This document shows positions 1-64,000 of a stretch of 64,000 nucleotides of DNA, piece after piece (the stretch's first letter is position 1; each line of letters begins with the position of its first letter). This stretch comes from Phoronis australis. Its lineage: Eukaryota > Animalia > Phoronida. The notes under the pieces were generated by a model that was not told where the DNA came from, made no database searches, and saw nothing but the letters and a program-made list of their open reading frames with translations. The translations under genes were made by a program, and so were the position numbers. The stretch is from the NCBI GenBank assembly GCA_002633005.1, contig NMRA01000335.1:62001-126000 (forward strand), written 5' to 3'.

Positions 1-380
1 AAAAAGCGTGTACTTTGTGCGAAACATTGAATTTGTGCATGCAGCCAAGTTTTAATGTAATTATAAACCCGCTTTCCATCGCAACTTTTGATTTAGACTT
101 CTTAGCGGTTTCACTAAGGTTCCCCAAATTGGAGGTGAAATCAGGGCTGAGTGAGGGACGTGTTGAGACCAATTTTATGGCGGTAGGTGGTTTATATCAA
201 AACTTAGCTTGTTGGACGGAACGCGGATTATTTAGCCACTTTAGCAGTTTTAGAAACGCTTTGGATAAAATCACTCGCGGAGATTACAGTATTTAGGCTG
301 AATATAATCAAATGAGAACAGTATTTGCAAATATACATCCGTGGTGGTGATAGGTTATAAATGCACTATTCTTGATTTAG

Positions 381-1024
381 GTACTTGTAATGCAAGACAA
401 CCCCTTGTACGAACCAAGCGACAACAAGGACAGCTTACCAGTGAGAGCGCCTGTTATGATGGTAGGCTTTTTCCAAGGACGCAACGAAGTAAAAGTTGTG
501 GGTGAAATTACCAGTCCTCTTGTCATCACACATAAACTCTTTGACGGCGTACCCTCAGCTGACGCCAACAAAACTAACGGATCGCGATGCCATCCCTCCG
601 CTGATGACCCAAAGAAAATGGTTGTCCACCAATTTGTTATTCCTAAAAATTCATCGTTTCACATTAAAGTCTCTGAGTGTCTGTATGCTAATAAGGTTTC
701 AAGGAACTATAATGTCACGACCGGAAACTCCTCTACCTTCTCGTCGACAACATCTTCAGAGACAACCACTCAGCACCTCGGGCGGACCACGCCACATCCG
801 GAAGTTGAGCAAAATGATATTTTGTCAAAGTTATATGAACAATATCTCTGCTCAACGAAGTTCAGTGTGTATATCAAGCTCAACAAACGTGTGGAATATA
901 ATGACTTTGACTTTCATTGCCAGTTACCAATCAAGCCGCACAATTTGACTAAAGAAAATGATACGGACGCTCTGGTGAGGATAGATTTATGGACGTGTTT
1001 TCAATCGAATGTTGATATTCAAAG
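381..1024 (+). CDS. Gene A exon, GAIN region with Ser/Thr-rich loop
   Basis: ttag|GTA CTT GTA ATG ... AG|gtaatg; homologous to 58784-58147 (KKMxVH, YLCS, VxxKLNxRVE, DFHC, DLxTCF). Confidence 0.88.
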
Positions 1025-4000
1025 GTAATGTCATACATACCAAAAAAATCTCTTCAGAAAATGTCTACCTGCATTTTTATGCAACCACACATATATGTGT
1101 GGCCGCATATTGTCGTTATTTGCGTGCGGGCATCCGTGAGTCTGCTCGATATTTCAACTCCCTGGTCGGATTTTGATGACAAAGGGTTTAGAGCATCGCT
1201 AGAACGGTTCATACCATTTCTCAATCTGCCCTTCTCCCTAGGGTGGATGGGGGGCGTGGCGTTGTGTGTGGAGGAGCGCTCCGAATGATATCTAGAGCGG
1301 ATTTTAATGACACAAAGCAAAGGAGTGTGACATCAATGCGCCGTAAAGAACAGAAAACCAGGCGGATTCAACCACTGTAATACCTCTTAGTGTCCATTTT
1401 GTTCTCGACGCAGGGGTTTTTAAGTGTTGACATAGAAGTATATTATGAGATTGTGGCGGCAACATTTACATTTCTGCCGGATTCGACTGCTGCAGTACCT
1501 CCTTATACAAAGGTGGGTGTTATCAATGCGCCGGCACTATTAAATTCTCTGCTGGATTCGACTACCGTTGCACCCCCAGTGGCAATATTATTATCGACAA
1601 AGGGTTTTCAAATGTTGTTTTGCGGAAGAGCGTTTCCGGATGATATCTGGAGAACCGATTGGTAGATTTCATTGAGGCTTGACTCAGAGGTATATTATGA
1701 AATTATGGGGGCACCATTTGATTTTCGGGTGGATTCGACTACTGTATTGCCTCCTAGTGGCCATTTTGGGTGAGATTGTTTCCGCATGTATTGAACTGAG
1801 TGAAGGATTTCAATGAAAATTGACGTAAAGGTTTGGTGGCACCATAAACACTTTCGGGTAGATTCGACTACTGTAGAATCGTTTTTGGTTTCGACATGGG
1901 CTTTTCAAGTGTTGTTTGGAGGAAGAGCGTTACCGGATGACATATAAAGAATCAATTGGCAGATTTCATTGAAGCTTAACACAGAAGGTACATTATGAAA
2001 TTGCAACAGCACCATTTGAATTTCGAGACTATTCGACAACTCCAGTGCCTCCTAGTGACCATTTTGTGTGATAGCGTATCTAGGTGATAGTTTAAGAACC
2101 AAGCGATAGATTCCATTGAAACTTATTGCAGAAGGTGTATTATGAGATTGCGCCTGCAGCATTTGATTTTCGATCAGATTCGACAACTGCAGTGCCTCCT
2201 AGTGGCCATTTTTTGAGAGCGTTTCCGGATGATGTGTAGAGAACCGGGAAGAGTATTTCAATGGAAGTTGGCCCAGACGGTTGTAATGGCAGAGTGGAGG
2301 CACCATTAAATTTTCTAGCAGACTTGACCACTGTAGCACCTTGTGACCATTCTGTTTTCGACTGGGGCTTTTGAAGGGGAAGTGCGTTTCCGGATAACGT
2401 TAAAAGAACCGATTGACTTATTTCATTGAAACTCGACATACAGTTATGTTATGCGATTGCGCCGACATCATTTGATTTTCGGCCGGATTCGACAACTGCA
2501 GTGCTTCCTAGTGGCCATTTTGTGTGAGAGAATTTCACAGTGATGTGTAGAGATTCAAGTGAAGGTTTTCAACGACCGTTGACAAAAGTGTTTGTAATAA
2601 CAATGCGGCGGCTTCATTGAATTAGTCGGATGGATTTGACCAGTGTAGCACCTAGTGGCCATTTCGTTTTTGACATAAGCTTTGACGTGTTTTTTGGGAG
2701 AAGAGCGTTTCTGGATGACATACTGTATCTCATGTAATGTCAGTGGGCGATCACCATTAACGTTTTGCGCGGAATCGACTTAAGAAGCATCTCCAATGTT
2801 CATTTTGTTATCAAGGTACCTTCAATTGTGGTTTGGGAATGAGAAATTCTGGATAATATCTAAAAAGCGATTGACTGAAGTGAACAAAACTCGACATCAC
2901 AGATATGTGTGAAATCTATTCGCCTGACCATACGTTTTGGGGAATGATTTGTCCACTACAACAAAGTGACATTTCACGTGTTAATTAGAGAAATAGTGTT
3001 TCTGGATGGTATCTAGGGAATCGATTGATGAATTTCAATGAAACTTAGCATAGTTATCTATGATGACCATATCCCGTCACCCTTTTGTTCCCAAAAAGGG
3101 GATTTCCAAGTGTTGCTTAGGGGAATAGCATTTCCAGATTTTATCTTTAAACCTGATTGGTGGTGAAACTCAATGAAAGTTTGCTCAGTAGTACGTGAAG
3201 ACAATATGGCAGCACCATTTGATTTTCCGTCTGAGTCGACTATTACGATGCCTAGCAATGGCCCTTAAACTCATATCGTATGCGATGCAACGTGGTTGCA
3301 TGTCAACACCCCAGCGTTGTTCTTGTTCCAAATGTAAGATTACGTCATGTTTTAAATCCGTTCAACAAGTGAGTTGTAATACATCTGCTTTGATTCGGGT
3401 TATTTGACTCCCAATATTCATTTTCCTAATCTTGTCTACAGGAAATTAGCTTTGTCACCTCTCAAAGGATCTGATGGGATAACGGTTTACTTTGGTGTTG
3501 TGGTAAAGAAACCTGAAATGTCATGCGCAAATGGGACCGACACAATGCAGACAGATGGAGTTCGAGGTATGTCATCTAAATAGGCTATAAAAAGAGAAAT
3601 GATTAAAACATTGTTCACGTGTTCTGTTGTGCCATTAAGCTACTAGAAGGGATAAGATAGGTCTGTTAATACTCCTTACCCTGATAGGGATTGATTTCTG
3701 TTTCCAAGAAGGACATGGAGACGAACAGCCATTCAAGAAAACGCACAGGGATAGGCGGCTGTAACAGTAACTCGACTTACATGTACAAAAATGAAATTAA
3801 AAAAAATCGAATGATTAATTTAATTGTTTCGAAACTCATTAAGTACGTCCCAAGAAAGGAAAAGGATATTGGAGGAACATTTAGCAACCAGAAATGAATA
3901 GTTTTCAATTTCACAGTAAATCGTGCTGAAAATGTGACTGGCCAATCAAGACCTGAGATGGGTATTGAACAGGCTGATAATAGTGGCATTCCGGCTGAAT

Positions 4001-7000
4001 ACTCAATTTGCATATTAATTGTTAACCCAGTGCGTAATCAAACCTCCTTCTCTGCTTTGTTACAAACAATGTCTGCGATTAGAAGATCCAACGGATTTTG
4101 CCTGTGTGTTAGGGTGACTCTTCAGGATTTGTAACAGACGAATTTTAAAGACTAAAACCTGTGGAACACTTGACACGGAATTTCTCTTCACTGAGATGGC
4201 ATTTGACTACACAGTTGATTTTATATTAAACTGGGAAAACGTGGTCAGAACTCTGTTAGATCTTGTCAAGCAATTTTTTTCCAACAATATTTGGTAGTTT
4301 TGTAGTACCTTGGCCGTGGATTTCAAGTCAGAGTTAATGTGACATTAAAACTAGCCGCGAATTGTATTGGAAATGGACTGACTTTTGCAATGAATGAGTG
4401 CGTTTAGCGACTCGCGGTTTTGGAAGAGATTTACCCCAAATTGAAACAAGTTCTTGTGGAATTGAAATGAATATTGAGTCACGGTTTTGTGCATTAAAAT
4501 TTTGTGGAGTTTTGGCGTTGTATATTTCCTTTTGAAAACTATTGTTCTAGTTTGCGTCATTTGCGACTGGTTCATTTTTGTACCTTGCACTGACGGAGAA
4601 CTTTACTCGAAAGGTGTACCATTATTTATATTGACATTTTTACTGCTTATTCCTTTGTTGTGGTTGAGTACATTGTCGCTGTTGCGGGTTAAAGGAAGTA
4701 AACCTCCATCACCATGTAAAGGGGTCAAGGTCTATTGTCCGGGGGTTATACTAGCCAAAGGTTCGATAATCCGCGGGTTTGATTATCCAAAGGTTTGATA
4801 GTCCGACACCGAAACTCGATGTCTCTGCGTTTTGAAGTTTCTGTTGTCGGGAGATTCTGTAGTCGGTTCCATAGAATCTTTGAACTAAAGAACCTGCAGA
4901 CCATAGAGAGCTCTACGTTTTTACAATTTTTGGTGCAAAGAACTTTCGGGTTTTGAACCTTTGGATTTTAGAGTTTTTTGTATTTCCTAACATTTTTGAT
5001 TAAATAGTTCGTAAAATCGAACTTTCGGAGTTCGGGCCTAGCAACCTTCAGATCAACGAGATTCGCACCCACGCAAAGCTTTATTTACACGTTCCTTTTT
5101 ATTTACAAGGTCGTAAAAGACTTATAGGAATGCGTAATCAGGTGTTCAGACATAACTTAAAGTCGGTTGCGTTGTCGCTTTATTTCCGACCCTTTTGTTC
5201 ACCCACTACAGACGCCGGTGAAATAATTAAAACCTCATCCATGACAACTGTCACCTTTCAGGCTGTGTTGTACCATATTTATTGACTTCATTCTCGTTTA
5301 AGAAGGATACTCAGGAAATCCGAAAGAGGAGTCCTCCGCATATCAGTTCACTACCTTCTCCTCTCAGTGTAAAATCTACGATGAAGATATGGCGACATGG
5401 GTATCCACAAACGATGAAGAGGTAACACACCAACGTTCCAATGAGTTTTATAATTCTAGTTCGTATCTGTACGAGCATCCGTTCAGAGTGTAAAATAATG
5501 TAAACACCATACTTAAGGCTAAGCCTGCAATGTGTTAACCTTGATTTTGCGTTGAAGACGAAGGCAACCTTTTTCCATGTCATTTTTAGCAAAAGTAAGG
5601 TTCGTTGTTTATCCCACATATATTTTTCACTTATTTACTGCTTTTCGTAATTTAATTAATTACTCGTCGTCTACTCCGGAAGTGACGTTTTGGGAGGCAA
5701 GAATTTCGCGCCAATTCCTTTTCGTATAGTCTGACTGTGAGAGCAGTCCAGTCAGTCGTTGTTCTATTTCGGTTGTGATAAGTTCGGTCGTCGTTTGCTT
5801 TTGCTTACGAGTCATTCAACATGCCACGCTGTTGCTTCGTACTGGGGTGTGCTCATTATCGTCTCACGTACAGAGGAAGAATTGTCCCACTTGCCCGAGT
5901 GTCCCGCGACACACTCCCACTGAAGGGTGATCTGAGCACCTAAACTGCTTACATCCCGCCGTGTGACTCCATCGCCACACACCTGGCACCTTCCAAATAG
6001 CTCCAATACAAGTCCGCAATAACCTTATCGAACTTAGGCTCACCGATCTGTTCATTGGATGACGAACTGTCCTCTTCACTGGGTGTCGAACTGGGCCTGT
6101 ATTCACTCCCACTACTCAACATCGCTGCAGGGCTACTTACAGGCTCTGGGCTAGAGACAACATCACAGGGCGAATCACTGCTAGTTACCGGAATTGTACG
6201 CAATGGGGTACGTTCGGAGGCACGGGTGAAAGTAGATGAAGTGCCTCCAGTCACTGCATATAGTGGCCACAGCTCGCGAGGCTTCTCGCTTCAAAAACTC
6301 ACTTCTCGGGGTTGGCGACGGGGCACTGCCGGGAATCAACAGCGACGGTATGGTACCCTTCTTCAGGCGTTGTTTCGCAGGGACCTTCAGTGTACATATC
6401 TGTCATAATCTGACGGCAGAAAATGCTTGCCACGCACTCGGTAATCCTCCACTGCTTTGTACGTTGCGTGGACGGGTAGCGCTGCGTTCTTCACATGAAC
6501 GAGCTAGCCAAGTACGGCGAAGTGTTTCATCCTTCGGAAAGCGACGCAAGGTACCCAAAGCGCGTGTGAGACGATAATGAGTACATCCCGGCACGCAGCA
6601 ACAGCGTGGCATGTTGACTGACTTGTGAACAAAAGCAAACGACGACCGAACTTATCACAACCGAGGTAGAGCAATGACTGACTCGACAGCTCTCACAGTC
6701 GGACTATATTGAAAAGAAATTGGCGCGAAACTCTTGCCTCCCAAAACGTCACTTCCGGAGTAGAGGACGAGAAATTAATCAAATTACGAAAAGCTGTAAT
6801 TAAGTGAAAAATGTGTCTGGGATAATCAACGATCCTTATTTTTGCTCAATGTGACATGAAAAAGGTTGCTTTCGCCTTTAAGTTTTCGTATGTTACGACA
6901 GCAAAATGAATGGAAAAGTACCAAGCGCCTTTCAGCAACTGTCGGAAAGAGCAAAGGTTTACTTGAGACTCGATTGAACAATTGGCAGGTTGTATGGCAT

Positions 7001-10000
7001 CTGACTTGCATGGAGTAAACTTTTCAACTTTTTTATTAATCAATTTGTGTGAGAAACGTCTGTTAACATTTGAAAAGTGCACATTTTACCAGAACGGTAG
7101 AGTAGGCGAGTAACTTGCTCTGTATAACATTTTCATTCTACTTAGTTTAATTTTAAGGTTGGTCCGCTGTCTAATCAGACGCACGTCCAGTGCAACTACT
7201 ATCGGCTGTCTGTACCAACAAGTAGTGAACCAACAAAACGAAGGAGAAGAGAAAACAGCGAGAAAACCGTCGATAAAAACATGATACCTCCTCCACTCCA
7301 AGCTAGACCAACCACCTTTGGCTGTGGGTTTTCGGTTCCAGTAAACACTATCAATCCATCCGACTCTGCTTTTTTAAAACTCGACTCCAATCCAGTTATC
7401 TTTGCTGTTATGGTCGCCATCATCTGCATATATCTGGTGATCGTGATATGGGCGAAAAGAGCCGATAAAGATGATGCATTGAAGGTAGGTAGGAAATTAA
7501 CGTTTTCAGGTCACGAATCACTCATTTCTAACAATATTGAAGTTAAACAACATAGTTTCGGCATAAATCCTGTCTTAACATCTTCTTTGTCAAATTTAGA
7601 AGTGAAGCCGTACTTGGGAAGAACTGAATATGTGTTAACACAGTTAATTTACAGGATTTATTCGAACGAGTTGGCCTTCGTAATTCACCAAAAGTATGCA
7701 CAAAAACGACATCTGTGTTTTAACAGCCAACTCGTTAGGCGACATGTTATTCCATGGTACTAGAATTAAAGCAATGTGGACATTGATGTCACGTGACCTT
7801 ACCTGATACGTCAATATGAGGTACTCTAACTTTCATAAAAAAATTCGGTTTGAAACAAGACACCTCAGATGTGACAATATGGCGAGATGACTAATGGACT
7901 TCTGGTTTTACGCCAGATCCCGTTTTGTTGTGGTAAATCTTCTTCTCAGAGGAACGGTGACGTAGGACGGACTTCGAGGAAGTGCACACAAATAGACTCA
8001 CGGTGGTAACCTGGTTAGGTCTTGGTGGGCATGAAAAACTCTGACTGTTTGACATGTTCAAAATTTGCCAGCGAGGACATACACAAGTTTCAGTACTAAC
8101 GCTTTACGTTTGACACAGCACTGGGGTCTTCGTCCTATTGCATGTTGCCAGCGTACGACAGCGTTCTTCAACTGAGCCAAACACAATTTCGTTACCGTAG
8201 CAAGGCATAAAGTTCTTTTAAGTCGTGGCTTTTCTTGTATAGATGCAACCCTGGCTCTAACTCAGATGGACTGAAGCACCAGCAGTGACCCCATCGCTAG
8301 CAACTACAAAAATAGTAAAACTATTTTAGTCCTGGCGGGGGTCGAAGTATAGTTTTGTCAGCAAAATAACTTGGAGCATCCTGATAACCGTTTCCGTCTT
8401 TCCACAGCAGTTATTGTTGTTTCAGGATATATCCTGATTGGTGGCTCTGGCATGTCTTAAGACAGGGGCAAGCGCATTTTTGGAAGAAAAATCCCATTCA
8501 AATGCCATACCAACGGACAGTAATCGGGAGGAGGGCCCGTTACTCACCTAAGTCCGCCTATTTATCTAATTGATTAATTTGTGGAACATCTAAAAACTTA
8601 ACAAGGCAACTGGAAATCGCGCACAATCGATAACATAAGAGAATAATTTATAGCGAATATACCAAAACGTCGATCAATCTGTTGTTAATATATACGCTAA
8701 TTTTAAAGTTCGTAATCATATTTTGGCCAAAAACGAATGCGATCAATCGATGACACCTGGAAGGATTTTCATGATGCAAGAGCAGAAACGTGGCACGATG
8801 GTGCGATAGTAGAGTGTAACATACGTAGCGTGTTGCCATTGGGTGAGTTTGTTATGCGGTGACTGGGTTCTGAACACCTACATGACGTCAAATTAAACAC
8901 TTGTAACCGTGTGGGATGCAGAATAAGTGAACGTAAATGTTGGGGGCAACGCAACGTATTTTTATGCCGCGCACTGTTTCAACATGCCCTCATCGTGAAC
9001 TCCGGGGGCACTGCAATAGATTCCGCTTTAACTGGAGCAGTGTAGACGTGTGGGAAATTTTATACGTTAGAGTCAGTATGTTAACGGATTTCAATCCTCT
9101 TTTTTCAAAAATTCAGTTACAACTAAGACGACAATAATTTTACTTTCACCAGATTTAAAATGTTGTAACAACGGAAGGGAGCTTGTTGTAACATCTTTTT
9201 GTAGGTTGGAACCACCTTCCTTGCTGATAACGACCCCTCCGATAGGTATATGTACGAACTTACAGTTTACACTGGCTCCAAGGCTCATTCAGGAACTACA
9301 TCAAAGGTGTCGATGGTTATTAGCGGACTTATAGACGAAACTCCCCCCAGACTGATATGTGATGATACTCGACCTATACTACAAAGGGGAGACATCAATT
9401 CATTTATAATGGCTGTCCCATCATGTCTTGGAACTCTTACACATTTACGGTATTGATTTATGCGATCTTTTTGAAATAACGATAAATAGTTCAATTTTAT
9501 ACATTACCGTCTACTACTATTTTGATAAACGTGTTGTGGAGAAAATGTCTTTCAATTCCAACCCTCTGGAAAGCTATGATTGAATTCGCTGTTAAGCGAA
9601 ATTAAACATTGTGAGAAGTAAACTTGAGGTACGTGTCATATAGCGTTACTTTAAGATTTGATGAGGACGAAACATTGTTTTATAGAATTCCAGTTAGAGC
9701 ACTAGTCAATCTATAGCGAATTTTACTCATGCTAGAATCAGCTGGAATTTCTTTTTAGAGTGTGGCATGACAATTCAGGCAGGGATCCGTCGTGGTTCTT
9801 CAGTCGTTTAGTCATTGAGGATCTGCAAAATGGTCAAAAATACTTCTTCATTGCGGAAAAATGGCTTGCAATCGAAGAAGATGGAATGGTTAGTGTGTTT
9901 AAAATTAGTTGATGAATTTTAAACAAGAAGCCGTGGATAAACGTATTTTTGGAGGAAAATACCACAAAGGAAACTCAGTTGAATCGCTGGAAATTGTCAA

Positions 10001-13000
10001 TAAAATAATAACAACTTTTGGTCATGATATAAATAGAAATGATTCACGATTGCATGTACATTCTGTTTAATTGTTCGTCAGTGACTTTAAAACCAATAAA
10101 TGGTTCAAAACAATACTATAGTAAGCCTACGTCACCCCGATGTCCAACTGGTAAGAATCACACAATCGCGCCAAGAACTCGGATAGAGATGTTTTACTAT
10201 AGCATTCTTGTTTCAAGAGAGTTGAGCATTTTATTTGTTAATCAGCAGTGTTTGTTTCGTGTGAAGACTCAGTGATAAAGTTATAAACTTGATTGTATCT
10301 CATCATTCAATTAGGCAATACTCTAATGGGTTGACAAGGTGTGACTACCGATATCGCTTGAAATCAAACACAGTCACTACAACCAACTAATCAACTGGAA
10401 TATTTGCAATTAATTATAACGCTAGTCACAGTGCATGTATATGCTAACAATTTTAATGCTATTTTAAAATGAAGTCGCCAAGATGTTGCTTGCAATGAAA
10501 AAAATTTCAGATTGACAGAATCGTACCTCTGGCTGGTGGAGACGAATTGACTGAGTTCAACCATTTGTTCTGGACAAAGGCAAGAAAAGACCTCTTTGAC
10601 GGGCACCTGTGGTTTTCTGTTGCCACCCGACCACCACGCAGCTCGTTCACCCGCGTGCAGCGTCTCACGTGCTGCGTCTCATTGTTGTTCAGTGCCATGT
10701 TGGCGAATATCCTGTTCTACGGCACCGACGACGGGGCTGCCCCTGCCTCCTCGTTCACTTTCGGTCCGATTACTTTCACTGTACCAGAGATTCTTACTGG
10801 TATATACAGTAGTCTGATTGTTTTTCCCATAAATCTCATAATAGCTCAGATATTCAGGTATTCAAAACCGCCAAAAACAAAAGCGGAGAAGTTAAGAGAA
10901 GATCTCATTGAGAAAAGACTTAAAGGACCAAACGAGAAAAGAACCATAAAAGAACTCGAACACGCTCGTAACATGCTTGATTATCCAATGCGATATTATG
11001 ACGATTCTGAATTTTACAACTTATCTGTTGTCGACGACTCTTTGTCTGTATCCACGGAACAGTCGGGTTCTATAACAGTGAAACGTAATGATAAAAAGAA
11101 GAAATTTCGTCTACCATATTTTGGCAACTATATCGCATACTTTTTGTGTCTCGCCACTTGTGCCGCTGCTTTCTACTACACCGTAGAGGTAGGAGGTGTA
11201 TTTGGTGCTGCAAAATCCAATAAATGGATGATGTCTTTTGTCGTCTCCTGTATTCAAGACATTCTGCTGTCACAACCAATAAAGGTAGGCTTAACTATCA
11301 AAACGTCCTTTCTACGCCAATTTGTAGGAACTCCAGCTCACGTTTTAGCAATAAAGGGAATGGTGGTATTTTTTTAGGAAATATAGACATCGTTATATTT
11401 TCATAAAAGTTAATTTTGTTTAATATTCTATTATTTATGTTATCGGCAAATAGACTGCAAGCATCACAAATTTCGGAATTGAGCTTTTTGTTGTGTTATC
11501 TCAAGGTTCTTCTTATGGCTATCTTCTACGCGCTTGTTATAAAGTCACCCGTTGTCGACGACGATATGGACACAGATCCTTACCCAAAGATTCAGCAGAA
11601 ATACGGAGAAACAAACCTATGGAAGCGAAAGTATGCCCAATACCAAAACATGCCTCAGGTAGTTGACAAGGAATTGGTGAAAAAAGCCAAAGAGAACAAG
11701 TAAGCAACACATTGCATGTAAGCATGTACCGCTACAATGTGCTGTGCTCGACAGAGGAGTGATTTGGTAACATAGTTTGTCGCGTGTTTGGTTGCATGCT
11801 GTTTTGAAGTGGTTCTTGCCTTAATGGTCTTTTTGGCATACCTAGACTAGAAGCATGTCTGTAGACACGGATTTTAGGTAGAAACATCTAGAAACATAAT
11901 GTGTCCAACATTTTGCAACGTGTGTGTCATTTACTAAAGATGCATCTATTCACGAAGTCAGTTAGCAACACTTTTCTTTATGTCTGTGTTTTCGACACAA
12001 ATCCGCACTTGGTAGCGCCGGTTTTCAATTCATGAGCAAATTAATGATGACAGTTTGCAGACGCGACCATCTAGTACAAGTACCTGCTAAATGTCACATT
12101 GACAGTAACATAAAAGCAATTTGCATACACATAAGATTAATGGGGCAAGCCTAAACTACATTTAAACATGTGCTGTCCTTTTTGAATTTTAATTGGCGTT
12201 ATTGAATAAGGAATTTCTATTGTTTGGGAAGCCATTTTTGTAAGAGATATGCATGAAACAGAATTTGTTCATATTATTATCCTTATATGTCTCGTAGCAG
12301 CAGGTGCAGAGCAATATATGCAGGTTCCTCCAATAACTTTAAATGTCATTTTGGTCCTTGTACGGTAGTTGGTTCAAATCAGCTCATTTTATGACTTCTT
12401 TTTCCTTTTGAACATATAGGGCGAAAGAAGCTGAAATGAACAGAGTCATATTCGAAATTGTTCGATACGTGATTTTTCTGTATCTACTGATGATGGTTGG
12501 CTATGGAAACAAGGATCCGTGGGGTTACCAGTTAAGACAAACAGTCGCTGTGGCGTTTGAGGATGGCCATTACGGTGAAACCGATTTTGGCTCGGTAAGG
12601 TTGCAAGGTCAACATAGAGTTTGTTGTGACAGTAACATTTGTTATCTCTATTAATTTATAGTTTTAATACTTTATTGTATTATAATGCATATTACTGTAT
12701 CCTGTTGTCGAGGGCCCTCTTGGAAAGAGTGGTGATACTGACGAGGCCACCCTCATTTTAAATATAACATAAATAAAGAAATAGCATCAACAAAAATTGT
12801 GTCCAGTCGTTCCCAAAGCGATGAGTTATTTCGCTTTTTATGTTATTGATGCAGTGGACTATCCTTTCATTGCTATCGAGAACCAATAAGAGGGCTACCT
12901 CATCATCGGTATCGATACTGGGGTGGTTAGGAACTGTACAGGAATGTTAGTGACTTTTGCGAACAGGCGGGTGGGGTAAACACGAGCACTTTTCGCAGGC

Positions 13001-16000
13001 CATTATGTCAGACGTTTCTCTGACCAGACAATTCGGAGAAGACTGCACTCGGTCAATCTCCAAGCGTGTACACCCGCCAGGAAAACCGCAATGACCGTCG
13101 ATCACAGTCTGGTTCGTCTGCAATGGTGTCGGCAACACCAAAGAACCAAAACATGTGGCATTGGATGGCCGGGTCAGAGTATGCAGGCGACGTGGATAAG
13201 GACACCTGGATTGTTGCGCGGACCATGTAACAGCCTTTGGTGGTAACAGTGTTGTGGTTTTTGGGCTGGCATATCCACCATTGGAAAACAAGGCTCGACA
13301 CCATTGGTGACAACCTAAATGCGGTAAAGCACCGAGACAACATTCTGCAGCCAGTGACAATCCTTAGTCTTCAACGTATAGGACCTAATTCAAGCTTTCA
13401 AAATGACAACGCGACCCCCGACCTAGCAACTCTTGCGACAGACCACCTGCGCCACGCAAGAGTACAGCAAATGGAATGGCTCACATGAAGACCAAACTTG
13501 CACCCTTTCGAACACCTATCAGTCAGTTGTTTAAAAAATAAAATATTTAAGTCTTGCTCTATCGTCATACGTTTTTATTACCATTGAACCAGTGGCGTAA
13601 TTGCTATTGAAATATTAACTGAATGTCGAAACGTGAATACACATATAGCTCCACCTGAATTTGTAAAATTCACTTTGAAACCAAACCCTCTCTGGCAGCA
13701 AAGTTACTCAACACGATAAGCCTTAGAAGACAAGATGTGGTATCACTTGAAAGGTGAATTGCTGGGGTTTTCATTGGTATACCGTATAATTTAACTAAAC
13801 CAAAAATAAAAAACATGGGCTAGTGAACTCTAATTTCCGAACTTTAGTTGAATGTTTATTTAGAACTCTGCTCAGCCGTAGCGAGTGGGCGAATAGCACC
13901 TGTGTCACCCTGGCGTCAACTGAGGAGGGGCGCTGATGTGACAAGGTCTTTGAAAAGTTTTCTGTAGAGACAACGCAAATTTGATTTAAATTATGACTGT
14001 ATTTTCTGTTTGAATAGCTTCACAGATATTCGCTTCCTCCGCATATTTTCTATCATCAGGTCGAACATTTACGAAGTGTATTGCCAATGGACAAACTAAC
14101 AAATTAAAATGGAAGAGAAAGCACAAGTTGTGTTTTTAAGTGTGTGTTAACGAAGGACCGCTACTGAACTATTCGAAGTGATAAAGTTGAAGGAAATATG
14201 AAAGAACTCCCTGGGTCTAGTTTTGCCCCATTCCTGGTCGGCACTAGTTTGCCACAAGTTTGGCCTCCCTACAGGTCCTCACCAAGTTTCGGAATAACTA
14301 ATTATCTGTCTGTAGAGGAAAGTAGTAACGATTCGTCTAGTTTCTTTCAATACTGCGGGAAAGCGCTGCCCCCAATTTCATGGGTGAGGCTCACGTCCCT
14401 CTGTCCCCGCTCCCCATCCTTTGAGAAAATATCTCAACGTAAAACAGAGATGCCAAGTTAACTCTGAATACTTCTGAAAGAGTGCCCCCTGATGAGCGCG
14501 AATGGAAGTTTCCTACGAATAGGCGAACATTGACGTCCTTTTTCATTGGCACATGTTCATATTATGCCTTTTCAAAGTCGTTATTCCAGCAGTTAAGGTT
14601 TGGATGACGTCATTGGCGCATTTAGGGTTGTCTAAGTCAAGCTGCAAAAAACTTCAAGCTCATGATTGAAGCCTACCTCTTCCGTGATACATTTGAGTCT
14701 TTTAACTTTGACGACACCACCTACTCCTTTGCTGCGAGAAAGGTCTACGAAAGAGAGTTGAGTTTTTCATGGACAGCATATCCTGGTCGCATACTTGTTC
14801 GTCCTTAAGATTTATTTGAATTACTTAAGGGGTTTCATTATGGATTCATTGTAGTTGAGGCTTACAAACTAAAACAATGATCTTAGGACATGAAAGATGT
14901 TTTAAGGGCGCATTTCGGTGTCTTTCCCCGCCCCCGAATGCTAAAACTCAGGACCTCGCTTTACCGCATAACAAGGATCTTCAGTACCCTCGTGAAACGA
15001 AAGTTTAGTAGCACTCGGAAATTTGTATCCAGCAATGGTGTAGTCTTCTGTGCGCCGCTTCGACGATTGTGGCACTTTTTAGGGGATGACAGCCCTCCTG
15101 TTTACTTACTTAGACCAGTGGGCTGGGTGTGAACATGGCAAATCTCCGTTGTTGGACTGGTAAATCTTATCATGCAATTCCATCTATGAAAATAAAACTG
15201 AGACAACGGAATTGGCTTTTTGATACTAACTTAGGTGAGATTTGATTTTTCATGTACATGTGTTTATACAGGGCAGCCGCAATTCTCATAATTTTCCACA
15301 ATGTGTAGCGAAAACAATGCAGGGTAGAGTTCAGTAACTCTAAATGTAGATCTAGCGAGATTCTACCGTTTATTTTCATTGAGAGCACGTGGCTTTTCTC
15401 GCCGCAGGACAGGAAACTCGGATTTAACTCTTGGTATTTTATCGGGATACCTTTCATTCTATTCAGTTGCACACGTCAAACTTGACAAAATACATTCTAC
15501 TCTATGTCTGTATCCTAATGTTCTATATTTCTAATCATTGGTTAAACCAACCTTTTTCGTCTATGGCATATTTTTGAAAATAAAACACTCAACCCTAGTG
15601 AAAAATGTTAACTTTATCAATGTAAGCTGACATGAATAATTGCTCATGTAATGATCTGTCTTACAGATATCTGATTTCGACTCCGTTTGGAATTACCTTG
15701 ACAACGCATTTCTTCCGGGGCTTTACGGTAGTACGTGGTACAATGGCAAGAATTACTGGTTCACCAAGAACTTTGCCAGCGATCGTAACAATTTCATGAT
15801 GGGTGGTGCTAGATTACGTCAAGTTAGGACAAGGAATGGTGAGAAAGCTGTTTCAACAATGTCTTAATTTTTGAGTTAAGAGTGATAAATGTTTACGGTT
15901 CTATTAATGTCGAACGTTTATAGGTGCTATAAACCAACGTTGCATCTTAAAAACAACTTTAGGTTTAAACCAGCGTTATGAAATTGATTTCAATTTGTTC

Positions 16001-19000
16001 TTTTGTAAAGTTAGAGATAATGCCAGAGCTTCTAAAAATGAGTCTACGTTCTTCAAATTGTCCTGTTACTATACGTCAGTATTTGCACCGAGCAAAGTTT
16101 AAAGGAACTATAAGCGAAAAGCCAGTTCTTTGCAAACAGAAAAGTCCCTTCTCACCTGAGAAATTAACACACTGAGACTAATTCCATAACCGTAAGCTGT
16201 CAAAATCAAAACGCATCTCTTGTATTTGTAGCTATATGGCCTCTTTAAATACAGAGTTCACGAACAGATACCAAACCCTCTTTTGTTGACATCACACACT
16301 AGATGCTCTGCCACATGCCACTGAACCATTCGTTCTTTTTCCTGTTATACATGTACGTGTAGAAAGCGTTTAATTGATATTTAGAAGAGACGTTCTTTCC
16401 AGAGCCGTAGTTTAACTGACCAAAGCGTTAGTAAGATTTGTTCCTTTATATGAGTTTGCCAAAGTTACTGGGCATACTTTTGTTTCAATTTCTCGGCAAA
16501 CTTTTTCAGAATCCTGTGAACATTTCATCAACGTTTACTTCTCCCCTGCTGCATGTCGAAGACAGTATAGCTTCGGCAACGAAGACAGAGGTCGCTACAA
16601 CAGCAAGTGGCGTAGAGTCAACGAGTCTGGTAAGAACTTTTTTACGCCTGTGTTCTGTAACTGACACCATGTACTTAGCATTAGCTACAATTAGTACATG
16701 AACGGTTTCATTACCACACTGTTCTCTTACTTTTCGCATTTTCGTAACATTGCTGGTGACAGATATGCAACAAAGTATAAAGGATTTTAGGTTTATGACT
16801 GGCTAAACCTCTTGGAAATTTCTTCAAAATTCCGAAGCTTTCTAATTTCTTTTCTGGCATGAACCGTAAAAACGACCTTTTTGCCAAAAATCTTTACGTG
16901 TCTAAAACTTTCAACCGCATGACACACCTTTCCAAAAACACGCTCGCCCAATATAAAGTCAACCCAGTTACTTTTTGTTTGCAATTTTATTTTAGACATG
17001 TTAGTATATAATAAATATCAAACATTAAAACTTAACAAAATGTTTATAAATAGCCCAGTCATCAGGGCCTCCCGCGCGTGAGGCAGCAGGGCATGTTAGT
17101 CTGGTTTCGTGAATGTTAAAAGGAAAATCGGTCCTGTCTATTTTTAGAGCGTACAATGAACGCTCTCTTTTAATTACAGTTGCTACACCCGATTTATCAA
17201 TCATAACCGTGTCCCTTCACAGAGTTTTGGTATTGTTTGGTTTTTGGTATTAGTGTTTTTCAGAAGATAAAATGTAACACGTATGGATTTCTACTTTGCA
17301 CTACTTTGTGATTCCCCAAATGTAATATAAAAATACGTACTCGGTGTTATTAACCAGTCGCATCGTAACACATTCCCGGTCATTTGAGAAAATTATGTAT
17401 GAAGTGAATTATTTATCTTTTGCTTCTGGTATAATCAAAAGTTGCGAAAGGCTTTAGTGACTATAGAGAAAGTGACACTAATTCACTTTTAGACCGGGAT
17501 CCCAGAGTTTTTGGGACATGAACAGTTAACCGATTTTCTTTGATACCACAGTGATCCATAAGCATTCCAATGCTAGGACATAGCCATCTGGCAGATTTGC
17601 TCTGGCGGGTATGTTCAGGGAGAAACTGAAAATTGAGCTAAATCACATATACAAATACCTGCGACACCTACTACTCGATTCGCTGTGTCAAAATGGTCCA
17701 ATGCCAGTCAATTTCAGTGGTGGGGATGATAAACTGACTCTAGGAATTAAGCTAGATCAACCCAAGAGGTAACCGCATGAAACTGAGTACAAATTATTCA
17801 ACATAGACCAATGTATCATGAATGAACTCAAATTCAGTGGTGGATTACCCTCGCCAGACACGCCCATATCTCTGAGTTGAGTTAGATCAAACCACCAGAT
17901 AACCAGTTGAAACCAACTGTACAAAATCCAGCATCACTTCACGTTGTGCAGTCGCCATACGATTTCAATGTTGGGGTGAAACTGTCAGATAAAATTGAGC
18001 CCAGCAACACGAGAGATAACCAAATAACATCGGCTCCAAAATATTCAACATAACCCCATGTATCATGAAAGAACACTAACAGAAAAATCCAGCAATGGGT
18101 TAACCCTGCCTGAGATGCCCAAACCCCAGACTGGAGCTAGATCAACCCTCCAGGTAAGCAGTTGAAGCCAACTGCATGTCGTTCAGCATCACTCTATATG
18201 ACACAACTGTTATGTGCCAGACAATTTTAGTAGTGGGATGCCACTGCCAGACGCAAAGTAACGGGATTAACCCAAGAGGTAAGCAGTCGCAAAATAGTCA
18301 ACATAAAACTATGTGTCATGTATGAACTTTATCCGAAAAGTCCTGTGGTGGGTTACCCCCGCCAGACACGACCAAACCTCTGAGTTGAGTGAGATCAAAC
18401 CACCAGATAACCGGTTGAAATCAATTGTAACATATGCAAGATCACTCCACATGCTACAAATCAAAATGCCAAACAATTTTGGAGGTGGGATATAACAGGC
18501 AGACGAAATAAAATTTCAAAAAGTTTTCGAGAAATCTGATTCACGATGAATAAGCACTGCTCGATACCTTTGATTGTGATTCAAATCAATCAATTCTATT
18601 TGAAATTTCCTGGCCGGGACGCCTTTGCCATTCAAATGCAACTATTGTAGACAAACTACTTAATCTGATCCTACTTCCACTTGTTCCCACGTATTGCAAG
18701 ATAGTACATAATCTAAGTCAAGTGTGCTAACTCAGTTACACTACTGATATTTTCCGTGCAATGTTAACATGACTACTTGTTCGCATTACAAGATGCCACA
18801 GTTATGTTTTATCTTCTTTGCAATGGAGCCGGTTACCCAGCGTGAGCACCAGAGCCTTTCAACTCCTCCTGGTCACTTCCCGAGCATGGTGGTACTCCTT
18901 TTCTACAACAAATCAACGGGATCACCCTAGTTTCAATGCGTTACTCAAGGACGCAATCGCCAAGTCGTTAGACATTTACTAGTTGATTCCACTGAATGGC

Positions 19001-22000
19001 AATTTGTGAATTCTAAGAACCATGATTTTGAATGTTGTAAGATATGAGAAGAAGGCATTCCACAAGTTTCACATATATGGTCTCGTCGTCATCCTTGAAG
19101 CTACTTTGTGCGGACACGCTAATTCGGAGACTACACCAACATCAACACTGTCATGTTCATCCGTTCAAATCGGTGAATAGAATTGATGAAATTCTCCTCA
19201 TTCTCTGAATTTGGGGAATGAAGTAAACGATCTTATTTATTGTCAATGCTTGTACTGTAGGATATTTTAAAGGCGAAACCATAAGCGATTTTTCAGACAC
19301 CATTTCCACGGCAAACGGAATCATTTCATATATTCGTTTAAGTCCAGTTATTATTGAAATTACCACTTTGGTGACAACACCTATTCACATTGGCATATAA
19401 TGGTGATGTGTAGTCACTCCCAGCGAAGGTCTGGTGTCTGGGTGTCCGTATTTGGATTTTGAGAGAACGTTTACAGTGTCAGACATGTTGATAGATCTCC
19501 TGCTTTTTCCCATTTCCCGCAGTCTATAATTTTGTTCGTTCATAGTTTTGATAGCCGTCGTTGCCCAAGTGTCCCAATAAAGATCCCCGAGACATCCAAA
19601 ACACTTCTGGGATCCTGGTCTATTTAGCCTAGTTTTAAAAATATATGTTGAATTGTTTCATAGCTCCTAATACATGGGAGAATGACACCGCATGGTATTG
19701 GCAATCAGCTGACGAAATTGGAGGTATCGACAGAGGTGGCGAGATAGGAACCTACAGCGGCGGGGGATTTGTTGCGGATCTCACATCTAGTGTCAACCTG
19801 GCAGAACGTAAAATACGAAGTCTGAAAGAGAACGACTGGATTGATCGAAATACTCGAGCGATCTTCCTAGAGTTCAATTTGTTCAACCCGCATCTGAATT
19901 TGCATACCGTATCAAATATGTTGATAGAGTTCGATGCCAGTGGAGGTAAGTGAACGCAGAAAATTTCGTGACACACTTCTCTTACGTCTGTAAGTAAACC
20001 AATATAATAATGTTATTTTAGCAGAGATGCCAGTTCACAACGAAAAGATGCTTTTCGCTTTTTCTCGTTGATTTTACTGCGTTTTCACAGTACCTGATAT
20101 ACGTAAATAGGTTGTAAAATCTTTGCAAAGGGCCCATTACAGGTGTGTATTTTACCCGTTAACGGTAAATGATGTACAGAACATCTCGATTCTGAACTAC
20201 ATCTGCGGAATAATTTCAGTGCGAAGCCAAGTCTACATGCATATGAGTACGGCTTGTCATAATTACATTTGCTTTAGGTTTTGCATTAATGTTGTTTTAA
20301 TATTATATGTGTATCGTCATGAATTTCTTAACATCGAGGAATGCACATACTCTTAATTAGATGGTGTTTATAAATTAACATTGAAAAATAATAACGTATT
20401 TAGAAAATAATTCACAGACTTACATGGCCTTCAACATTGAAAATTACAAGCTGAGATTATGTTTTTAGTGGTCTTGATTGAGAGAATAGAATATGTTCAT
20501 ATGCAATCGATATTCAAAATTATGCCCACATGTTGTACCTAGGTTTTGATAAGTTGAACGTAACAGCATTCGCGATATTTTCACAGATTTATTTTTTTTG
20601 AATTTTCTGAGAATAATGCTCACGCTCAGAAACGTCGAGATGAGTTATATTCAATAGATTTCTTTAGGCTTAGACAGTCCGTACTCTAAATGCATTGTGT
20701 GTCTGTAATGTGGGCCGCGGACTGTTACGTAGCATGAATCGTATTGTTGGTCATGAATACCGTTGCTGTCCTAAATGATGGATCAATTTCAATTATTCTT
20801 TTCAAGGAGCTATTCCCACTTTCGACGCTTACATTCTTCGACTTGATCGGTATTCCGGAAGTGGTTTGATGATTATTATACTAGCCGAAATCGTCACCTA
20901 TGGTTTTACAATATACTTCATTGTGGTGGAAACGAGAAAAATTGCAAATCAGAAATGTGACTATTTCCGGGTAGGTAAACTTGCGTTCTTTTTTTTCTTG
21001 ATAAGCTGGTCTTAGTTAGGACATGTGCACGTCATTATGGGCGTTTTCAGGGTCATACGTCTGCGTCCAAACGAATGCATTTTATAGAATTTCTTGTGTA
21101 AAATGCGATCGAGTAATGTCCTTACCGTAAAACTCGGTACTTAAGCACATATTCCTAACTATGAAGTTCGCAAATGACTACATGTGCGGATAATTCAGGT
21201 TCTCTCGACTAGTTTGTCAAAAGGCATTAATTTTTTGCATAACTCTTGCGACTGTTGAATTTCATTGCGACTGAGAATTTTTTTGGGTCGTGTAGTTGTG
21301 TTGCCCCAAACGAATCAACTGCTTACTGTTGAAAGCGTGTATACATACTCTGCAGGTGACTTAGCTGTGGCACTAGGCTCAAAAACACTAAGACGATCGT
21401 AAATATATTTGGTTCGGAAATGATGCATCCATTTGCATTATTCGAAAATGTTTTTGGTAATTTATTGCCTTTTGTGTTAGCTAAATGCCGATTTATCACA
21501 CTGTAAATCAGGAAACATAAAACGTACTATTATTTTGACGTTACGGTGAAGGTCACCTTAAGATTCTTTGAATTGGACTGTTGCAAAATCGTTATGAAAA
21601 ACGCTGGAGCAAGCACAATGCCATACTCGCGCAGTGTGTGTCGGTCATGATGGTGTTTGCTATATTTTGGAAGTGAAAGCAAATCCAAGAAGTGGGTCTT
21701 TACGCTACTTTCGATTGTCCCACGACATGTTGATACACGCCGCCGCGGGAAGAGAACAATAATTAATCTGTAAAATTCCCAGAAACGGCTGATGACAACG
21801 AAAAGACCAGAGCTTTAGATGTAAGACAGTTAGCTTACCAGTGCATCCCTATTAAGTCCTTTTCAAGACAATGGTATTTGCCGCATGTCTGTCTCGGGTG
21901 AATAGCGTAACATGCCGCATCCCCACTTTTGACTATGAATATTGCCCAACGCTCACAATCACACGTCTTATTTGCACTTTTCAGGAATTTTGGAACGTAA

Positions 22001-25000
22001 TGGAATTGATCGTTATTTTGTTACTGACAACGTCATTCGTCATCTACGTATACCGAATTGTCAACATGACGCACACTTTAGCGCAATTTCGCAGAGAAAA
22101 AACGTCATTTATAAATCTTCAGAGGACCTGTCTTTGGGACGAGGTAAGGTATAATGCAGTTTCGTCAAGACAAGCTAGGCTTAACAATTTTGAGTGTACT
22201 CCGTGTGACTGAACTGTTTAATTCCGAAACAACATCCACACTGTTCACTTACAGACCTTCAACAAATCCACGCGCGAAAATGTAAGTTATACCAAAATGT
22301 GTCCATGATTAATGGTTTTGTTCTTTCAACGTCCTTATTCTGCTTTGGGATTTATCCTTTATGGTTAATGCATGTGTTCCCGATACTCAATTGCAGGTGT
22401 ACGGAACACTCATCAGCATGGCAATTTTCGTGGCTACCGTAAAGTCCCTTAAACTACTACAATTCAACAAAAAGATGTCTGTCTTCGGCAAGGTCTTGAA
22501 GACTGCTGCGTCACCAATCTTATCTTATGGCTTGATCTTTCTGTTAATTTTGGTTTCCTATGCTTTCTTGACGTGGGTTATAATCGGGTACAAACTTCCA
22601 GAGTGGAAACACTTGAGGGAATCCGTACAGACGCTGTTCAGCATGATGTTGAGTAAGTATTAAAAACGACGTCCCACAATTGACTTTTGCACTCAGGTTT
22701 TAGTCTGACTTATAGCACAAAATCTAACTACATTAAGCACAGAACTTCCTTGAAGAATTTTGAATTTTAAAGAAAAATTGATGATGTTTTGGTTTCTCCG
22801 CTTCGTGATGTCACCAGTCGAAGACGTTGATCAGTTGACAGTTATGCAATGGTCGATAGCAGTGATATTGAAAGTTACATGTACGAAGACTTATAGAGCC
22901 AGCTTGACGAGTATTATGAAGATAAGTACGGAGATACAGGTGAAGACGGTACTCAGACCATAGGGGAAACCGGTGATGAGTTACACCTCGCCATATCGGC
23001 AGACTTTGCGTGTTTGAGGCGCTCGAACTCGACCCTAACGCGTGCTGGCGTATTGCGGATAGTGTTGATTTCAGAGTGGTAATGAAAGCGTTTCATTGAA
23101 TCGCGACTTAATTTTGTAACCATTTTATTGTTGAGTAATAGATATTTGAACAGTAAATGTAACCGAAGTTTTTACCCTGACTGGCAAAGCCCAATCGCGA
23201 ACAGTGGGCACTGCTTTCAATTCTTCTAATGCCGAGTGGGTTTGTAAGAAACGATCATATCTAATTATAATGGTGCTAACTGGATTTTATTTCTGGTAAA
23301 TGATAATCGATTTCGTCTTGTCCGTTCCAAAATTATGAAAGCTTTGTACCGTTTTGATTCGTTGATTATTTCGGTCCAGTGTCCGATTCCAACCTCTGTG
23401 CCAGCTGGGGTCGTGACCTCAAACTATTTGCTTGACATCTACATCCCATTTTGTACTATTGGGTGTTGAGCTATACATTGTATTTGGATAGCAGGCATTC
23501 CCCAAAATCTTGAAGAAGAATAGACCATTGGAGGCTTACTGCAATCACATCCATTGTCTCAGTCAAAATTTGATGCTGAGGTGCAAACTCCATATGTCTG
23601 ACAACTACGTTCCCAGCAATGGTACAACGCAATACACAATTTTCTCCACCAAATCTATTTACACGTTGGATAAACCCTCATCTGATCTCAGTTTCTGTGA
23701 CGGGTCGAAACATGCTTCTTCAAAATGGGCTGAGCACAGCGTGGACCCTGAACAGATCGCTTGCTCCAACGTGCACTGTGTCCGACGCACACGAGTCTGT
23801 ACGATTTTTGAGCAATTTTAGGGTCTTTTGGAAACGCTAAAACTGAAAAAATTGTCCGTCTGATTGCTATTGCTGCATCCTTCGCACAAGCAACTCTTCG
23901 CAATACTCAATGGAACCCAGTTTTCAAAACCACCTAACGTCTCACGGTTGGCGTAGAACAACACAATGGCGGAGACCGGATCCACTGATGACGTCTCACA
24001 AAACTTTTAACTTTTTAATGTTTGCGTTTAGTTCTTTGTTAAAAGTATAAAAATTTCATAAGAAATACTAAAAATCATGCCAAAATGTTGGTAAACAAAT
24101 TTAAGCATTTATATCTTAATCATAGCGTGAAGGATTTAAATTTTGATGCACCCGCACATACCTATATGTGATCGCATATTGTCGTCATCTTGTACGGCTT
24201 TCTTGGTGTCCGTGTGTCCAATCCATATCTCAAGGCCGTTGTCTACTCGATATCTCAAAGGTCACTGGTTGGATCTTGATAAAACTTAGTAAAAGGGTGT
24301 AAAACAGCATCAAGGTGGTGCAGGCCTTTTGATATGCCTTGCATAAAGGAGCAAAAGACGCTCGCATTTTCGGTATGCTTGGAGAAGACTTTCCGGATGT
24401 TATAAAAAGAATCGGTATGTGTAGTTCAAGAAACAAGTAGATATTCGACAACAATGCCTCGATATTAATCGATTTTCGGGCTGATTTGATCACTGTAGCA
24501 TACCTAGTGAACATTTTGGTTTTGACGACAAAGGGCATTTTGATGCAGGCCATTTTAAATATAGCGCTTATGCATGATATTTGTAGAACTGACAGACGGA
24601 TTTCAATGAAACTTGACACATTAGGCGTATGAGACGGCACCAGTCGAATTTTGAGAAATTTCAAATACTGCAGGCCATTTTGTCTCGTTGTTTGTCAGAT
24701 GTCTCAGAAACCCTTGTCATAGATTGATGAATTTTTGAACAAAGGTCTTGGGCATGTTGCATTATAGGATACCAGCAGTGTGTTTCCTTATTGTAACAAC
24801 TCGTTTGCGATACAGGGTGGGGACATATCAACGCTTTGCGTTGGTCTAGGTGTTTTCAAGCGTCTGGAGTGACCGCCTAAATGCTGAGATAACAACAAAA
24901 TCATGTTATTTTACTTTCACTGGAATGCCAAGTTGATTGTGTCTGAGCTCCCATTGTATGACGCGGCAACACACCAGAAAGACGTGGTAGGAGGTTTTAA

Positions 25001-28000
25001 ACAATTAACGTGCATTTTAGTCAATGATTGTCATTTTGTTTTGATAACCTTTGATTCTCCTCTATAATGAAAACTGGGTAGTGTTCATTAACGCTAGGAC
25101 ATGAGCTAGATTTTAATTAAATCCCAGCGTTACTGAACTCTGCCCTGATAAGCTATTTCAGCAGTTTGTGTATTTGTTGACGTTTTCGTGGATTCCTTAC
25201 AGATAAATTTGACTTCATCAGTCTGGAAGATGCGGATCCAACATTCGCGCCTATAATATTCTTCTCTTTTACTGTCCTCGTCAACTTCATGATGATTAAC
25301 TTCTTCTTAACGATGCTGATGCACTACTACAGCATAGTGCAAGAAGAGATCCAGGTGATGCAAAACAGACTCGAGTTCGTGAACTACATCACGCGGACTA
25401 TCAAGGGATTCTTGGGTATACGGGAAGTGGGCTCGGGCGATACTATCGTTCAGGAAAAAAAGAAAGGTAACACCCTGTTCTCATGGGCACTGGTAATCCC
25501 GTTGCTTTTTGTTAATTGACAGCATGCTATTTTGTAGTCATTCCAATTCGGGTGATTGCGGAATTTTGAGAACGCTGTTTTTAATGTCAAATGCCGCGCG
25601 TGATCAACGAGATTACTAAGATTCGACGAAAAATTGCATTGGATTCGAATGAATGTTCGGCAGACACTCCAGTCCGAATTCAAGACAGCCATCCAGTGGC
25701 AATGATAGATACTGGTTTTGCAAGCTGTATTAACCATACCATACCATACCATACGCGCCAAAATGGTGGAGAAATGCGCAGTTGTTTTCGAATAATGTTT
25801 TCATCTACTATTCCCAAGAGTAACCTGGCGACAAGAGAATGTTACTCCCAGTCTGCCTTCTAATTACCAAAAGCATGTAGTGTTCCTCTGCTCCAATGTC
25901 AATCATCAGCAAGATGACTTCTTCACAGCAAAGTTCGGCGTTTAACTTGAACACACTCCAACGCTAGGCTCCCGAAGTTGACCAGGCTCCGGTTTGACGT
26001 GGAATTTTCCACTGTTTGTTCTTCTGCAACCGCAACTGTGATGATGCTGATTCCGCTGCGACAGCATAATAGACTTCCTTCAATTAGTTGAAATTCCCAG
26101 CATCCTAGACATCTTCCACATGGTTGATACCACAAAACCTGTTCCTCCTACCTCAACTGGCAAACAGAAGAACCTCCATTCAGTTCTTGAACACTCATGG
26201 CTACGTTTCCTGTACATTAATAATTATTTTCCTCTCCTGGGTTTCCTGTATCCTGATTTCCCATGGCTCAGTTAATCTCTCTAAGATTTCCACCTTAGCT
26301 ATGTCTGACCATAAAATAATGTCAGGTCTTAAAGATGTTGAAGCTATATGAGTAGGGAGTGGTCTTTGTTCCCCCAGATTTGCCCCCATGCACCAATCAT
26401 TGACCATGGATAAGAACCCTTCTGCGTTTTCTGATACCTTTCTTGCAGCCAGCTGCCGCAAAATCTTGCTGTGTCGCCAAGTGTACTTCACCTCTTCCCG
26501 GGCCACCCTGCAACATGTTGTAGGGACTACACTTCGCCACAGCGGCTGCAGCTGCCGTTGTTCTCCTTCTCCCATAACTTTATTCCTTGTTGGTAAGGGG
26601 TCATAAACTGAGCGCAATAAAAACCTCAAATCGTGTTGCCCTATATGAAGAAGGTCTGTTGATGTGATTTTCCTCCTTAGCATTCCTTCTCAGGTGGTCC
26701 ATTCCCCTTGTTTCTTCATGTCAACTGTTCGAGCGACTGGCTTCACTTCCTCCTCACGAATCTTCTTGAGTATCTCAGTTCTCCTCTCCTTCCTCTTAGT
26801 CGCCTTCTATCTAGTGGATGGTACAAAACTCAAATCTTGTTTACCACAACAGACTGTACAAACTATGTCCTTATGCCAAAGGCGGCTCTCTGCTCTGTTC
26901 ACAGGCACTTCATTATCCCATTTTCTGCCTGGTGATACCTGAATATCTGATAAGCTGACAAATCTGTCTCTGGAATCTTGGATTGTGAGATTCTCCATTG
27001 CTTTCGTCACTTCGAAGTCTCCAACCAGAGTTTTCAGAGTCCTACTATATAATGCAACTTACATGACAATCAATGGTATCCCCTATCATTTCCTGATAAG
27101 CTGGTTTGTCTCCCGTTCCATAGACTCGACTGTCATGTGATCGTGGGTAGTAAGCCGAATTAATAACACCATTGCTTAAATTTCCATGCTAAGTGCATTC
27201 GTTGATCTCCTTCAGTGTGTCCCTGAACAGGACCATTGTGTCCCTTGCGTTTGTGATGTCGCTTAGTTTGCTGTCGTACACCTTGCCCAGATATTTCACT
27301 GACTTCTCACCCAGGGATGTAACATCCTCGCTTTTTAACCTGAAGGCTCGGTGCCGGCTCATTCTCCCTTTCACCACGATCAGACTTCTTGACTTATGCA
27401 CCTTGATCTTCTCACTAAACTGGGGCACCTGGCCAAGATGCCCTTCTCCAAAGGCTTGAAAGCTAGTGTGAACTCCATCGTAGCAAATTGCATCTGTATA
27501 CTGTTGAAATAGTCGTTGATGACCTTCTGAACTCCTCCTGGAAAGTGATAAGTCGCCATCGCCTTCCTAATCGATCAATGAATGTGACAGGGAACAGTAA
27601 GCATTTTCTGAATCTAACCACACAACTGCAAAGTCCGACTTGTTTGCCTTTGCATTACCGATTGGCTCTGTTAGAACACCGTTATGCTCCAAGCATCCGG
27701 ACTGTCTTGGTACACCACCTTTCTGCACTGCAGTGACAATATACCCATTCCCCAGGCTGTACTTGACAATTCTGGATGCAATCACCGCGAACAAAATTTT
27801 GGACCCCACATCAAGCAGTGAAATCGCCAGCTGTTCCGGTTATGGCCGAGACAACACGTGTATTCTAACAGGGAAAGTTTTCTCCGTTTCGAGAGGTTTA
27901 TATCTGTTTCTACGGAGGGTCAAACTTGTTGCATACTATTCTTTATAATGGATGTTGCTCACAAACGACGTGCTAGTAAGGACAGTGCCGAGTTAAAGGC

Positions 28001-31000
28001 TTCTACACCCAATGCCAAGCCATTGAAGCAATCTACTCTAACACCTCTGACATCAAAGCCAATGGCCGGCTCTGGCACAGGGCCTCAGTCAGGATTCGAC
28101 ATCAAGCAAGAAATTAAAGACGCGCTCCTAGACAGCGAAATTAAGGGTTTCTTCACGGAATTACTGCAATCGCTTGTTTCTGCTCAAACTACTGCCATTC
28201 GTGAACTTTTAGNCTGTGTGATCTTTGGGATGTAACAGCCCTCATCCTCGCCCAAGTTATCCGAAAGATACTTCAATTTCCAGACTACTCTCACTGTAGC
28301 TTCCGTAACAATCTAAATAGTCTCGGGCACTTCTTGTAAACGATGTAACCCAACTCTGACGGACGTGGGTCTGAACCGGCTTTGGCCTTCATGTAGTTTC
28401 AACCCTCTTGGTGGACGGAATTCCTTCCGACACCTTTACTAAGTAGTTCCAACAAGCGCAGTTTGGCAACTCTCGCAATAGTTACTGTAGCGAAGTTGTA
28501 CAAGCAAATATGGCAGAAGCACTCCGCATACGAACTACAAATGCAACTGTTTTGTCTCGATTTTTTCGAAATTATATTTCACCGAACTCTGTGACTGCAC
28601 AATCTCATAGGATCACACACCAACCCACACACATCAACTGAGCTTAAACTAAATAGTTACCTGAGTAAGGTACCGTGTTTTCAGTATAGTTATATTTCGC
28701 TGCATTTTCAATTCAGTGTCATGATTGGGGGCGCTGACGAGAAAAATCCTTCATCACACGTTTGGTCAAGGAAAAGAAAATGTCAATGAAATGTTCTAGC
28801 TCGTTTCTTTGTTCGTATTCCATAACTTATTATGGGCACTGGAGTTGTGAATATATATATTGCCTAAATGTAATTACTTTATGTCATTTTACGAGCAGTA
28901 CTCTTACTGGAAGAAAAGAACTGTTCAACATTTGAGCCCTAAAATCACCTATATTGACATTGCTAGCTCGTGCACTGATCTCCTAAGTATAAAAGTCTTC
29001 CAAGACTTGAAGTTGACAGCCTCCGAAAATTTGTATTGGAGGTCTTTAAAACGTTCGTGTTCAGCATACCCTAACTCTCCCGAAGTCTGGAGTACAGTCA
29101 ATCCAAATTGAGGCCATGCCGTATGAAATAGTCTCCCAGGCAAGCAGTTCCAAATATCCACGGCTTTTACTTTGGTTTTTTCTTTTTTATTTATTGTGTT
29201 TATTTTGCTGACTGTTATTTTACTGTCCGTGAAAAGAAACTGTTGCTCGCATTTACTAGTTTAAAAACTTTACATAAATATCAGTTTGAGTTGAGGTGTC
29301 TCAAGCTTATCGAAAACCCACCTGCTTGCTTCTGCTACCGTTAGCCACAAATGATTGTGGACAAAGATAAAGAGCAATCACAGTGTGTTACATGCTTGGA
29401 CAATAGACGTCTTGTTGGTACTGTGTTCCTGGACCTGAAAATGCCTTTGACTCGGTCGATCAATGCTGTCTCTTGAACAAGCTGCATGGACGTGGTATCA
29501 GAGATGTGGAGGGAGTGGTTCAGGTGCTAAACAGGGCTACAGATTTCGATGTATATACGTGAATGGTCACTGGACAGGTTTCTCCACTGTCCAGTATGGA
29601 CTCTCTCAGGAGCTCAAACTAAGCCCCATCGTATTCAGTAGTTAAATAAATGATCTAACTAATGTTAATGATAAGAAAGCTGTTAAGTACGCCGATTACA
29701 CCGTCTTGTTTTATGATGACCATTGTTCCAGATGTTACGATTGGAACCTGATTGCATGTTGAGTGTTATTTACACTGCTGCGATTGTATTACTTTAAACT
29801 ATTTTGGGAAAGTTTGATGGTCTAAACGGCTGACGACGTCGAGTCAACATTGACCTACCTTCTGAACTTTCCATGTCAGAGGTCACTGTTGAAGTAGCGC
29901 GGGAGGTGAAAACGGAAAACATTATTACATGGCTGTATTGTATCAGACTGATTGAACGCATATGGGATAAATTACAATGTGTGTTTAGCTATGTACGAGT
30001 CAGGGTCCCCATGGCATGGCTCCTGAGTATCTTTGTGACAAAATAATATTAGTAAGTAAGATTACCATTTGAAATACTAGGTTTAGTGATAGCAACAATA
30101 TCTGGATTCGTTAAACATGAACTAACTTTCGCAAACACTCCTTTTTCACGACTGGTGCCTTGCAATGAAACAACCTAGATCCTGGCCTCCGTCAAACTAA
30201 TTCGATTAATATTTTCTATTCCGTGTACGTTGTTACTATTTTATGATTTGAAAATTTTAATTGTATAATCGTTCACTCGTTGGTGTCAAATTTCGTGCAT
30301 TTAATTGTGCATATTAACTCTTCTTAATATACATGTATCAGTTCGTTAACTAGTTTTTAACACTCTCCTGACCTTATAAATGACAAGATGTATAATTGAA
30401 TAAGGTTTGCCCTGAATAAATATATTTTACATATTTCCTCTCGCCTTGATGGGTTGAAATTTTCCGCACAATCTAGGTTTGGAAATACAGTACATGCAGC
30501 TATCCATTTGTGTCTCCAACCATGTTGTTTTATTACAGACGACTGTGAGGAGTTGGTACTAAAAGCAAGATTTTTAGACGAATCAGTTGGAGTCTTTATG
30601 CGGCAGAGTGACGTGTACGATAGAGCGGCCGATCAGATATCTCATTTTTTGGTGGAGAAGGTGATGTCGAGAAGAGCCTCCATGTCTGATGTCAACTTTC
30701 AGAACGACACAAAAGCTGCTGGCAATCGAAGTATGCACAAGTTCAATTATTTCAATGAATGTCACATGGTCTTTGCAATTTCCCTCAGTCAATGGGTTAG
30801 ATAGATCAGTTCTCTAATGAAGCAGTTATTAACATTATGGGCAAGAAAAATATTTTACAAAAATTTAAAGTAACTCAGAATCAATCTACTATGTATAAGT
30901 AGCTCTATCGAGGCAGCAGCGCACTGTTCACTACTAAAACAAACCCAAGTATAACCTGGCAAACTATTTTAATCGCTGCACTTAAATTGTAACAACACCA

Positions 31001-31063
31001 GTCAGGGTTTCAGCGAATGTCCCCCTTTAATCAGTTATGCTGACGTGCGGAAAATTCCCAACC

Positions 31064-31095
<32 letters not shown>

Positions 31096-31619
31096 TGTAT
31101 ATGTGTGTGTGTGTGTGTGTGCTTGTGTGTATGAGTGTGTGTGTATATGTATGTATATATATATATATATGCATATGTATATATGTGTATGTGCTTGTAT
31201 ATATTCTAAATCCATCCCTTCCCAGCTATCCTGAATTAATGCTCCAACAGAATTTACCAGAATTATTTATTTCATATGGAGTATATATTCTGTTCCATGC
31301 CCCCCATATTCTTTTGTGCATATTGGAAGCAAATCCTCTGTCAATCAAGTTCTGTTGACCACTACACTTGCCTTTGTTTTTAAACATATTCATGGCCGTG
31401 TGACTTGGAATTTATGTTCAAACTTCAAACACTTTCAACATTTACAACGCGCATCATTGTATTGCAGGTGCAGATTCGGATGGTAAAACTAAGAGGTTTA
31501 GCAACCTGCTACTTCCACTATTAGCAGAAGAAGATGTTGAAATGCACGACTACAGCAGGGTATTGGACGACGAATTTCAAATTGTTGACGAAGGATCCAT
31601 GCAATCGACCTCGCCTTGA
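381..31619 (+). CDS. Gene A: polycystin-1-like protein (PKD1L/REJ family), 5'-partial, 18 exons: 381-1024,3442-3566,5303-5421,7158-7484,9205-9449,9759-9888,10511-11284,11506-11699,12420-12594,15667-15838,16510-16629,19664-19945,20807-20970,21985-22143,22397-22652,25203-25466,30539-30730,31468-31619
   Basis: GT-AG exons join in phase into ~1497 aa plus TGA. Family motifs: PLAT (YELTVYTG..SGTTSKV, RVWHDNSG..PSWF), DGHLWFSV..RPPRSSFTRVQRLTCC, QPIKV, GARLRQVR, YSGGGFVADL, WIDRNTRAIFLEF, LKLLQFNKKM. Every exon has a homologue in gene B. Exact orthology not assignable. Confidence 0.93.
1074..3327 (+). mobile_element. Non-autonomous Helentron-associated (HINE/DINE-1-like) element with central satellite array
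   Basis: Starts in a T-run with subTIR atgcaaccac plus hairpin (ccacacat/atgtgtgg). Core is degenerate tandem repeats (gattcgactactg, gagcgtttccggatga). 3' end has the complementary subTIR gtggttgcat (3292-3301), a caac..gttg hairpin and ttcttgtt. Confidence 0.7.
3442..3566 (+). CDS. Gene A exon, GAIN (KLALSPLKGSDGITVYFGVVVKKP..)
   Basis: acag|G ... G|gtatgt; homologous to 57412-57297 (FGVIVKKP). Confidence 0.85.
4741..5070. repeat. MITE-like element built of ~16-bp subrepeats (aaggttcgatagtccg, inverted in right half)
   Basis: Repeated aggttcgataatccg/aggtttgatagtccg; related copy at ~38550-38800. Confidence 0.5.
5303..5421 (+). CDS. Gene A exon, start of GPS motif (SQCKIYDEDMATWVSTNDEE)
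   Basis: Tandem acceptor aag/aag; GAG|gtaac donor; homologous to 56083-55968. Confidence 0.85.
5556..6877 (-). mobile_element. Kolobok-like DNA transposon derivative, foldback with ~310-bp inverted arms; degenerate THAP + zinc-binding transposase N-terminus
   Basis: Right end ..gcct|ttaa, left end ttga|agacgaaggcaacc. Arms 5556-5868 and 6565-6877 are reverse complements. Minus-strand MPRCCCVPGC..RFPKDETLRRTWL (THAP) and ELFGRCQVCG..LQWECVAGHSGKW. Confidence 0.75.
7158..7484 (+). CDS. Gene A exon, modified GPS end + stalk + TM1
   Basis: taag|GTT GGT ... AAG|gtaggt; VQCNYYRL..KRRRRE..TTFGCGFSVPVNTI..NPVIFAVMVAIICIYLVIVIWAKRAD. Confidence 0.92.
9205..9449 (+). CDS. Gene A exon, PLAT domain part 1
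   Basis: gtag|GTT ... CG|gtattg; 245 bp, same as B 54910-54666. Confidence 0.92.
9759..9888 (+). CDS. Gene A exon, PLAT domain part 2 (VWHDNSGRDPSWFFSR)
   Basis: ttag|A GTG TGG ... ATG|gttagt. Confidence 0.92.
10511..11284 (+). CDS. Gene A exon, TM2-TM5
   Basis: ttcag|ATT GAC ... AAG|gtaggc; FTRVQRLTCC, QPIK. Confidence 0.95.
11506..11699 (+). CDS. Gene A exon, end of TM5 + intracellular loop
   Basis: caag|GTT ... AA|gtaagc; 194 bp as in B 52303-52110. Confidence 0.92.
12420..12594 (+). CDS. Gene A exon, TM6 (S1-like)
   Basis: atag|G ... TCG|gtaagg; EIVRYVIFLYLLMMVGYGNKDPW. Confidence 0.92.
12900..13525 (+). mobile_element. Tc1/mariner transposase remnant
   Basis: KTRL..GDNLNAVKHRDNIL..FQNDNATP..MEWLT*RPNLHPFEHL = degenerate FQQDNAxPH..WPxxSPDLNPIEHL of Tc1. 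Confidence 0.8.
15667..15838 (+). CDS. Gene A exon, TOP/polycystin domain (MMGGARLRQVR)
   Basis: acag|ATA ... G|gtgag; 172 bp as in B. Confidence 0.92.
16510..16629 (+). CDS. Gene A exon, TOP domain (SCEHFINVYFSPAACRRQYSFGNEDRGRYNSKW)
   Basis: tcag|AA ... G|gtaag; 120 bp as in B 49772-49653; frame differs from the listed ORF. Confidence 0.9.
17580..18510. repeat. Degenerate satellite, ~255-bp unit made of two ~125-bp subunits
   Basis: agatcaaaccaccagataacc.gttgaa at ~17884, ~18139, ~18393, with half-unit variants at ~17750, ~17995, ~18262. Confidence 0.7.
19664..19945 (+). CDS. Gene A exon, TOP domain (YSGGGFVADL, WIDRNTRAIFLEF)
   Basis: atag|CT ... G|gtaag; 282 bp as in B. Confidence 0.94.
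20807..20970 (+). CDS. Gene A exon, TM7 (S2-like)
   Basis: caag|GA ... CGG|gtaggt; YILRLDRY; 164 bp as in B. Confidence 0.92.
21985..22143 (+). CDS. Gene A exon, TM8 (S3-like; EFWNVMEL)
   Basis: tcag|GAA ... GAG|gtaag; 159 bp as in B. Confidence 0.92.
22397..22652 (+). CDS. Gene A exon, TM9-TM10 + pore helix
   Basis: gcag|GTG ... A|gtaagt; 256 bp as in B. Confidence 0.93.
24141..24852 (+). mobile_element. Second, shorter HINE-like element of a related family
   Basis: 5' ttttgatgcacccgcacata..tatgtgatcgcatattgtcg matches 1074-1115; 3' hairpin caacgc-ttt-gcgttg. Confidence 0.62.
25203..25466 (+). CDS. Gene A exon, pore filter + TM11 + proximal C-tail
   Basis: acag|AT AAA TTT GAC ... G|gtaac; 264 bp as in B. 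Confidence 0.9.
26100..28450 (-). mobile_element. Degenerate RLE-type non-LTR retrotransposon (Hero-like), interrupted at ~27830-28213
   Basis: VYKKCPRL..EGCYIPK, ISLLDVGSKILF..QKGGVP..GCLEH..VVWLDSENAY, VKYLGK, YTWRHSKIL, TSLRPDIILWS..LTEPWE (PD..D/ExK endonuclease); multiple frameshifts. Confidence 0.85.
27831..28212 (+). mobile_element. 5' UTR and ORF1 start of a second LINE inserted in the Hero remnant, cut by an N gap
   Basis: ATG at 27948 opens MDVAHKRRASKD..DIKQEIKDALL..TTAIREL up to the N at 28213; Hero RT sequence resumes on both sides. Confidence 0.5.
29390..29715 (+). mobile_element. CR1/L2-type reverse transcriptase remnant
   Basis: LDNRRLVGTVFLDLK/AFDSVD..LLNKL, YGLSQELKLSPIVF..INDL, KYADYTVLF (RT motifs 3-5, decayed). 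Confidence 0.8.
29745..29971 (+). repeat. Partial copy of the tttatcccatacgc-TIR MITE family
   Basis: Aligns to 46395-46689 and to the reverse complement of 37336-37560. Confidence 0.8.
30539..30730 (+). CDS. Gene A penultimate exon, C-tail
   Basis: acag|AC GAC ... A|gtatgc; EELVLKARFLDESV..VYD..QI matches B EEIELKAKLMADSV..VYD..QI; donor less certain. Confidence 0.78.
31064..31203. repeat. Compound (TA)n/(TG)n microsatellite
   Basis: Direct inspection. Confidence 0.95.
31468..31619 (+). CDS. Gene A terminal coding exon
   Basis: gcag|GT GCA ... CCT TGA; KTKRFSNLLLPLL aligns with B KANRLSALVMDLM; AATAAA at 31894. Confidence 0.72.
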
Positions 31620-34384
31620 TTTTCAGTTAGAGGTGGATTTCGCGTAGTTTAGTTTGTTGGCATGGGCGAGTGATACTTCAACGTTAAAAAGTTCTAATTA
31701 CTTCATTACGTAATTTTTGTCGTGAAGTGATCGCTACTTCGTATTTATCTCACGTTGCTGTACTTGCGCTTGTACTGACTCAATTTTTACTTTTTAGTCT
31801 ATCGTGATTTTGTAGTCTTTTCCTTATACGATGGCTGCACATAGCGATCATAGACAAGTTAGCCAGCGACAGGTCAGAACGTATTTATAATGTAATAAAA
31901 CTCGATTGTCAGAGTATATGATTGCGACATCGCCACCCCACCATTTCGACCATGCTCATTCGATACGAAGTTCGTCCATTTCGGTGTGACTTTATCATGT
32001 ATATTTTTACATGTACATGTAATATCAAATTTTGCAACGTATTTGGCGGGTTCACCATATTTTGGAATAAATTGAAATACTTAGGCTATCCCATCAAATT
32101 CCGTCCGAGGCTTTGTGCATAGGTACTCATATCTTGGCTTTTGTACCCACCGCATCTCCATTCACTATACTAAAAATGTCCTAGATCGTTGAGTTTGCGC
32201 ACTTCGAACTAAGAACTAGTTCACTATGCTACTGTGACTTATGGTACAGTGACCTTTATTTCGTCTACACTAATCAGAGCTTGCATGTCCCAAAAATATC
32301 ATAGCGAGTGCATTTGACAAAAAGAGCACACTTTCACTTCGGTGATTAGGCCAAACTTCACTCTGAGTTTTTAATAGTGCAGTGAAACCAAGATGGCGTG
32401 AAAATGTTCAATCGTTCTGGCTTTCAAGAAAAGGTTAATATGATTGGTTAAAAAGTGTGTTGCTTGGAAAGTGGTTTTCTCCATTTGAAGAAGTGACAAG
32501 GTTTAATGTGTCTAAAAAATTAAAGGCCATTAATCGTTTGAATACGGCGTGCAGTGAAGTTAGTAATGAATGGTCGCCGTGGAAATTTGATCCTCAATGC
32601 ATACGCCTACATGTATATGGCATTTTGGCTATTGAAAAGCATTTCCAGTTCCGTAAAATTCCGTTATATTACAACGTCGTACGGAAATGCCGAATATTGT
32701 ATCGAATGAGCGTGCTTTCGACCGTCAAATGACGTTTAATCATTTTGAAACAATTGCATTCTATTCTGAAGTATTGTGTTGTGATCAAGTGTTTCTCACT
32801 CAGAAATATCTATTTTTATAATATATTTTATAATACCCATTAGTTCCATTTTCCTATTGGATTCATATTGTCCTTTGGGTCTTACATGTACCTTGCAATT
32901 GTAATAAATTAGTTTCCATAAGTAAAACTCGGTGAATTCCTTTTAGTTACATTATATTTTTAGGCTATCGTATTTAATTGCGACGCAACTCAAATCACGA
33001 GTGAAACTGAATCTAATTTGTTGAATTTTGGAGAATGTTGTCAAATTTTCGATATTGTTTTATTCGAAGAAGGCATATATTGCTCAATTATTTATTTGAT
33101 TTATAGAGGAACTTTGAATATTACATAATTTCATTTTATTGCAGTGTTTAATATACGATATTCGGAGATTTCCAGGTCTTTTATTTCTACAAATACATGT
33201 ACACTGTGCAGATTTCTCGATCTGAGAACTTGGCATTATAAACTCCTCAGTTGTAGCCTATAGACACCATTTTCTGGTGTAAATACCATTAACCTTTTCT
33301 GCAGGGCTATTCAACATTTCAACGCAATGTTATTGTGCTTTTAATAATTGGTGACTGAAACTAACACGGCGCTAAAACCAAGTTATCGGGTCTTGCCTGA
33401 AGAAAAAATTCCTGTCTTGAAACGGAATGTGCAAGCTAATTCATTATCTTTGTGATTGCTTGGCCAAATTAGAAACGCAACATATAGAGACACTGTGCGT
33501 ATGAACTAGGTTGAAAATTGCCAAATGTTTTTAAGAACGAGTTTTGTGTCGAAAACGACTGGCCGAAAATCACACAACCGTGTCCAGTAAGTATCGCAAC
33601 GTGGTGCAGGGGAATAACACTGCATGGTGCATGGTATTTGAGCCCACAAGGTACGTCATTAGTGCAAATGTCACCTCGCAGAATTTTTGTTTTAACATTT
33701 ACAAGTTGTCAATGAATACAACTGCACTTAATTTAGCGTAGATTGTGTTCATTGTAATGTAATTTTTGTTATATATATTACCATAGTTGGGGGCATGCAA
33801 TTCTATTGGCGAGCATTTCATATTCATATTGATTCTCTAGAATAACGAGTTCGCGAAAACGTCTTTCGCTTGTTCCCGACTAAGATTCGGAGGGCAGAAA
33901 TTCAATTACTTTGCATTGCTTCATTAATCTAAACACAGACAAATAAATATCATCGTCAGCCTCTCCACTTGTTTGAATAGACTGAGTGCATTACTTCACT
34001 TTATCTTTTTGACGTGGGTTGGGTAAAAAATCTGACGTTTTGCTTGTCGCAACCAATAACTCTTCTTTTCAATGGGAAATGTATTGAACATGATGTCCTT
34101 CATCCATGAAATTTCACAAGCTTGGCCTCTTTTCGCAAGCCATAATACTTCCCGCCGCAAAACAGTGGAAATTTACCAGTATCATGGTAGAGGGGGACAT
34201 TAAAGCGCGTTTGACATATGTACCAATAAGCTGCAACCTCCCGTCCGCATCCCATGAGTGTATGTCACTGAACGCTTGCTTACCAAAACTTGATCGCCGT
34301 CTGGCGGGAAACTGAATTTCAAAATGGCGCAGATATTTCGAAGATCATCTATTTGAGTAACTTACACGATTGACCAATTGTTGA

Positions 34385-34640
34385 GCAGTATCAGATGATG
34401 TGTAAATTTTTTGAGGGTTTGGCAGTACCAGATGATGCCCAAGACGTTCAAGGGCCTGATACTATCAGACGATGTCTAAGACATTCAACAAGTTTCACAC
34501 TACCGGACGATGCCTAAGACAGTTAAGGGTATGACAGTACCAGGCGATGTCTAAGACGTTCAAGAATGTGGCATCAAAAGACGATGCCTAAGTCGTTCAG
34601 GAATGTGACAGTATCAGATGATACACTAAGACGTTCAAGG
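34385..34640. repeat. Minisatellite, ~37-bp unit x ~7 (cagtaccagacgatgcctaagacgttcaag..)
   Basis: Direct inspection. Confidence 0.85.
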
Positions 34641-35499
34641 TACGGGTTCATTGTCTTTTTGACAAAGAAGTACTTTGAAAAAATTTATCACTCCATGGCT
34701 TCATATCAGAAAGGTATTGGTTAAAAAACTTTCTTGGGATTTCTAATTAAATACTGGGTACCCAAAATGACACTTTGTGATGGGTAGCAAAGAGTCGATG
34801 GTTGTTAGTTACGAGATTGACAGTTAGTTTAAGAGAGGGACATTCGTTTGATTTGTTGCCGAAAACTACTTTTCAGAAATTCCGTTTTTGTATGACTTGA
34901 TAAAAAAAACAGAACGAAACTACAAGTTATTGAAAGTGTATTTCGTGTAACGTCTCCGCACATACAAATGTACATTTGTACATGTATGCTAGCATCGTTT
35001 GTCCAATAAATACAGATCTGTGCAAATTAAGTTAAAATACTCCTCATCCAGACACCTGTCTTCGTTTATACAACGTTCAACCGTTCCGGCAACGTCGTAT
35101 TTGCGATGAAACCACATTGACTTCCGGCGTGTTTCTTGAAGTCACAAAAAGTAGAGACGCACTGCGGTTACCAGTAGTAGCAACTTTCAGTTTTGATCAA
35201 GTTTAAGCGCTTGTACACCTAGATTTCAATGAACACCAGAGAAATTCGTGAATTCTCCGCAAACTTGACATAGTCTACTAAAAAAGATCCCAAACTCGGT
35301 TTTGGCGTATTAATATAAAGACATAAAACGACTTTCCCCCAGTTCACTAAAACAAAAAAATGCTCTGTAACCTTCGACAACCCTCAAAAGCTTGGAGCAA
35401 AATTTGGAAACTCCTTTCAAAGTCTGCTAAACGGGATATTATGACTTAGGCATTAGGCGAGTTACTTGGCAACTGCAGTGAAAGACCGCCACCAGAACC

Positions 35500-35920
35500 A
35501 TGATACGCAATCTAGGTGACACAGCAAATGTGAGTTTTTGTTTAATACAGTTTTTTTCACTCAAGTGGGACGCCGGGTGACAGAGCGAGGACTGGTTGAA
35601 ATCGCCAAGACTGGGTTTAGTATGCTTTACAGGAAGATGTTGATTCGTCAAAGTTGGAAACATTACCTGCAGTTGATTCACTCTGCCGGGCCAACCAGCG
35701 AAGGCACGTGGGCGACAAGATATCACCACGCATTACAATCGATGCAGGTGATTACACTAGTTTTTATCCGAATGCTTTGGCTCGACGGAACTCATCCCTA
35801 TATGATTATGAACTGAAAGCCGTCACCGAGAACCAGACGAATGAAATATCTCGGACGGCCGGCCCGGCTGAGTGGAAGGAGTCAATCAAATGCAGACATT
35901 TTAAATCAATTGCCGGATGA
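35500..35920 (+). CDS. Candidate two-exon orphan ORF, 105 aa (35500-35529 + 35633-35920)
   Basis: accATG; strong donor AAT|gtgagt; acceptor tttacag|GAA in frame; open to TGA; no recognisable homology. Confidence 0.3.
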
Positions 35921-36997
35921 CAGAATTAGGTCTAGTGCATACCGGTGATACCTAAACAATGAACAAGAAAATTCAACCCAAATATAATTGACTTGTGTTG
36001 ATTATATATGCAATCATTTTAAACATTACATAGTTCCGTTTAAATAATCGAATAATAATAATAATGCAATCGTCTGCAAAATTATACATTTGAATTATAT
36101 AAAACAATATATTTTGTGAAGAACGAAAGCCCGTGGAATACGATTTTTGACTTTATACCAGTCTACCATTAACTGAATCGCGAAACCATGCTTTTCTATT
36201 AAAATTGGAGAAAAGAAAGGTGCAATCATAGCAAAACAATGCGATCAGTACACGATGACAAAATTCCATTTGATGTAAACGTTGGAGTTGAAAGACCAAC
36301 GAGGCTTTTACAATTGATTATATCATACTTTCAATTTCGATTGATGCAACTTGATTTTTGCATAAAATCTTGGTTACAATGTTCTGTGATGCTTATGCTA
36401 CACTCCAACATCGTTTTAGAAAGCAATGCACAAAGAACATTAGACCTGTTTGAAAGTTGCATCTGAGTTCGACCAGGCTTCTCTGAGACATGAGGTATTG
36501 CATTTAGCCAAATTTTGCTACCTGAAGTACGTTGACTACCGCTTTGAAAATCGTATGATTGAACATGTATGATGACATGCGACGATCCACTTAGATTTTA
36601 AATTCGGACACCCAGAGATTCAATGAATCCAACTGACCGTTTTTAAATTGTTTTGTCGTCATAATATTCGTATTTTCGACTTGTAACCTATTACAAGTCG
36701 GTCCCAAATAATCAACATTTGCCACATAAAACAACATGGATTAGCCAATCAGATCATAGATCATGGGCAATGAATTCGTAATTCCGACATTTTCTAATAC
36801 ATTTCCAAGATCGCTGCTAGAGAACGGTGACGTCGCGGTGCTTAAGGCTTGTGCACTGGCCATGTACACATGCAGAGTCGGCTGTCTATGATCACTTTGA
36901 AACAACAGCAAAAGCAATGAAAACCAGCTGAGTACAGCAGTGCTTTAAACATATACAAGTAAAATTTTACTGAATTCTCGTGCTGTCAATGACGCGT

Positions 36998-37167
36998 TCA
37001 GGGTTTCTCGTTCAATTCGAGCTGACGTATGATGTCCTCAACAAATTCTTTCTGGACATGGCACGATTTCAAAACACCATTGTATTCTTCTTCCGGTATC
37101 TTCTTATTGTTCATCAGATCCATTACCAAAGCAGACAAACGATTCGCCTTTTCTTCTATTGGCAGGG
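36998..37167 (-). CDS. Gene B terminal coding exon (..LPIEEKANRLSALVMDLM..ELNEKP*)
   Basis: Acceptor tcttttttag, phase 1 compatible, open to TGA. Confidence 0.72.
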
Positions 37168-40100
37168 CTAAAAAAGAATGACTGTAGCTTAGATACGTCC
37201 ACCCATACTTTGGTCATTCTTAATAGTCCAACAAAACAAAGTACTAAAATATTCCAGTACATTTATAAATACGGCATTTGCTAACGGTTAACACATCAGC
37301 ACTAAATTTCAGTATATTATTTAATAATAGACATTTTATCCCCATACGCGTTGAATCACTCGAGTGCAATACGGCCATGTGATATTGTTTTCCGTATTCA
37401 CCTCCCGCACTACTTCAACAGTGACATGGGAAGATCAAAAGGTAGGTCAATGTCGACTCGACGTCGTTAGCCGGTTCGATCATCAAACTTTTCCAAAATA
37501 GTTTAAAGTAATAGAATTGCAGCATTATAAATAACACTAAACATGCAACTAGGTCCTAAACGTAACATCTGGAACAAAACTGTTAATTACACGACACTTC
37601 TGTCTCAGTTTTCACTTGCTAAATATTATTATCGTCTGCAACTAAGACGTCGATTCCTGGGTAACTATAATCACATGTTGTTGTTATTTAACTATATTCA
37701 GGAAACGTTACAAGCTCAATGCACAATTACCGTTGTTTTCATCTTTGTTATCTCTTTTAAAGTGATAAATCGTTACATTTAAAACTGTTTTTTTTACTAG
37801 AGAAAACTTGTTACATGTACCTCAACGCGCAAGTAGGCCTAAATACATATTATATAGGATGTCATCTGGGTGAAGTACTTAAAAATCTGCCGAAAAAATG
37901 AAAGAAACTATTAGGAATTCGAAGTGCATAGTATAAGTACAAAACGTACCTCGACTGGCGCATCGACCTTCGGTCTTGGTCGATACGCGGAATGTCTGTT
38001 GGAATTATATTAGTTCATCTACGCCACTATGGGTAGTTTTGTGTACATATTTGCACTACGACAATATTCAAAAGATCATTTTACGATATTACTTGCATTC
38101 ATTGTTTAATGTCTTGATTCCGGAATGTGTGTCATATTTTAACGAATTTGCTGCATTGCACTCAAATACTTCGTATTACCGCCTAAATATCATTTTGGCT
38201 TACTGTCATATTCATTCTCACTGTGGATGCTCAAGCTGACTTCACTTTCCTTGGTTGGCTTTCGTAACAAGTACTCGCAAATCTGTTCACCAACGAGGTC
38301 ATATACTCTGTTCCTTTGCACGTAGTCGTCAACCGAATCAGCCATCAACTTTGCCTTCAGCTCAATTTCTTCGAAATGATCTACAACGCAAAGCCAGTAT
38401 ATATACAAATACCTGCAAGTTTATAGCTTAATAGTCTTTGTTTGATAGTTTCAACCAAACACCTGCACGGTTACTGAATGTATCCTTATACTCCTATAGC
38501 TGGTCGCAGCCTTTTTGCAACCTCCGCAGCCAGTGTACGATGACCATAGAGTGAGTGTGTCTCTATAATCAGAAGGTTCACTGGTCTGAAGGTTTGATAG
38601 TCCAAACTATTTCAAGAAATTTTAGGAAATGCAAAACGGTACGCTCGGTAGAGACCACAAGATAGAACTTTCGCACTGTAGAAACTTCGGGTTATAGAAC
38701 ATTGGGACTATAGGAACATCGAATTTTGTGGTTGGACTATCGAACCTCCGACTATAGAACCTCCCGAAAATATATCATTCGGACAATGGACATGGACCCC
38801 ATACGGTACCTGCTTGCAACATGTGCACAGTGTGCGCAGATACTGTATCTACATCAGGGGGCTCCAATTGCGATTTGGTGGTACTTACAACACTATGCGG
38901 GGACTGCAACTCACAATATTTGTGACTAGCATGGCCTCTGTTGGAATGACGAGACAACTATACAGAATAAAGGTAAGAGTCAGAGACCAAATGCACAAAA
39001 CATACTGCGTTTAATCTGTAATGTATCCAACAGTAAACTTTCTCATCCTTCAAGTGTATACGGAAAGAGAAAGTCAACACAAAAACATTAGGCTGCATAT
39101 TAAAGCCATTGGAATATGAATAAACCCAAGCTTCTGACACATTTCAATTAAGTAGAGAAGTAGTTTAAACGCACTGTCGCAATGAACGGTGCTGGTCTTC
39201 CGTACATCTTCCGTTGATCGAATACCAAGGAGCCCTTTGATAACTGTCGACAAGTAGGTGACGAACTCGAATTTGTTCTCCATTTGTTCTATTTCCTCCT
39301 TCACCTCGCTGTGGTGCACCATTAGCATAGTTATGAACAAGTTGATAGCAGTAAAGTTGACGATCACAGTGAACGTTATGAAGAGAATCGGAGCGAAAGA
39401 CGGCGACGCTTTTCGAAGATTGACGAAGTCAAATTTGTCTGTAAAACACCATATACATATACATATACATACATACCTACATACATGCATGTACACACAC
39501 ACACATACGCAAATGCGCGCACACGCACACATGCAAGCACACGCACACACAGAGACGCGTGCACACACGCGCGCTCATATGTATATATATTCACACATGC
39601 ATATATATTGGCGATATGCATGTAGTTAGATTGCGGCTTGCCACAACAATGCGTCACGCTGCAGCCAATTGAAGTCGTTGAAATTATTTTCGTAAACACA
39701 TTAACTGTCAGTCCACAAGAGCATCAAAAGGTCGACTGTAGGGTCACCGAGGCAGACCTTGAAAACAAATTGTGTGTACATACATCCTAATGGGATATGT
39801 TCAAAATGCTTATTTGATTTTTTGATTCCCATTAATCGTCTTTCTTGAAACCATTTTAAATGTAACGAAGTTACAAAAAACATTCGTAGAATACGCAACA
39901 CTGGATCATTTTTAGAACAAAAAGTGAACAAAACCATTAAAGAGATTTCTTAATTTGTTCACATGTCCATGGCCTATCCAAAAATATGAATGTTAATGTC
40001 CAAAGCCCCGCAAACTGGCTTCTAGTAGCACTTGAGTGACACCCACTTTCAACACTAATAAAAGGGCTTACGGATTTAACTCCCCGGTCACATGATGAAT

Positions 40101-43100
40101 GCAGCTAAATCATTAATATCAGTTTTATTTGGTATTCCTCATTCCCACTTCCTAATCCTATTATGTGTTTTCTCTCATTGCATGCAATCTACCTGTTTTT
40201 ATATTGGATAATTGCTGTTTTCGGTATGCAAAACGTGTCTTTTTCTTGTAAACCTTTGGTGGCCTTTAGGTAAAAAAGAGGTCAATCAGTGAAAAATTGG
40301 TGATTTTTGTATCAGAGCCACGCCACGATCACACACACAAATCTAGAAGTTGACCCCTAGAATGTTCTTTTTTCTTTCTTTTGATTTTCTCGTGAAATGG
40401 ATCTTATCTAAAGATTTAACTTTCATCAAAATTTAATTAGTATCGGAGCAAAACGTGCGCAGCAACTATTGGTGTACCGTTTGGCTTTTTCATTTGTTTT
40501 GTATTACATTTTGAATTTTGTGACAAGAAACACCAGTGCCGATATCTCATTACGTTGGAGACCATAAACACGTGCAGGTCCGCTGTAGTGAAATAACTAA
40601 AGAAATTCATACTCATACTGCCGGAGTTTCAACGAGGAATAATGTCAACTAGCTATTTCACGTGCGAGACAGAAGTAGGTTATGCACAAGTATTAGTTCC
40701 TCTTCATTACATTGATGTATAGCACAGTCATTGCACGGCTGTATCGTCACATCTGTATGTTAATTACCAATATCGAAAAATTCCTGGTAACCTAATTTCC
40801 AGGGAAATTGGCTACATGTATGATGAAGTAACCGTGCGTACGCACTAGCAGTTCATCCTGATTTCAAGAAACTTTACCTGTACACGAACGTACTGGTATT
40901 TGTATCATACAATTTGTCAACAACTCAGTCTAATAACACTTAGAATAGAAAACGGAGTCATACCGGGTACATGTATGTAGTACCTAAATCGGTTCCGTTG
41001 TTGGAAGGAAATTCAGTCGAAACTTAACATGACGTCTTACTGACGGAATAGAACTGACGGTGCACGTACTTACTCAACATCATACTGCAGAGCGTTTCAA
41101 AAGATGCAATGAAATCTCTCCAGTCTTTAAGCTTATATCCTATCAGGCACCAGGCCATGATCGCATAAGCAATCAAAACGATTCCAAAGAGCAGAAAAAA
41201 ATGGATGAGTGGCCAAGCGGCATGCTTCAAGATTCGACCTGACATGGACATCTTCTTGTTGAATTGCAGAAGTTTAAGGGATTTCAGCGTAGCTATGAAA
41301 ATGATGAAGGCCAATACGTTCGTGAAAGTCTGGAACAGAGGAAATAATTTGTCAAAAACATATATGAAAGCAAAACGAAAGATAGTATTCTTCAAAAATA
41401 CATATCTTTACTGGATTTTAAAGTCCTCAAACAGTATCATCAGCAAAGTGAATAACAATTGACACAGAAAAATTCACTTTTATATGCAAAAAGCGGAACA
41501 TTGAAGACTCTAGTGGTGTTGTCCACAAAATACTTTGCGCCTCCTGTGATCATACATATATCGGCGAGACCTCTAGAAATTTTAAATATCGCCTCAAGTA
41601 ACATAAGGGCCCGGTCTCCAATCTTTTTACTCGAAATGAAACTCGAAATTAAGTTTGGCATTTTCTACTCTTCTTCTGGGCGAACTCATGATAAGTGTCT
41701 ATTATTCTATGCTCGAATACACAATAACTTACGTATAAAAATTTATTGCCCTTAGTTCAGTTTGTAAACCCAATATTAAAGCAATAAGTTCGAGTTTTTA
41801 CTCGAGTTTGTAGCACGAATATAAGGGTCTTCAAGGGCAAACTTGAACTAGAAATTACTATGCATAAACTGTAATTTATTCGAGCACAGTCTGATAACCA
41901 ATTACCTTAAGTTCGCACAAAAAGAGCAGAGAAATTGCCAAAAATAGTTTTAAGTTCGTTTCGAGTACAAAGATTAGAGACCGGGCCCAGAAAGAGGTTG
42001 AGGCAGTGACTCTTAATAAGTCTTTCACCAGAGTCACTAAAATGTCTCTTTAAGTGAGTTTAATAGACCTGCAATCACAGACCATGCAGCTAGAGAAAAC
42101 CACATAAATGACTAGTCGGGTGTAGCTATCAACTGTAGGGAGGCCAAGGATCTGGCGTAAACTCAGTGCAACATTCAACATCCTGTGTACTGCGCCACCT
42201 GGTATGTACTGAAGAAGGCATCACAAAAGGCAGATGTCGAAAATTTCTGCAGTTATTTAACGCATTTCTTACGGAAAAATGAAATTCCTCGTGTCAATGG
42301 ATTTTTAAGTATGCTAACTGCTTCTACAATGTCTAATTTTATCCGGTCTGGACATATGTCATGTTTAATTTCAACCCGGCTCATTTGTTACCAAACATAC
42401 TGTTCATGCAGCGGATACCCAGACAACAATACGTTCAGAACAATACATTAGTTTTCAAATCTTCGACAAAACTCATGTTCAACCGAACGTAGGCGGAATC
42501 ATTTAGCAGTTCGGTCGATCTTAGATCCAATCGAATAGCACATTTTCGAAGCTCAACAAGAGTTAAATGTTAACTTTATATATCAAGTGAAAGGACAAGA
42601 AATTGTGACCAGTCGCAATTTCGACCAAGCGTGTGGATTAAAACCGGTCTTGATCTTCTTGATATTTAGCCAGTTCTGAAAAGGGCTCTAATTGAAAACA
42701 AAAAAACCCAGTTGCCATTTTGTGCAGTGAATTTCATCGTCGTCCAGTTTATTTTGAAAATTAAGCCAAGATGGTTATTGACGGCATTATCAAACGTACC
42801 CTAGCACACCGCAACATATTTTTTCCTATCAGTTGCATTGATTTTACGATTCAATGACAGGAATTCTTCACAGTGCCATTTAGGATTCAAACTGATGATT
42901 CCTTGCAATGGTTAGTGTTCGAGAAAGACCCACTTGTTAGCAAGGTTTTTGGATGGTCATTTGATTCTTTTTATCGAACCTGTCACCTCTCCAAACCATC
43001 AGGACATCTTGCAGTGAAACCCACGTTTTAAACTGTTTAGGCAATATTCACTGTTTATGTGATTTGAAATGTGTGCAACAAAATAAAATTGAACATCTCA

Positions 43101-46100
43101 GGACAAAGATTTCAACTTCCTGCGAAACCGTACAGCAACGTTTTTTGTCTTGAAATAAAAAGGGAGACATATATAGTGTTTACTTTCTGGTCAATCCTGG
43201 TAATGTAACAACAAAACTTCAGCCTTACTATAAAGCTCTAGATAATGGCATGTGTTATGTGCATGTATGTTTCGTGATATCCTGTTATTAAATACGAAAT
43301 GATACGGGAATTCTCATCTAAAAAAAAACGTATGCCTTCAAAATGAGCTTTAAATATATTTTTTCTCTTGCAATGATTAAAACCTCTGCAAACCCACCTT
43401 CCGTCAAAGAAACACCCTTTGAAGTGAAATTTGCATCTTGTTCGAAACCTGTTCCTCAGTCAAAATAAAAATGATTTCTGGGTTTGGAAAAGACGACACT
43501 TTGTTACTGCTTTGAAGCCTGGTTCTACAAATTTACCCGTCAGTGCGTTTCAGTTTATTCGTCGAGTATGGTCTCAAGGAATAACGATCGAGCTGTCAGC
43601 TTTTTTCCAGGCTAAAAATCATTTCCAATCTGAGAAGGAACAACCGAGATCAATTTTTCAGCGATAAGTGTCTAACTCAAAAGTTAGCTTCCTCGATAGA
43701 ACACGGCTCATGTGCGCACCCAGCCTAAAAATTGGGGGGACTCGAATTTGTGAACAAGTGGACCTTTTACTAAAAAATACGGTTTAAGTTCAGAGCTGTG
43801 AATTGTGCATTCGTCTAATTTTGGTAGTTCCTGCCTTTTTAGTGGACTTTTGTCTCCCAAATAGAGGGGCTCGTTCGAGACAAGCCTCACCCCATTGGTG
43901 CGCACATGCGGCTTTATCGACACTTTAACTTATAATACACGACAGCTGTACACCAAATTGTTGCGAGTCAAAGTGATATTCAGTCGAGAATATAAGTGAT
44001 ACAGTTGTTTATTCAGTGATGGTACCAAAATCAAATCCCATTATTAAATGTAACTAGGAAAATACACTTCACAAATGCTAAGATTATCAACGTTCAGCAA
44101 CCAACAAGAAATACTGACAATAGTAACCAACTACCTCGTCCCACATGGCGACATTTTGCAAGTTCATGAATGCAGCCTTGTTCCTGCGGAAGGCCATGAG
44201 CGTCTCTGATGTCATGACTATCCTATAGACGTAGATTGCAAACGAGATAACCAGGAGCGAGGCCGTAGAGAATTCCATCAGATTCCAGAAATCCTAAAAG
44301 TTAAACAGCAAAAACTAGAGAAGGATTACGGAAGAATTCAAGAAAATAACTACGGTTTTAAAACTTGACATGTTTCGGTGTCATTTATTAAACACCATCC
44401 TCAGAAGTGATAATACAGTGGCCACCTATGACTTCTGAGGATGGTGTTTAATAAATGACACCGAAACATGTCAAGTTTTAAAACCGTAGTTATTTTCTTG
44501 AATTTATGCTGCTACTTGCTATCATGGAGATTACGGAGGACGTGAGATCGTTGTTAGCACTTATTTGTAGACAAGTGTTTCTAGAGATCGGAGATGCTTG
44601 ACTATAGAAGCAAATGTTTTGCACGACTTGGTGCATCTACGCGTAGCTTGACTATGCCTTGTTTTTTCACATGTGTACTAAGATTTTAAACAAATCTATG
44701 TATTTAGCAAATCTAACTCAGTGAAAAATACATCTTATCAAAGTGGAAAGCGAGTAGACTGTAGAACTGGTAGAACATCATTGTTTAGTTTCTTACATCA
44801 AGTTCATCAACCCCATTCTAATGTCACAAACGCACATGCAGAAGCCTGCTAAATAACGAATTTTAGACGGCGTTATAGGCATTATTTAACTCTGACTGTA
44901 ATTTATGTTCAGCGTTTTTGCGTTTCGTAGATGCAAGAATATCTCGGAGGAATCTTTTCTGACCAAGAGCTCCGCTAGTAAGCAGTAGAGGTCTGAATGC
45001 CGTTTCTCTAAAAGTCTATTGCCATTAATCTAAAAATCAGTCTACGGATGGCTTAGCCTGTATCATGAAACCGAGCTAAGGTTTATAGTAAAAAAAACGT
45101 CTACATCCGGAGACCAAAAGAGCAAAATCCGGCCTTATCCTACTCTGATGTTTGGTCAAAACAAGTCAAAAGACAAAAAATCGACTTAGGCAGTGAACCC
45201 TTCGAGAAACAGACCCCGGGCGTGTGTTCCACTGGCGCGAGAACCTCACGACAAAACAAGATCCGAAAAGACCTTGCGAGGTATTGCCATCTATTAAAGG
45301 ACAATGCCACCCAAAAACAACCTATTTTGTATCAGTTTAGATGAGTAGTTCCACTCGATAACAGCAAGTACAACTCTGTTACCTGACACCTGACAGCGGA
45401 CGGTGTTGAAATTAACCAACGACGTCAGAGGTTCGAACGAAGTTCGTTCAACAGTTCACAACGCATTTAATGGTGTCATTTTTTCGCTTGAGTTCATCGT
45501 TTTACACCAATAAATCGTCAAAATTCGATGTAGACCCTTACAAATACATCGAATTGTTGTTTCATTTCACTGTTACGGATTTTTAGGTATTTCAACGTAC
45601 CGTAGCCTTCAAAGTTCAGTAGGCCAATTTACCAAGGTCGGTCGCGGGCGGGAGTTTGGGGTCTGTTCGGTGATAAATTCGAATTATTCGTCTGTGAAAT
45701 ACCGACAGGAGACCATAGCTGTGTGCTGTAACTTTAGACTTGTGATTTTTTTCAGTTTTAAGCACACGAAACGCTTGCTACCCCGGCCAGTGGCTCGGAA
45801 TCCGTTCAGGCCCATCGCTGTTGGAGTGAAGGCATCGCGAACATAAACCAGTCAAAGTTGGGAACTAAACTTCCAGTCACGAAAATACTATACTAGTGAG
45901 CTAGAGAATTGATGTGCACATGATTGTTTTGGCAAATTAGCAGCGGAACTGCAAATCTACTTACTAGCTCGTCGGGGGGCCGCGAAGTCAGGTTACCCTT
46001 CCACAGTACCGTCAGGGCAAAAGTTGTACAGTAACAATCATTCGAATAATGTATATGAAAATCTAAATAAAGTTTCCCCTAATATCTGACAATACAGTAG

Positions 46101-49100
46101 GATACATACACAAAACGTACCGAGAGGGGCGCACATGAACTAATGTCCCACGAGACATTATTACGCGTATCGACCGAGACCGAATTTGTATTTATCCCAT
46201 ACGCTTCGAGTTGCTAAGTTTGTTTCATTTTTACGCAGATTTTTTAAATACTTCTCTCAGCTAGTTCACGTTGTGGATCACACCTTATGTGTGTTCTTGG
46301 GCATTAGGCTGCAAGTTTTCTCTAGTAAAAGAAGCAATTTTAAATGTGTTGAAAAGATATAACAAAGATGAAAACAAGGGTAACTTTTCATTGAGACCTG
46401 ATTGTATGTTGAGCGTTATTTACACTGCTACAAATGTATTACTTTAAACTATTTTCCGAAAATTTGTTGATCTAACCGGCTAAGTACGTCCAGTCGACAT
46501 TGGCCTACCTTTTGAACTTTCCGTAATACCTGTAATACCTGTCACGGACAGGATCATTGGGGATATGCTGGTGCATTAATCCCCTTTCCATGTCAGATGT
46601 CGCTGTTGAAGTAGAGCGGGAGGTGAATACGGAGAACTTTATTACATGGCCGTATTTCCCTCGACAGATTCAACGCGTATGGGATAAAAATTGAGTTATT
46701 GTTTCACAACAACTTTCTGTCAGCAACCACTGAATGAGCATGCGCTCACACGGCCTCGGTTTCCGGTCAATTAGTTTATTGCATCTAAAGCCGGTAACGC
46801 AGTGATTTATTCATTGCCGGCTTATAAAAACATTTGCACTCACGAAAACTCTAAGGCATTCCAAGTTGTATCTAATGAGGCAGACTTTGTTTCAATTTTA
46901 TATAAGTATTTGTTGGGGAGAGAATATTTCATTTTGAAACAGAACGCCCAATAATAAAAGAATAAACGTCAACGAGACACCTCGCAATCCCGACTTAGAC
47001 GAGTGCTCATCCGACGAAGACTTCACAGGTCGATCGTTATGTTTCACAGGTTATCAGTTCGAACCGGAATACACTGAACAAGAATAGGGAGGCTCCGTGA
47101 ACGAGCACAGATAACGGAACACATGGATAGTTCCGAAAACAGTTTGAATGACTTGTCATGGTGTCACAATAATGGAAACGACTGACGCTTGCGTTTGCTG
47201 CTACGAAATTCCGCAAGTGAAACGCCTTCTTGGAGAAGAGCATGTGTGTCTCACGACGATCCTCGCTTTTCACCGCACCTAAACAGAAGTATGCTTACGA
47301 CGTTCGGCTGAGAAAAAGAATTGGCGAAAACATCCTACACCCAGAGGACAAAACAGAAGCCTGACGAACAAGTCAGTCATCAAAAAGGTTATTTAAAACG
47401 TTATGTTTTAACGCCTTGAATTAATTGTAATTGTTCATGTTTTCATGGCCAACTACAATTCTCCATTATCAAAAAGTAATCAACAGCCGACGATCCGCGT
47501 TTCTTTGTCTCTTGCCTGTCGAACGCAAACACACTAGGAACAACAGCTGACTTTAGACTCAGTCTCTTTTTCTGCCCTGCCATGAGCTGCTTGGGAAGCC
47601 GGCATTCGATTGTAAGTGAAATCACTGTCGACGAAATGCCGGACATTGAAAGACACGGAGAAGTTTCACGCCCTCATACTTGGTACTAACGGCGTAGTTT
47701 TCATTCTTCACTACCGCGAGCCACTTCCGAAGCATTATGGCTCTCGAGGAAATAGAAAAAAAGATATAACCGCTTTCCTCAAAGCTTCATAGTTCACACA
47801 AGCGGGAGCGATACACCACACCATAGCGGCACTCACTCTGCAGAAGAACCACTGACGTCGTTGCGACGTTTCTCACCATCCTCACATGTTAACGCGACAC
47901 CTCTCGGCCAGGTAAGACCCACCGTATACTGTACGAGGTGATGTGAATATAGACCGATTAAGACCGTAAAAAATTAAATCGGGTGGCATTCTCCATTAAA
48001 AGCGAAGAAGGTGATCACGCTTTATCCCTTTGCGATAGTCGTGCGTCTAGGGAACTTCTTTGAGTACTTACTTGGAAGTAGTCACATCTGAGTTTCTTAA
48101 TTTTCTTAATTTCAACCACCACGAAGTATATTGTGAATAAGTAGGTGATGCACTCGGCAATGATTACGACCAGGAACAGAGAGCCAGCATACCGGTCAAG
48201 CCGCAAAATGTACACCCCATATTTCGGGTAAATACCTGCAAAATAAGTTAAAGTTAGCGTTTCCGTTTACCAGTAAATACTAGTATTTTACAGGATATTT
48301 TTATGTAGGCCCATAATTTTGTATTTCTGCCGGTCTCTGGAACAGGCAAAATATTTTGAGTACTTACATTAAAGAAAACTAATCTAGCACGAGCCAATTA
48401 AATATTGCAAATTTTGGGCAGTTGTTTCCCCTCAGACAATTAACCGCTGAACCAAAGACCTTTTGGCCCGAAGTTCAAAGGATTCGCCTGATGTATGACA
48501 GACGCGAGCAGAGTGTCAGCAGCCACCACACCAGTCGACTGGTGAGGCCAATGCTCACGCTGGAAAGTTTAATAGGAAGTAAAATAAAAGCACACACCTC
48601 CCGTTGCATCAAACTCGAACAGAATCTGTGATACCGCATGCAGATTGAGAGCAGCGTTGTAAAGATTAAACTCTATGAAGACAGCCCGCGTATTTCTGTC
48701 AACCCAGTTGGTTTCCTTCAGATAACTTATTAAGTCCTCTCCCTTTTTACTGTTCATGGTCAAGTCAACAATATAACCACCACCACTGTACGTTGCTAGT
48801 AAACCGTGTTTAACAATCCCACCAAGGTCTTTGGCAGACTGCCAAAGCCAAGCTGTGTTATTTTCCCATGAAGAGGCATCTGAAATATGGAAAGATCATC
48901 AGACTACTTTCCAAACTTAAAGGTGGTGAATAGCGATCGCAAACGTTACATGTATACACATGGAAATTCTTAGATATCCAGCAGTTAAAGCACTGTGCAA
49001 AAGTCGTGCGGGTGTGATGTAAATGATAATTTCTCAACTTGACGACCTCATTTCTTCTCCATTTTATCACATATTCACTGATTTTGTTGGTAGTCTTAAC

Positions 49101-52100
49101 AGACAAGGAACACAAGACTCTGTTGGCACTGCTAAAACGACTTCTGCTATTCGAGGTGTCATACATGTATATTAAATGCCCATTAGTGCCTGCATAGAAG
49201 GTTGTTTGAAGGCCACAGTTATTAATTGGCACTTTAAAGATGATCTCGTTGGCACTGCATATCGAAGTACAGAAGCTGTTTTAACGTCAGTAGGTGAGAT
49301 GCATTTGGATGCCTAAGCGATATTAGAATACTGAATGAACTTTGCGATAGTAAGGGAGCAGGTCTGTTCCAGGTGAGAAAGAATTTAACACAAATGGCGC
49401 ATGTAAACACAATATGTTACGGAGCATCTTGGCATGGTGATACAAGTGAAACCACATTTTTGCTACAAGTCAGGACGCACTGGAATTTTTCAAGATGAGC
49501 TTTCTCCGGAAATAACTGGCCGGAAGATCCGGAACCAGCCGAGGTAAATGTTGATGTGTCACGCCCGCCAACTTGCTTTCAGTAGACTCAGTCTAACCAA
49601 TCGAAACGCACTATACTGTACATGCATTAGGTGTGAAATGTCTGTATCGTACCAGTGGCGTTCCTCTGTTGCCAGTTGCTGTTGTAAAGTTCGTGGTCTT
49701 CGCTGTTAAAATGGTAATGTGCGCGACAACCTTGTGGTGCAAAGTAATAGTCCAGCAGCTCGCTACATGTTTCTGAAAAGTAATTAGGAAATATATGGAA
49801 GTTAAATGACCAACAAACTCACTCGAGACTCAATTCGAAAATTAACCAATCACATCGCAGGGTGACACACTCACCTACATCATAGTCTTGTCTGCAATAA
49901 AAATTGGAGTTAATATACTCTTCTCTTCACATTCGCCAATTTAGAAACACAGGGCGAGTTTTGTCAGTCGAAAGATATAAATTAAAAAACATTTCGAAAC
50001 GTCTAGCCCTCTTTGTGTTTGCCTTATTTTACTATAACTGTTTAAGTGTTTTTCGAAAGTGGGCGGGGTAACCAAGGAAATCGCATTATACATGACGGCA
50101 TCAGTCAGATGTCCACATCTACCGTGGTCATTTTGCAGATGCACTGCCAAAGCAGAAAGTACAAATATATAGATATTGACAGCTTCTTATTTAATTTGAA
50201 CTTTTCTTATCTAGTAAAAATTTGCTTTTCAAGGACAAAAATGGGGACACCCACATAAATATATGTGTTTCTACGTAAAATATGATTATAGGTGGGTACA
50301 CCTGTCAGTAAATGTTGATCAGCGAAGTCTCTCTTTGTAACTGGGTACACCAAAGTCGGGATGGGTCCATCTAATAACTGGACTCGACGTGACGGGTCCA
50401 GTTATATTCATATAGCGTGAACCGCTGTGATGGGTCTGTCTATATAAATATAACTGGACCCGACGTGACGGGAATGCATTACCGTTTACGACCCTGACTT
50501 GTCTCAATCTCGGCCCTCCCATCATGAAGCTATGACGGTCGCTCGTGAAGTTCTTGGAAAAAGCATACACTTTTCCATCATACCACGCCCCAGAGTAAAA
50601 TCCAGGCACAAATGTGGATTGCAGATACTTCCAAAACTGGTTGTAGTCGGATACCTTTGTTTAAGAAAACGGAATAGAACTTAAAAACCAACACGAGATA
50701 TGTGAATCTTCAACTATTTACTTTAATTGCGGTACATGTCGCAAACATTCAATGACGTTGTTCGTGTTGTGCTGGCACGAGGGTGGCGTTCAGCTGGCCA
50801 GTTTGCTATGTTTCGAGTAGAACCGACTGAGTTTAAAAAGGCGAAAGGCGCATTATTTCTGGTGGAATTGTTCGAATATCACACGAAGCCACGGTTCAAA
50901 TTTGATGACGTACTGAGCGCAAAAAATCTTAGTAATCATACATCCCTAAAATTCCAGTACAGTTAAACTGCCATCGAGGATGATCATTGTTCAGCAAAAT
51001 AGGTCTACCTTGTCTTTACGCTGCTAGTTACAGAAGTGTATCTGAGGTTTTTTCAGGCATTTTAGCCCAAAGGCTTCCTATGCCAAGAACAAAAAACGCC
51101 AACATTCCTTATGGAAAAAAACCCAGTTTTTGAGAGTTTTAACGCAAATAATCTTTTTGTGGGATATTTAGCTTCAACAGAAGTCTCATTTTTGACAAAA
51201 TATAATAATATGAAAACGACTATAAGGAGTATTGCTTTTGTGCAACAAATGATATTCTGTGGTCATCAAAAAATTTAAAACATATAATTCTTATGGGTCA
51301 ACTATGAAGAGTTTAAAAGTTATTTAGAGATGCTAACGAAAGTGTCATAACACCTTATCGACACATTGTCCTGTACACGTAAGTGATCAACAAGGGCCAA
51401 CATTGCTCAACTGTCAACTACACGTAGGCGTGTCAGAGTGGCAATGTGGATAACTACGCACAATACGAAAGAAACATATGCACATGACACGTTCAAAACC
51501 TCAAAGCACGATTTAGTACAGTAATCATAAAAAACTAACAAATGATCATTACCGTGTCTATGTCAACAGGAGAGTCTCCGAAATCCCCCGTTTTGAAGGC
51601 TAACGAAAATGTTCGACGAAACCCGTATGACCACGGGTCTTTGTTACCGTAAGAAACCATTACTAGCAGATACAGGAAAATCGCGTATCGAACTATTTCG
51701 ACAAGAAGAACATTCATTTCCGATTCCTTGTTTCTGGAACAAATAATTAAACAGCTTATAAATTGTCCGTGGAAATTGTAAATTCAAAAAAGCTTTGGGT
51801 TTTCTTTCAAGTTGTTCTACGACTGTCAAATTACCAAACTCCAACGGGAAATAATGTAGTAAATGGCCATTGTCCTTCATCCGATTCACGGTGGGCACAA
51901 AACCCCCAATTCTTTTGTAGTCGTAACAAATTAGCTAGCGTGCGCGCCTGGTCAAATTTCAAACTTTGGGCTCGCTCAGAACTCCTCTATGAAGGATGCA
52001 TCTGATCAATTCTGGACATGCGCGCGTGCACTTTTATTAGACTGCCGAGGGGAAACAATAAACACATTTTAAATGTATTATTTTCATTTGTGATAAAGTC

Positions 52101-55100
52101 AAATCCCACTTTTTCAGCCTAGCCGCCCTGAGCGTTTCCTCGTCGAGCTGCATTGGGGCGTTCTGGTACTGAGCATACTTCCGGTGCCAGGACATGTTTC
52201 CGTCAGAGCGCTCTTTCACAGTAGGAGGTGGGTTGATGTCAGGTTCATCCTCTACCACAGGCGCCTTAATTACCAGGGCGTAGAATATAGCCAGTAGAAG
52301 CACCTAAAGTAGCGGGCAACAAATACACGATAAACCTAATCCCAGTCACATTTCTTTGCGCAATATTTGCGATTTTGTTAAGATTAAAATAATGCATTCT
52401 TCGTGAGATAGTAAGAACGAACCAGAGGCATGAATTATGTATTGACTGATGTTCGTTCACGTGCATCAACTACTTTACGAGGAATGTTTTGCTAACGATG
52501 GAACAACGCGCTTTCAAGTCAGAATAAAAGTAATCTGTTCTAGGATTGAATGTAAACTACGCTACAATTAGATTGAAAAGATACCTTACGATAGACAAAC
52601 CTCTGAAATCTGCGTCAAGTTTGAGAACACCTTACACGTCTACAAGTCAGTAATCGTGACAACTATTTTCGGCGAATTAACCAACAGCTGTTGCGAAACA
52701 ACTCCCACTTCGAACTACACAATAGTAAAGTCTTTTGAGCAGAAGAAAGCTTTTGCTTCCCAGTGGAAGTATAACGTGTACATCAAGTGACCAAATACCC
52801 TTTATCAAAGCCTCACCTGCGGAATAAGTGTTACTGTGTTGGCTCCAATGTGCCTGTATGCGTTTAGACGCTTGTCGTATACATATCATACGGAAATTCT
52901 ATATAAATCTGTTTGGTGTTCATTTGAATCCTGCACAGTCACTTTAAAGGATGCTGGTGTATAGCAATGACAGTGTTGAGAAGCAACAGCGGTCTAATGG
53001 AACGGGAAAACTAACCTTAATTGGTTGCGCGAGTAAGATGTCTTGCAAACAGGACACGACAAAAGACAGCATCCATTTATTAGATTTTGCAGCCCCGAAA
53101 ACTCCCCCGACTTCCACTGTGTAATAAAAAGCAGCGCCACATGTTGCAAAGCAGAGAAAATATGCAATGTAGTTGCACCAATGAGGGAAGCGGATCTTCT
53201 TTTTTTTCTCTCGAGGTTCTTCATAATCGACAAATTCAGGCCAATTCTCTCTGGGCTCTTTAACGTCATAGCCGTAACTATAGTCGTAGAACCTGGTTGG
53301 AAAATCTAGCATGTAGCGCGCTTGTCGGAGTTCTTTTATGGTTGTATTTTTAGGTCTCTTTACCACAGGCTTTTTCAATAGGTCTTCAGTTTCCTTGTCT
53401 GACTTTGTCTTCGAGGACTTTGAATATCTGAATATCTGAATAATTAGTAAGTTAATGGGAAACACAATCAAACTGCTGTATATTCCAGTGATGATTTCAG
53501 GGAACGAGACAGTTATCGGTCCTACAACAAACGAAGTTCCAGGTGCGGATCCGTCGTCGGCATCGTAGAATAAGATGTTGGCTAACATTGCGCTGAATAG
53601 CAGCGACACACAGCAAGTCAGGCGTTGGACTCGAGTAAAACAGCTACGCGTCGGTCGCGTTTTTACAGAAACCCATAAATGGCCGTCGAAGAAATCTTTC
53701 CTTGCTTTATTCCAGAACAAATGGTTGAAGTCTGTCAAATCATCTATTCCAGCCAACGCGACCATTCTGTCAATCTAAAGTATACGAAAATGCCAATATT
53801 CGTTTTTGGTAAAGTAAATTTATTCGCAAAATGTTACCGGTCGAAGAAATCGGTAATCATCTGTCGTAAGGAACATACTTCACCGACAGCTGGTATCTAG
53901 TGAAGATCAACTAGGTCTGCATTAACAGTTTTGCCGAATCTGGATATCATTTAAGGATCATATGTAACCTTAATCACTCCATAAACGTATAAGGATTTCT
54001 TGTACAATTGGTGTCATAGTTCAAAACGGAAAGATTTGTAATAAAGTGAAAGAAATAAGGTTAAAACTGGCGCTGAATAAGTTAAGCAAGTGTGTGGACT
54101 TGCAACAAAAACACTAGTTTATCCTTCCGTTGTTTGAGCGATCATGACCAATGTGGCGAGTCCACTGTCCGAGAATCTTGTGTGTTTGGTCGCAGTGTTC
54201 CCACGTGGATTATCTTCTGAAAGAACTGCAGAGTTGATGGAATGAATTTATCAAAGGCAGTTAATAATAAACATTACCCGTCCGTCATCTTCCTCTACGG
54301 CAAGCCACTTATCAGCTATGAAGTAAAATTGCTGACCAGTTTGCAAATCCTGTACCACCAAGCGGCTGAAGAACCATGAAGGATCACTTCCTGAGTTATC
54401 GTGCCAAACCCTAGTAAAATGAATATCAAGCTACAGTTTAAATTCCCTTAATTTTACAATGGAATAGACGTAGATATACGATGTGTAAAGTTTACTTCAT
54501 TTTGGTAGCAATTTTATCTGCCATTTGAGTTTGTGATTATACTGTTGGAGGCGCAAGTATCGGTTTCCGATGTACGAAAGTAACAGTGTTGAGTGTAAGA
54601 TTACAGAAAACAATTGCCGAAGAGAGGTTTAGCAAGAAGAAAAATAAAATACAAGATGTTCCAACCTTATATGAGTGAGAAATCCAAGAGTGTATGGGAC
54701 GGCCATAATAAAGGAATCGATATTTCCACGTTGAAGAACCGGACGACTTTCATCCGTGATTTTCCGCGGCGGGGTCTCACTTAGCTCTCCGCATAATGTC
54801 ATCGACACAACGGAAGTTGTGCCAGAATGCGGTTTCGATCCAGTGTAAACATCTAGCTGGTACAAATACTTGTCCACTGGGTCGTTGTCCACCAAAAACG
54901 TGGAAGCAACCTGGAAGTAAAAATTGGTAATGTGACACTTTCTACATTTGGGTTGGTGAAAAATATGGACTACAGATACAAATCTGGGTTAGTGAAAAAT
55001 ATGGATTGCAGATACACATCTTCGGAGCCAGGCCTTAACATAAAACTTCTCGAATTTAACCTCTGCGATGCTAGATTAACAAGTCTTATATACCGAAACA

Positions 55101-58100
55101 AGAGACCTTACTGCACAATATGAAATATAAACTAAGCCACAGAAATCTCTACTTGGACATCCAATGTGCAGTTAGCTCAATAACACAGTAGAATCTCCTG
55201 GATTTTTTAGGAGTTCGTGTCTTGCAGCTGGTGGCGGTTATATTTATCTCATTGGATATACCATAGCAAAATCCGAAGGTACAACTTTTATATAGACCTT
55301 TACATGAATCAAGTTAGAGAATAAACTTTTAGTTAACTTGAAAATGGACTCAACCTTTACGGCGTCGTCTGCATCAGCTCTTCGTGCCCAAATCAGAATC
55401 ACTAGGTATAGGCAGATAATAGCAACCATCACGGCGAAGATGACCGGGTTAGAATCTAGCTTCAGAAACGCAGAGTCAGCCGGATTGATAGTATTTATTG
55501 GAACTGCCATACCACATCCGAACAAAGATGGCCGAGCCGATTTTGCAGGGGGGATTCTGTTCGGGTCGAAAGTAGGGGATTCTCTTCTCTTACGTTTAAG
55601 TCCAACGTCATTTGCTCGAACAAACATTCGATGGAACAGGCAATGGTTCCACGAGTCATTTGTGTAAGGACCAACCTGGAATACAAACAAAACTGCGCTG
55701 TATGATGGCATAAAGGGACCTCTGCTGTCATAAAAAGCCAACTATAAGTGCTGATGGCGACCATGACGACACTTGTGATCATAATGATGCAGATGATATT
55801 GATGGTTACAGTGATGACAATGATTATGGTGGTGATGTCAGCAACGGTATAGGAATGATGTTAACGGAAATGTAAATAAGCTCTGTGCGATCGACAAGAA
55901 GTACTGTCAAATCTTCTACGTACACGGCGGTTTTGACAACATTAATGGAGGATTGAGTTTCAATTACCTCTTCCAAATCTGTTGACTCCCACTTCCCTGT
56001 ACTTCCAGCAAGAGGATTAAACAACTTGCACTGAGATGTGACGACAGAAAACGTGTAAGTGCTGAGGTCGTCTTTTTCGCCACCTGCAAGATAACTTTAA
56101 TTTGTCGTTCCAGATGTCACCTTTCCACCTACGTGAACGCTCTAGAACTAAAACTTTGATTAGAGAGAGATATTACATGTCTATTCGTCTACTACATGCA
56201 TCATACTCCAAGCGCGCAGTTTACCATCCATTTGATTGTTCGTTTTATTTGTGAACGTCAGCGAGTTCTAAGGTATTTCGGAAACATACGTGGAGGGACA
56301 CTTTTCGAGATTTCACAAAGAAAAGGACATTTAGTGGCGATCATGTTAGTTTATGCTTTATAAAATTACGATGTTATATTTAAGCTGCTATGCTAGTTAA
56401 GTCTGAAAAAAGTTTATCTAGGTTTGGCAAAGTTCTGTCTAAGTTTGTCTGGTGTACTTTTGAAAAGTACTGTAAGCACTAATTGCTATAAATGCACCGG
56501 TAACTCTGTCTGCCCGTAAGATAACATACTTGGACGTAGAACGAATGTTCGTAACTGGTTGCGTTACGTAGTATGCTGTATAAAGTAGTACATACCGAAG
56601 ACCTGTTTGTATTTGTGGACCTAGCTGGCAACCCTACAGCCGCAAGAGAACACCATATGGACACATTGCATAACATTTGCAACCTAGTCAAAACACTATC
56701 TAGAGAAAATAAATATCGGAGAAGCTGTTGAAATCATGAGCAATAAATCCAAAATGATCAGGGACAGTGGATATGGATTACCAGCTATTTACCAGCGCCT
56801 GCTCACAAGTAACAGCCACCAGGTGGTGTTAGACAACCACCAAAGTGGTGACACGAAGATTACCGCCAGTACCCCAACGACGGGCCAAGGCGGACCCGAA
56901 AGGTAATGTCCTCAAACACAAACAGGTTGCCAAGTAAGTACTTTATTCTCCGACAAAATCGTATGAACGTATTCATGCAGACCTTCATTATTGGCGATCT
57001 TAAATACCAAAGGATCAAGTTTCGAAACAAATAAAAGAAAAATGCATATGAAAATTCCAGCCATAACGGTAACACTTTGCCAAAAACAAAAACCCTAATG
57101 ATAAAGTCACGGTCAAGGAGCTGTTATTAATAAGCTTTGCAAAAGTTTTATGTGCACTTGACGATAACAAAGTGTTACACTGATTTGTTCCGTTATAGTA
57201 GGATTTTCTCCGTCTCAGGTATAATCGCATGATGCCTGTAGTCTAACGCATTTAATCACTTCATAGGACTTCTTAGGACAATCAATATAGTCAAACCTGA
57301 AGTCGCACCGTCACTGCTCTGAACGCACGAAGAGGGTGGCTTCTTCACAATCACTCCAAAATTAACAGACACTCTACCATCAGGTCTAGCCAGTGACGTT
57401 TCCTCTAACTTTCTGTAAACGGCAAACATACGCATGCTCATTCCACATCTGCTCAGTCAGGCCAAATACCGTCTTTGCTCTCTATTTTCGTACATATACA
57501 CCAAACCAGTAATGGTAGTGCTGGCTAACCTTATTTATTGGCTCCATGATGTTATGTATCAGTATCGGGAATTTCCGCAAATAGGCCAATCCAAGAGTAT
57601 TTTTGGAAAAAAATCCAAAAGAGCACCCGTGAGATTTCTTCGGTGACGGTTTGCATGTTTTCATAATCTTAATTGTTCTAAAATACGTATGCATTATATT
57701 TGGATGTAAAATATGTTTATCTTGAATACACGTCCGTGGGCCTTTTTCCGAAATTTCCGGTAATTTTCAAAATGAAATAGTTTATTTAAGGGTACGCAAA
57801 GCAGTTACGGATGTTTAACGAGAAACGTGCGGTCCTTTTTGAAGGCTCAGAAATATGCAGCTGAAAACTGCAATTTATAAGTTTTAAATTGTTTTAAAAA
57901 CTTACTATTATAAATAATTGACCTGAAAAAAATACATGAAAATCAAGGTGCGAAAGTACCATTCTGCAAAAATTGAAACGCTTCTTCTTGCAAACATCGC
58001 TTGTTATAAACGTTGTTAACCTACACGCCGCACATTTGCTTATGGTTTTAAGCCAGGTACTCGTCATTTAAGCTGCTTGGACAGTAACTAGTACACGTTT

Positions 58101-61100
58101 GTTCACCAAAACCCTTTATTATGTGTGTTTAATTATCAGTACGAACCTGCGGATTTCATAGTTTGAGCGAAAGCACGTATACAGATCGGTGTTAAAGACG
58201 TCGTCCATCTTGGTCTCGTTCACTCCTGCCAGGTCACGTGGATTCAGAGGCAACTCGCAGTGAAAATCGTAATTATCGTGCTCCACACGCTCATTCAGTT
58301 TAACGAATACGTCGTAATGTTTAGAGCACAAATATTTCTTGTACAGCTGTGACAGTAAGCTCTCATTGGCAATTGAGATATTTAGATTCTGAGACGTCAA
58401 TGGTGAAGTGGTAAACGTCGGAGAAGCAGTCGAAGAGATATTTCCTGTTGTGTTCACGGATGCTGTTGTCTCGTTGGCTGTAGTATTAACGCAGTCCCCT
58501 AACTTGAGGTGGAATGATGTATTAGGCAGAATTTCAATGACATGAACAGTCATCTTTTTGACGTCATTCTGTCCCGTATAACATTGAACTCCGGTGAAAT
58601 TCACAGGTAAAATATTAACTGAAGGCTTTCTGTAAAACATCATCTCTAACGGAGGTTTAAGTCGGATCATTATCAGTGGATTTGCGTTGCCTTCCATCAG
58701 AGATACGAACACAGAGGGGGCTGTCATAGGCAACGTGTCGCCGCTATCGTCATCTATGGTTGGGCTAGGTTCCATTACCAACGTCTGAAACATAATGATT
58801 AGGGAAGTGCAATAGGAAATGAAATCAATTGGCAGCCTTCAAATCAAATGTATAAATAAAGAAAATGTACAATGAATCCAAAGTCATTTGTGTATGTTCT
58901 ACAAAAAAAAACTGCGGAAACTCAAACATAATTTTCCCTTCAACACTTCTTAAACTATTGGAGATTAGCAAACCACGCCCATGTAATAAAGTAAACCGTT
59001 ACTAAATGGCAAGAATATTGACCTATGAATGTCCTACCTAGTACTCATATGTCTACTCAACAACTTACAGCGACACTGGCAGAAGATGCGTTGGCGCTAA
59101 ATAGACTCTTGGCCGGAGGTAGTTTGAGGTGAGCACCAAAACCCACATCTATTTTGACTGCAAGGAAACGGAAACGGGGAAGTTCATACTGTGCCTTTCA
59201 TTACAAAAGGAAACAAACTGTCCCAGTTACATGTATTAACCAAGTACAATGTATAAACAGTTGCGGAGGTATGAGATAAAACTAGATCAATTATACAATT
59301 GAAAAACAGTGGGACCACGCTGGATCTATAGCGACCGCAAAGCCATACATTTTAATGAGTTTTCTGCAAGCCTCTGGTACATTTAACAACTGTGTGGTAT
59401 CAAATTTTACAAAAGATTATGGCAGTGCTCTCAAACGTACTACAGCACTGCATACAGTTCCAAGTACAGTTACCGACTTGCGAGTCTGGCGGTTCTCACG
59501 TGACACAGTACCATTTTCATCGAGTCTAATACGTATAGACGCACATGTAATTGGTTTAGCGTAATTTTGTTTGTCACGTTTCCGGATCGCGTGTCATGTA
59601 CACTATCTCAACGTCTTTTAATCTATTGTACGCAGATGAAACAATGTCACGCAACAACAACACGTAGACCATGAGTGGTTGTGTGACTCCAAAGACCGAT
59701 GGAGAGATAATAGCGACAGTTATCAGGAAGTGGGAAAACTCTGGCACAAATTGGCAACTTCCAAGTAAATGAAGGTCAAATACGCTAGCTTTAAAAATCT
59801 ACTGAACAAATTCGAAATTCCACAAAAGTGCAACTTAATATCCATTTCTTTTCGACTAGAATCCGTTTCAAGTCAAAGTCTCGAAGTATTGCTATACACA
59901 GGTGCTCAAAATGGCGACAACTTACTGCACTGGTCCACTTAAGGCTAAAAATTACACCTGTTGCGACTGAAAAAAACGAGACAGTGTAGAAATTGGTATA
60001 GTACTACTCTTTAAAATCTGTAAAAAGTATTTATTCAAAGCACTAGCTTTCTAGCCTAAGGAGCAGCTTTGGATCGGGGAAGACGTCGATAAATGGCACG
60101 AAACACTTTCTCATACCAACCTGTTTAAAACTACAAAGAAGAGGGGTCAGAGAAAACAAAAAGCCGGGAGAGGAAAGTGAAAAGGTTTCCCTGTGCCTAG
60201 ATTGTATCATAAACAAAGGCTAAGACCACAGATCCGTGTAATACAAAGCATAAACCATATGCCGGGATAGACTTGTTACACCAAATGACTTCACACATTT
60301 ACCCACTACCATTCGTGAGGCTACTATGCTAGCCGTCACGCCCTATTCGACTGACAAATCAATATTAATGCCCATTTTTCTCAATACAACACGTCTCAAC
60401 AGTTCCACTTTCATTTTCAATGCTATGGAAATATGGCTGCCTTGCTTAAGGGTGTCTCTAAAATGAGAAAACCTACAGAAGCAAGGGCAATTACATAAAC
60501 CTATACATGTACAGTGACATACTGTAATGAGTAACCTGGATGTTTAGTTCATGCGCATGTTCAGTGACGTAAAAGGCTCCTTTGATATTGAGGTCTTAAC
60601 AAATTTTTGCTGAATCCAGAACTATGAAACAACCAGATGTAAATCTGTCTTCTCAATGTTTTGATTCCTCAGTAGGTGTCAATACTGATGTACATGTGGG
60701 CCCGGTTGCATAAAAGTCTGTATAACTATCCGGCGTATAAGGGCTTATACGTCGGATAGCAAGTTTTATGCAACCGGACCCTGGCATTTTCACAGTTCTG
60801 GATTCAGTTTAAATAGAGTGGAGCTGAAGATCAAAGGAAGTGCCACCAAAACATTTACTGCCCACTTAAACAAGAGAAGAGCAAAAAACTTTGAAAATGT
60901 TTTTCCTACTGTTGTCTAAGTCTTCAGGAATCTTCTTCACGAGCGTCAATTTGGAGCTTTCAGTTTCGAGTTCCGCCTGCTTCTCACCAGCCACCGTGTT
61001 CAGGTCCATAGTTCTCATGACCACCGCTAGGACGTTTGAAATCTTTCGTGACTACAGGCACAACAAAGAATCCAAAATCAATTTTTTGAGTTTTGAAAAA

Positions 61101-63674
61101 TGTGACTACTTCTTATTTACATGCAAAAGAGTTAGTGTTCGACATAATCGTCAGCCATTTTTACTGCATCTCCCCGATGACGTGTGTGCGCTAGTGAACA
61201 TTGTGGCTCAGAATCTTAAAACAGCTTGTGAAAATGAGCCACCCGGGTTTTCCACAAATATACCCACAAATAGAGGCCCATGGGACAATACTCCGAACAC
61301 TATCATAGTAGGCCTTGATCAATGAAATGTTATTGACAGCTACACTATGAATGTTGTAAACGACAGTCGAACAGTGTTCAAGTTCACTCCACACCTACCC
61401 TACACACGGGCATTATTTTTGTACTGATAAGATTCTATAATCAACAAAGAAATTAAAAATATCAGTTTCATGGTCTATTAAAAAGGTTACTTAATAAATT
61501 TGATTTTTGACAAGGACGACAGCAAATTACCTCGAGGCACCCAGTGGCCTAGTTTTCTTATAACTAAAAAACTTTAATAGATGCATTCCAAGCAACTAAA
61601 AATGTTTACCACCAACGCTGCTTCCTTGCGAGTCGTACCCAGTCCGATGGAGTCACCGTTCTCGTTTTCTATATCTTCGCTCCCCGAAGTAGTTCCATCA
61701 CTTAAGCCTGCATTCACGTTGGTTTGCAATACTTTGGTCAATTGCCCTGTGAGAACGGTTGAATACACAAGTACGTTTATTTTTAATACAAATAAACGTA
61801 TTGATACATGCACGAAATCATTCGTTCCACACCACAGGTCGCTTTTTACTTTTTCCCGGCGCTTTCCATGTACAACAGATATTCTCGAGTAAAGCAGATT
61901 TGATCACGTGATTCGTCTGAATGGAGACATCTCGCAGATTTGCGTGATTTCACTTTTCTCACAAGAAACTTGTTTCACGGAACGCCACGGAATTGTAGAG
62001 AGTGTTGTCAACGGTAATTATGGCCAAATCTATATTGAAGGGAATGTTGCTCACGTACATGTATATTAGAAATACAACAGAATTGTACAGCAGAAATTCA
62101 AAATGACTTACTGTCATTGGTCGTGTTGCGAAGCAAAAGAACACAATTCAAACCCGTTATGAAACAACCCTCTGTCACAAATTTGCGATTTATGCCATAT
62201 ACGTCTTAAAAATGGTCTAAACCGTGTATTTTAAATAAGATCACGTGACTTTGGCTAGATTTTACCTAGGTCCTAGCGTAGGTCCTAGCGTAGGTCCTAG
62301 CGTTCCTGAACGCAAGCCTGGATTTGCAGGCTAAATTATATGCTTTGTACCCTATGATTAAATAACCATGGTTCAAAGGGGTGACCGTTCGCAAATCGTG
62401 GGCAAACGTGCAAAGATATTATTAAGCAAAATTCTAGTTATGCTTACAACTTCCTTAAAAGGCACCACAGAAAGGTTATTTTGTTGTTTTCAACAATGTT
62501 TCCATAGTGAGCAAAATTAATCGAAGAAGTTTGTTGGTGGATAAATTGTGAGATCGTAGAAGGTACGCAAATTACGGTTATCATGTTTTAAAATTCTACT
62601 TAGCAGCAATCAGTCCAACTTTCTTGAGCGCATGCGCTCATATACATTATTAGAGGCGGAGACTTTTAAACTCTATTGAGATGAAATAATTTATATTTTC
62701 TTTGTGTATCAAAAAATGAATCTGAGGAGATTTCTTATAGTAATTCTTGCGATATTCAAAGAGACTAACTCTCGCGGTAGCATCCCCAAGAAATAGATTA
62801 GCCACGTTATGTTCATTTTTGCGAATTTTCGCGTCCATGCACCTTAAACAAGTCGATAACAGAACGTGATACCACTTTCAAAGTTTTCAAGAAATAGGTA
62901 AACATCCTACAATCCTTCAAAGGGCCTTCCCTAATTCAATATTGGATTTTTAGTTTTGTATTAGATACATTTATGACATGAAATAAACGCACTACTGCTA
63001 CTGCTACTGCAATGGCAAAATTTGCAACAGTTTGTGAACTCTTATCTAGCATCCACGGCTTATCGCGTTTACCAATCCCTTGGTTTTAGGATTTATATCA
63101 TTTACCCCGTTTTGTCCACGGTGGCCTCAAATGTGATTGCCGTGGCCGCCAGCATCATAATTTAAGCCTAGCATATTGACTACCAGTGAGTTCTCCACTA
63201 ATTCAAAAGTCCGTACTTACTCGAGTATAGAACAAGTTGATTTCAGTTTTACGAAGGTAAATGGCCTCAATCAAAAAGTTAGACCAATGTTTAAAGGTGG
63301 GTTTTAAGTAACTGCATGACTTGACGTTTAACTCCAATCGCTGTTCAAAGATGGCAACCCAATAAAACTAGCAGGAGCAAACAGACACAGAACACCCAAC
63401 ATTTGCATTGCATTTCAGTACCTGTCATGGTTAAAATATTTTTTGCTTCGTCGACGTAGGTTGTGGAAGGAATTTCCTTTTTGTGCAGAAAGTGCGTCAT
63501 CGCGTTGGTCACGCTGTCCAGGTAATTCATAGACAACATCATTCCCTCGCTATTAACTTGATCGGATTTTCTTGTAAGAGTCTCAACATATGACAGAGTT
63601 TGCTGATATTGGTCGACTGTCTTCAGGTTGTCTTCCGTAAGATTTTTAAGAACCCGAAACAGATTCAATTTGGC
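36998..63674 (-). CDS. Gene B: polycystin-1-like protein (PKD1L/REJ family), paralog of gene A, 5'-partial, 22 exons: 63674-63422,61746-61610,61051-60910,59157-59069,58784-58147,57412-57297,56083-55968,55675-55355,54910-54666,54410-54278,53774-53016,52303-52110,51733-51553,50654-50483,49772-49653,48879-48598,48235-48072,44293-44135,41329-41074,39438-39175,38380-38204,37167-36998
   Basis: Phase-consistent GT-AG exons give ~1695 aa plus TGA with the same motif series as gene A (YQLDVYTG, RVWHDNSG, DGHLWVSV..CFTRVQRLTCC, GPRLRQVR, WVDRNTRAVFIEF, LKLLQFNKKM). Confidence 0.93.
37336..37935 (-). mobile_element. MITE (tttatcccatacgc TIR family)
   Basis: Reverse-complement homologue of 46190-46689. 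Confidence 0.75.
38204..38380 (-). CDS. Gene B penultimate exon, C-tail
   Basis: gtag|AT CAT ... A|gtaagc. Confidence 0.8.
38550..38800. repeat. Related subrepeat MITE-like element
   Basis: gaaggtttgatagtcc at left; ggactatcgaacctccgactatagaacct (reverse complement) at right. Confidence 0.5.
39175..39438 (-). CDS. Gene B exon, pore filter + TM11
   Basis: acag|AC AAA TTT GAC ... A|gtgcgt; 264 bp. Confidence 0.88.
39450..39610. repeat. Compound (CA)/(TA)/(CG) microsatellite next to a gene B acceptor
   Basis: Direct inspection. Confidence 0.95.
41074..41329 (-). CDS. Gene B exon, TM9-TM10 + pore helix
   Basis: ccag|ACT ... A|gtaagt; LKLLQFNKKM. Confidence 0.93.
41607..41988. mobile_element. 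MITE with ~35-bp TIRs starting GGGCCCGG (PIF/Harbinger-like termini)
   Basis: gggcccggtctccaatctttttactcgaaatgaa .. ttcgtttcgagtacaaagattagagaccgggccc. Confidence 0.75.
43709..43908. mobile_element. Small MITE-like element with 12-bp TIR catgtgcgcacc
   Basis: catgtgcgcacc .. ggtgcgcacatg. Confidence 0.5.
44135..44293 (-). CDS. Gene B exon, TM8
   Basis: ttag|GAT TTC TGG ... GAG|gtagtt. Confidence 0.92.
44362..44409 (-). ncRNA. Mirror copy of the hammerhead motif, in sense with the gene B pre-mRNA
   Basis: Left arm of the perfect inverted repeat; predicted cleavage after the C at minus-strand position 44367. Confidence 0.72.
44430..44477 (+). ncRNA. Minimal type I hammerhead ribozyme motif (Penelope-type)
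   Basis: gactt-CUGAGGA-u-[ggugu..acacc]-GAAA-CAUG-UC-aagtt; palindromic helix III ACAUGU. Confidence 0.72.
45298..47995. mobile_element. Kolobok-like DNA transposon (TTAA TSD) with THAP remnant (-) and KolX/P2X7-ballast-like remnant (+)
   Basis: ttaa|aggacaatgccaccc .. gggtggcattctcca|ttaa (13/15 TIR match). Minus 47823-47500: MVWCIAPAC..FFLFP..KWL..HF..LKSAVVPSVFAF. Plus ~47172-47280: METTDACVCCYEIPQV..VCLT. Confidence 0.82.
46190..46689 (+). mobile_element. MITE with TIR tttatcccatacgc..gcgtatgggataaa, nested in the Kolobok-like element
   Basis: 14-bp perfect TIRs; two further copies in the window. Confidence 0.8.
48072..48235 (-). CDS. Gene B exon, TM7
   Basis: gcag|GT ... CAA|gtaagt. 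Confidence 0.92.
48598..48879 (-). CDS. Gene B exon, TOP domain
   Basis: tcag|AT ... G|gtgtgt; YSGGGYIVDL, WVDRNTRAVFIEF. Confidence 0.94.
49653..49772 (-). CDS. Gene B exon, TOP domain (TCSELLDYYFAPQGCRAHY..)
   Basis: tcag|AA ... G|gtacg. Confidence 0.9.
50483..50654 (-). CDS. Gene B exon, TOP domain (MMGGPRLRQVR)
   Basis: aaag|GTA ... G|gtaatg. Confidence 0.9.
51553..51733 (-). CDS. Gene B exon, TM6
   Basis: ccag|A ... ACG|gtaatg. Confidence 0.92.
52110..52303 (-). CDS. Gene B exon, end of TM5 + loop
   Basis: ttag|GTG ... AA|gtggga. Confidence 0.9.
53016..53774 (-). CDS. Gene B exon, TM2-TM5
   Basis: ttag|ATT GAC ... AAG|gttagt. Confidence 0.95.
54278..54410 (-). CDS. Gene B exon, PLAT part 2
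   Basis: ctag|G GTT TGG CAC ... CGG|gtaatg. Confidence 0.92.
54666..54910 (-). CDS. Gene B exon, PLAT part 1
   Basis: ccag|GTT ... AG|gttgga. Confidence 0.92.
55355..55675 (-). CDS. Gene B exon, modified GPS end + stalk + TM1
   Basis: ccag|GTT GGT ... AAG|gttgag; NHCLFHRM..KRKRRE..SLFGCGMAVPINTI. Confidence 0.92.
55968..56083 (-). CDS. Gene B exon, start of GPS (SQCKLFNPLAGSTGKWESTDLEE)
   Basis: gcag|GT ... GAG|gtaatt. Confidence 0.88.
56700..56910 (+). mobile_element. Penelope-like element 3' remnant (end of GIY-YIG endonuclease)
   Basis: EAVEIMSNKSKMIRDSGYGLPAIYQRLL resembles the PLE consensus EAIxI..LNRDxG..LP..Y..LL; followed by a decayed hammerhead-like ggg..cccgaaag. Confidence 0.65.
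57297..57412 (-). CDS. Gene B exon, GAIN
   Basis: acag|A AAG ... G|gtttga. Confidence 0.85.
58147..58784 (-). CDS. Gene B exon, GAIN with Ser/Thr-rich loop
   Basis: tcag|ACG TTG GTA ATG ... AG|gttcgt. Confidence 0.9.
59069..59157 (-). CDS. Gene B exon, GAIN (KIDVGFGAHLKLPPAKSLF..)
   Basis: gcag|TC ... GCT|gtaagt; phases fit neighbours; no paralog exon in window to confirm. Confidence 0.7.
60698..60781. mobile_element. 84-bp palindromic MITE (GGGCCCGG termini) nested in an older inverted-repeat element (~60575-60840)
   Basis: ccggttgcataaaa..ctatccggcgtataag/cttatacgtcggatag..ttttatgcaaccgg; outer IR ctgaatccagaact/agttctggattcag. Confidence 0.7.
60910..61051 (-). CDS. Gene B exon, GAIN (SRKISNVLAVVMRTMDLNTVAGEKQAELETESSKLTLVKK..)
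   Basis: gtag|TCA ... A|gtagga; phases fit. Confidence 0.7.
61610..61746 (-). CDS. Gene B exon, GAIN helical subdomain
   Basis: acag|GG CAA ... GTG|gtaaac. Confidence 0.72.
62267..62302. repeat. 12-bp tandem repeat (taggtcctagcg) x3
   Basis: Direct inspection. Confidence 0.85.
63422..63674 (-). CDS. Gene B exon, GAIN helical subdomain (most 5' exon found in window)
   Basis: tcag|GCC AAA ... G|gtactg; amphipathic helical sequence. Confidence 0.75.
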
Positions 63675-64000
63675 CTGAAATGTAAAAATAACACTGCTTA
63701 TGATGTAACCAGTCGCTACCAAGATTAGAGATTTTCTTTCAACAGTGTTAACAAGTGTTGATATCAAAATAAACCTAATATATGAAATTAAAACTGCTGC
63801 CTTGTACACCTAATGGCAGCCCAATGTCTAGGCAATTACATCGCTCTAGATGCCGCAGGCATACAGGGGCGATAGTAAATCCCCACAAAAAGTTACAAAT
63901 TTCAAGGTACAGGAAACAGAATAAAATGAAACATGCATATATGCACATGGAGTTATAATTAACACATACCATAAGTCTGGAGACGATTCAGTCAAGATAA

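What the first reader, a model, noticed from the sequence alone, without database searches (positions are those of the whole stretch)
7158..7350. GPS autoproteolysis site replaced by an inserted furin-type cleavage loop (gene A)
Seen: the spliced GPS reads C-KIYDEDMATW..VQC-NYY-R-L-[SVPTSSEPT KRRRR ENSEKTVDKNMIPPPLQARP]-TTFGCGFSVP, with KRRRR at 7236-7250. Established: PKD1-family and adhesion-GPCR GAIN domains self-cleave at C-x3-H-L/T-x-F (human PKD1 CLTRHL/TAFG), exposing a tethered stalk, and furin-like convertases cut after R-x-K/R-R. Here the catalytic His is Arg and 34 residues sit exactly between the L and the T-x-F stalk strand. Inference: self-cleavage has been swapped for convertase-dependent cleavage, leaving a ~20-residue Pro-rich cap on the stalk. 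That would be a regulatable processing mode that I do not know to be described for polycystins.
Basis: partly seen in the sequence, partly recalled or inferred. Interest (0 to 1): 0.88.

Follow-up and report, generated by a model that had tools for sequence, protein, structure and literature searches.

The report
Furin loop replacing polycystin self-cleavage site
Two neighbouring invertebrate relatives of the kidney-disease protein polycystin-1 lack the self-cutting histidine and carry, exactly at the usual cut point, an inserted loop with a furin-type motif that a cellular protease likely cuts instead; similar loops occur in separate animal lineages, and no cut has been shown.

Summary
Observation confirmed. 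Exon 7158-7484 of a PKD1-like gene reads C-N-Y-Y-R-L, 34 inserted residues (KRRRR at 7236-7250), then the T-T-F stalk. Its paralog in the same window (55355-55675, minus strand, spliced in RNA reads) has the same His-to-Arg change and a 32-residue insert with RKRR. Database searches gave 15 more PKD1-likes with a long insert at this spot (brittle star, crinoids, brachiopod, unnamed records). In all, 10 of 17 inserts hold R-x-K/R-R, against 1.0 expected from shuffles; 0 of 49 canonical H-L/T proteins have the motif near the site. A tree needs 4 changes and rejects one origin. AlphaFold models of two homologs keep the GAIN fold, with the insert as a disordered loop between the last two strands. 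Best reading (0.68): self-cleavage is lost and a furin-like convertase cuts the loop. Against it: 7 of 17 inserts lack the motif, such motifs also sit in other GAIN loops beside intact sites, and nothing was tested biochemically. The same swap is known for SEA domains (MUC1 versus Notch) and was suggested for ADGRF4; ten literature searches found none for polycystins. New variant of a known kind.

The parts
7158..7484 (+). Gene A exon with the last GPS strand, the insert, the stalk and TM1
7191..7208 (+). C-N-Y-Y-R-L: GPS strand; Arg at the catalytic His position; second GPS disulfide Cys absent
7209..7310 (+). 34-residue insert at the scissile turn
7236..7250 (+). KRRRR, R-x-K/R-R convertase consensus; predicted cut after 7250, leaving a 20-residue cap on the stalk
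   Evidence: cleavage inferred
7311..7388 (+). Stalk (T-T-F-G...), last GAIN strand and linker to TM1
   Evidence: homolog models
5306..5421 (+). Gene A exon with the first half of the GPS (C-K-I-Y...W); acceptor could also be 5303
   Evidence: junction to 7158 not seen in reads
381..1024 (+). Gene A GAIN subdomain-B exon (the gene's 5' part lies outside the window)
3442..3566 (+). Gene A GAIN exon
9205..25426 (+). Gene A downstream exons: PLAT, TM2-5, polycystin (TOP) domain, PKD channel domain
55355..55675 (-). Gene B (paralog) exon with the same layout, 64% identical to the gene A exon
   Evidence: downstream junction in 3 reads
55529..55624 (-). Gene B 32-residue insert; KRKRR at 55583-55597
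39173..63809 (-). Gene B span in the window, tail to tail with gene A (the exon at 63345-63809 is assigned to it by inference only)
5552..6881 (.). THAP-domain transposon with long inverted ends, inside the intron that splits the GPS of gene A; not part of the mechanism

Best explanation
Genes A and B encode polycystin-1-like channel subunits whose GAIN domain lacks the catalytic histidine and carries a 32-34-residue loop at the normal cut point, so it likely cannot cut itself and is likely cut in that loop by a furin-like proprotein convertase. Steps: (1) SHOWN in sequence: His replaced by Arg, insert between Leu(-1) and the Thr/Ser-x-Phe stalk, R-x-K/R-R in the middle of the insert in both paralogs. 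(2) PREDICTED from homolog models: the GAIN fold persists, the stalk still docks as the last strand, the insert is an exposed disordered loop. (3) INFERRED: no autoproteolysis in the ER. (4) INFERRED: a convertase cuts after the last Arg in the late secretory pathway or at the surface. (5) INFERRED by analogy with PKD1 and Notch: the two fragments stay non-covalently joined through the buried stalk until force or ligand parts them; the membrane fragment then starts with an 18-20-residue cap ahead of the stalk. The outcome, a severed but assembled receptor, is the same as in PKD1, but timing and tissue would depend on a protease.
For: The paralog keeps insert, frame (one 6-nt indel) and motif; 15 of 32 aligned insert codons keep the residue, 7 of them by different codons, while 29 of 47 conserved stalk/TM codons differ synonymously, so the copies are old. 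Of 121 stored homologs with sequence ahead of the stalk, 87 are canonical and 34 are not; 16 of the 34 have a long insert by my reading, 1 dropped as a cluster-mate. With genes A and B, 10 of 17 inserts hold R-x-K/R-R versus 0.99 expected from own-composition shuffles; background is 16 of 1936 30-residue ectodomain windows in 41 proteins. Within 60 residues of the stalk: 0 of 49 canonical versus 6 of 16 non-canonical proteins. Residues after the motif are ST x4, DT x2, SI, NA, EN, ES, as usual for convertase sites (own knowledge). Tree of stalk to TM5 without the insert, 29 rows: 4 changes; one clade of inserts rejected (p-AU 2e-31), one clade of motif-bearing rows rejected (p-AU 3e-6). Models: P0132 GAIN, mean pLDDT 77, loop 419-439 under 50, matches uncleaved BAI2 through the stalk (8oek, Z 19.4, rmsd 3.3, 248 aligned, to residue 452), and the match to the cleaved latrophilin-1 N-fragment ends at the residue before the insert, at L837. 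P0081 gives the same pattern (8oek Z 13.8, rmsd 3.3, 171 aligned). Gene B is transcribed on one strand and spliced at the exon's downstream border. P0081 is 3,763 residues on an 11,646-base contig, so likely a spliced transcript that keeps its insert. Precedent: MUC1 autoproteolysis and Notch2/GPR126 furin cleavage fall in the same SEA loop (PMC6954182).
Against: 7 of 17 inserts lack R-x-K/R-R, among them 2 of the 3 closest insert-bearing relatives of the window genes (P0001, P0095) and the Lingula protein P0083. P0001 has a motif 89 residues upstream instead. The motif also occurs in other GAIN-region loops of proteins with an intact H-L/T: 8 of 36 canonical proteins within 400 residues, so a motif need not be a substitute. 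The 17 rows are not independent (A/B, P0132/P0196 and probably P0102/P0103 are kin), so the shuffle P of 4e-11 overstates the case. The search profile contained the motif; among 7 inserts found without scoring it, only 2 have the full motif. PKD1L1 and PKDREJ are described as not cleaved at the GPS (PMC9672506), so uncleaved polycystins exist. Stalk confidence in both models is only about 61-63 pLDDT, and both are homologs, not the window proteins. RNA depth over the inserts is about one read per run. No biochemical evidence.
Confidence: 0.68

Rival explanations
1. The GAIN domain is simply non-cleaving, as described for PKD1L1 and PKDREJ. Once His was lost the turn tolerated a loop, and the basic run is not cut in vivo (shielded by O-glycans, or used for binding polyanions).
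For: 7 of 17 inserts have no motif, including close relatives P0001 and P0095. A further set of His-less GPS variants has no long insert at all. The inserts are Ser/Thr-rich. Uncleaved PKD1 paralogs are described, and GAIN cleavage is dispensable for worm FMIL-1 (PMC13684637, passages).
Against: The basic residues are ordered as R-x-K/R-R followed by S, D, N or E in 10 inserts, including P0105 (shuffle p 0.003) and P0132 (0.016), whose inserts are otherwise poor in Arg. The motif recurs in separate clades and is kept in both old paralogs.
Confidence: 0.17
2. The loop is cut by a convertase, but the purpose is ectodomain shedding or turnover, not a PKD1-like primed heterodimer. Such sites are one of several convertase sites that these proteins gain in any exposed GAIN loop.
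For: Motifs sit about 345 residues ahead of the stalk in 5 hemichordate proteins and about 90 residues ahead in 2 coral proteins, all with intact H-L/T; His-less P0001 and P0151 have the motif 89-104 residues upstream.
Against: In both models the stalk stays docked in the sandwich, so a cut alone should not release the ectodomain. The stalk Phe is nearly invariant in both alignments.
Confidence: 0.09
3. Self-cleavage survives at a shifted bond (R-P|T in gene A, R-P|S in gene B), since the Thr/Ser nucleophile position and the Phe are kept.
For: Both window genes keep Thr or Ser two residues before the stalk Phe and share A-R-P just ahead of it. Lingula P0083 keeps H-L-S at the start of its insert.
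Against: No His base, and a flexible loop removes the kink that PMC3321182 describes as needed. Most other insert-bearing homologs have Met, Ala, Val, Ile or Gln at +1.
Confidence: 0.04
4. The insert is an intron or an optional segment that is spliced out of the mature mRNA.
For: Reads over the inserts are too few to exclude a minor isoform. GT and AG dinucleotides exist inside the exon.
Against: No in-frame pair that removes the motif scores like the 14 modelled introns (true donors 6.1 bits or more, acceptors 7.3 or more; best internal donor 5.6, best acceptor 1.3; the matrix was trained on those same introns). Removal would not restore His. The insert is conserved at protein level between paralogs and present in a likely transcript (P0081).
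Confidence: 0.02

Closest known systems
Polycystin-1 (PKD1) and cleaved PKD1-likes (PKD1L2, PKD1L3, sea-urchin REJ3)
   Same: GAIN/GPS, stalk with x-x-F-G, TM1, PLAT, polycystin domain and channel domain. Human PC1 is cut at H-L|T and its stalk starts TAFGASLFVP (PMC6992733).
   Different: No His; a 32-34-residue loop with a convertase motif sits at the scissile bond; a predicted cut would leave a cap ahead of the stalk.
Canonical members of the same invertebrate subfamily (Lingula P0004, Mytilus P0003, hemichordate and crinoid PKD1-likes)
   Same: Nearly the same stalk and TM1 signature; nearest canonical relatives in the tree.
   Different: They keep H-L|T and have no insert.
SEA domains: MUC1 (autoproteolysis) versus Notch2 and GPR126 (furin)
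   Same: One fold, one loop, either self-cut or furin-cut, with the halves staying together (PMC6954182, passages). This is the working analogy.
   Different: Another fold; the swap has been shown there, while here it is inferred for GAIN.
ADGRF4 (adhesion GPCR)
   Same: A furin consensus about 30 residues ahead of the tethered agonist was suggested to substitute for autocatalytic cleavage (10.1101/2022.07.14.500097, one Discussion passage).
   Different: A 7TM receptor. The passage offers a suggestion, reports no test, and does not describe an insertion at the scissile turn or repeated origins.
PKD1L1 and PKDREJ
   Same: PKD1-family proteins that lack the H-L-T/S tripeptide (PMC9672506).
   Different: Described as uncleaved. 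Whether their GPS holds an insert or a convertase motif was not checked: no sequence of either was retrieved.
Furin or other protease sites outside the GPS in adhesion GPCRs (BAI2, BAI1, GPR125)
   Same: Protease processing of GAIN receptors, some not self-cleaved.
   Different: The BAI2 site lies far upstream, between CUB and TSP domains; GPR125 is cut by several proteases, metalloproteases among them.

Membership tests
PKD1-like (polycystin-1) family | PLAT domain right after TM1 | tested here: met
   Pfam PLAT on exon 9205-9453, E 0.003, half-domain, below the cut-off; 55-70% identity to the PLAT region of P0081 and P0083, which pass the cut-off
PKD1-like (polycystin-1) family | Polycystin (TOP) domain and PKD channel domain | tested here: met
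   PF20519 E 2e-21 and PF08016 E 3e-18 on gene A exons
PKD1-like (polycystin-1) family | REJ domain and PKD repeats in the ectodomain | not testable with these tools
   Outside the window for both genes, and no genome is held. Present in P0081, P0083 and P0132.
GAIN domain | GAIN fold with the stalk as last beta-strand | tested here: inconclusive
   Met for homologs P0081 and P0132 (Z 13.8 and 19.4 to BAI2 GAIN). The window proteins are split over exons and were not folded.
Autoproteolytic GAIN/GPS | His at -2 | tested here: not met
   Arg in genes A and B
Autoproteolytic GAIN/GPS | Leu(-1) bonded directly to Thr/Ser(+1) in a kinked turn | tested here: not met
   34 and 32 residues lie between them
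Autoproteolytic GAIN/GPS | Pfam GPS (PF01825) above its cut-off | tested here: not met
   No hit on either single exon (the motif is split by an intron, so this is weak). 0 of 6 insert-bearing homologs pass; canonical P0004 passes.
Proprotein-convertase substrates | R-x-K/R-R motif | tested here: met
   RRRR|EN and RKRR|ES
Proprotein-convertase substrates | Motif in an exposed, flexible, luminal loop | tested here: inconclusive
   Upstream of TM1 in sequence; a low-confidence coil in both homolog models; not modelled for the window proteins
Proprotein-convertase substrates | Demonstrated convertase-dependent cleavage | not testable with these tools
   Needs expression and N-terminal mapping

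The most novel reading that the evidence does not exclude
Invertebrate polycystin-1-like proteins have several times independently traded GAIN self-cleavage for a furin loop placed in the scissile turn. This defines a convertase-gated class of GAIN receptor in which the cut, not the self-cutting chemistry or a free stalk N-terminus, is what selection keeps. Surveys filtered on the GPS motif would miss the class.
Probability: 0.55. Interest if true: 0.8.

Novelty: new variant of a known kind. Interest (0 to 1): 0.64.

Why it matters
Why GAIN domains cut themselves is still debated for polycystin-1 and adhesion GPCRs, because mutations that block the cut can also disturb folding and traffic. If these natural variants are cut by a convertase, cleavage can be switched off with an inhibitor or an Arg change without touching the fold. 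That separates the need for a severed chain from ER self-cleavage and from a free stalk end. Repeated origins would argue that the severed heterodimer itself is the selected feature, and would extend the MUC1/Notch pattern from SEA to GAIN. All 6 insert-bearing homologs tested miss the Pfam GPS cut-off, and the large GAIN survey filtered its entries on the GPS annotation (supplement of PMC11697300), which may be why the variant was overlooked.

Tried and rejected
No genome is held for the window, so other paralogs and convertase genes of this animal were not checked. Word-based search with the gene A exon: 0 of 34 candidates significant. Metagenome contig scan with the two-exon alignment: 203 pattern matches, none confirmed. 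Run search: no RNA holder listed; three raw-read runs came by species label. Most reads laid on 300-12700 came from the intronic transposon and gave no junction for gene A. Foldseek alone found no match at E 0.001 or better for the P0081 model; GAIN chains ranked from E 0.006. The ESM Atlas gave no answer for the window exon; for homolog P0105 it returned PKD1-like clusters only. Earlier findings of the scan: none by sequence or place, and 8 by words, on viral, protist and other eukaryotic GAIN proteins, none about a furin loop. PMC4258472 (Liao 2014, GAIN/ZU5/Nup98 survey) was not held. No vertebrate PKDREJ or PKD1L1 sequence was retrieved. No complex prediction was run: a stalk docking into its own GAIN would pass by likeness to solved structures.

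Full report
Observation. The finding lies in a 327-nt phase-0 exon, 7158-7484, with AG and GT borders. It reads C-N-Y-Y-R-L (7191-7208), 34 residues (7209-7310) with KRRRR at 7236-7250, then T-T-F-G, a linker and a hydrophobic helix. Downstream exons carry PLAT, polycystin and PKD-channel domains, so gene A is a polycystin-1-like gene. Seven modelled exons from 381 to 11284 join without a stop.

A paralog in the window. On the minus strand lies gene B, matching gene A exon by exon. Its exon 55355-55675 is 64% identical and has Arg at the His position, a 32-residue insert with KRKRR, and the same I-P-P and A-R-P near the end. In the insert 15 of 32 aligned codons keep the residue, 7 through different codons, and the only indel is 6 nt. 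In stalk and TM1, 29 of 47 conserved codons differ synonymously. The copies are old and the insert behaves as coding sequence. No in-frame splice pair that removes the motif scores like the 14 modelled introns, with the caveat that the matrix was trained on them.

RNA. Three raw-read runs and one contig set were laid twice. For gene A, depth was 0.12 over the GPS exon in one run, with no junctions. For gene B, exon reads came from one strand; the GPS-exon to PLAT junction was seen in 3 reads of one run and the next junction in 5 and 2 reads. The bin holding the insert had mean depth 0.59, 0.61 and 0.31, and the flanking intron bins 0. This shows that gene B is spliced and expressed; it is thin evidence for the insert itself.

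Relatives. A search with the TM2-5 exon gave 80 proteins. The nearest named ones with a GPS, from Lingula and Mytilus, share the stalk signature but keep H-L|T without insert. A profile of the two exons found 103 proteins among 1.84 billion representatives, and a search with P0132 listed 27. Of 207 stored proteins, 141 matched a stalk-TM1 profile and 121 scored 10 bits or more with at least 8 residues ahead of the stalk; 87 have His-Leu/Met/Phe at the site and 34 do not. By my reading 16 of the 34 have a long insert; I dropped P0184 as a cluster-mate of P0102. The other 18 are short His-less variants, fragments, or one register shift. Named insert-bearing proteins come from Amphiura, Antedon (two), Anneissia and Lingula; the rest are unnamed records, four of them with a stalk like that of the coral proteins (my inference).

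The motif is not chance. With genes A and B, 10 of 17 inserts hold R-x-K/R-R (8 of 15 without them); shuffles of each insert's own residues give 0.99. Background is 16 of 1936 ectodomain windows. Within 60 residues of the stalk the motif occurs in 0 of 49 canonical and 6 of 16 non-canonical proteins. Caveats: the rows are related, and the profile held the motif. Among the 7 inserts found without scoring it, 2 have the full motif. Against strong bias, the insert proteins whose match spanned the motif score 36-79 bits on stalk and TM1 alone, near or above the 35-bit floor (a different profile, so only approximate).

Repeated origin. A tree of the stalk-to-TM5 region, insert excluded (29 rows, 459 columns; seven fragments and the distant rows left out), needs 4 changes of the insert label. 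AU tests reject one clade for the 10 insert rows (p 2e-31) and for the 7 motif-bearing rows (p 3e-6) (a 45-row quick tree also gave 4 changes). Genes A and B sit in a five-row all-insert clade (95/94) near Lingula and Mytilus proteins, which suggests a spiralian animal (inference). Since exact regain of H-L|T is unlikely, I read this as several gains. In that clade P0081 has the motif, while P0001 and P0095 do not.

Structure. The window proteins could not be folded, as they are split over exons. Two homologs were. P0132 GAIN (mean pLDDT 77) has a strand at 407-412, a coil under pLDDT 50 at 419-439 that holds the motif, and a strand at 443-450. It aligns to uncleaved BAI2 and BAI3 GAIN through residue 452 (Z 19.4 each), and to the cleaved latrophilin-1 N-fragment up to residue 415, opposite L837 (Z 17.9) (GAIN chains also lead the wide search). 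L837 is the residue before the scissile bond (PMC3321182). P0081 (mean pLDDT 63) gives the same pattern at lower scores. The insert is therefore predicted to loop out of the scissile turn with the stalk still docked, though stalk confidence is only about 61-63.

Mechanism. Autoproteolysis needs His, Leu, Thr and a sharply kinked turn. His is gone and the turn is opened, so self-cleavage is very likely lost. The loop offers a convertase consensus on the luminal side. In PC1 the exposed stalk raises calcium permeability (PMC12513491). Whether a capped stalk works here is open; for ADGRE5 an N-terminal fusion did not block it. All steps after the sequence facts are inferred.

Against. Seven of 17 inserts lack the motif. 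Motifs also occur in other GAIN-region loops next to intact sites (8 of 36 canonical proteins within 400 residues). PKD1L1 and PKDREJ are described as uncleaved. Nothing was tested at the bench, and no evidence bears on 'regulatable'.

What is known. Ten full-text searches listed no paper that, by title, abstract start or the passages I read, describes a convertase loop in the GPS of a polycystin. I read term-matched passages, not whole texts, of 15 papers: 10.1101/2023.03.12.532270, PMC11697300 (supplements searched), PMC6954182, PMC9672506, PMC1934368, PMC5318412, PMC12716839, PMC4890752, PMC13631675, PMC6992733, PMC13197933 (first 300,000 characters, no 'furin'), PMC3321182 (supplement searched, no hits), PMC12513491, 10.1101/2022.07.14.500097 (103) and PMC13684637. 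The library lacks most subscription papers, bioRxiv supplements are closed, figure alignments cannot be seen, and Liao 2014 was not held; any of these could show such inserts. Precedents found: the SEA-domain swap between MUC1 and Notch2/GPR126 and the ADGRF4 suggestion.

Verdict. A real, conserved and recurrent variant of the polycystin GAIN domain. It is a PKD1-family protein but not an autoproteolytic GAIN by the two features tested, and it most likely works like a furin-cut SEA domain. New variant of a known kind; confidence in convertase cleavage with a retained heterodimer 0.68; interest 0.64.

Noticed in passing
window 5552-6881: THAP-domain DNA transposon with about 310-bp inverted ends in the intron that splits gene A's GPS; diverged copies are abundant in RNA reads from both strands.
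   Followed up: partly
proteins P0099, P0101, P0200, P0201, P0202 (hemichordates); P0055, P0205 (corals); P0170: R-x-K/R-R runs in other GAIN-region loops of PKD1-likes that keep H-L/T, about 345 or 90 residues ahead of the stalk. These proteins may be cut twice.
   Followed up: partly
P0083 (Lingula XP_013386005.1): Keeps H-L-S and then has a 36-residue insert without a convertase motif; sister to canonical P0004 (100/99). A possible early stage of the change.
   Followed up: partly
P0120, P0135, P0146, P0147, P0149, P0151, P0154, P0157, P0159, P0162, P0177: His-less GPS variants without a long insert; two have a convertase motif in an upstream loop.
   Followed up: no
inserts of 14 proteins with both ends: 13 of 14 are 27-36 residues long despite separate origins. 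This may reflect a need for protease access or a bias of the search profile.
   Followed up: no
window 26201-27839, minus strand: Broken frames between the two genes that look to me like a non-LTR retrotransposon remnant; no Pfam hit.
   Followed up: partly
window 12980-13488: Tc1/mariner transposase remnant in a gene A intron (PF01498, E 7e-10).
   Followed up: no
window 1500-3200: Repetitive intronic stretch in gene A covered by diverged RNA reads from one strand, deeper than the exons; probably a repeat expressed elsewhere.
   Followed up: no
PDB 9y6s, 8glv, 9fqr chains: Flagellar doublet-microtubule proteins match both GAIN models at Z about 13; the chains were not identified.
   Followed up: no

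Follow-up and report, generated by a model that had tools for sequence, protein, structure and literature searches.

The window, by which we mean the whole stretch of 64,000 nucleotides analysed here, contains two convergent polycystin-1-like genes, gene A on the plus strand and gene B on the minus strand (Table 1). As judged from its encoded domains, gene B is a member of the polycystin-1-like (PKD1) family. Its C-terminal exons match the Pfam profiles Polycystin_dom (E 1.4e-26) and PKD_channel (E 4.5e-19), and a PLAT domain is recognized on the exon that follows the GPS-loop exon (Pfam E 3.7e-5, 24.8 bits at a cut-off of 23). The GAIN/GPS region before the first transmembrane segment (TM1) is matched by both halves of a canonical GPS profile (E 3.8e-6 and 5.1e-5), which we built from 124 canonical GPS motifs and used to place the residue at +1.

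The GPS-loop exon of gene B is bounded by a TTCCAG acceptor and a GT donor and contains the second half of the GPS, an inserted loop, the last GAIN strand, the stalk and TM1. Since the loop precedes TM1 and the cytoplasmic PLAT domain follows it, the loop is expected to be luminal or extracellular. In both genes the insert divides the match to the GPS profile in two, and the insert of gene B sits between the last two GAIN strands, where the H-L↓T motif (↓, scissile bond) is absent. Gene B reads R-M, insert, R-P↓S and thus lacks the His at −2 and the Leu at −1 of autoproteolytic GPS motifs; gene A reads R-L, insert, R-P↓T, with no His-Leu directly before +1. The short kinked turn held by two disulfides is likewise absent from gene B, in which the insert takes its place and the second and fourth GPS Cys are missing, a loss that is not diagnostic as it is also found in 51 of 153 canonical sequences. 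The exon carrying the first half of the GPS retains the first Cys and the Trp and has lost the second Cys along with its partner, the fourth. In gene B the profile match resumes at Leu51, one column past the +1 Thr column, which places Ser50 at +1. The preliminary description of this locus, which gave the exon peptide, the exon start and the position of K-R-K-R-R correctly, had held that gene B has no nucleophile at the canonical position; this has to be revised, as Ser50 occupies it and the loss concerns the His at −2 and the tight turn instead.

Table 1. Coordinates of the two polycystin-1-like genes and of the features around their GPS loops, numbered within the window.
Feature	Position	Strand	Basis or remark
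Gene B, polycystin-1-like	39200..64000	−	PLAT, Polycystin_dom and PKD_channel matches; 5' end probably beyond the window
Gene B, upstream GAIN subdomain-B exons (two)	58784-58147, 57412-57297	−	Open joined frame, homolog alignment; junctions predicted
Gene B, exon with first GPS half	55968..56083	−	Alignment; RNA depth at 55963-56055 in run X1
Gene B, GPS-loop exon (107 codons, phase 0)	55355..55675	−	Sequence; splice to PLAT exon in 3 reads
Gene B, 32-residue insert at GPS scissile bond (codons 18-49)	55529..55624	−	GPS profile; RNA depth ~2
Gene B, K-R-K-R-R in loop	55583..55597	−	Sequence; cut predicted after 55583, before Glu32
Gene B, Ser50, canonical +1 (nucleophile) position	55526..55528	−	GPS profile; preceded by Arg-Pro, not His-Leu
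Gene B, Cys54 in last GAIN strand	55514..55516	−	Unique to A and B among 205 sequences
Gene B, TM1	55385..55444	−	Sequence; cytoplasmic PLAT domain comes next
Gene B, PLAT-domain exons	54910-54666, 54410-54278	−	Pfam PLAT; junction in 7 reads
Gene A, polycystin-1-like paralog	381..25430	+	PLAT, Polycystin_dom, PKD_channel; convergent with gene B
Gene A, counterpart of GPS-loop exon	7158-7484	+	Exon-by-exon match to gene B
Gene A, 34-residue insert	7209-7310	+	GPS profile, alignment
Gene A, K-R-R-R-R	7236-7250	+	Sequence
Gene A, +1 Thr (Thr52)	7311-7313	+	+1 Thr column of GPS profile

Transcription was assessed in three RNA runs of the same species (X1, X2 and X3), each read to 18–19%. The exons of gene B are covered at low depth by reads of a single orientation, as would be expected if the library was stranded and the transcript came from the minus strand, and read joints match the predicted introns between the GPS-loop and PLAT exons and within the PLAT domain. 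Eleven reads fall on 55250-56150, with a depth of about 2 over 55529-55590 in X2 and X3, and none of these 11 shallow reads has a splice joint inside the GPS-loop exon; given the low depth, there may be a minor transcript form from which the loop is spliced out. The possibility that the loop is an unspliced intron or an annotation artefact was ruled out, as it is in frame, covered by RNA and contained in RefSeq models of other species. The homolog P0024 is encoded on a contig of 11,646 bases that is almost all coding, which also counts against the loop as an intron.

Several other elements lie in the window. A THAP-domain ORF (6406-6651, minus strand, within about 5800-6700; Pfam E 1.1e-5) occupies the intron of gene A just before the GPS exon and is probably transposon-derived, and a Tc3-type transposase fragment (12980-13243, plus strand; Pfam E 7.4e-10) lies in an intron of the same gene. 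Between genes A and B, broken ORFs (27192-27839, minus strand) have by eye the look of retroelement remnants and gave no Pfam match, and an inverted pair of related non-coding segments (29720-29998 and 37247-37586) separates the 3' ends of the two genes. Many reads that derive from other parts of the transcriptome pile up, on both strands, on short intronic repeats in gene B (62220-62320 and 63830-63980).

Inserts at the GPS across the polycystin-1-like family

The last GAIN strand was located in 205 of 243 sequences (241 homologs plus genes A and B); the remaining 38 were left out because they were fragments or scored too low. The canonical motif H-(L/M/F/T)↓T/S was present in 170 of the 205, and 15, genes A and B included, carry a complete insert of 27–37 residues at the GPS scissile bond. 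The other classes comprise three fragments that start inside the insert, 14 motif-less sequences with 1–4 extra residues and three unresolved cases. None of 18 insert-bearing sequences has His at −2, and 14 of the 18 have no Ser or Thr at +1.

Furin recognizes the consensus R-x-K/R-R, which is fitted by both R-K-R-R↓E-S of gene B and R-R-R-R↓E-N of gene A. This motif is present in nine of the 15 complete inserts, seven of them among the 13 from outside the window (P0024, P0043, Amphiura P0046, Antedon P0048 and P0140, Anneissia P0075 and P0132), and in two of the three insert fragments. In the nine inserts it is placed 8–20 residues before the last strand, always with loss of H-L↓T, and is mostly followed by S-T, S-V or S-I. 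As background, 11 of 1044 tiles of 32 residues taken from within 300 residues before the GPS in 116 proteins contain the motif; a harsher background, restricted to polar ectodomain tiles, gave ten of 181. Shuffling yielded P values of 0.003–0.04 for the motif in five of seven homologs, in which the surrounding loops are acidic or rich in Ser/Thr.

Gene B might alternatively encode a polycystin-1-like receptor that is not cleaved at all, in which the loop is tolerated and the basic run is incidental or serves as a binding patch (e.g. for glycans or lipids). We regard this as unlikely, although it accounts well for the six of 15 inserts that lack R-x-K/R-R (Lingula P0026, P0038, Pinctada P0227, Sanderia P0198, P0072 and P0084, the last with a minimal R-x-x-R only); these inserts, taken with the 14 sequences that lose H-L↓T with short inserts, indicate that the family tolerates uncleavable forms. 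It would also suit the frequency with which shuffling the residues of the loop itself yields the motif (19% for gene B and 10% for gene A), and there are passages in PMC9672506 in which PKD1L1 and PKDREJ are described without GPS cleavage. Against a non-cleaved receptor stand the strong enrichment of the motif over background, which holds even when counted per origin (strict motif in at least three of six origins, P 0.003 with the harsher background), the occurrence of an ordered R-x-K/R-R, often followed by Ser, in loops that are otherwise acidic or Ser/Thr-rich, and the retention of the site in A and B despite synonymous saturation. Loss of the motif among relatives, named in the preliminary description as a sign against selection on the site, is in part what the loops of P0038, Lingula and Pinctada display. 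P0038 belongs to the same starred clade of our tree as A and B.

A second alternative accepts the furin cut but treats it as ordinary ectodomain processing, such as may occur in other GAIN loops of invertebrate polycystins, with no takeover of the function of GPS cleavage. R-x-K/R-R sites do occur elsewhere in the GAIN region in ten of 116 proteins, among them four from cnidarians in which H-L↓T is intact and the motif lies in another loop of GAIN-B, and they are found also in some amphioxus and tunicate proteins. We nevertheless consider this explanation quite improbable, as nine sites lie in the one loop whose cutting would recreate the two-fragment layout, in each case with H-L↓T lost.

For replacement of self-cleavage by a furin site, the number of origins of the insert matters, and this was addressed with a tree of 40 proteins chosen from 136 that were long enough (FastTree pre-screen), calculated from the region downstream of the loop with the loop left out. 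The insert state needs six changes on this tree, and the starred branches force at least four. A single origin with simple descent was ruled out, as none of 200 bootstrap trees had one change, and one clade uniting the window clade, the crinoid clade and P0046 (nine rows) was rejected by the AU test (p 3e-12) on a quick LG+G4 tree. The upstream region, noisy and with long branches, agrees weakly with this rejection (p 0.03). Two loop forms are sister to canonical proteins, namely Lingula P0026 to P0001 (100/99) and Pinctada P0227 to Littorina P0150 (100/96); P0038 and P0024 fall in one clade with genes A and B (96/93). The tree by itself is blind to gain versus loss, and we infer that the changes were gains because repeated regain of an exact H-L-T is less likely. 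Tyr at −3 occurs in seven of 15 loop forms, which are of different origins, and in one of 170 canonical sequences; this counts against full independence and is explained either by convergence in structure or by remnants of common ancestry or of gene conversion. The swap from autoproteolysis to a convertase site probably arose several times. Tentatively, we suggest that an inserted furin site may have replaced GAIN self-cleavage independently in at least three animal lineages, with the fragments of A and B perhaps disulfide-linked.

Pfam GPS matches in three loop-bearing homologs end at profile position 38–40 of 45 and remain below the cut-off; none of five loop-bearing homologs passed it, compared with two of two canonical proteins, and the match of a sixth loop form is also short. 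That the insert drops these proteins below the cut-off may be why the loop form has gone unremarked. P0024, from the clade of A and B, has PKD repeats, REJ and a WSC domain (below cut-off), and by its features the region of a homolog matched GPS clusters in a protein atlas (0.90). A two-exon alignment search among longer proteins gave no match, and a metagenome scan yielded ten loci, none of which has a furin-type loop. In four of these loci (L004, L008, L009 and L010) the GPS is non-canonical and is interrupted by an intron immediately ahead of the last strand, and L008 contains an acidic, Thr-rich insert.

Other basic sites were noticed in the family. In the cnidarian proteins P0018, P0173, P0174 and P0175, all with intact H-L↓T, one or two R-x-K/R-R motifs lie about 74–103 residues before the GPS. 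In a Sanderia-like group (P0198, P0072, P0084, P0101 and P0104) the insert ends in a basic run with K-R or T-R before the last strand, and a cut at this position could leave a flush stalk. Lingula P0026, whose insert has no furin motif, carries in another GAIN insert a run R-R-L-L, which we take to resemble a site-1-protease motif.

Conservation of the basic site between genes A and B

Genes A and B correspond exon by exon, are 69% identical over 474 columns downstream of the loop and are sisters in the tree (100/100). Their alignment of 549 codons gives a pS of 0.74 and a pN of 0.22, so that the duplication must be old and synonymous sites near saturation. In both genes K-R-x-R-R-E occupies codons 27–32 of the exon, and D-x-N-x-I-P-P and A-R-P are common to A and B, as the preliminary description had reported; its further statement that the nine residues before the site share no identity is off by one residue (Val19). 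The proposal that the site predates the duplication is borne out by the same offset, the sister relationship and the pS value. At the site five of six residues are identical, and outside it ten of the other 26 loop residues are (P about 0.03); nine of 17 are identical between the genes over the 18 residues from the predicted cut to the stalk strand. With respect to purifying selection, which had also been proposed, the low pN of the site (0.07, compared with 0.38–0.58 in the flanks) agrees, although the comparison covers only six codons. Gene B had further been taken as independent support for gene A, which it is not, because the two paralogs inherited the site from one ancestor. Conservation between A and B alone is modest evidence; the strong evidence comes from other lineages, as crinoids, a brittle star and others provide support that is independent of the duplication.

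Conservation between the paralogs could also result from constraint on the DNA itself, e.g. from a purine-rich exonic splicing enhancer, which we hold to be highly improbable. Sixteen of 18 nucleotides in codons 27–32 are identical between A and B, and four of the five shared residues of the site use the same codon, as opposed to three of 19 Arg at other positions (P about 0.02). This test was chosen after the data had been seen and covers six codons only, and constraint on DNA does not explain why the same peptide motif recurs at different offsets in the unrelated loops of other lineages.

Predicted processing and structure of the gene B protein

GPS autoproteolysis requires a sharply kinked loop, a trapped Leu, a His as base and a Thr or Ser nucleophile, and the cleaved strand remains bound, according to passages of PMC3321182. 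Because both the His and the short kinked turn are gone from gene B, its autoproteolysis is presumably dead. We think it fairly probable that the self-cleavage motif of gene B has been replaced by the insert with its furin site, and that this site is cut by a Golgi proprotein convertase. The protein would then pass the ER uncut, and a furin-type convertase would cut after R-K-R-R in the late secretory pathway, to which cleavage would have moved from the ER. The product would be a two-fragment receptor whose N-terminal and membrane fragments are held together by the last GAIN strand and perhaps also by Cys54 of A and B. In the membrane fragment 18 extra residues would precede the stalk strand, and because of them a flush tethered agonist is not implied.

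We modelled 310 residues of the crinoid homolog P0075, rather than A or B, from an alignment of 40 rows. The model has a mean pLDDT of 79.8; loop residues 264–279 are below 50 and lack secondary structure, and there are strands on both sides. The two chains of 48,161 that match the model best are GAIN domains, from BAI3 (Z 7.9; rmsd 2.6; 89 aligned residues; model range 1–288, with the strand behind the loop included) and from Gpr126 (Z 7.4), followed at lower scores by CD97 and CELSR1, all with Z under 8 and so within the noise range of the tool. A Foldseek search of the model against the PDB returned only spurious viral capsid matches (rmsd about 20), and a sequence search of the PDB found no solved structure that covers a polycystin GPS loop. 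By this model, the loop is predicted to be disordered and the last strand to be still docked in the GAIN sandwich. Genes A and B share nine Cys in the GAIN region, of which five are private to them, one in the last strand and four upstream in GAIN-B; a disulfide between the N-terminal and membrane fragments through the last-strand Cys54 is possible.

Residual autoproteolysis, either at R-P↓S50 in gene B or at a BAI3-like R-L-S with which the loop of gene A begins, seems barely credible: the +1 residue is kept in both genes, and passages of PMC3321182 state that BAI3 has Arg for His and that endogenous BAI proteins are cleaved in brain, but gene B has Phe in place of the Ser of R-L-S in gene A, the trapped Leu at −1 is replaced by Pro, both genes lack one of the two disulfides that stabilize the turn, a loop of 32 residues is incompatible with the kinked turn, and most insert-bearing sequences lack Ser or Thr at +1.

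Comparison with known polycystins and other cleaved receptors

Among the open-access full texts searched, we found no description of a GPS insert with a convertase site. The portions covered of PMC1934368, PMC5318412, PMC11697300, PMC4890752, PMC12716839, PMC6992733, PMC13197933 and PMC12799467 do not contain the insert form, and the 2738 PKD1 GAIN models of PMC11697300 may include such forms. What is new here, as drawn from comparison of the sequences, is that a convertase site has probably taken the place of GAIN autoproteolysis, and has done so convergently.

The question why polycystin-1 and adhesion GPCRs cut themselves is long-standing, with an ER folding checkpoint, trafficking and a force-releasable ectodomain as possible answers. 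Natural variants in which the cut has moved to a Golgi protease would separate these options. A furin-type cut would be switchable by a furin inhibitor, in furin-deficient cells or through a single point mutation, all of which leave the GAIN fold intact, and grafting of the loop into a GPS-dead PKD1 would tell whether cutting there by any means restores function. From repeated origins one could read what is maintained by selection; if the replacement is real, this would be the division of the receptor into two fragments rather than its autocatalysis, and convertases would process some polycystins now classed as uncleavable. Mammalian PKDREJ, which may have a short basic insert at the GPS, is possibly one of them.

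Gene B resembles PKD1, PKD1L2, PKD1L3 and sea-urchin REJ3 in having GAIN/GPS, TM1, PLAT, Polycystin_dom and PKD_channel. Like the autoproteolytic polycystins, A and B keep the first and third Cys and the Trp of the GPS as well as the last strand; unlike them, they have no H-L↓T/S, carry at the scissile bond an insert of 32–34 residues with R-x-K/R-R, have lost the second and fourth GPS Cys and have gained a Cys in the last strand. The absence of the H-L↓T/S tripeptide is shared with two other members of the polycystin-1 family, PKD1L1 and PKDREJ, which, in contrast to our reading of gene B, are described as uncleaved in passages of PMC9672506 that mention no furin site.

Cleavage by another protease has precedents of different kinds. 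Protease sites placed before the stalk activate engineered adhesion GPCRs, in which thrombin or enterokinase acts as the outside protease that cuts there (passages of PMC9672506). These receptors are artificial, have the GAIN domain removed and expose the stalk flush, whereas gene B keeps the GAIN domain and would leave 18 extra residues before the stalk. Fibrocystin (PKHD1), a protein of the polycystin complex, has its ectodomain separated by a convertase, as stated in part of PMC6992733, which is similar to the processing proposed for gene B; fibrocystin is, however, unrelated to the gene B protein and has no GAIN domain. The closest functional analogy is the SEA domain, in which one loop is either self-cut or furin-cut: passages of PMC6954182 report that this loop undergoes autoproteolysis in MUC1, GPR110 and GPR116 and is cut by furin in human GPR126 and Notch, and that the fragments remain together. 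The SEA fold differs from that of GAIN, and GPR126 has its furin site in the SEA domain and retains GAIN autoproteolysis, whereas the swap in gene B would lie inside the GAIN domain itself.
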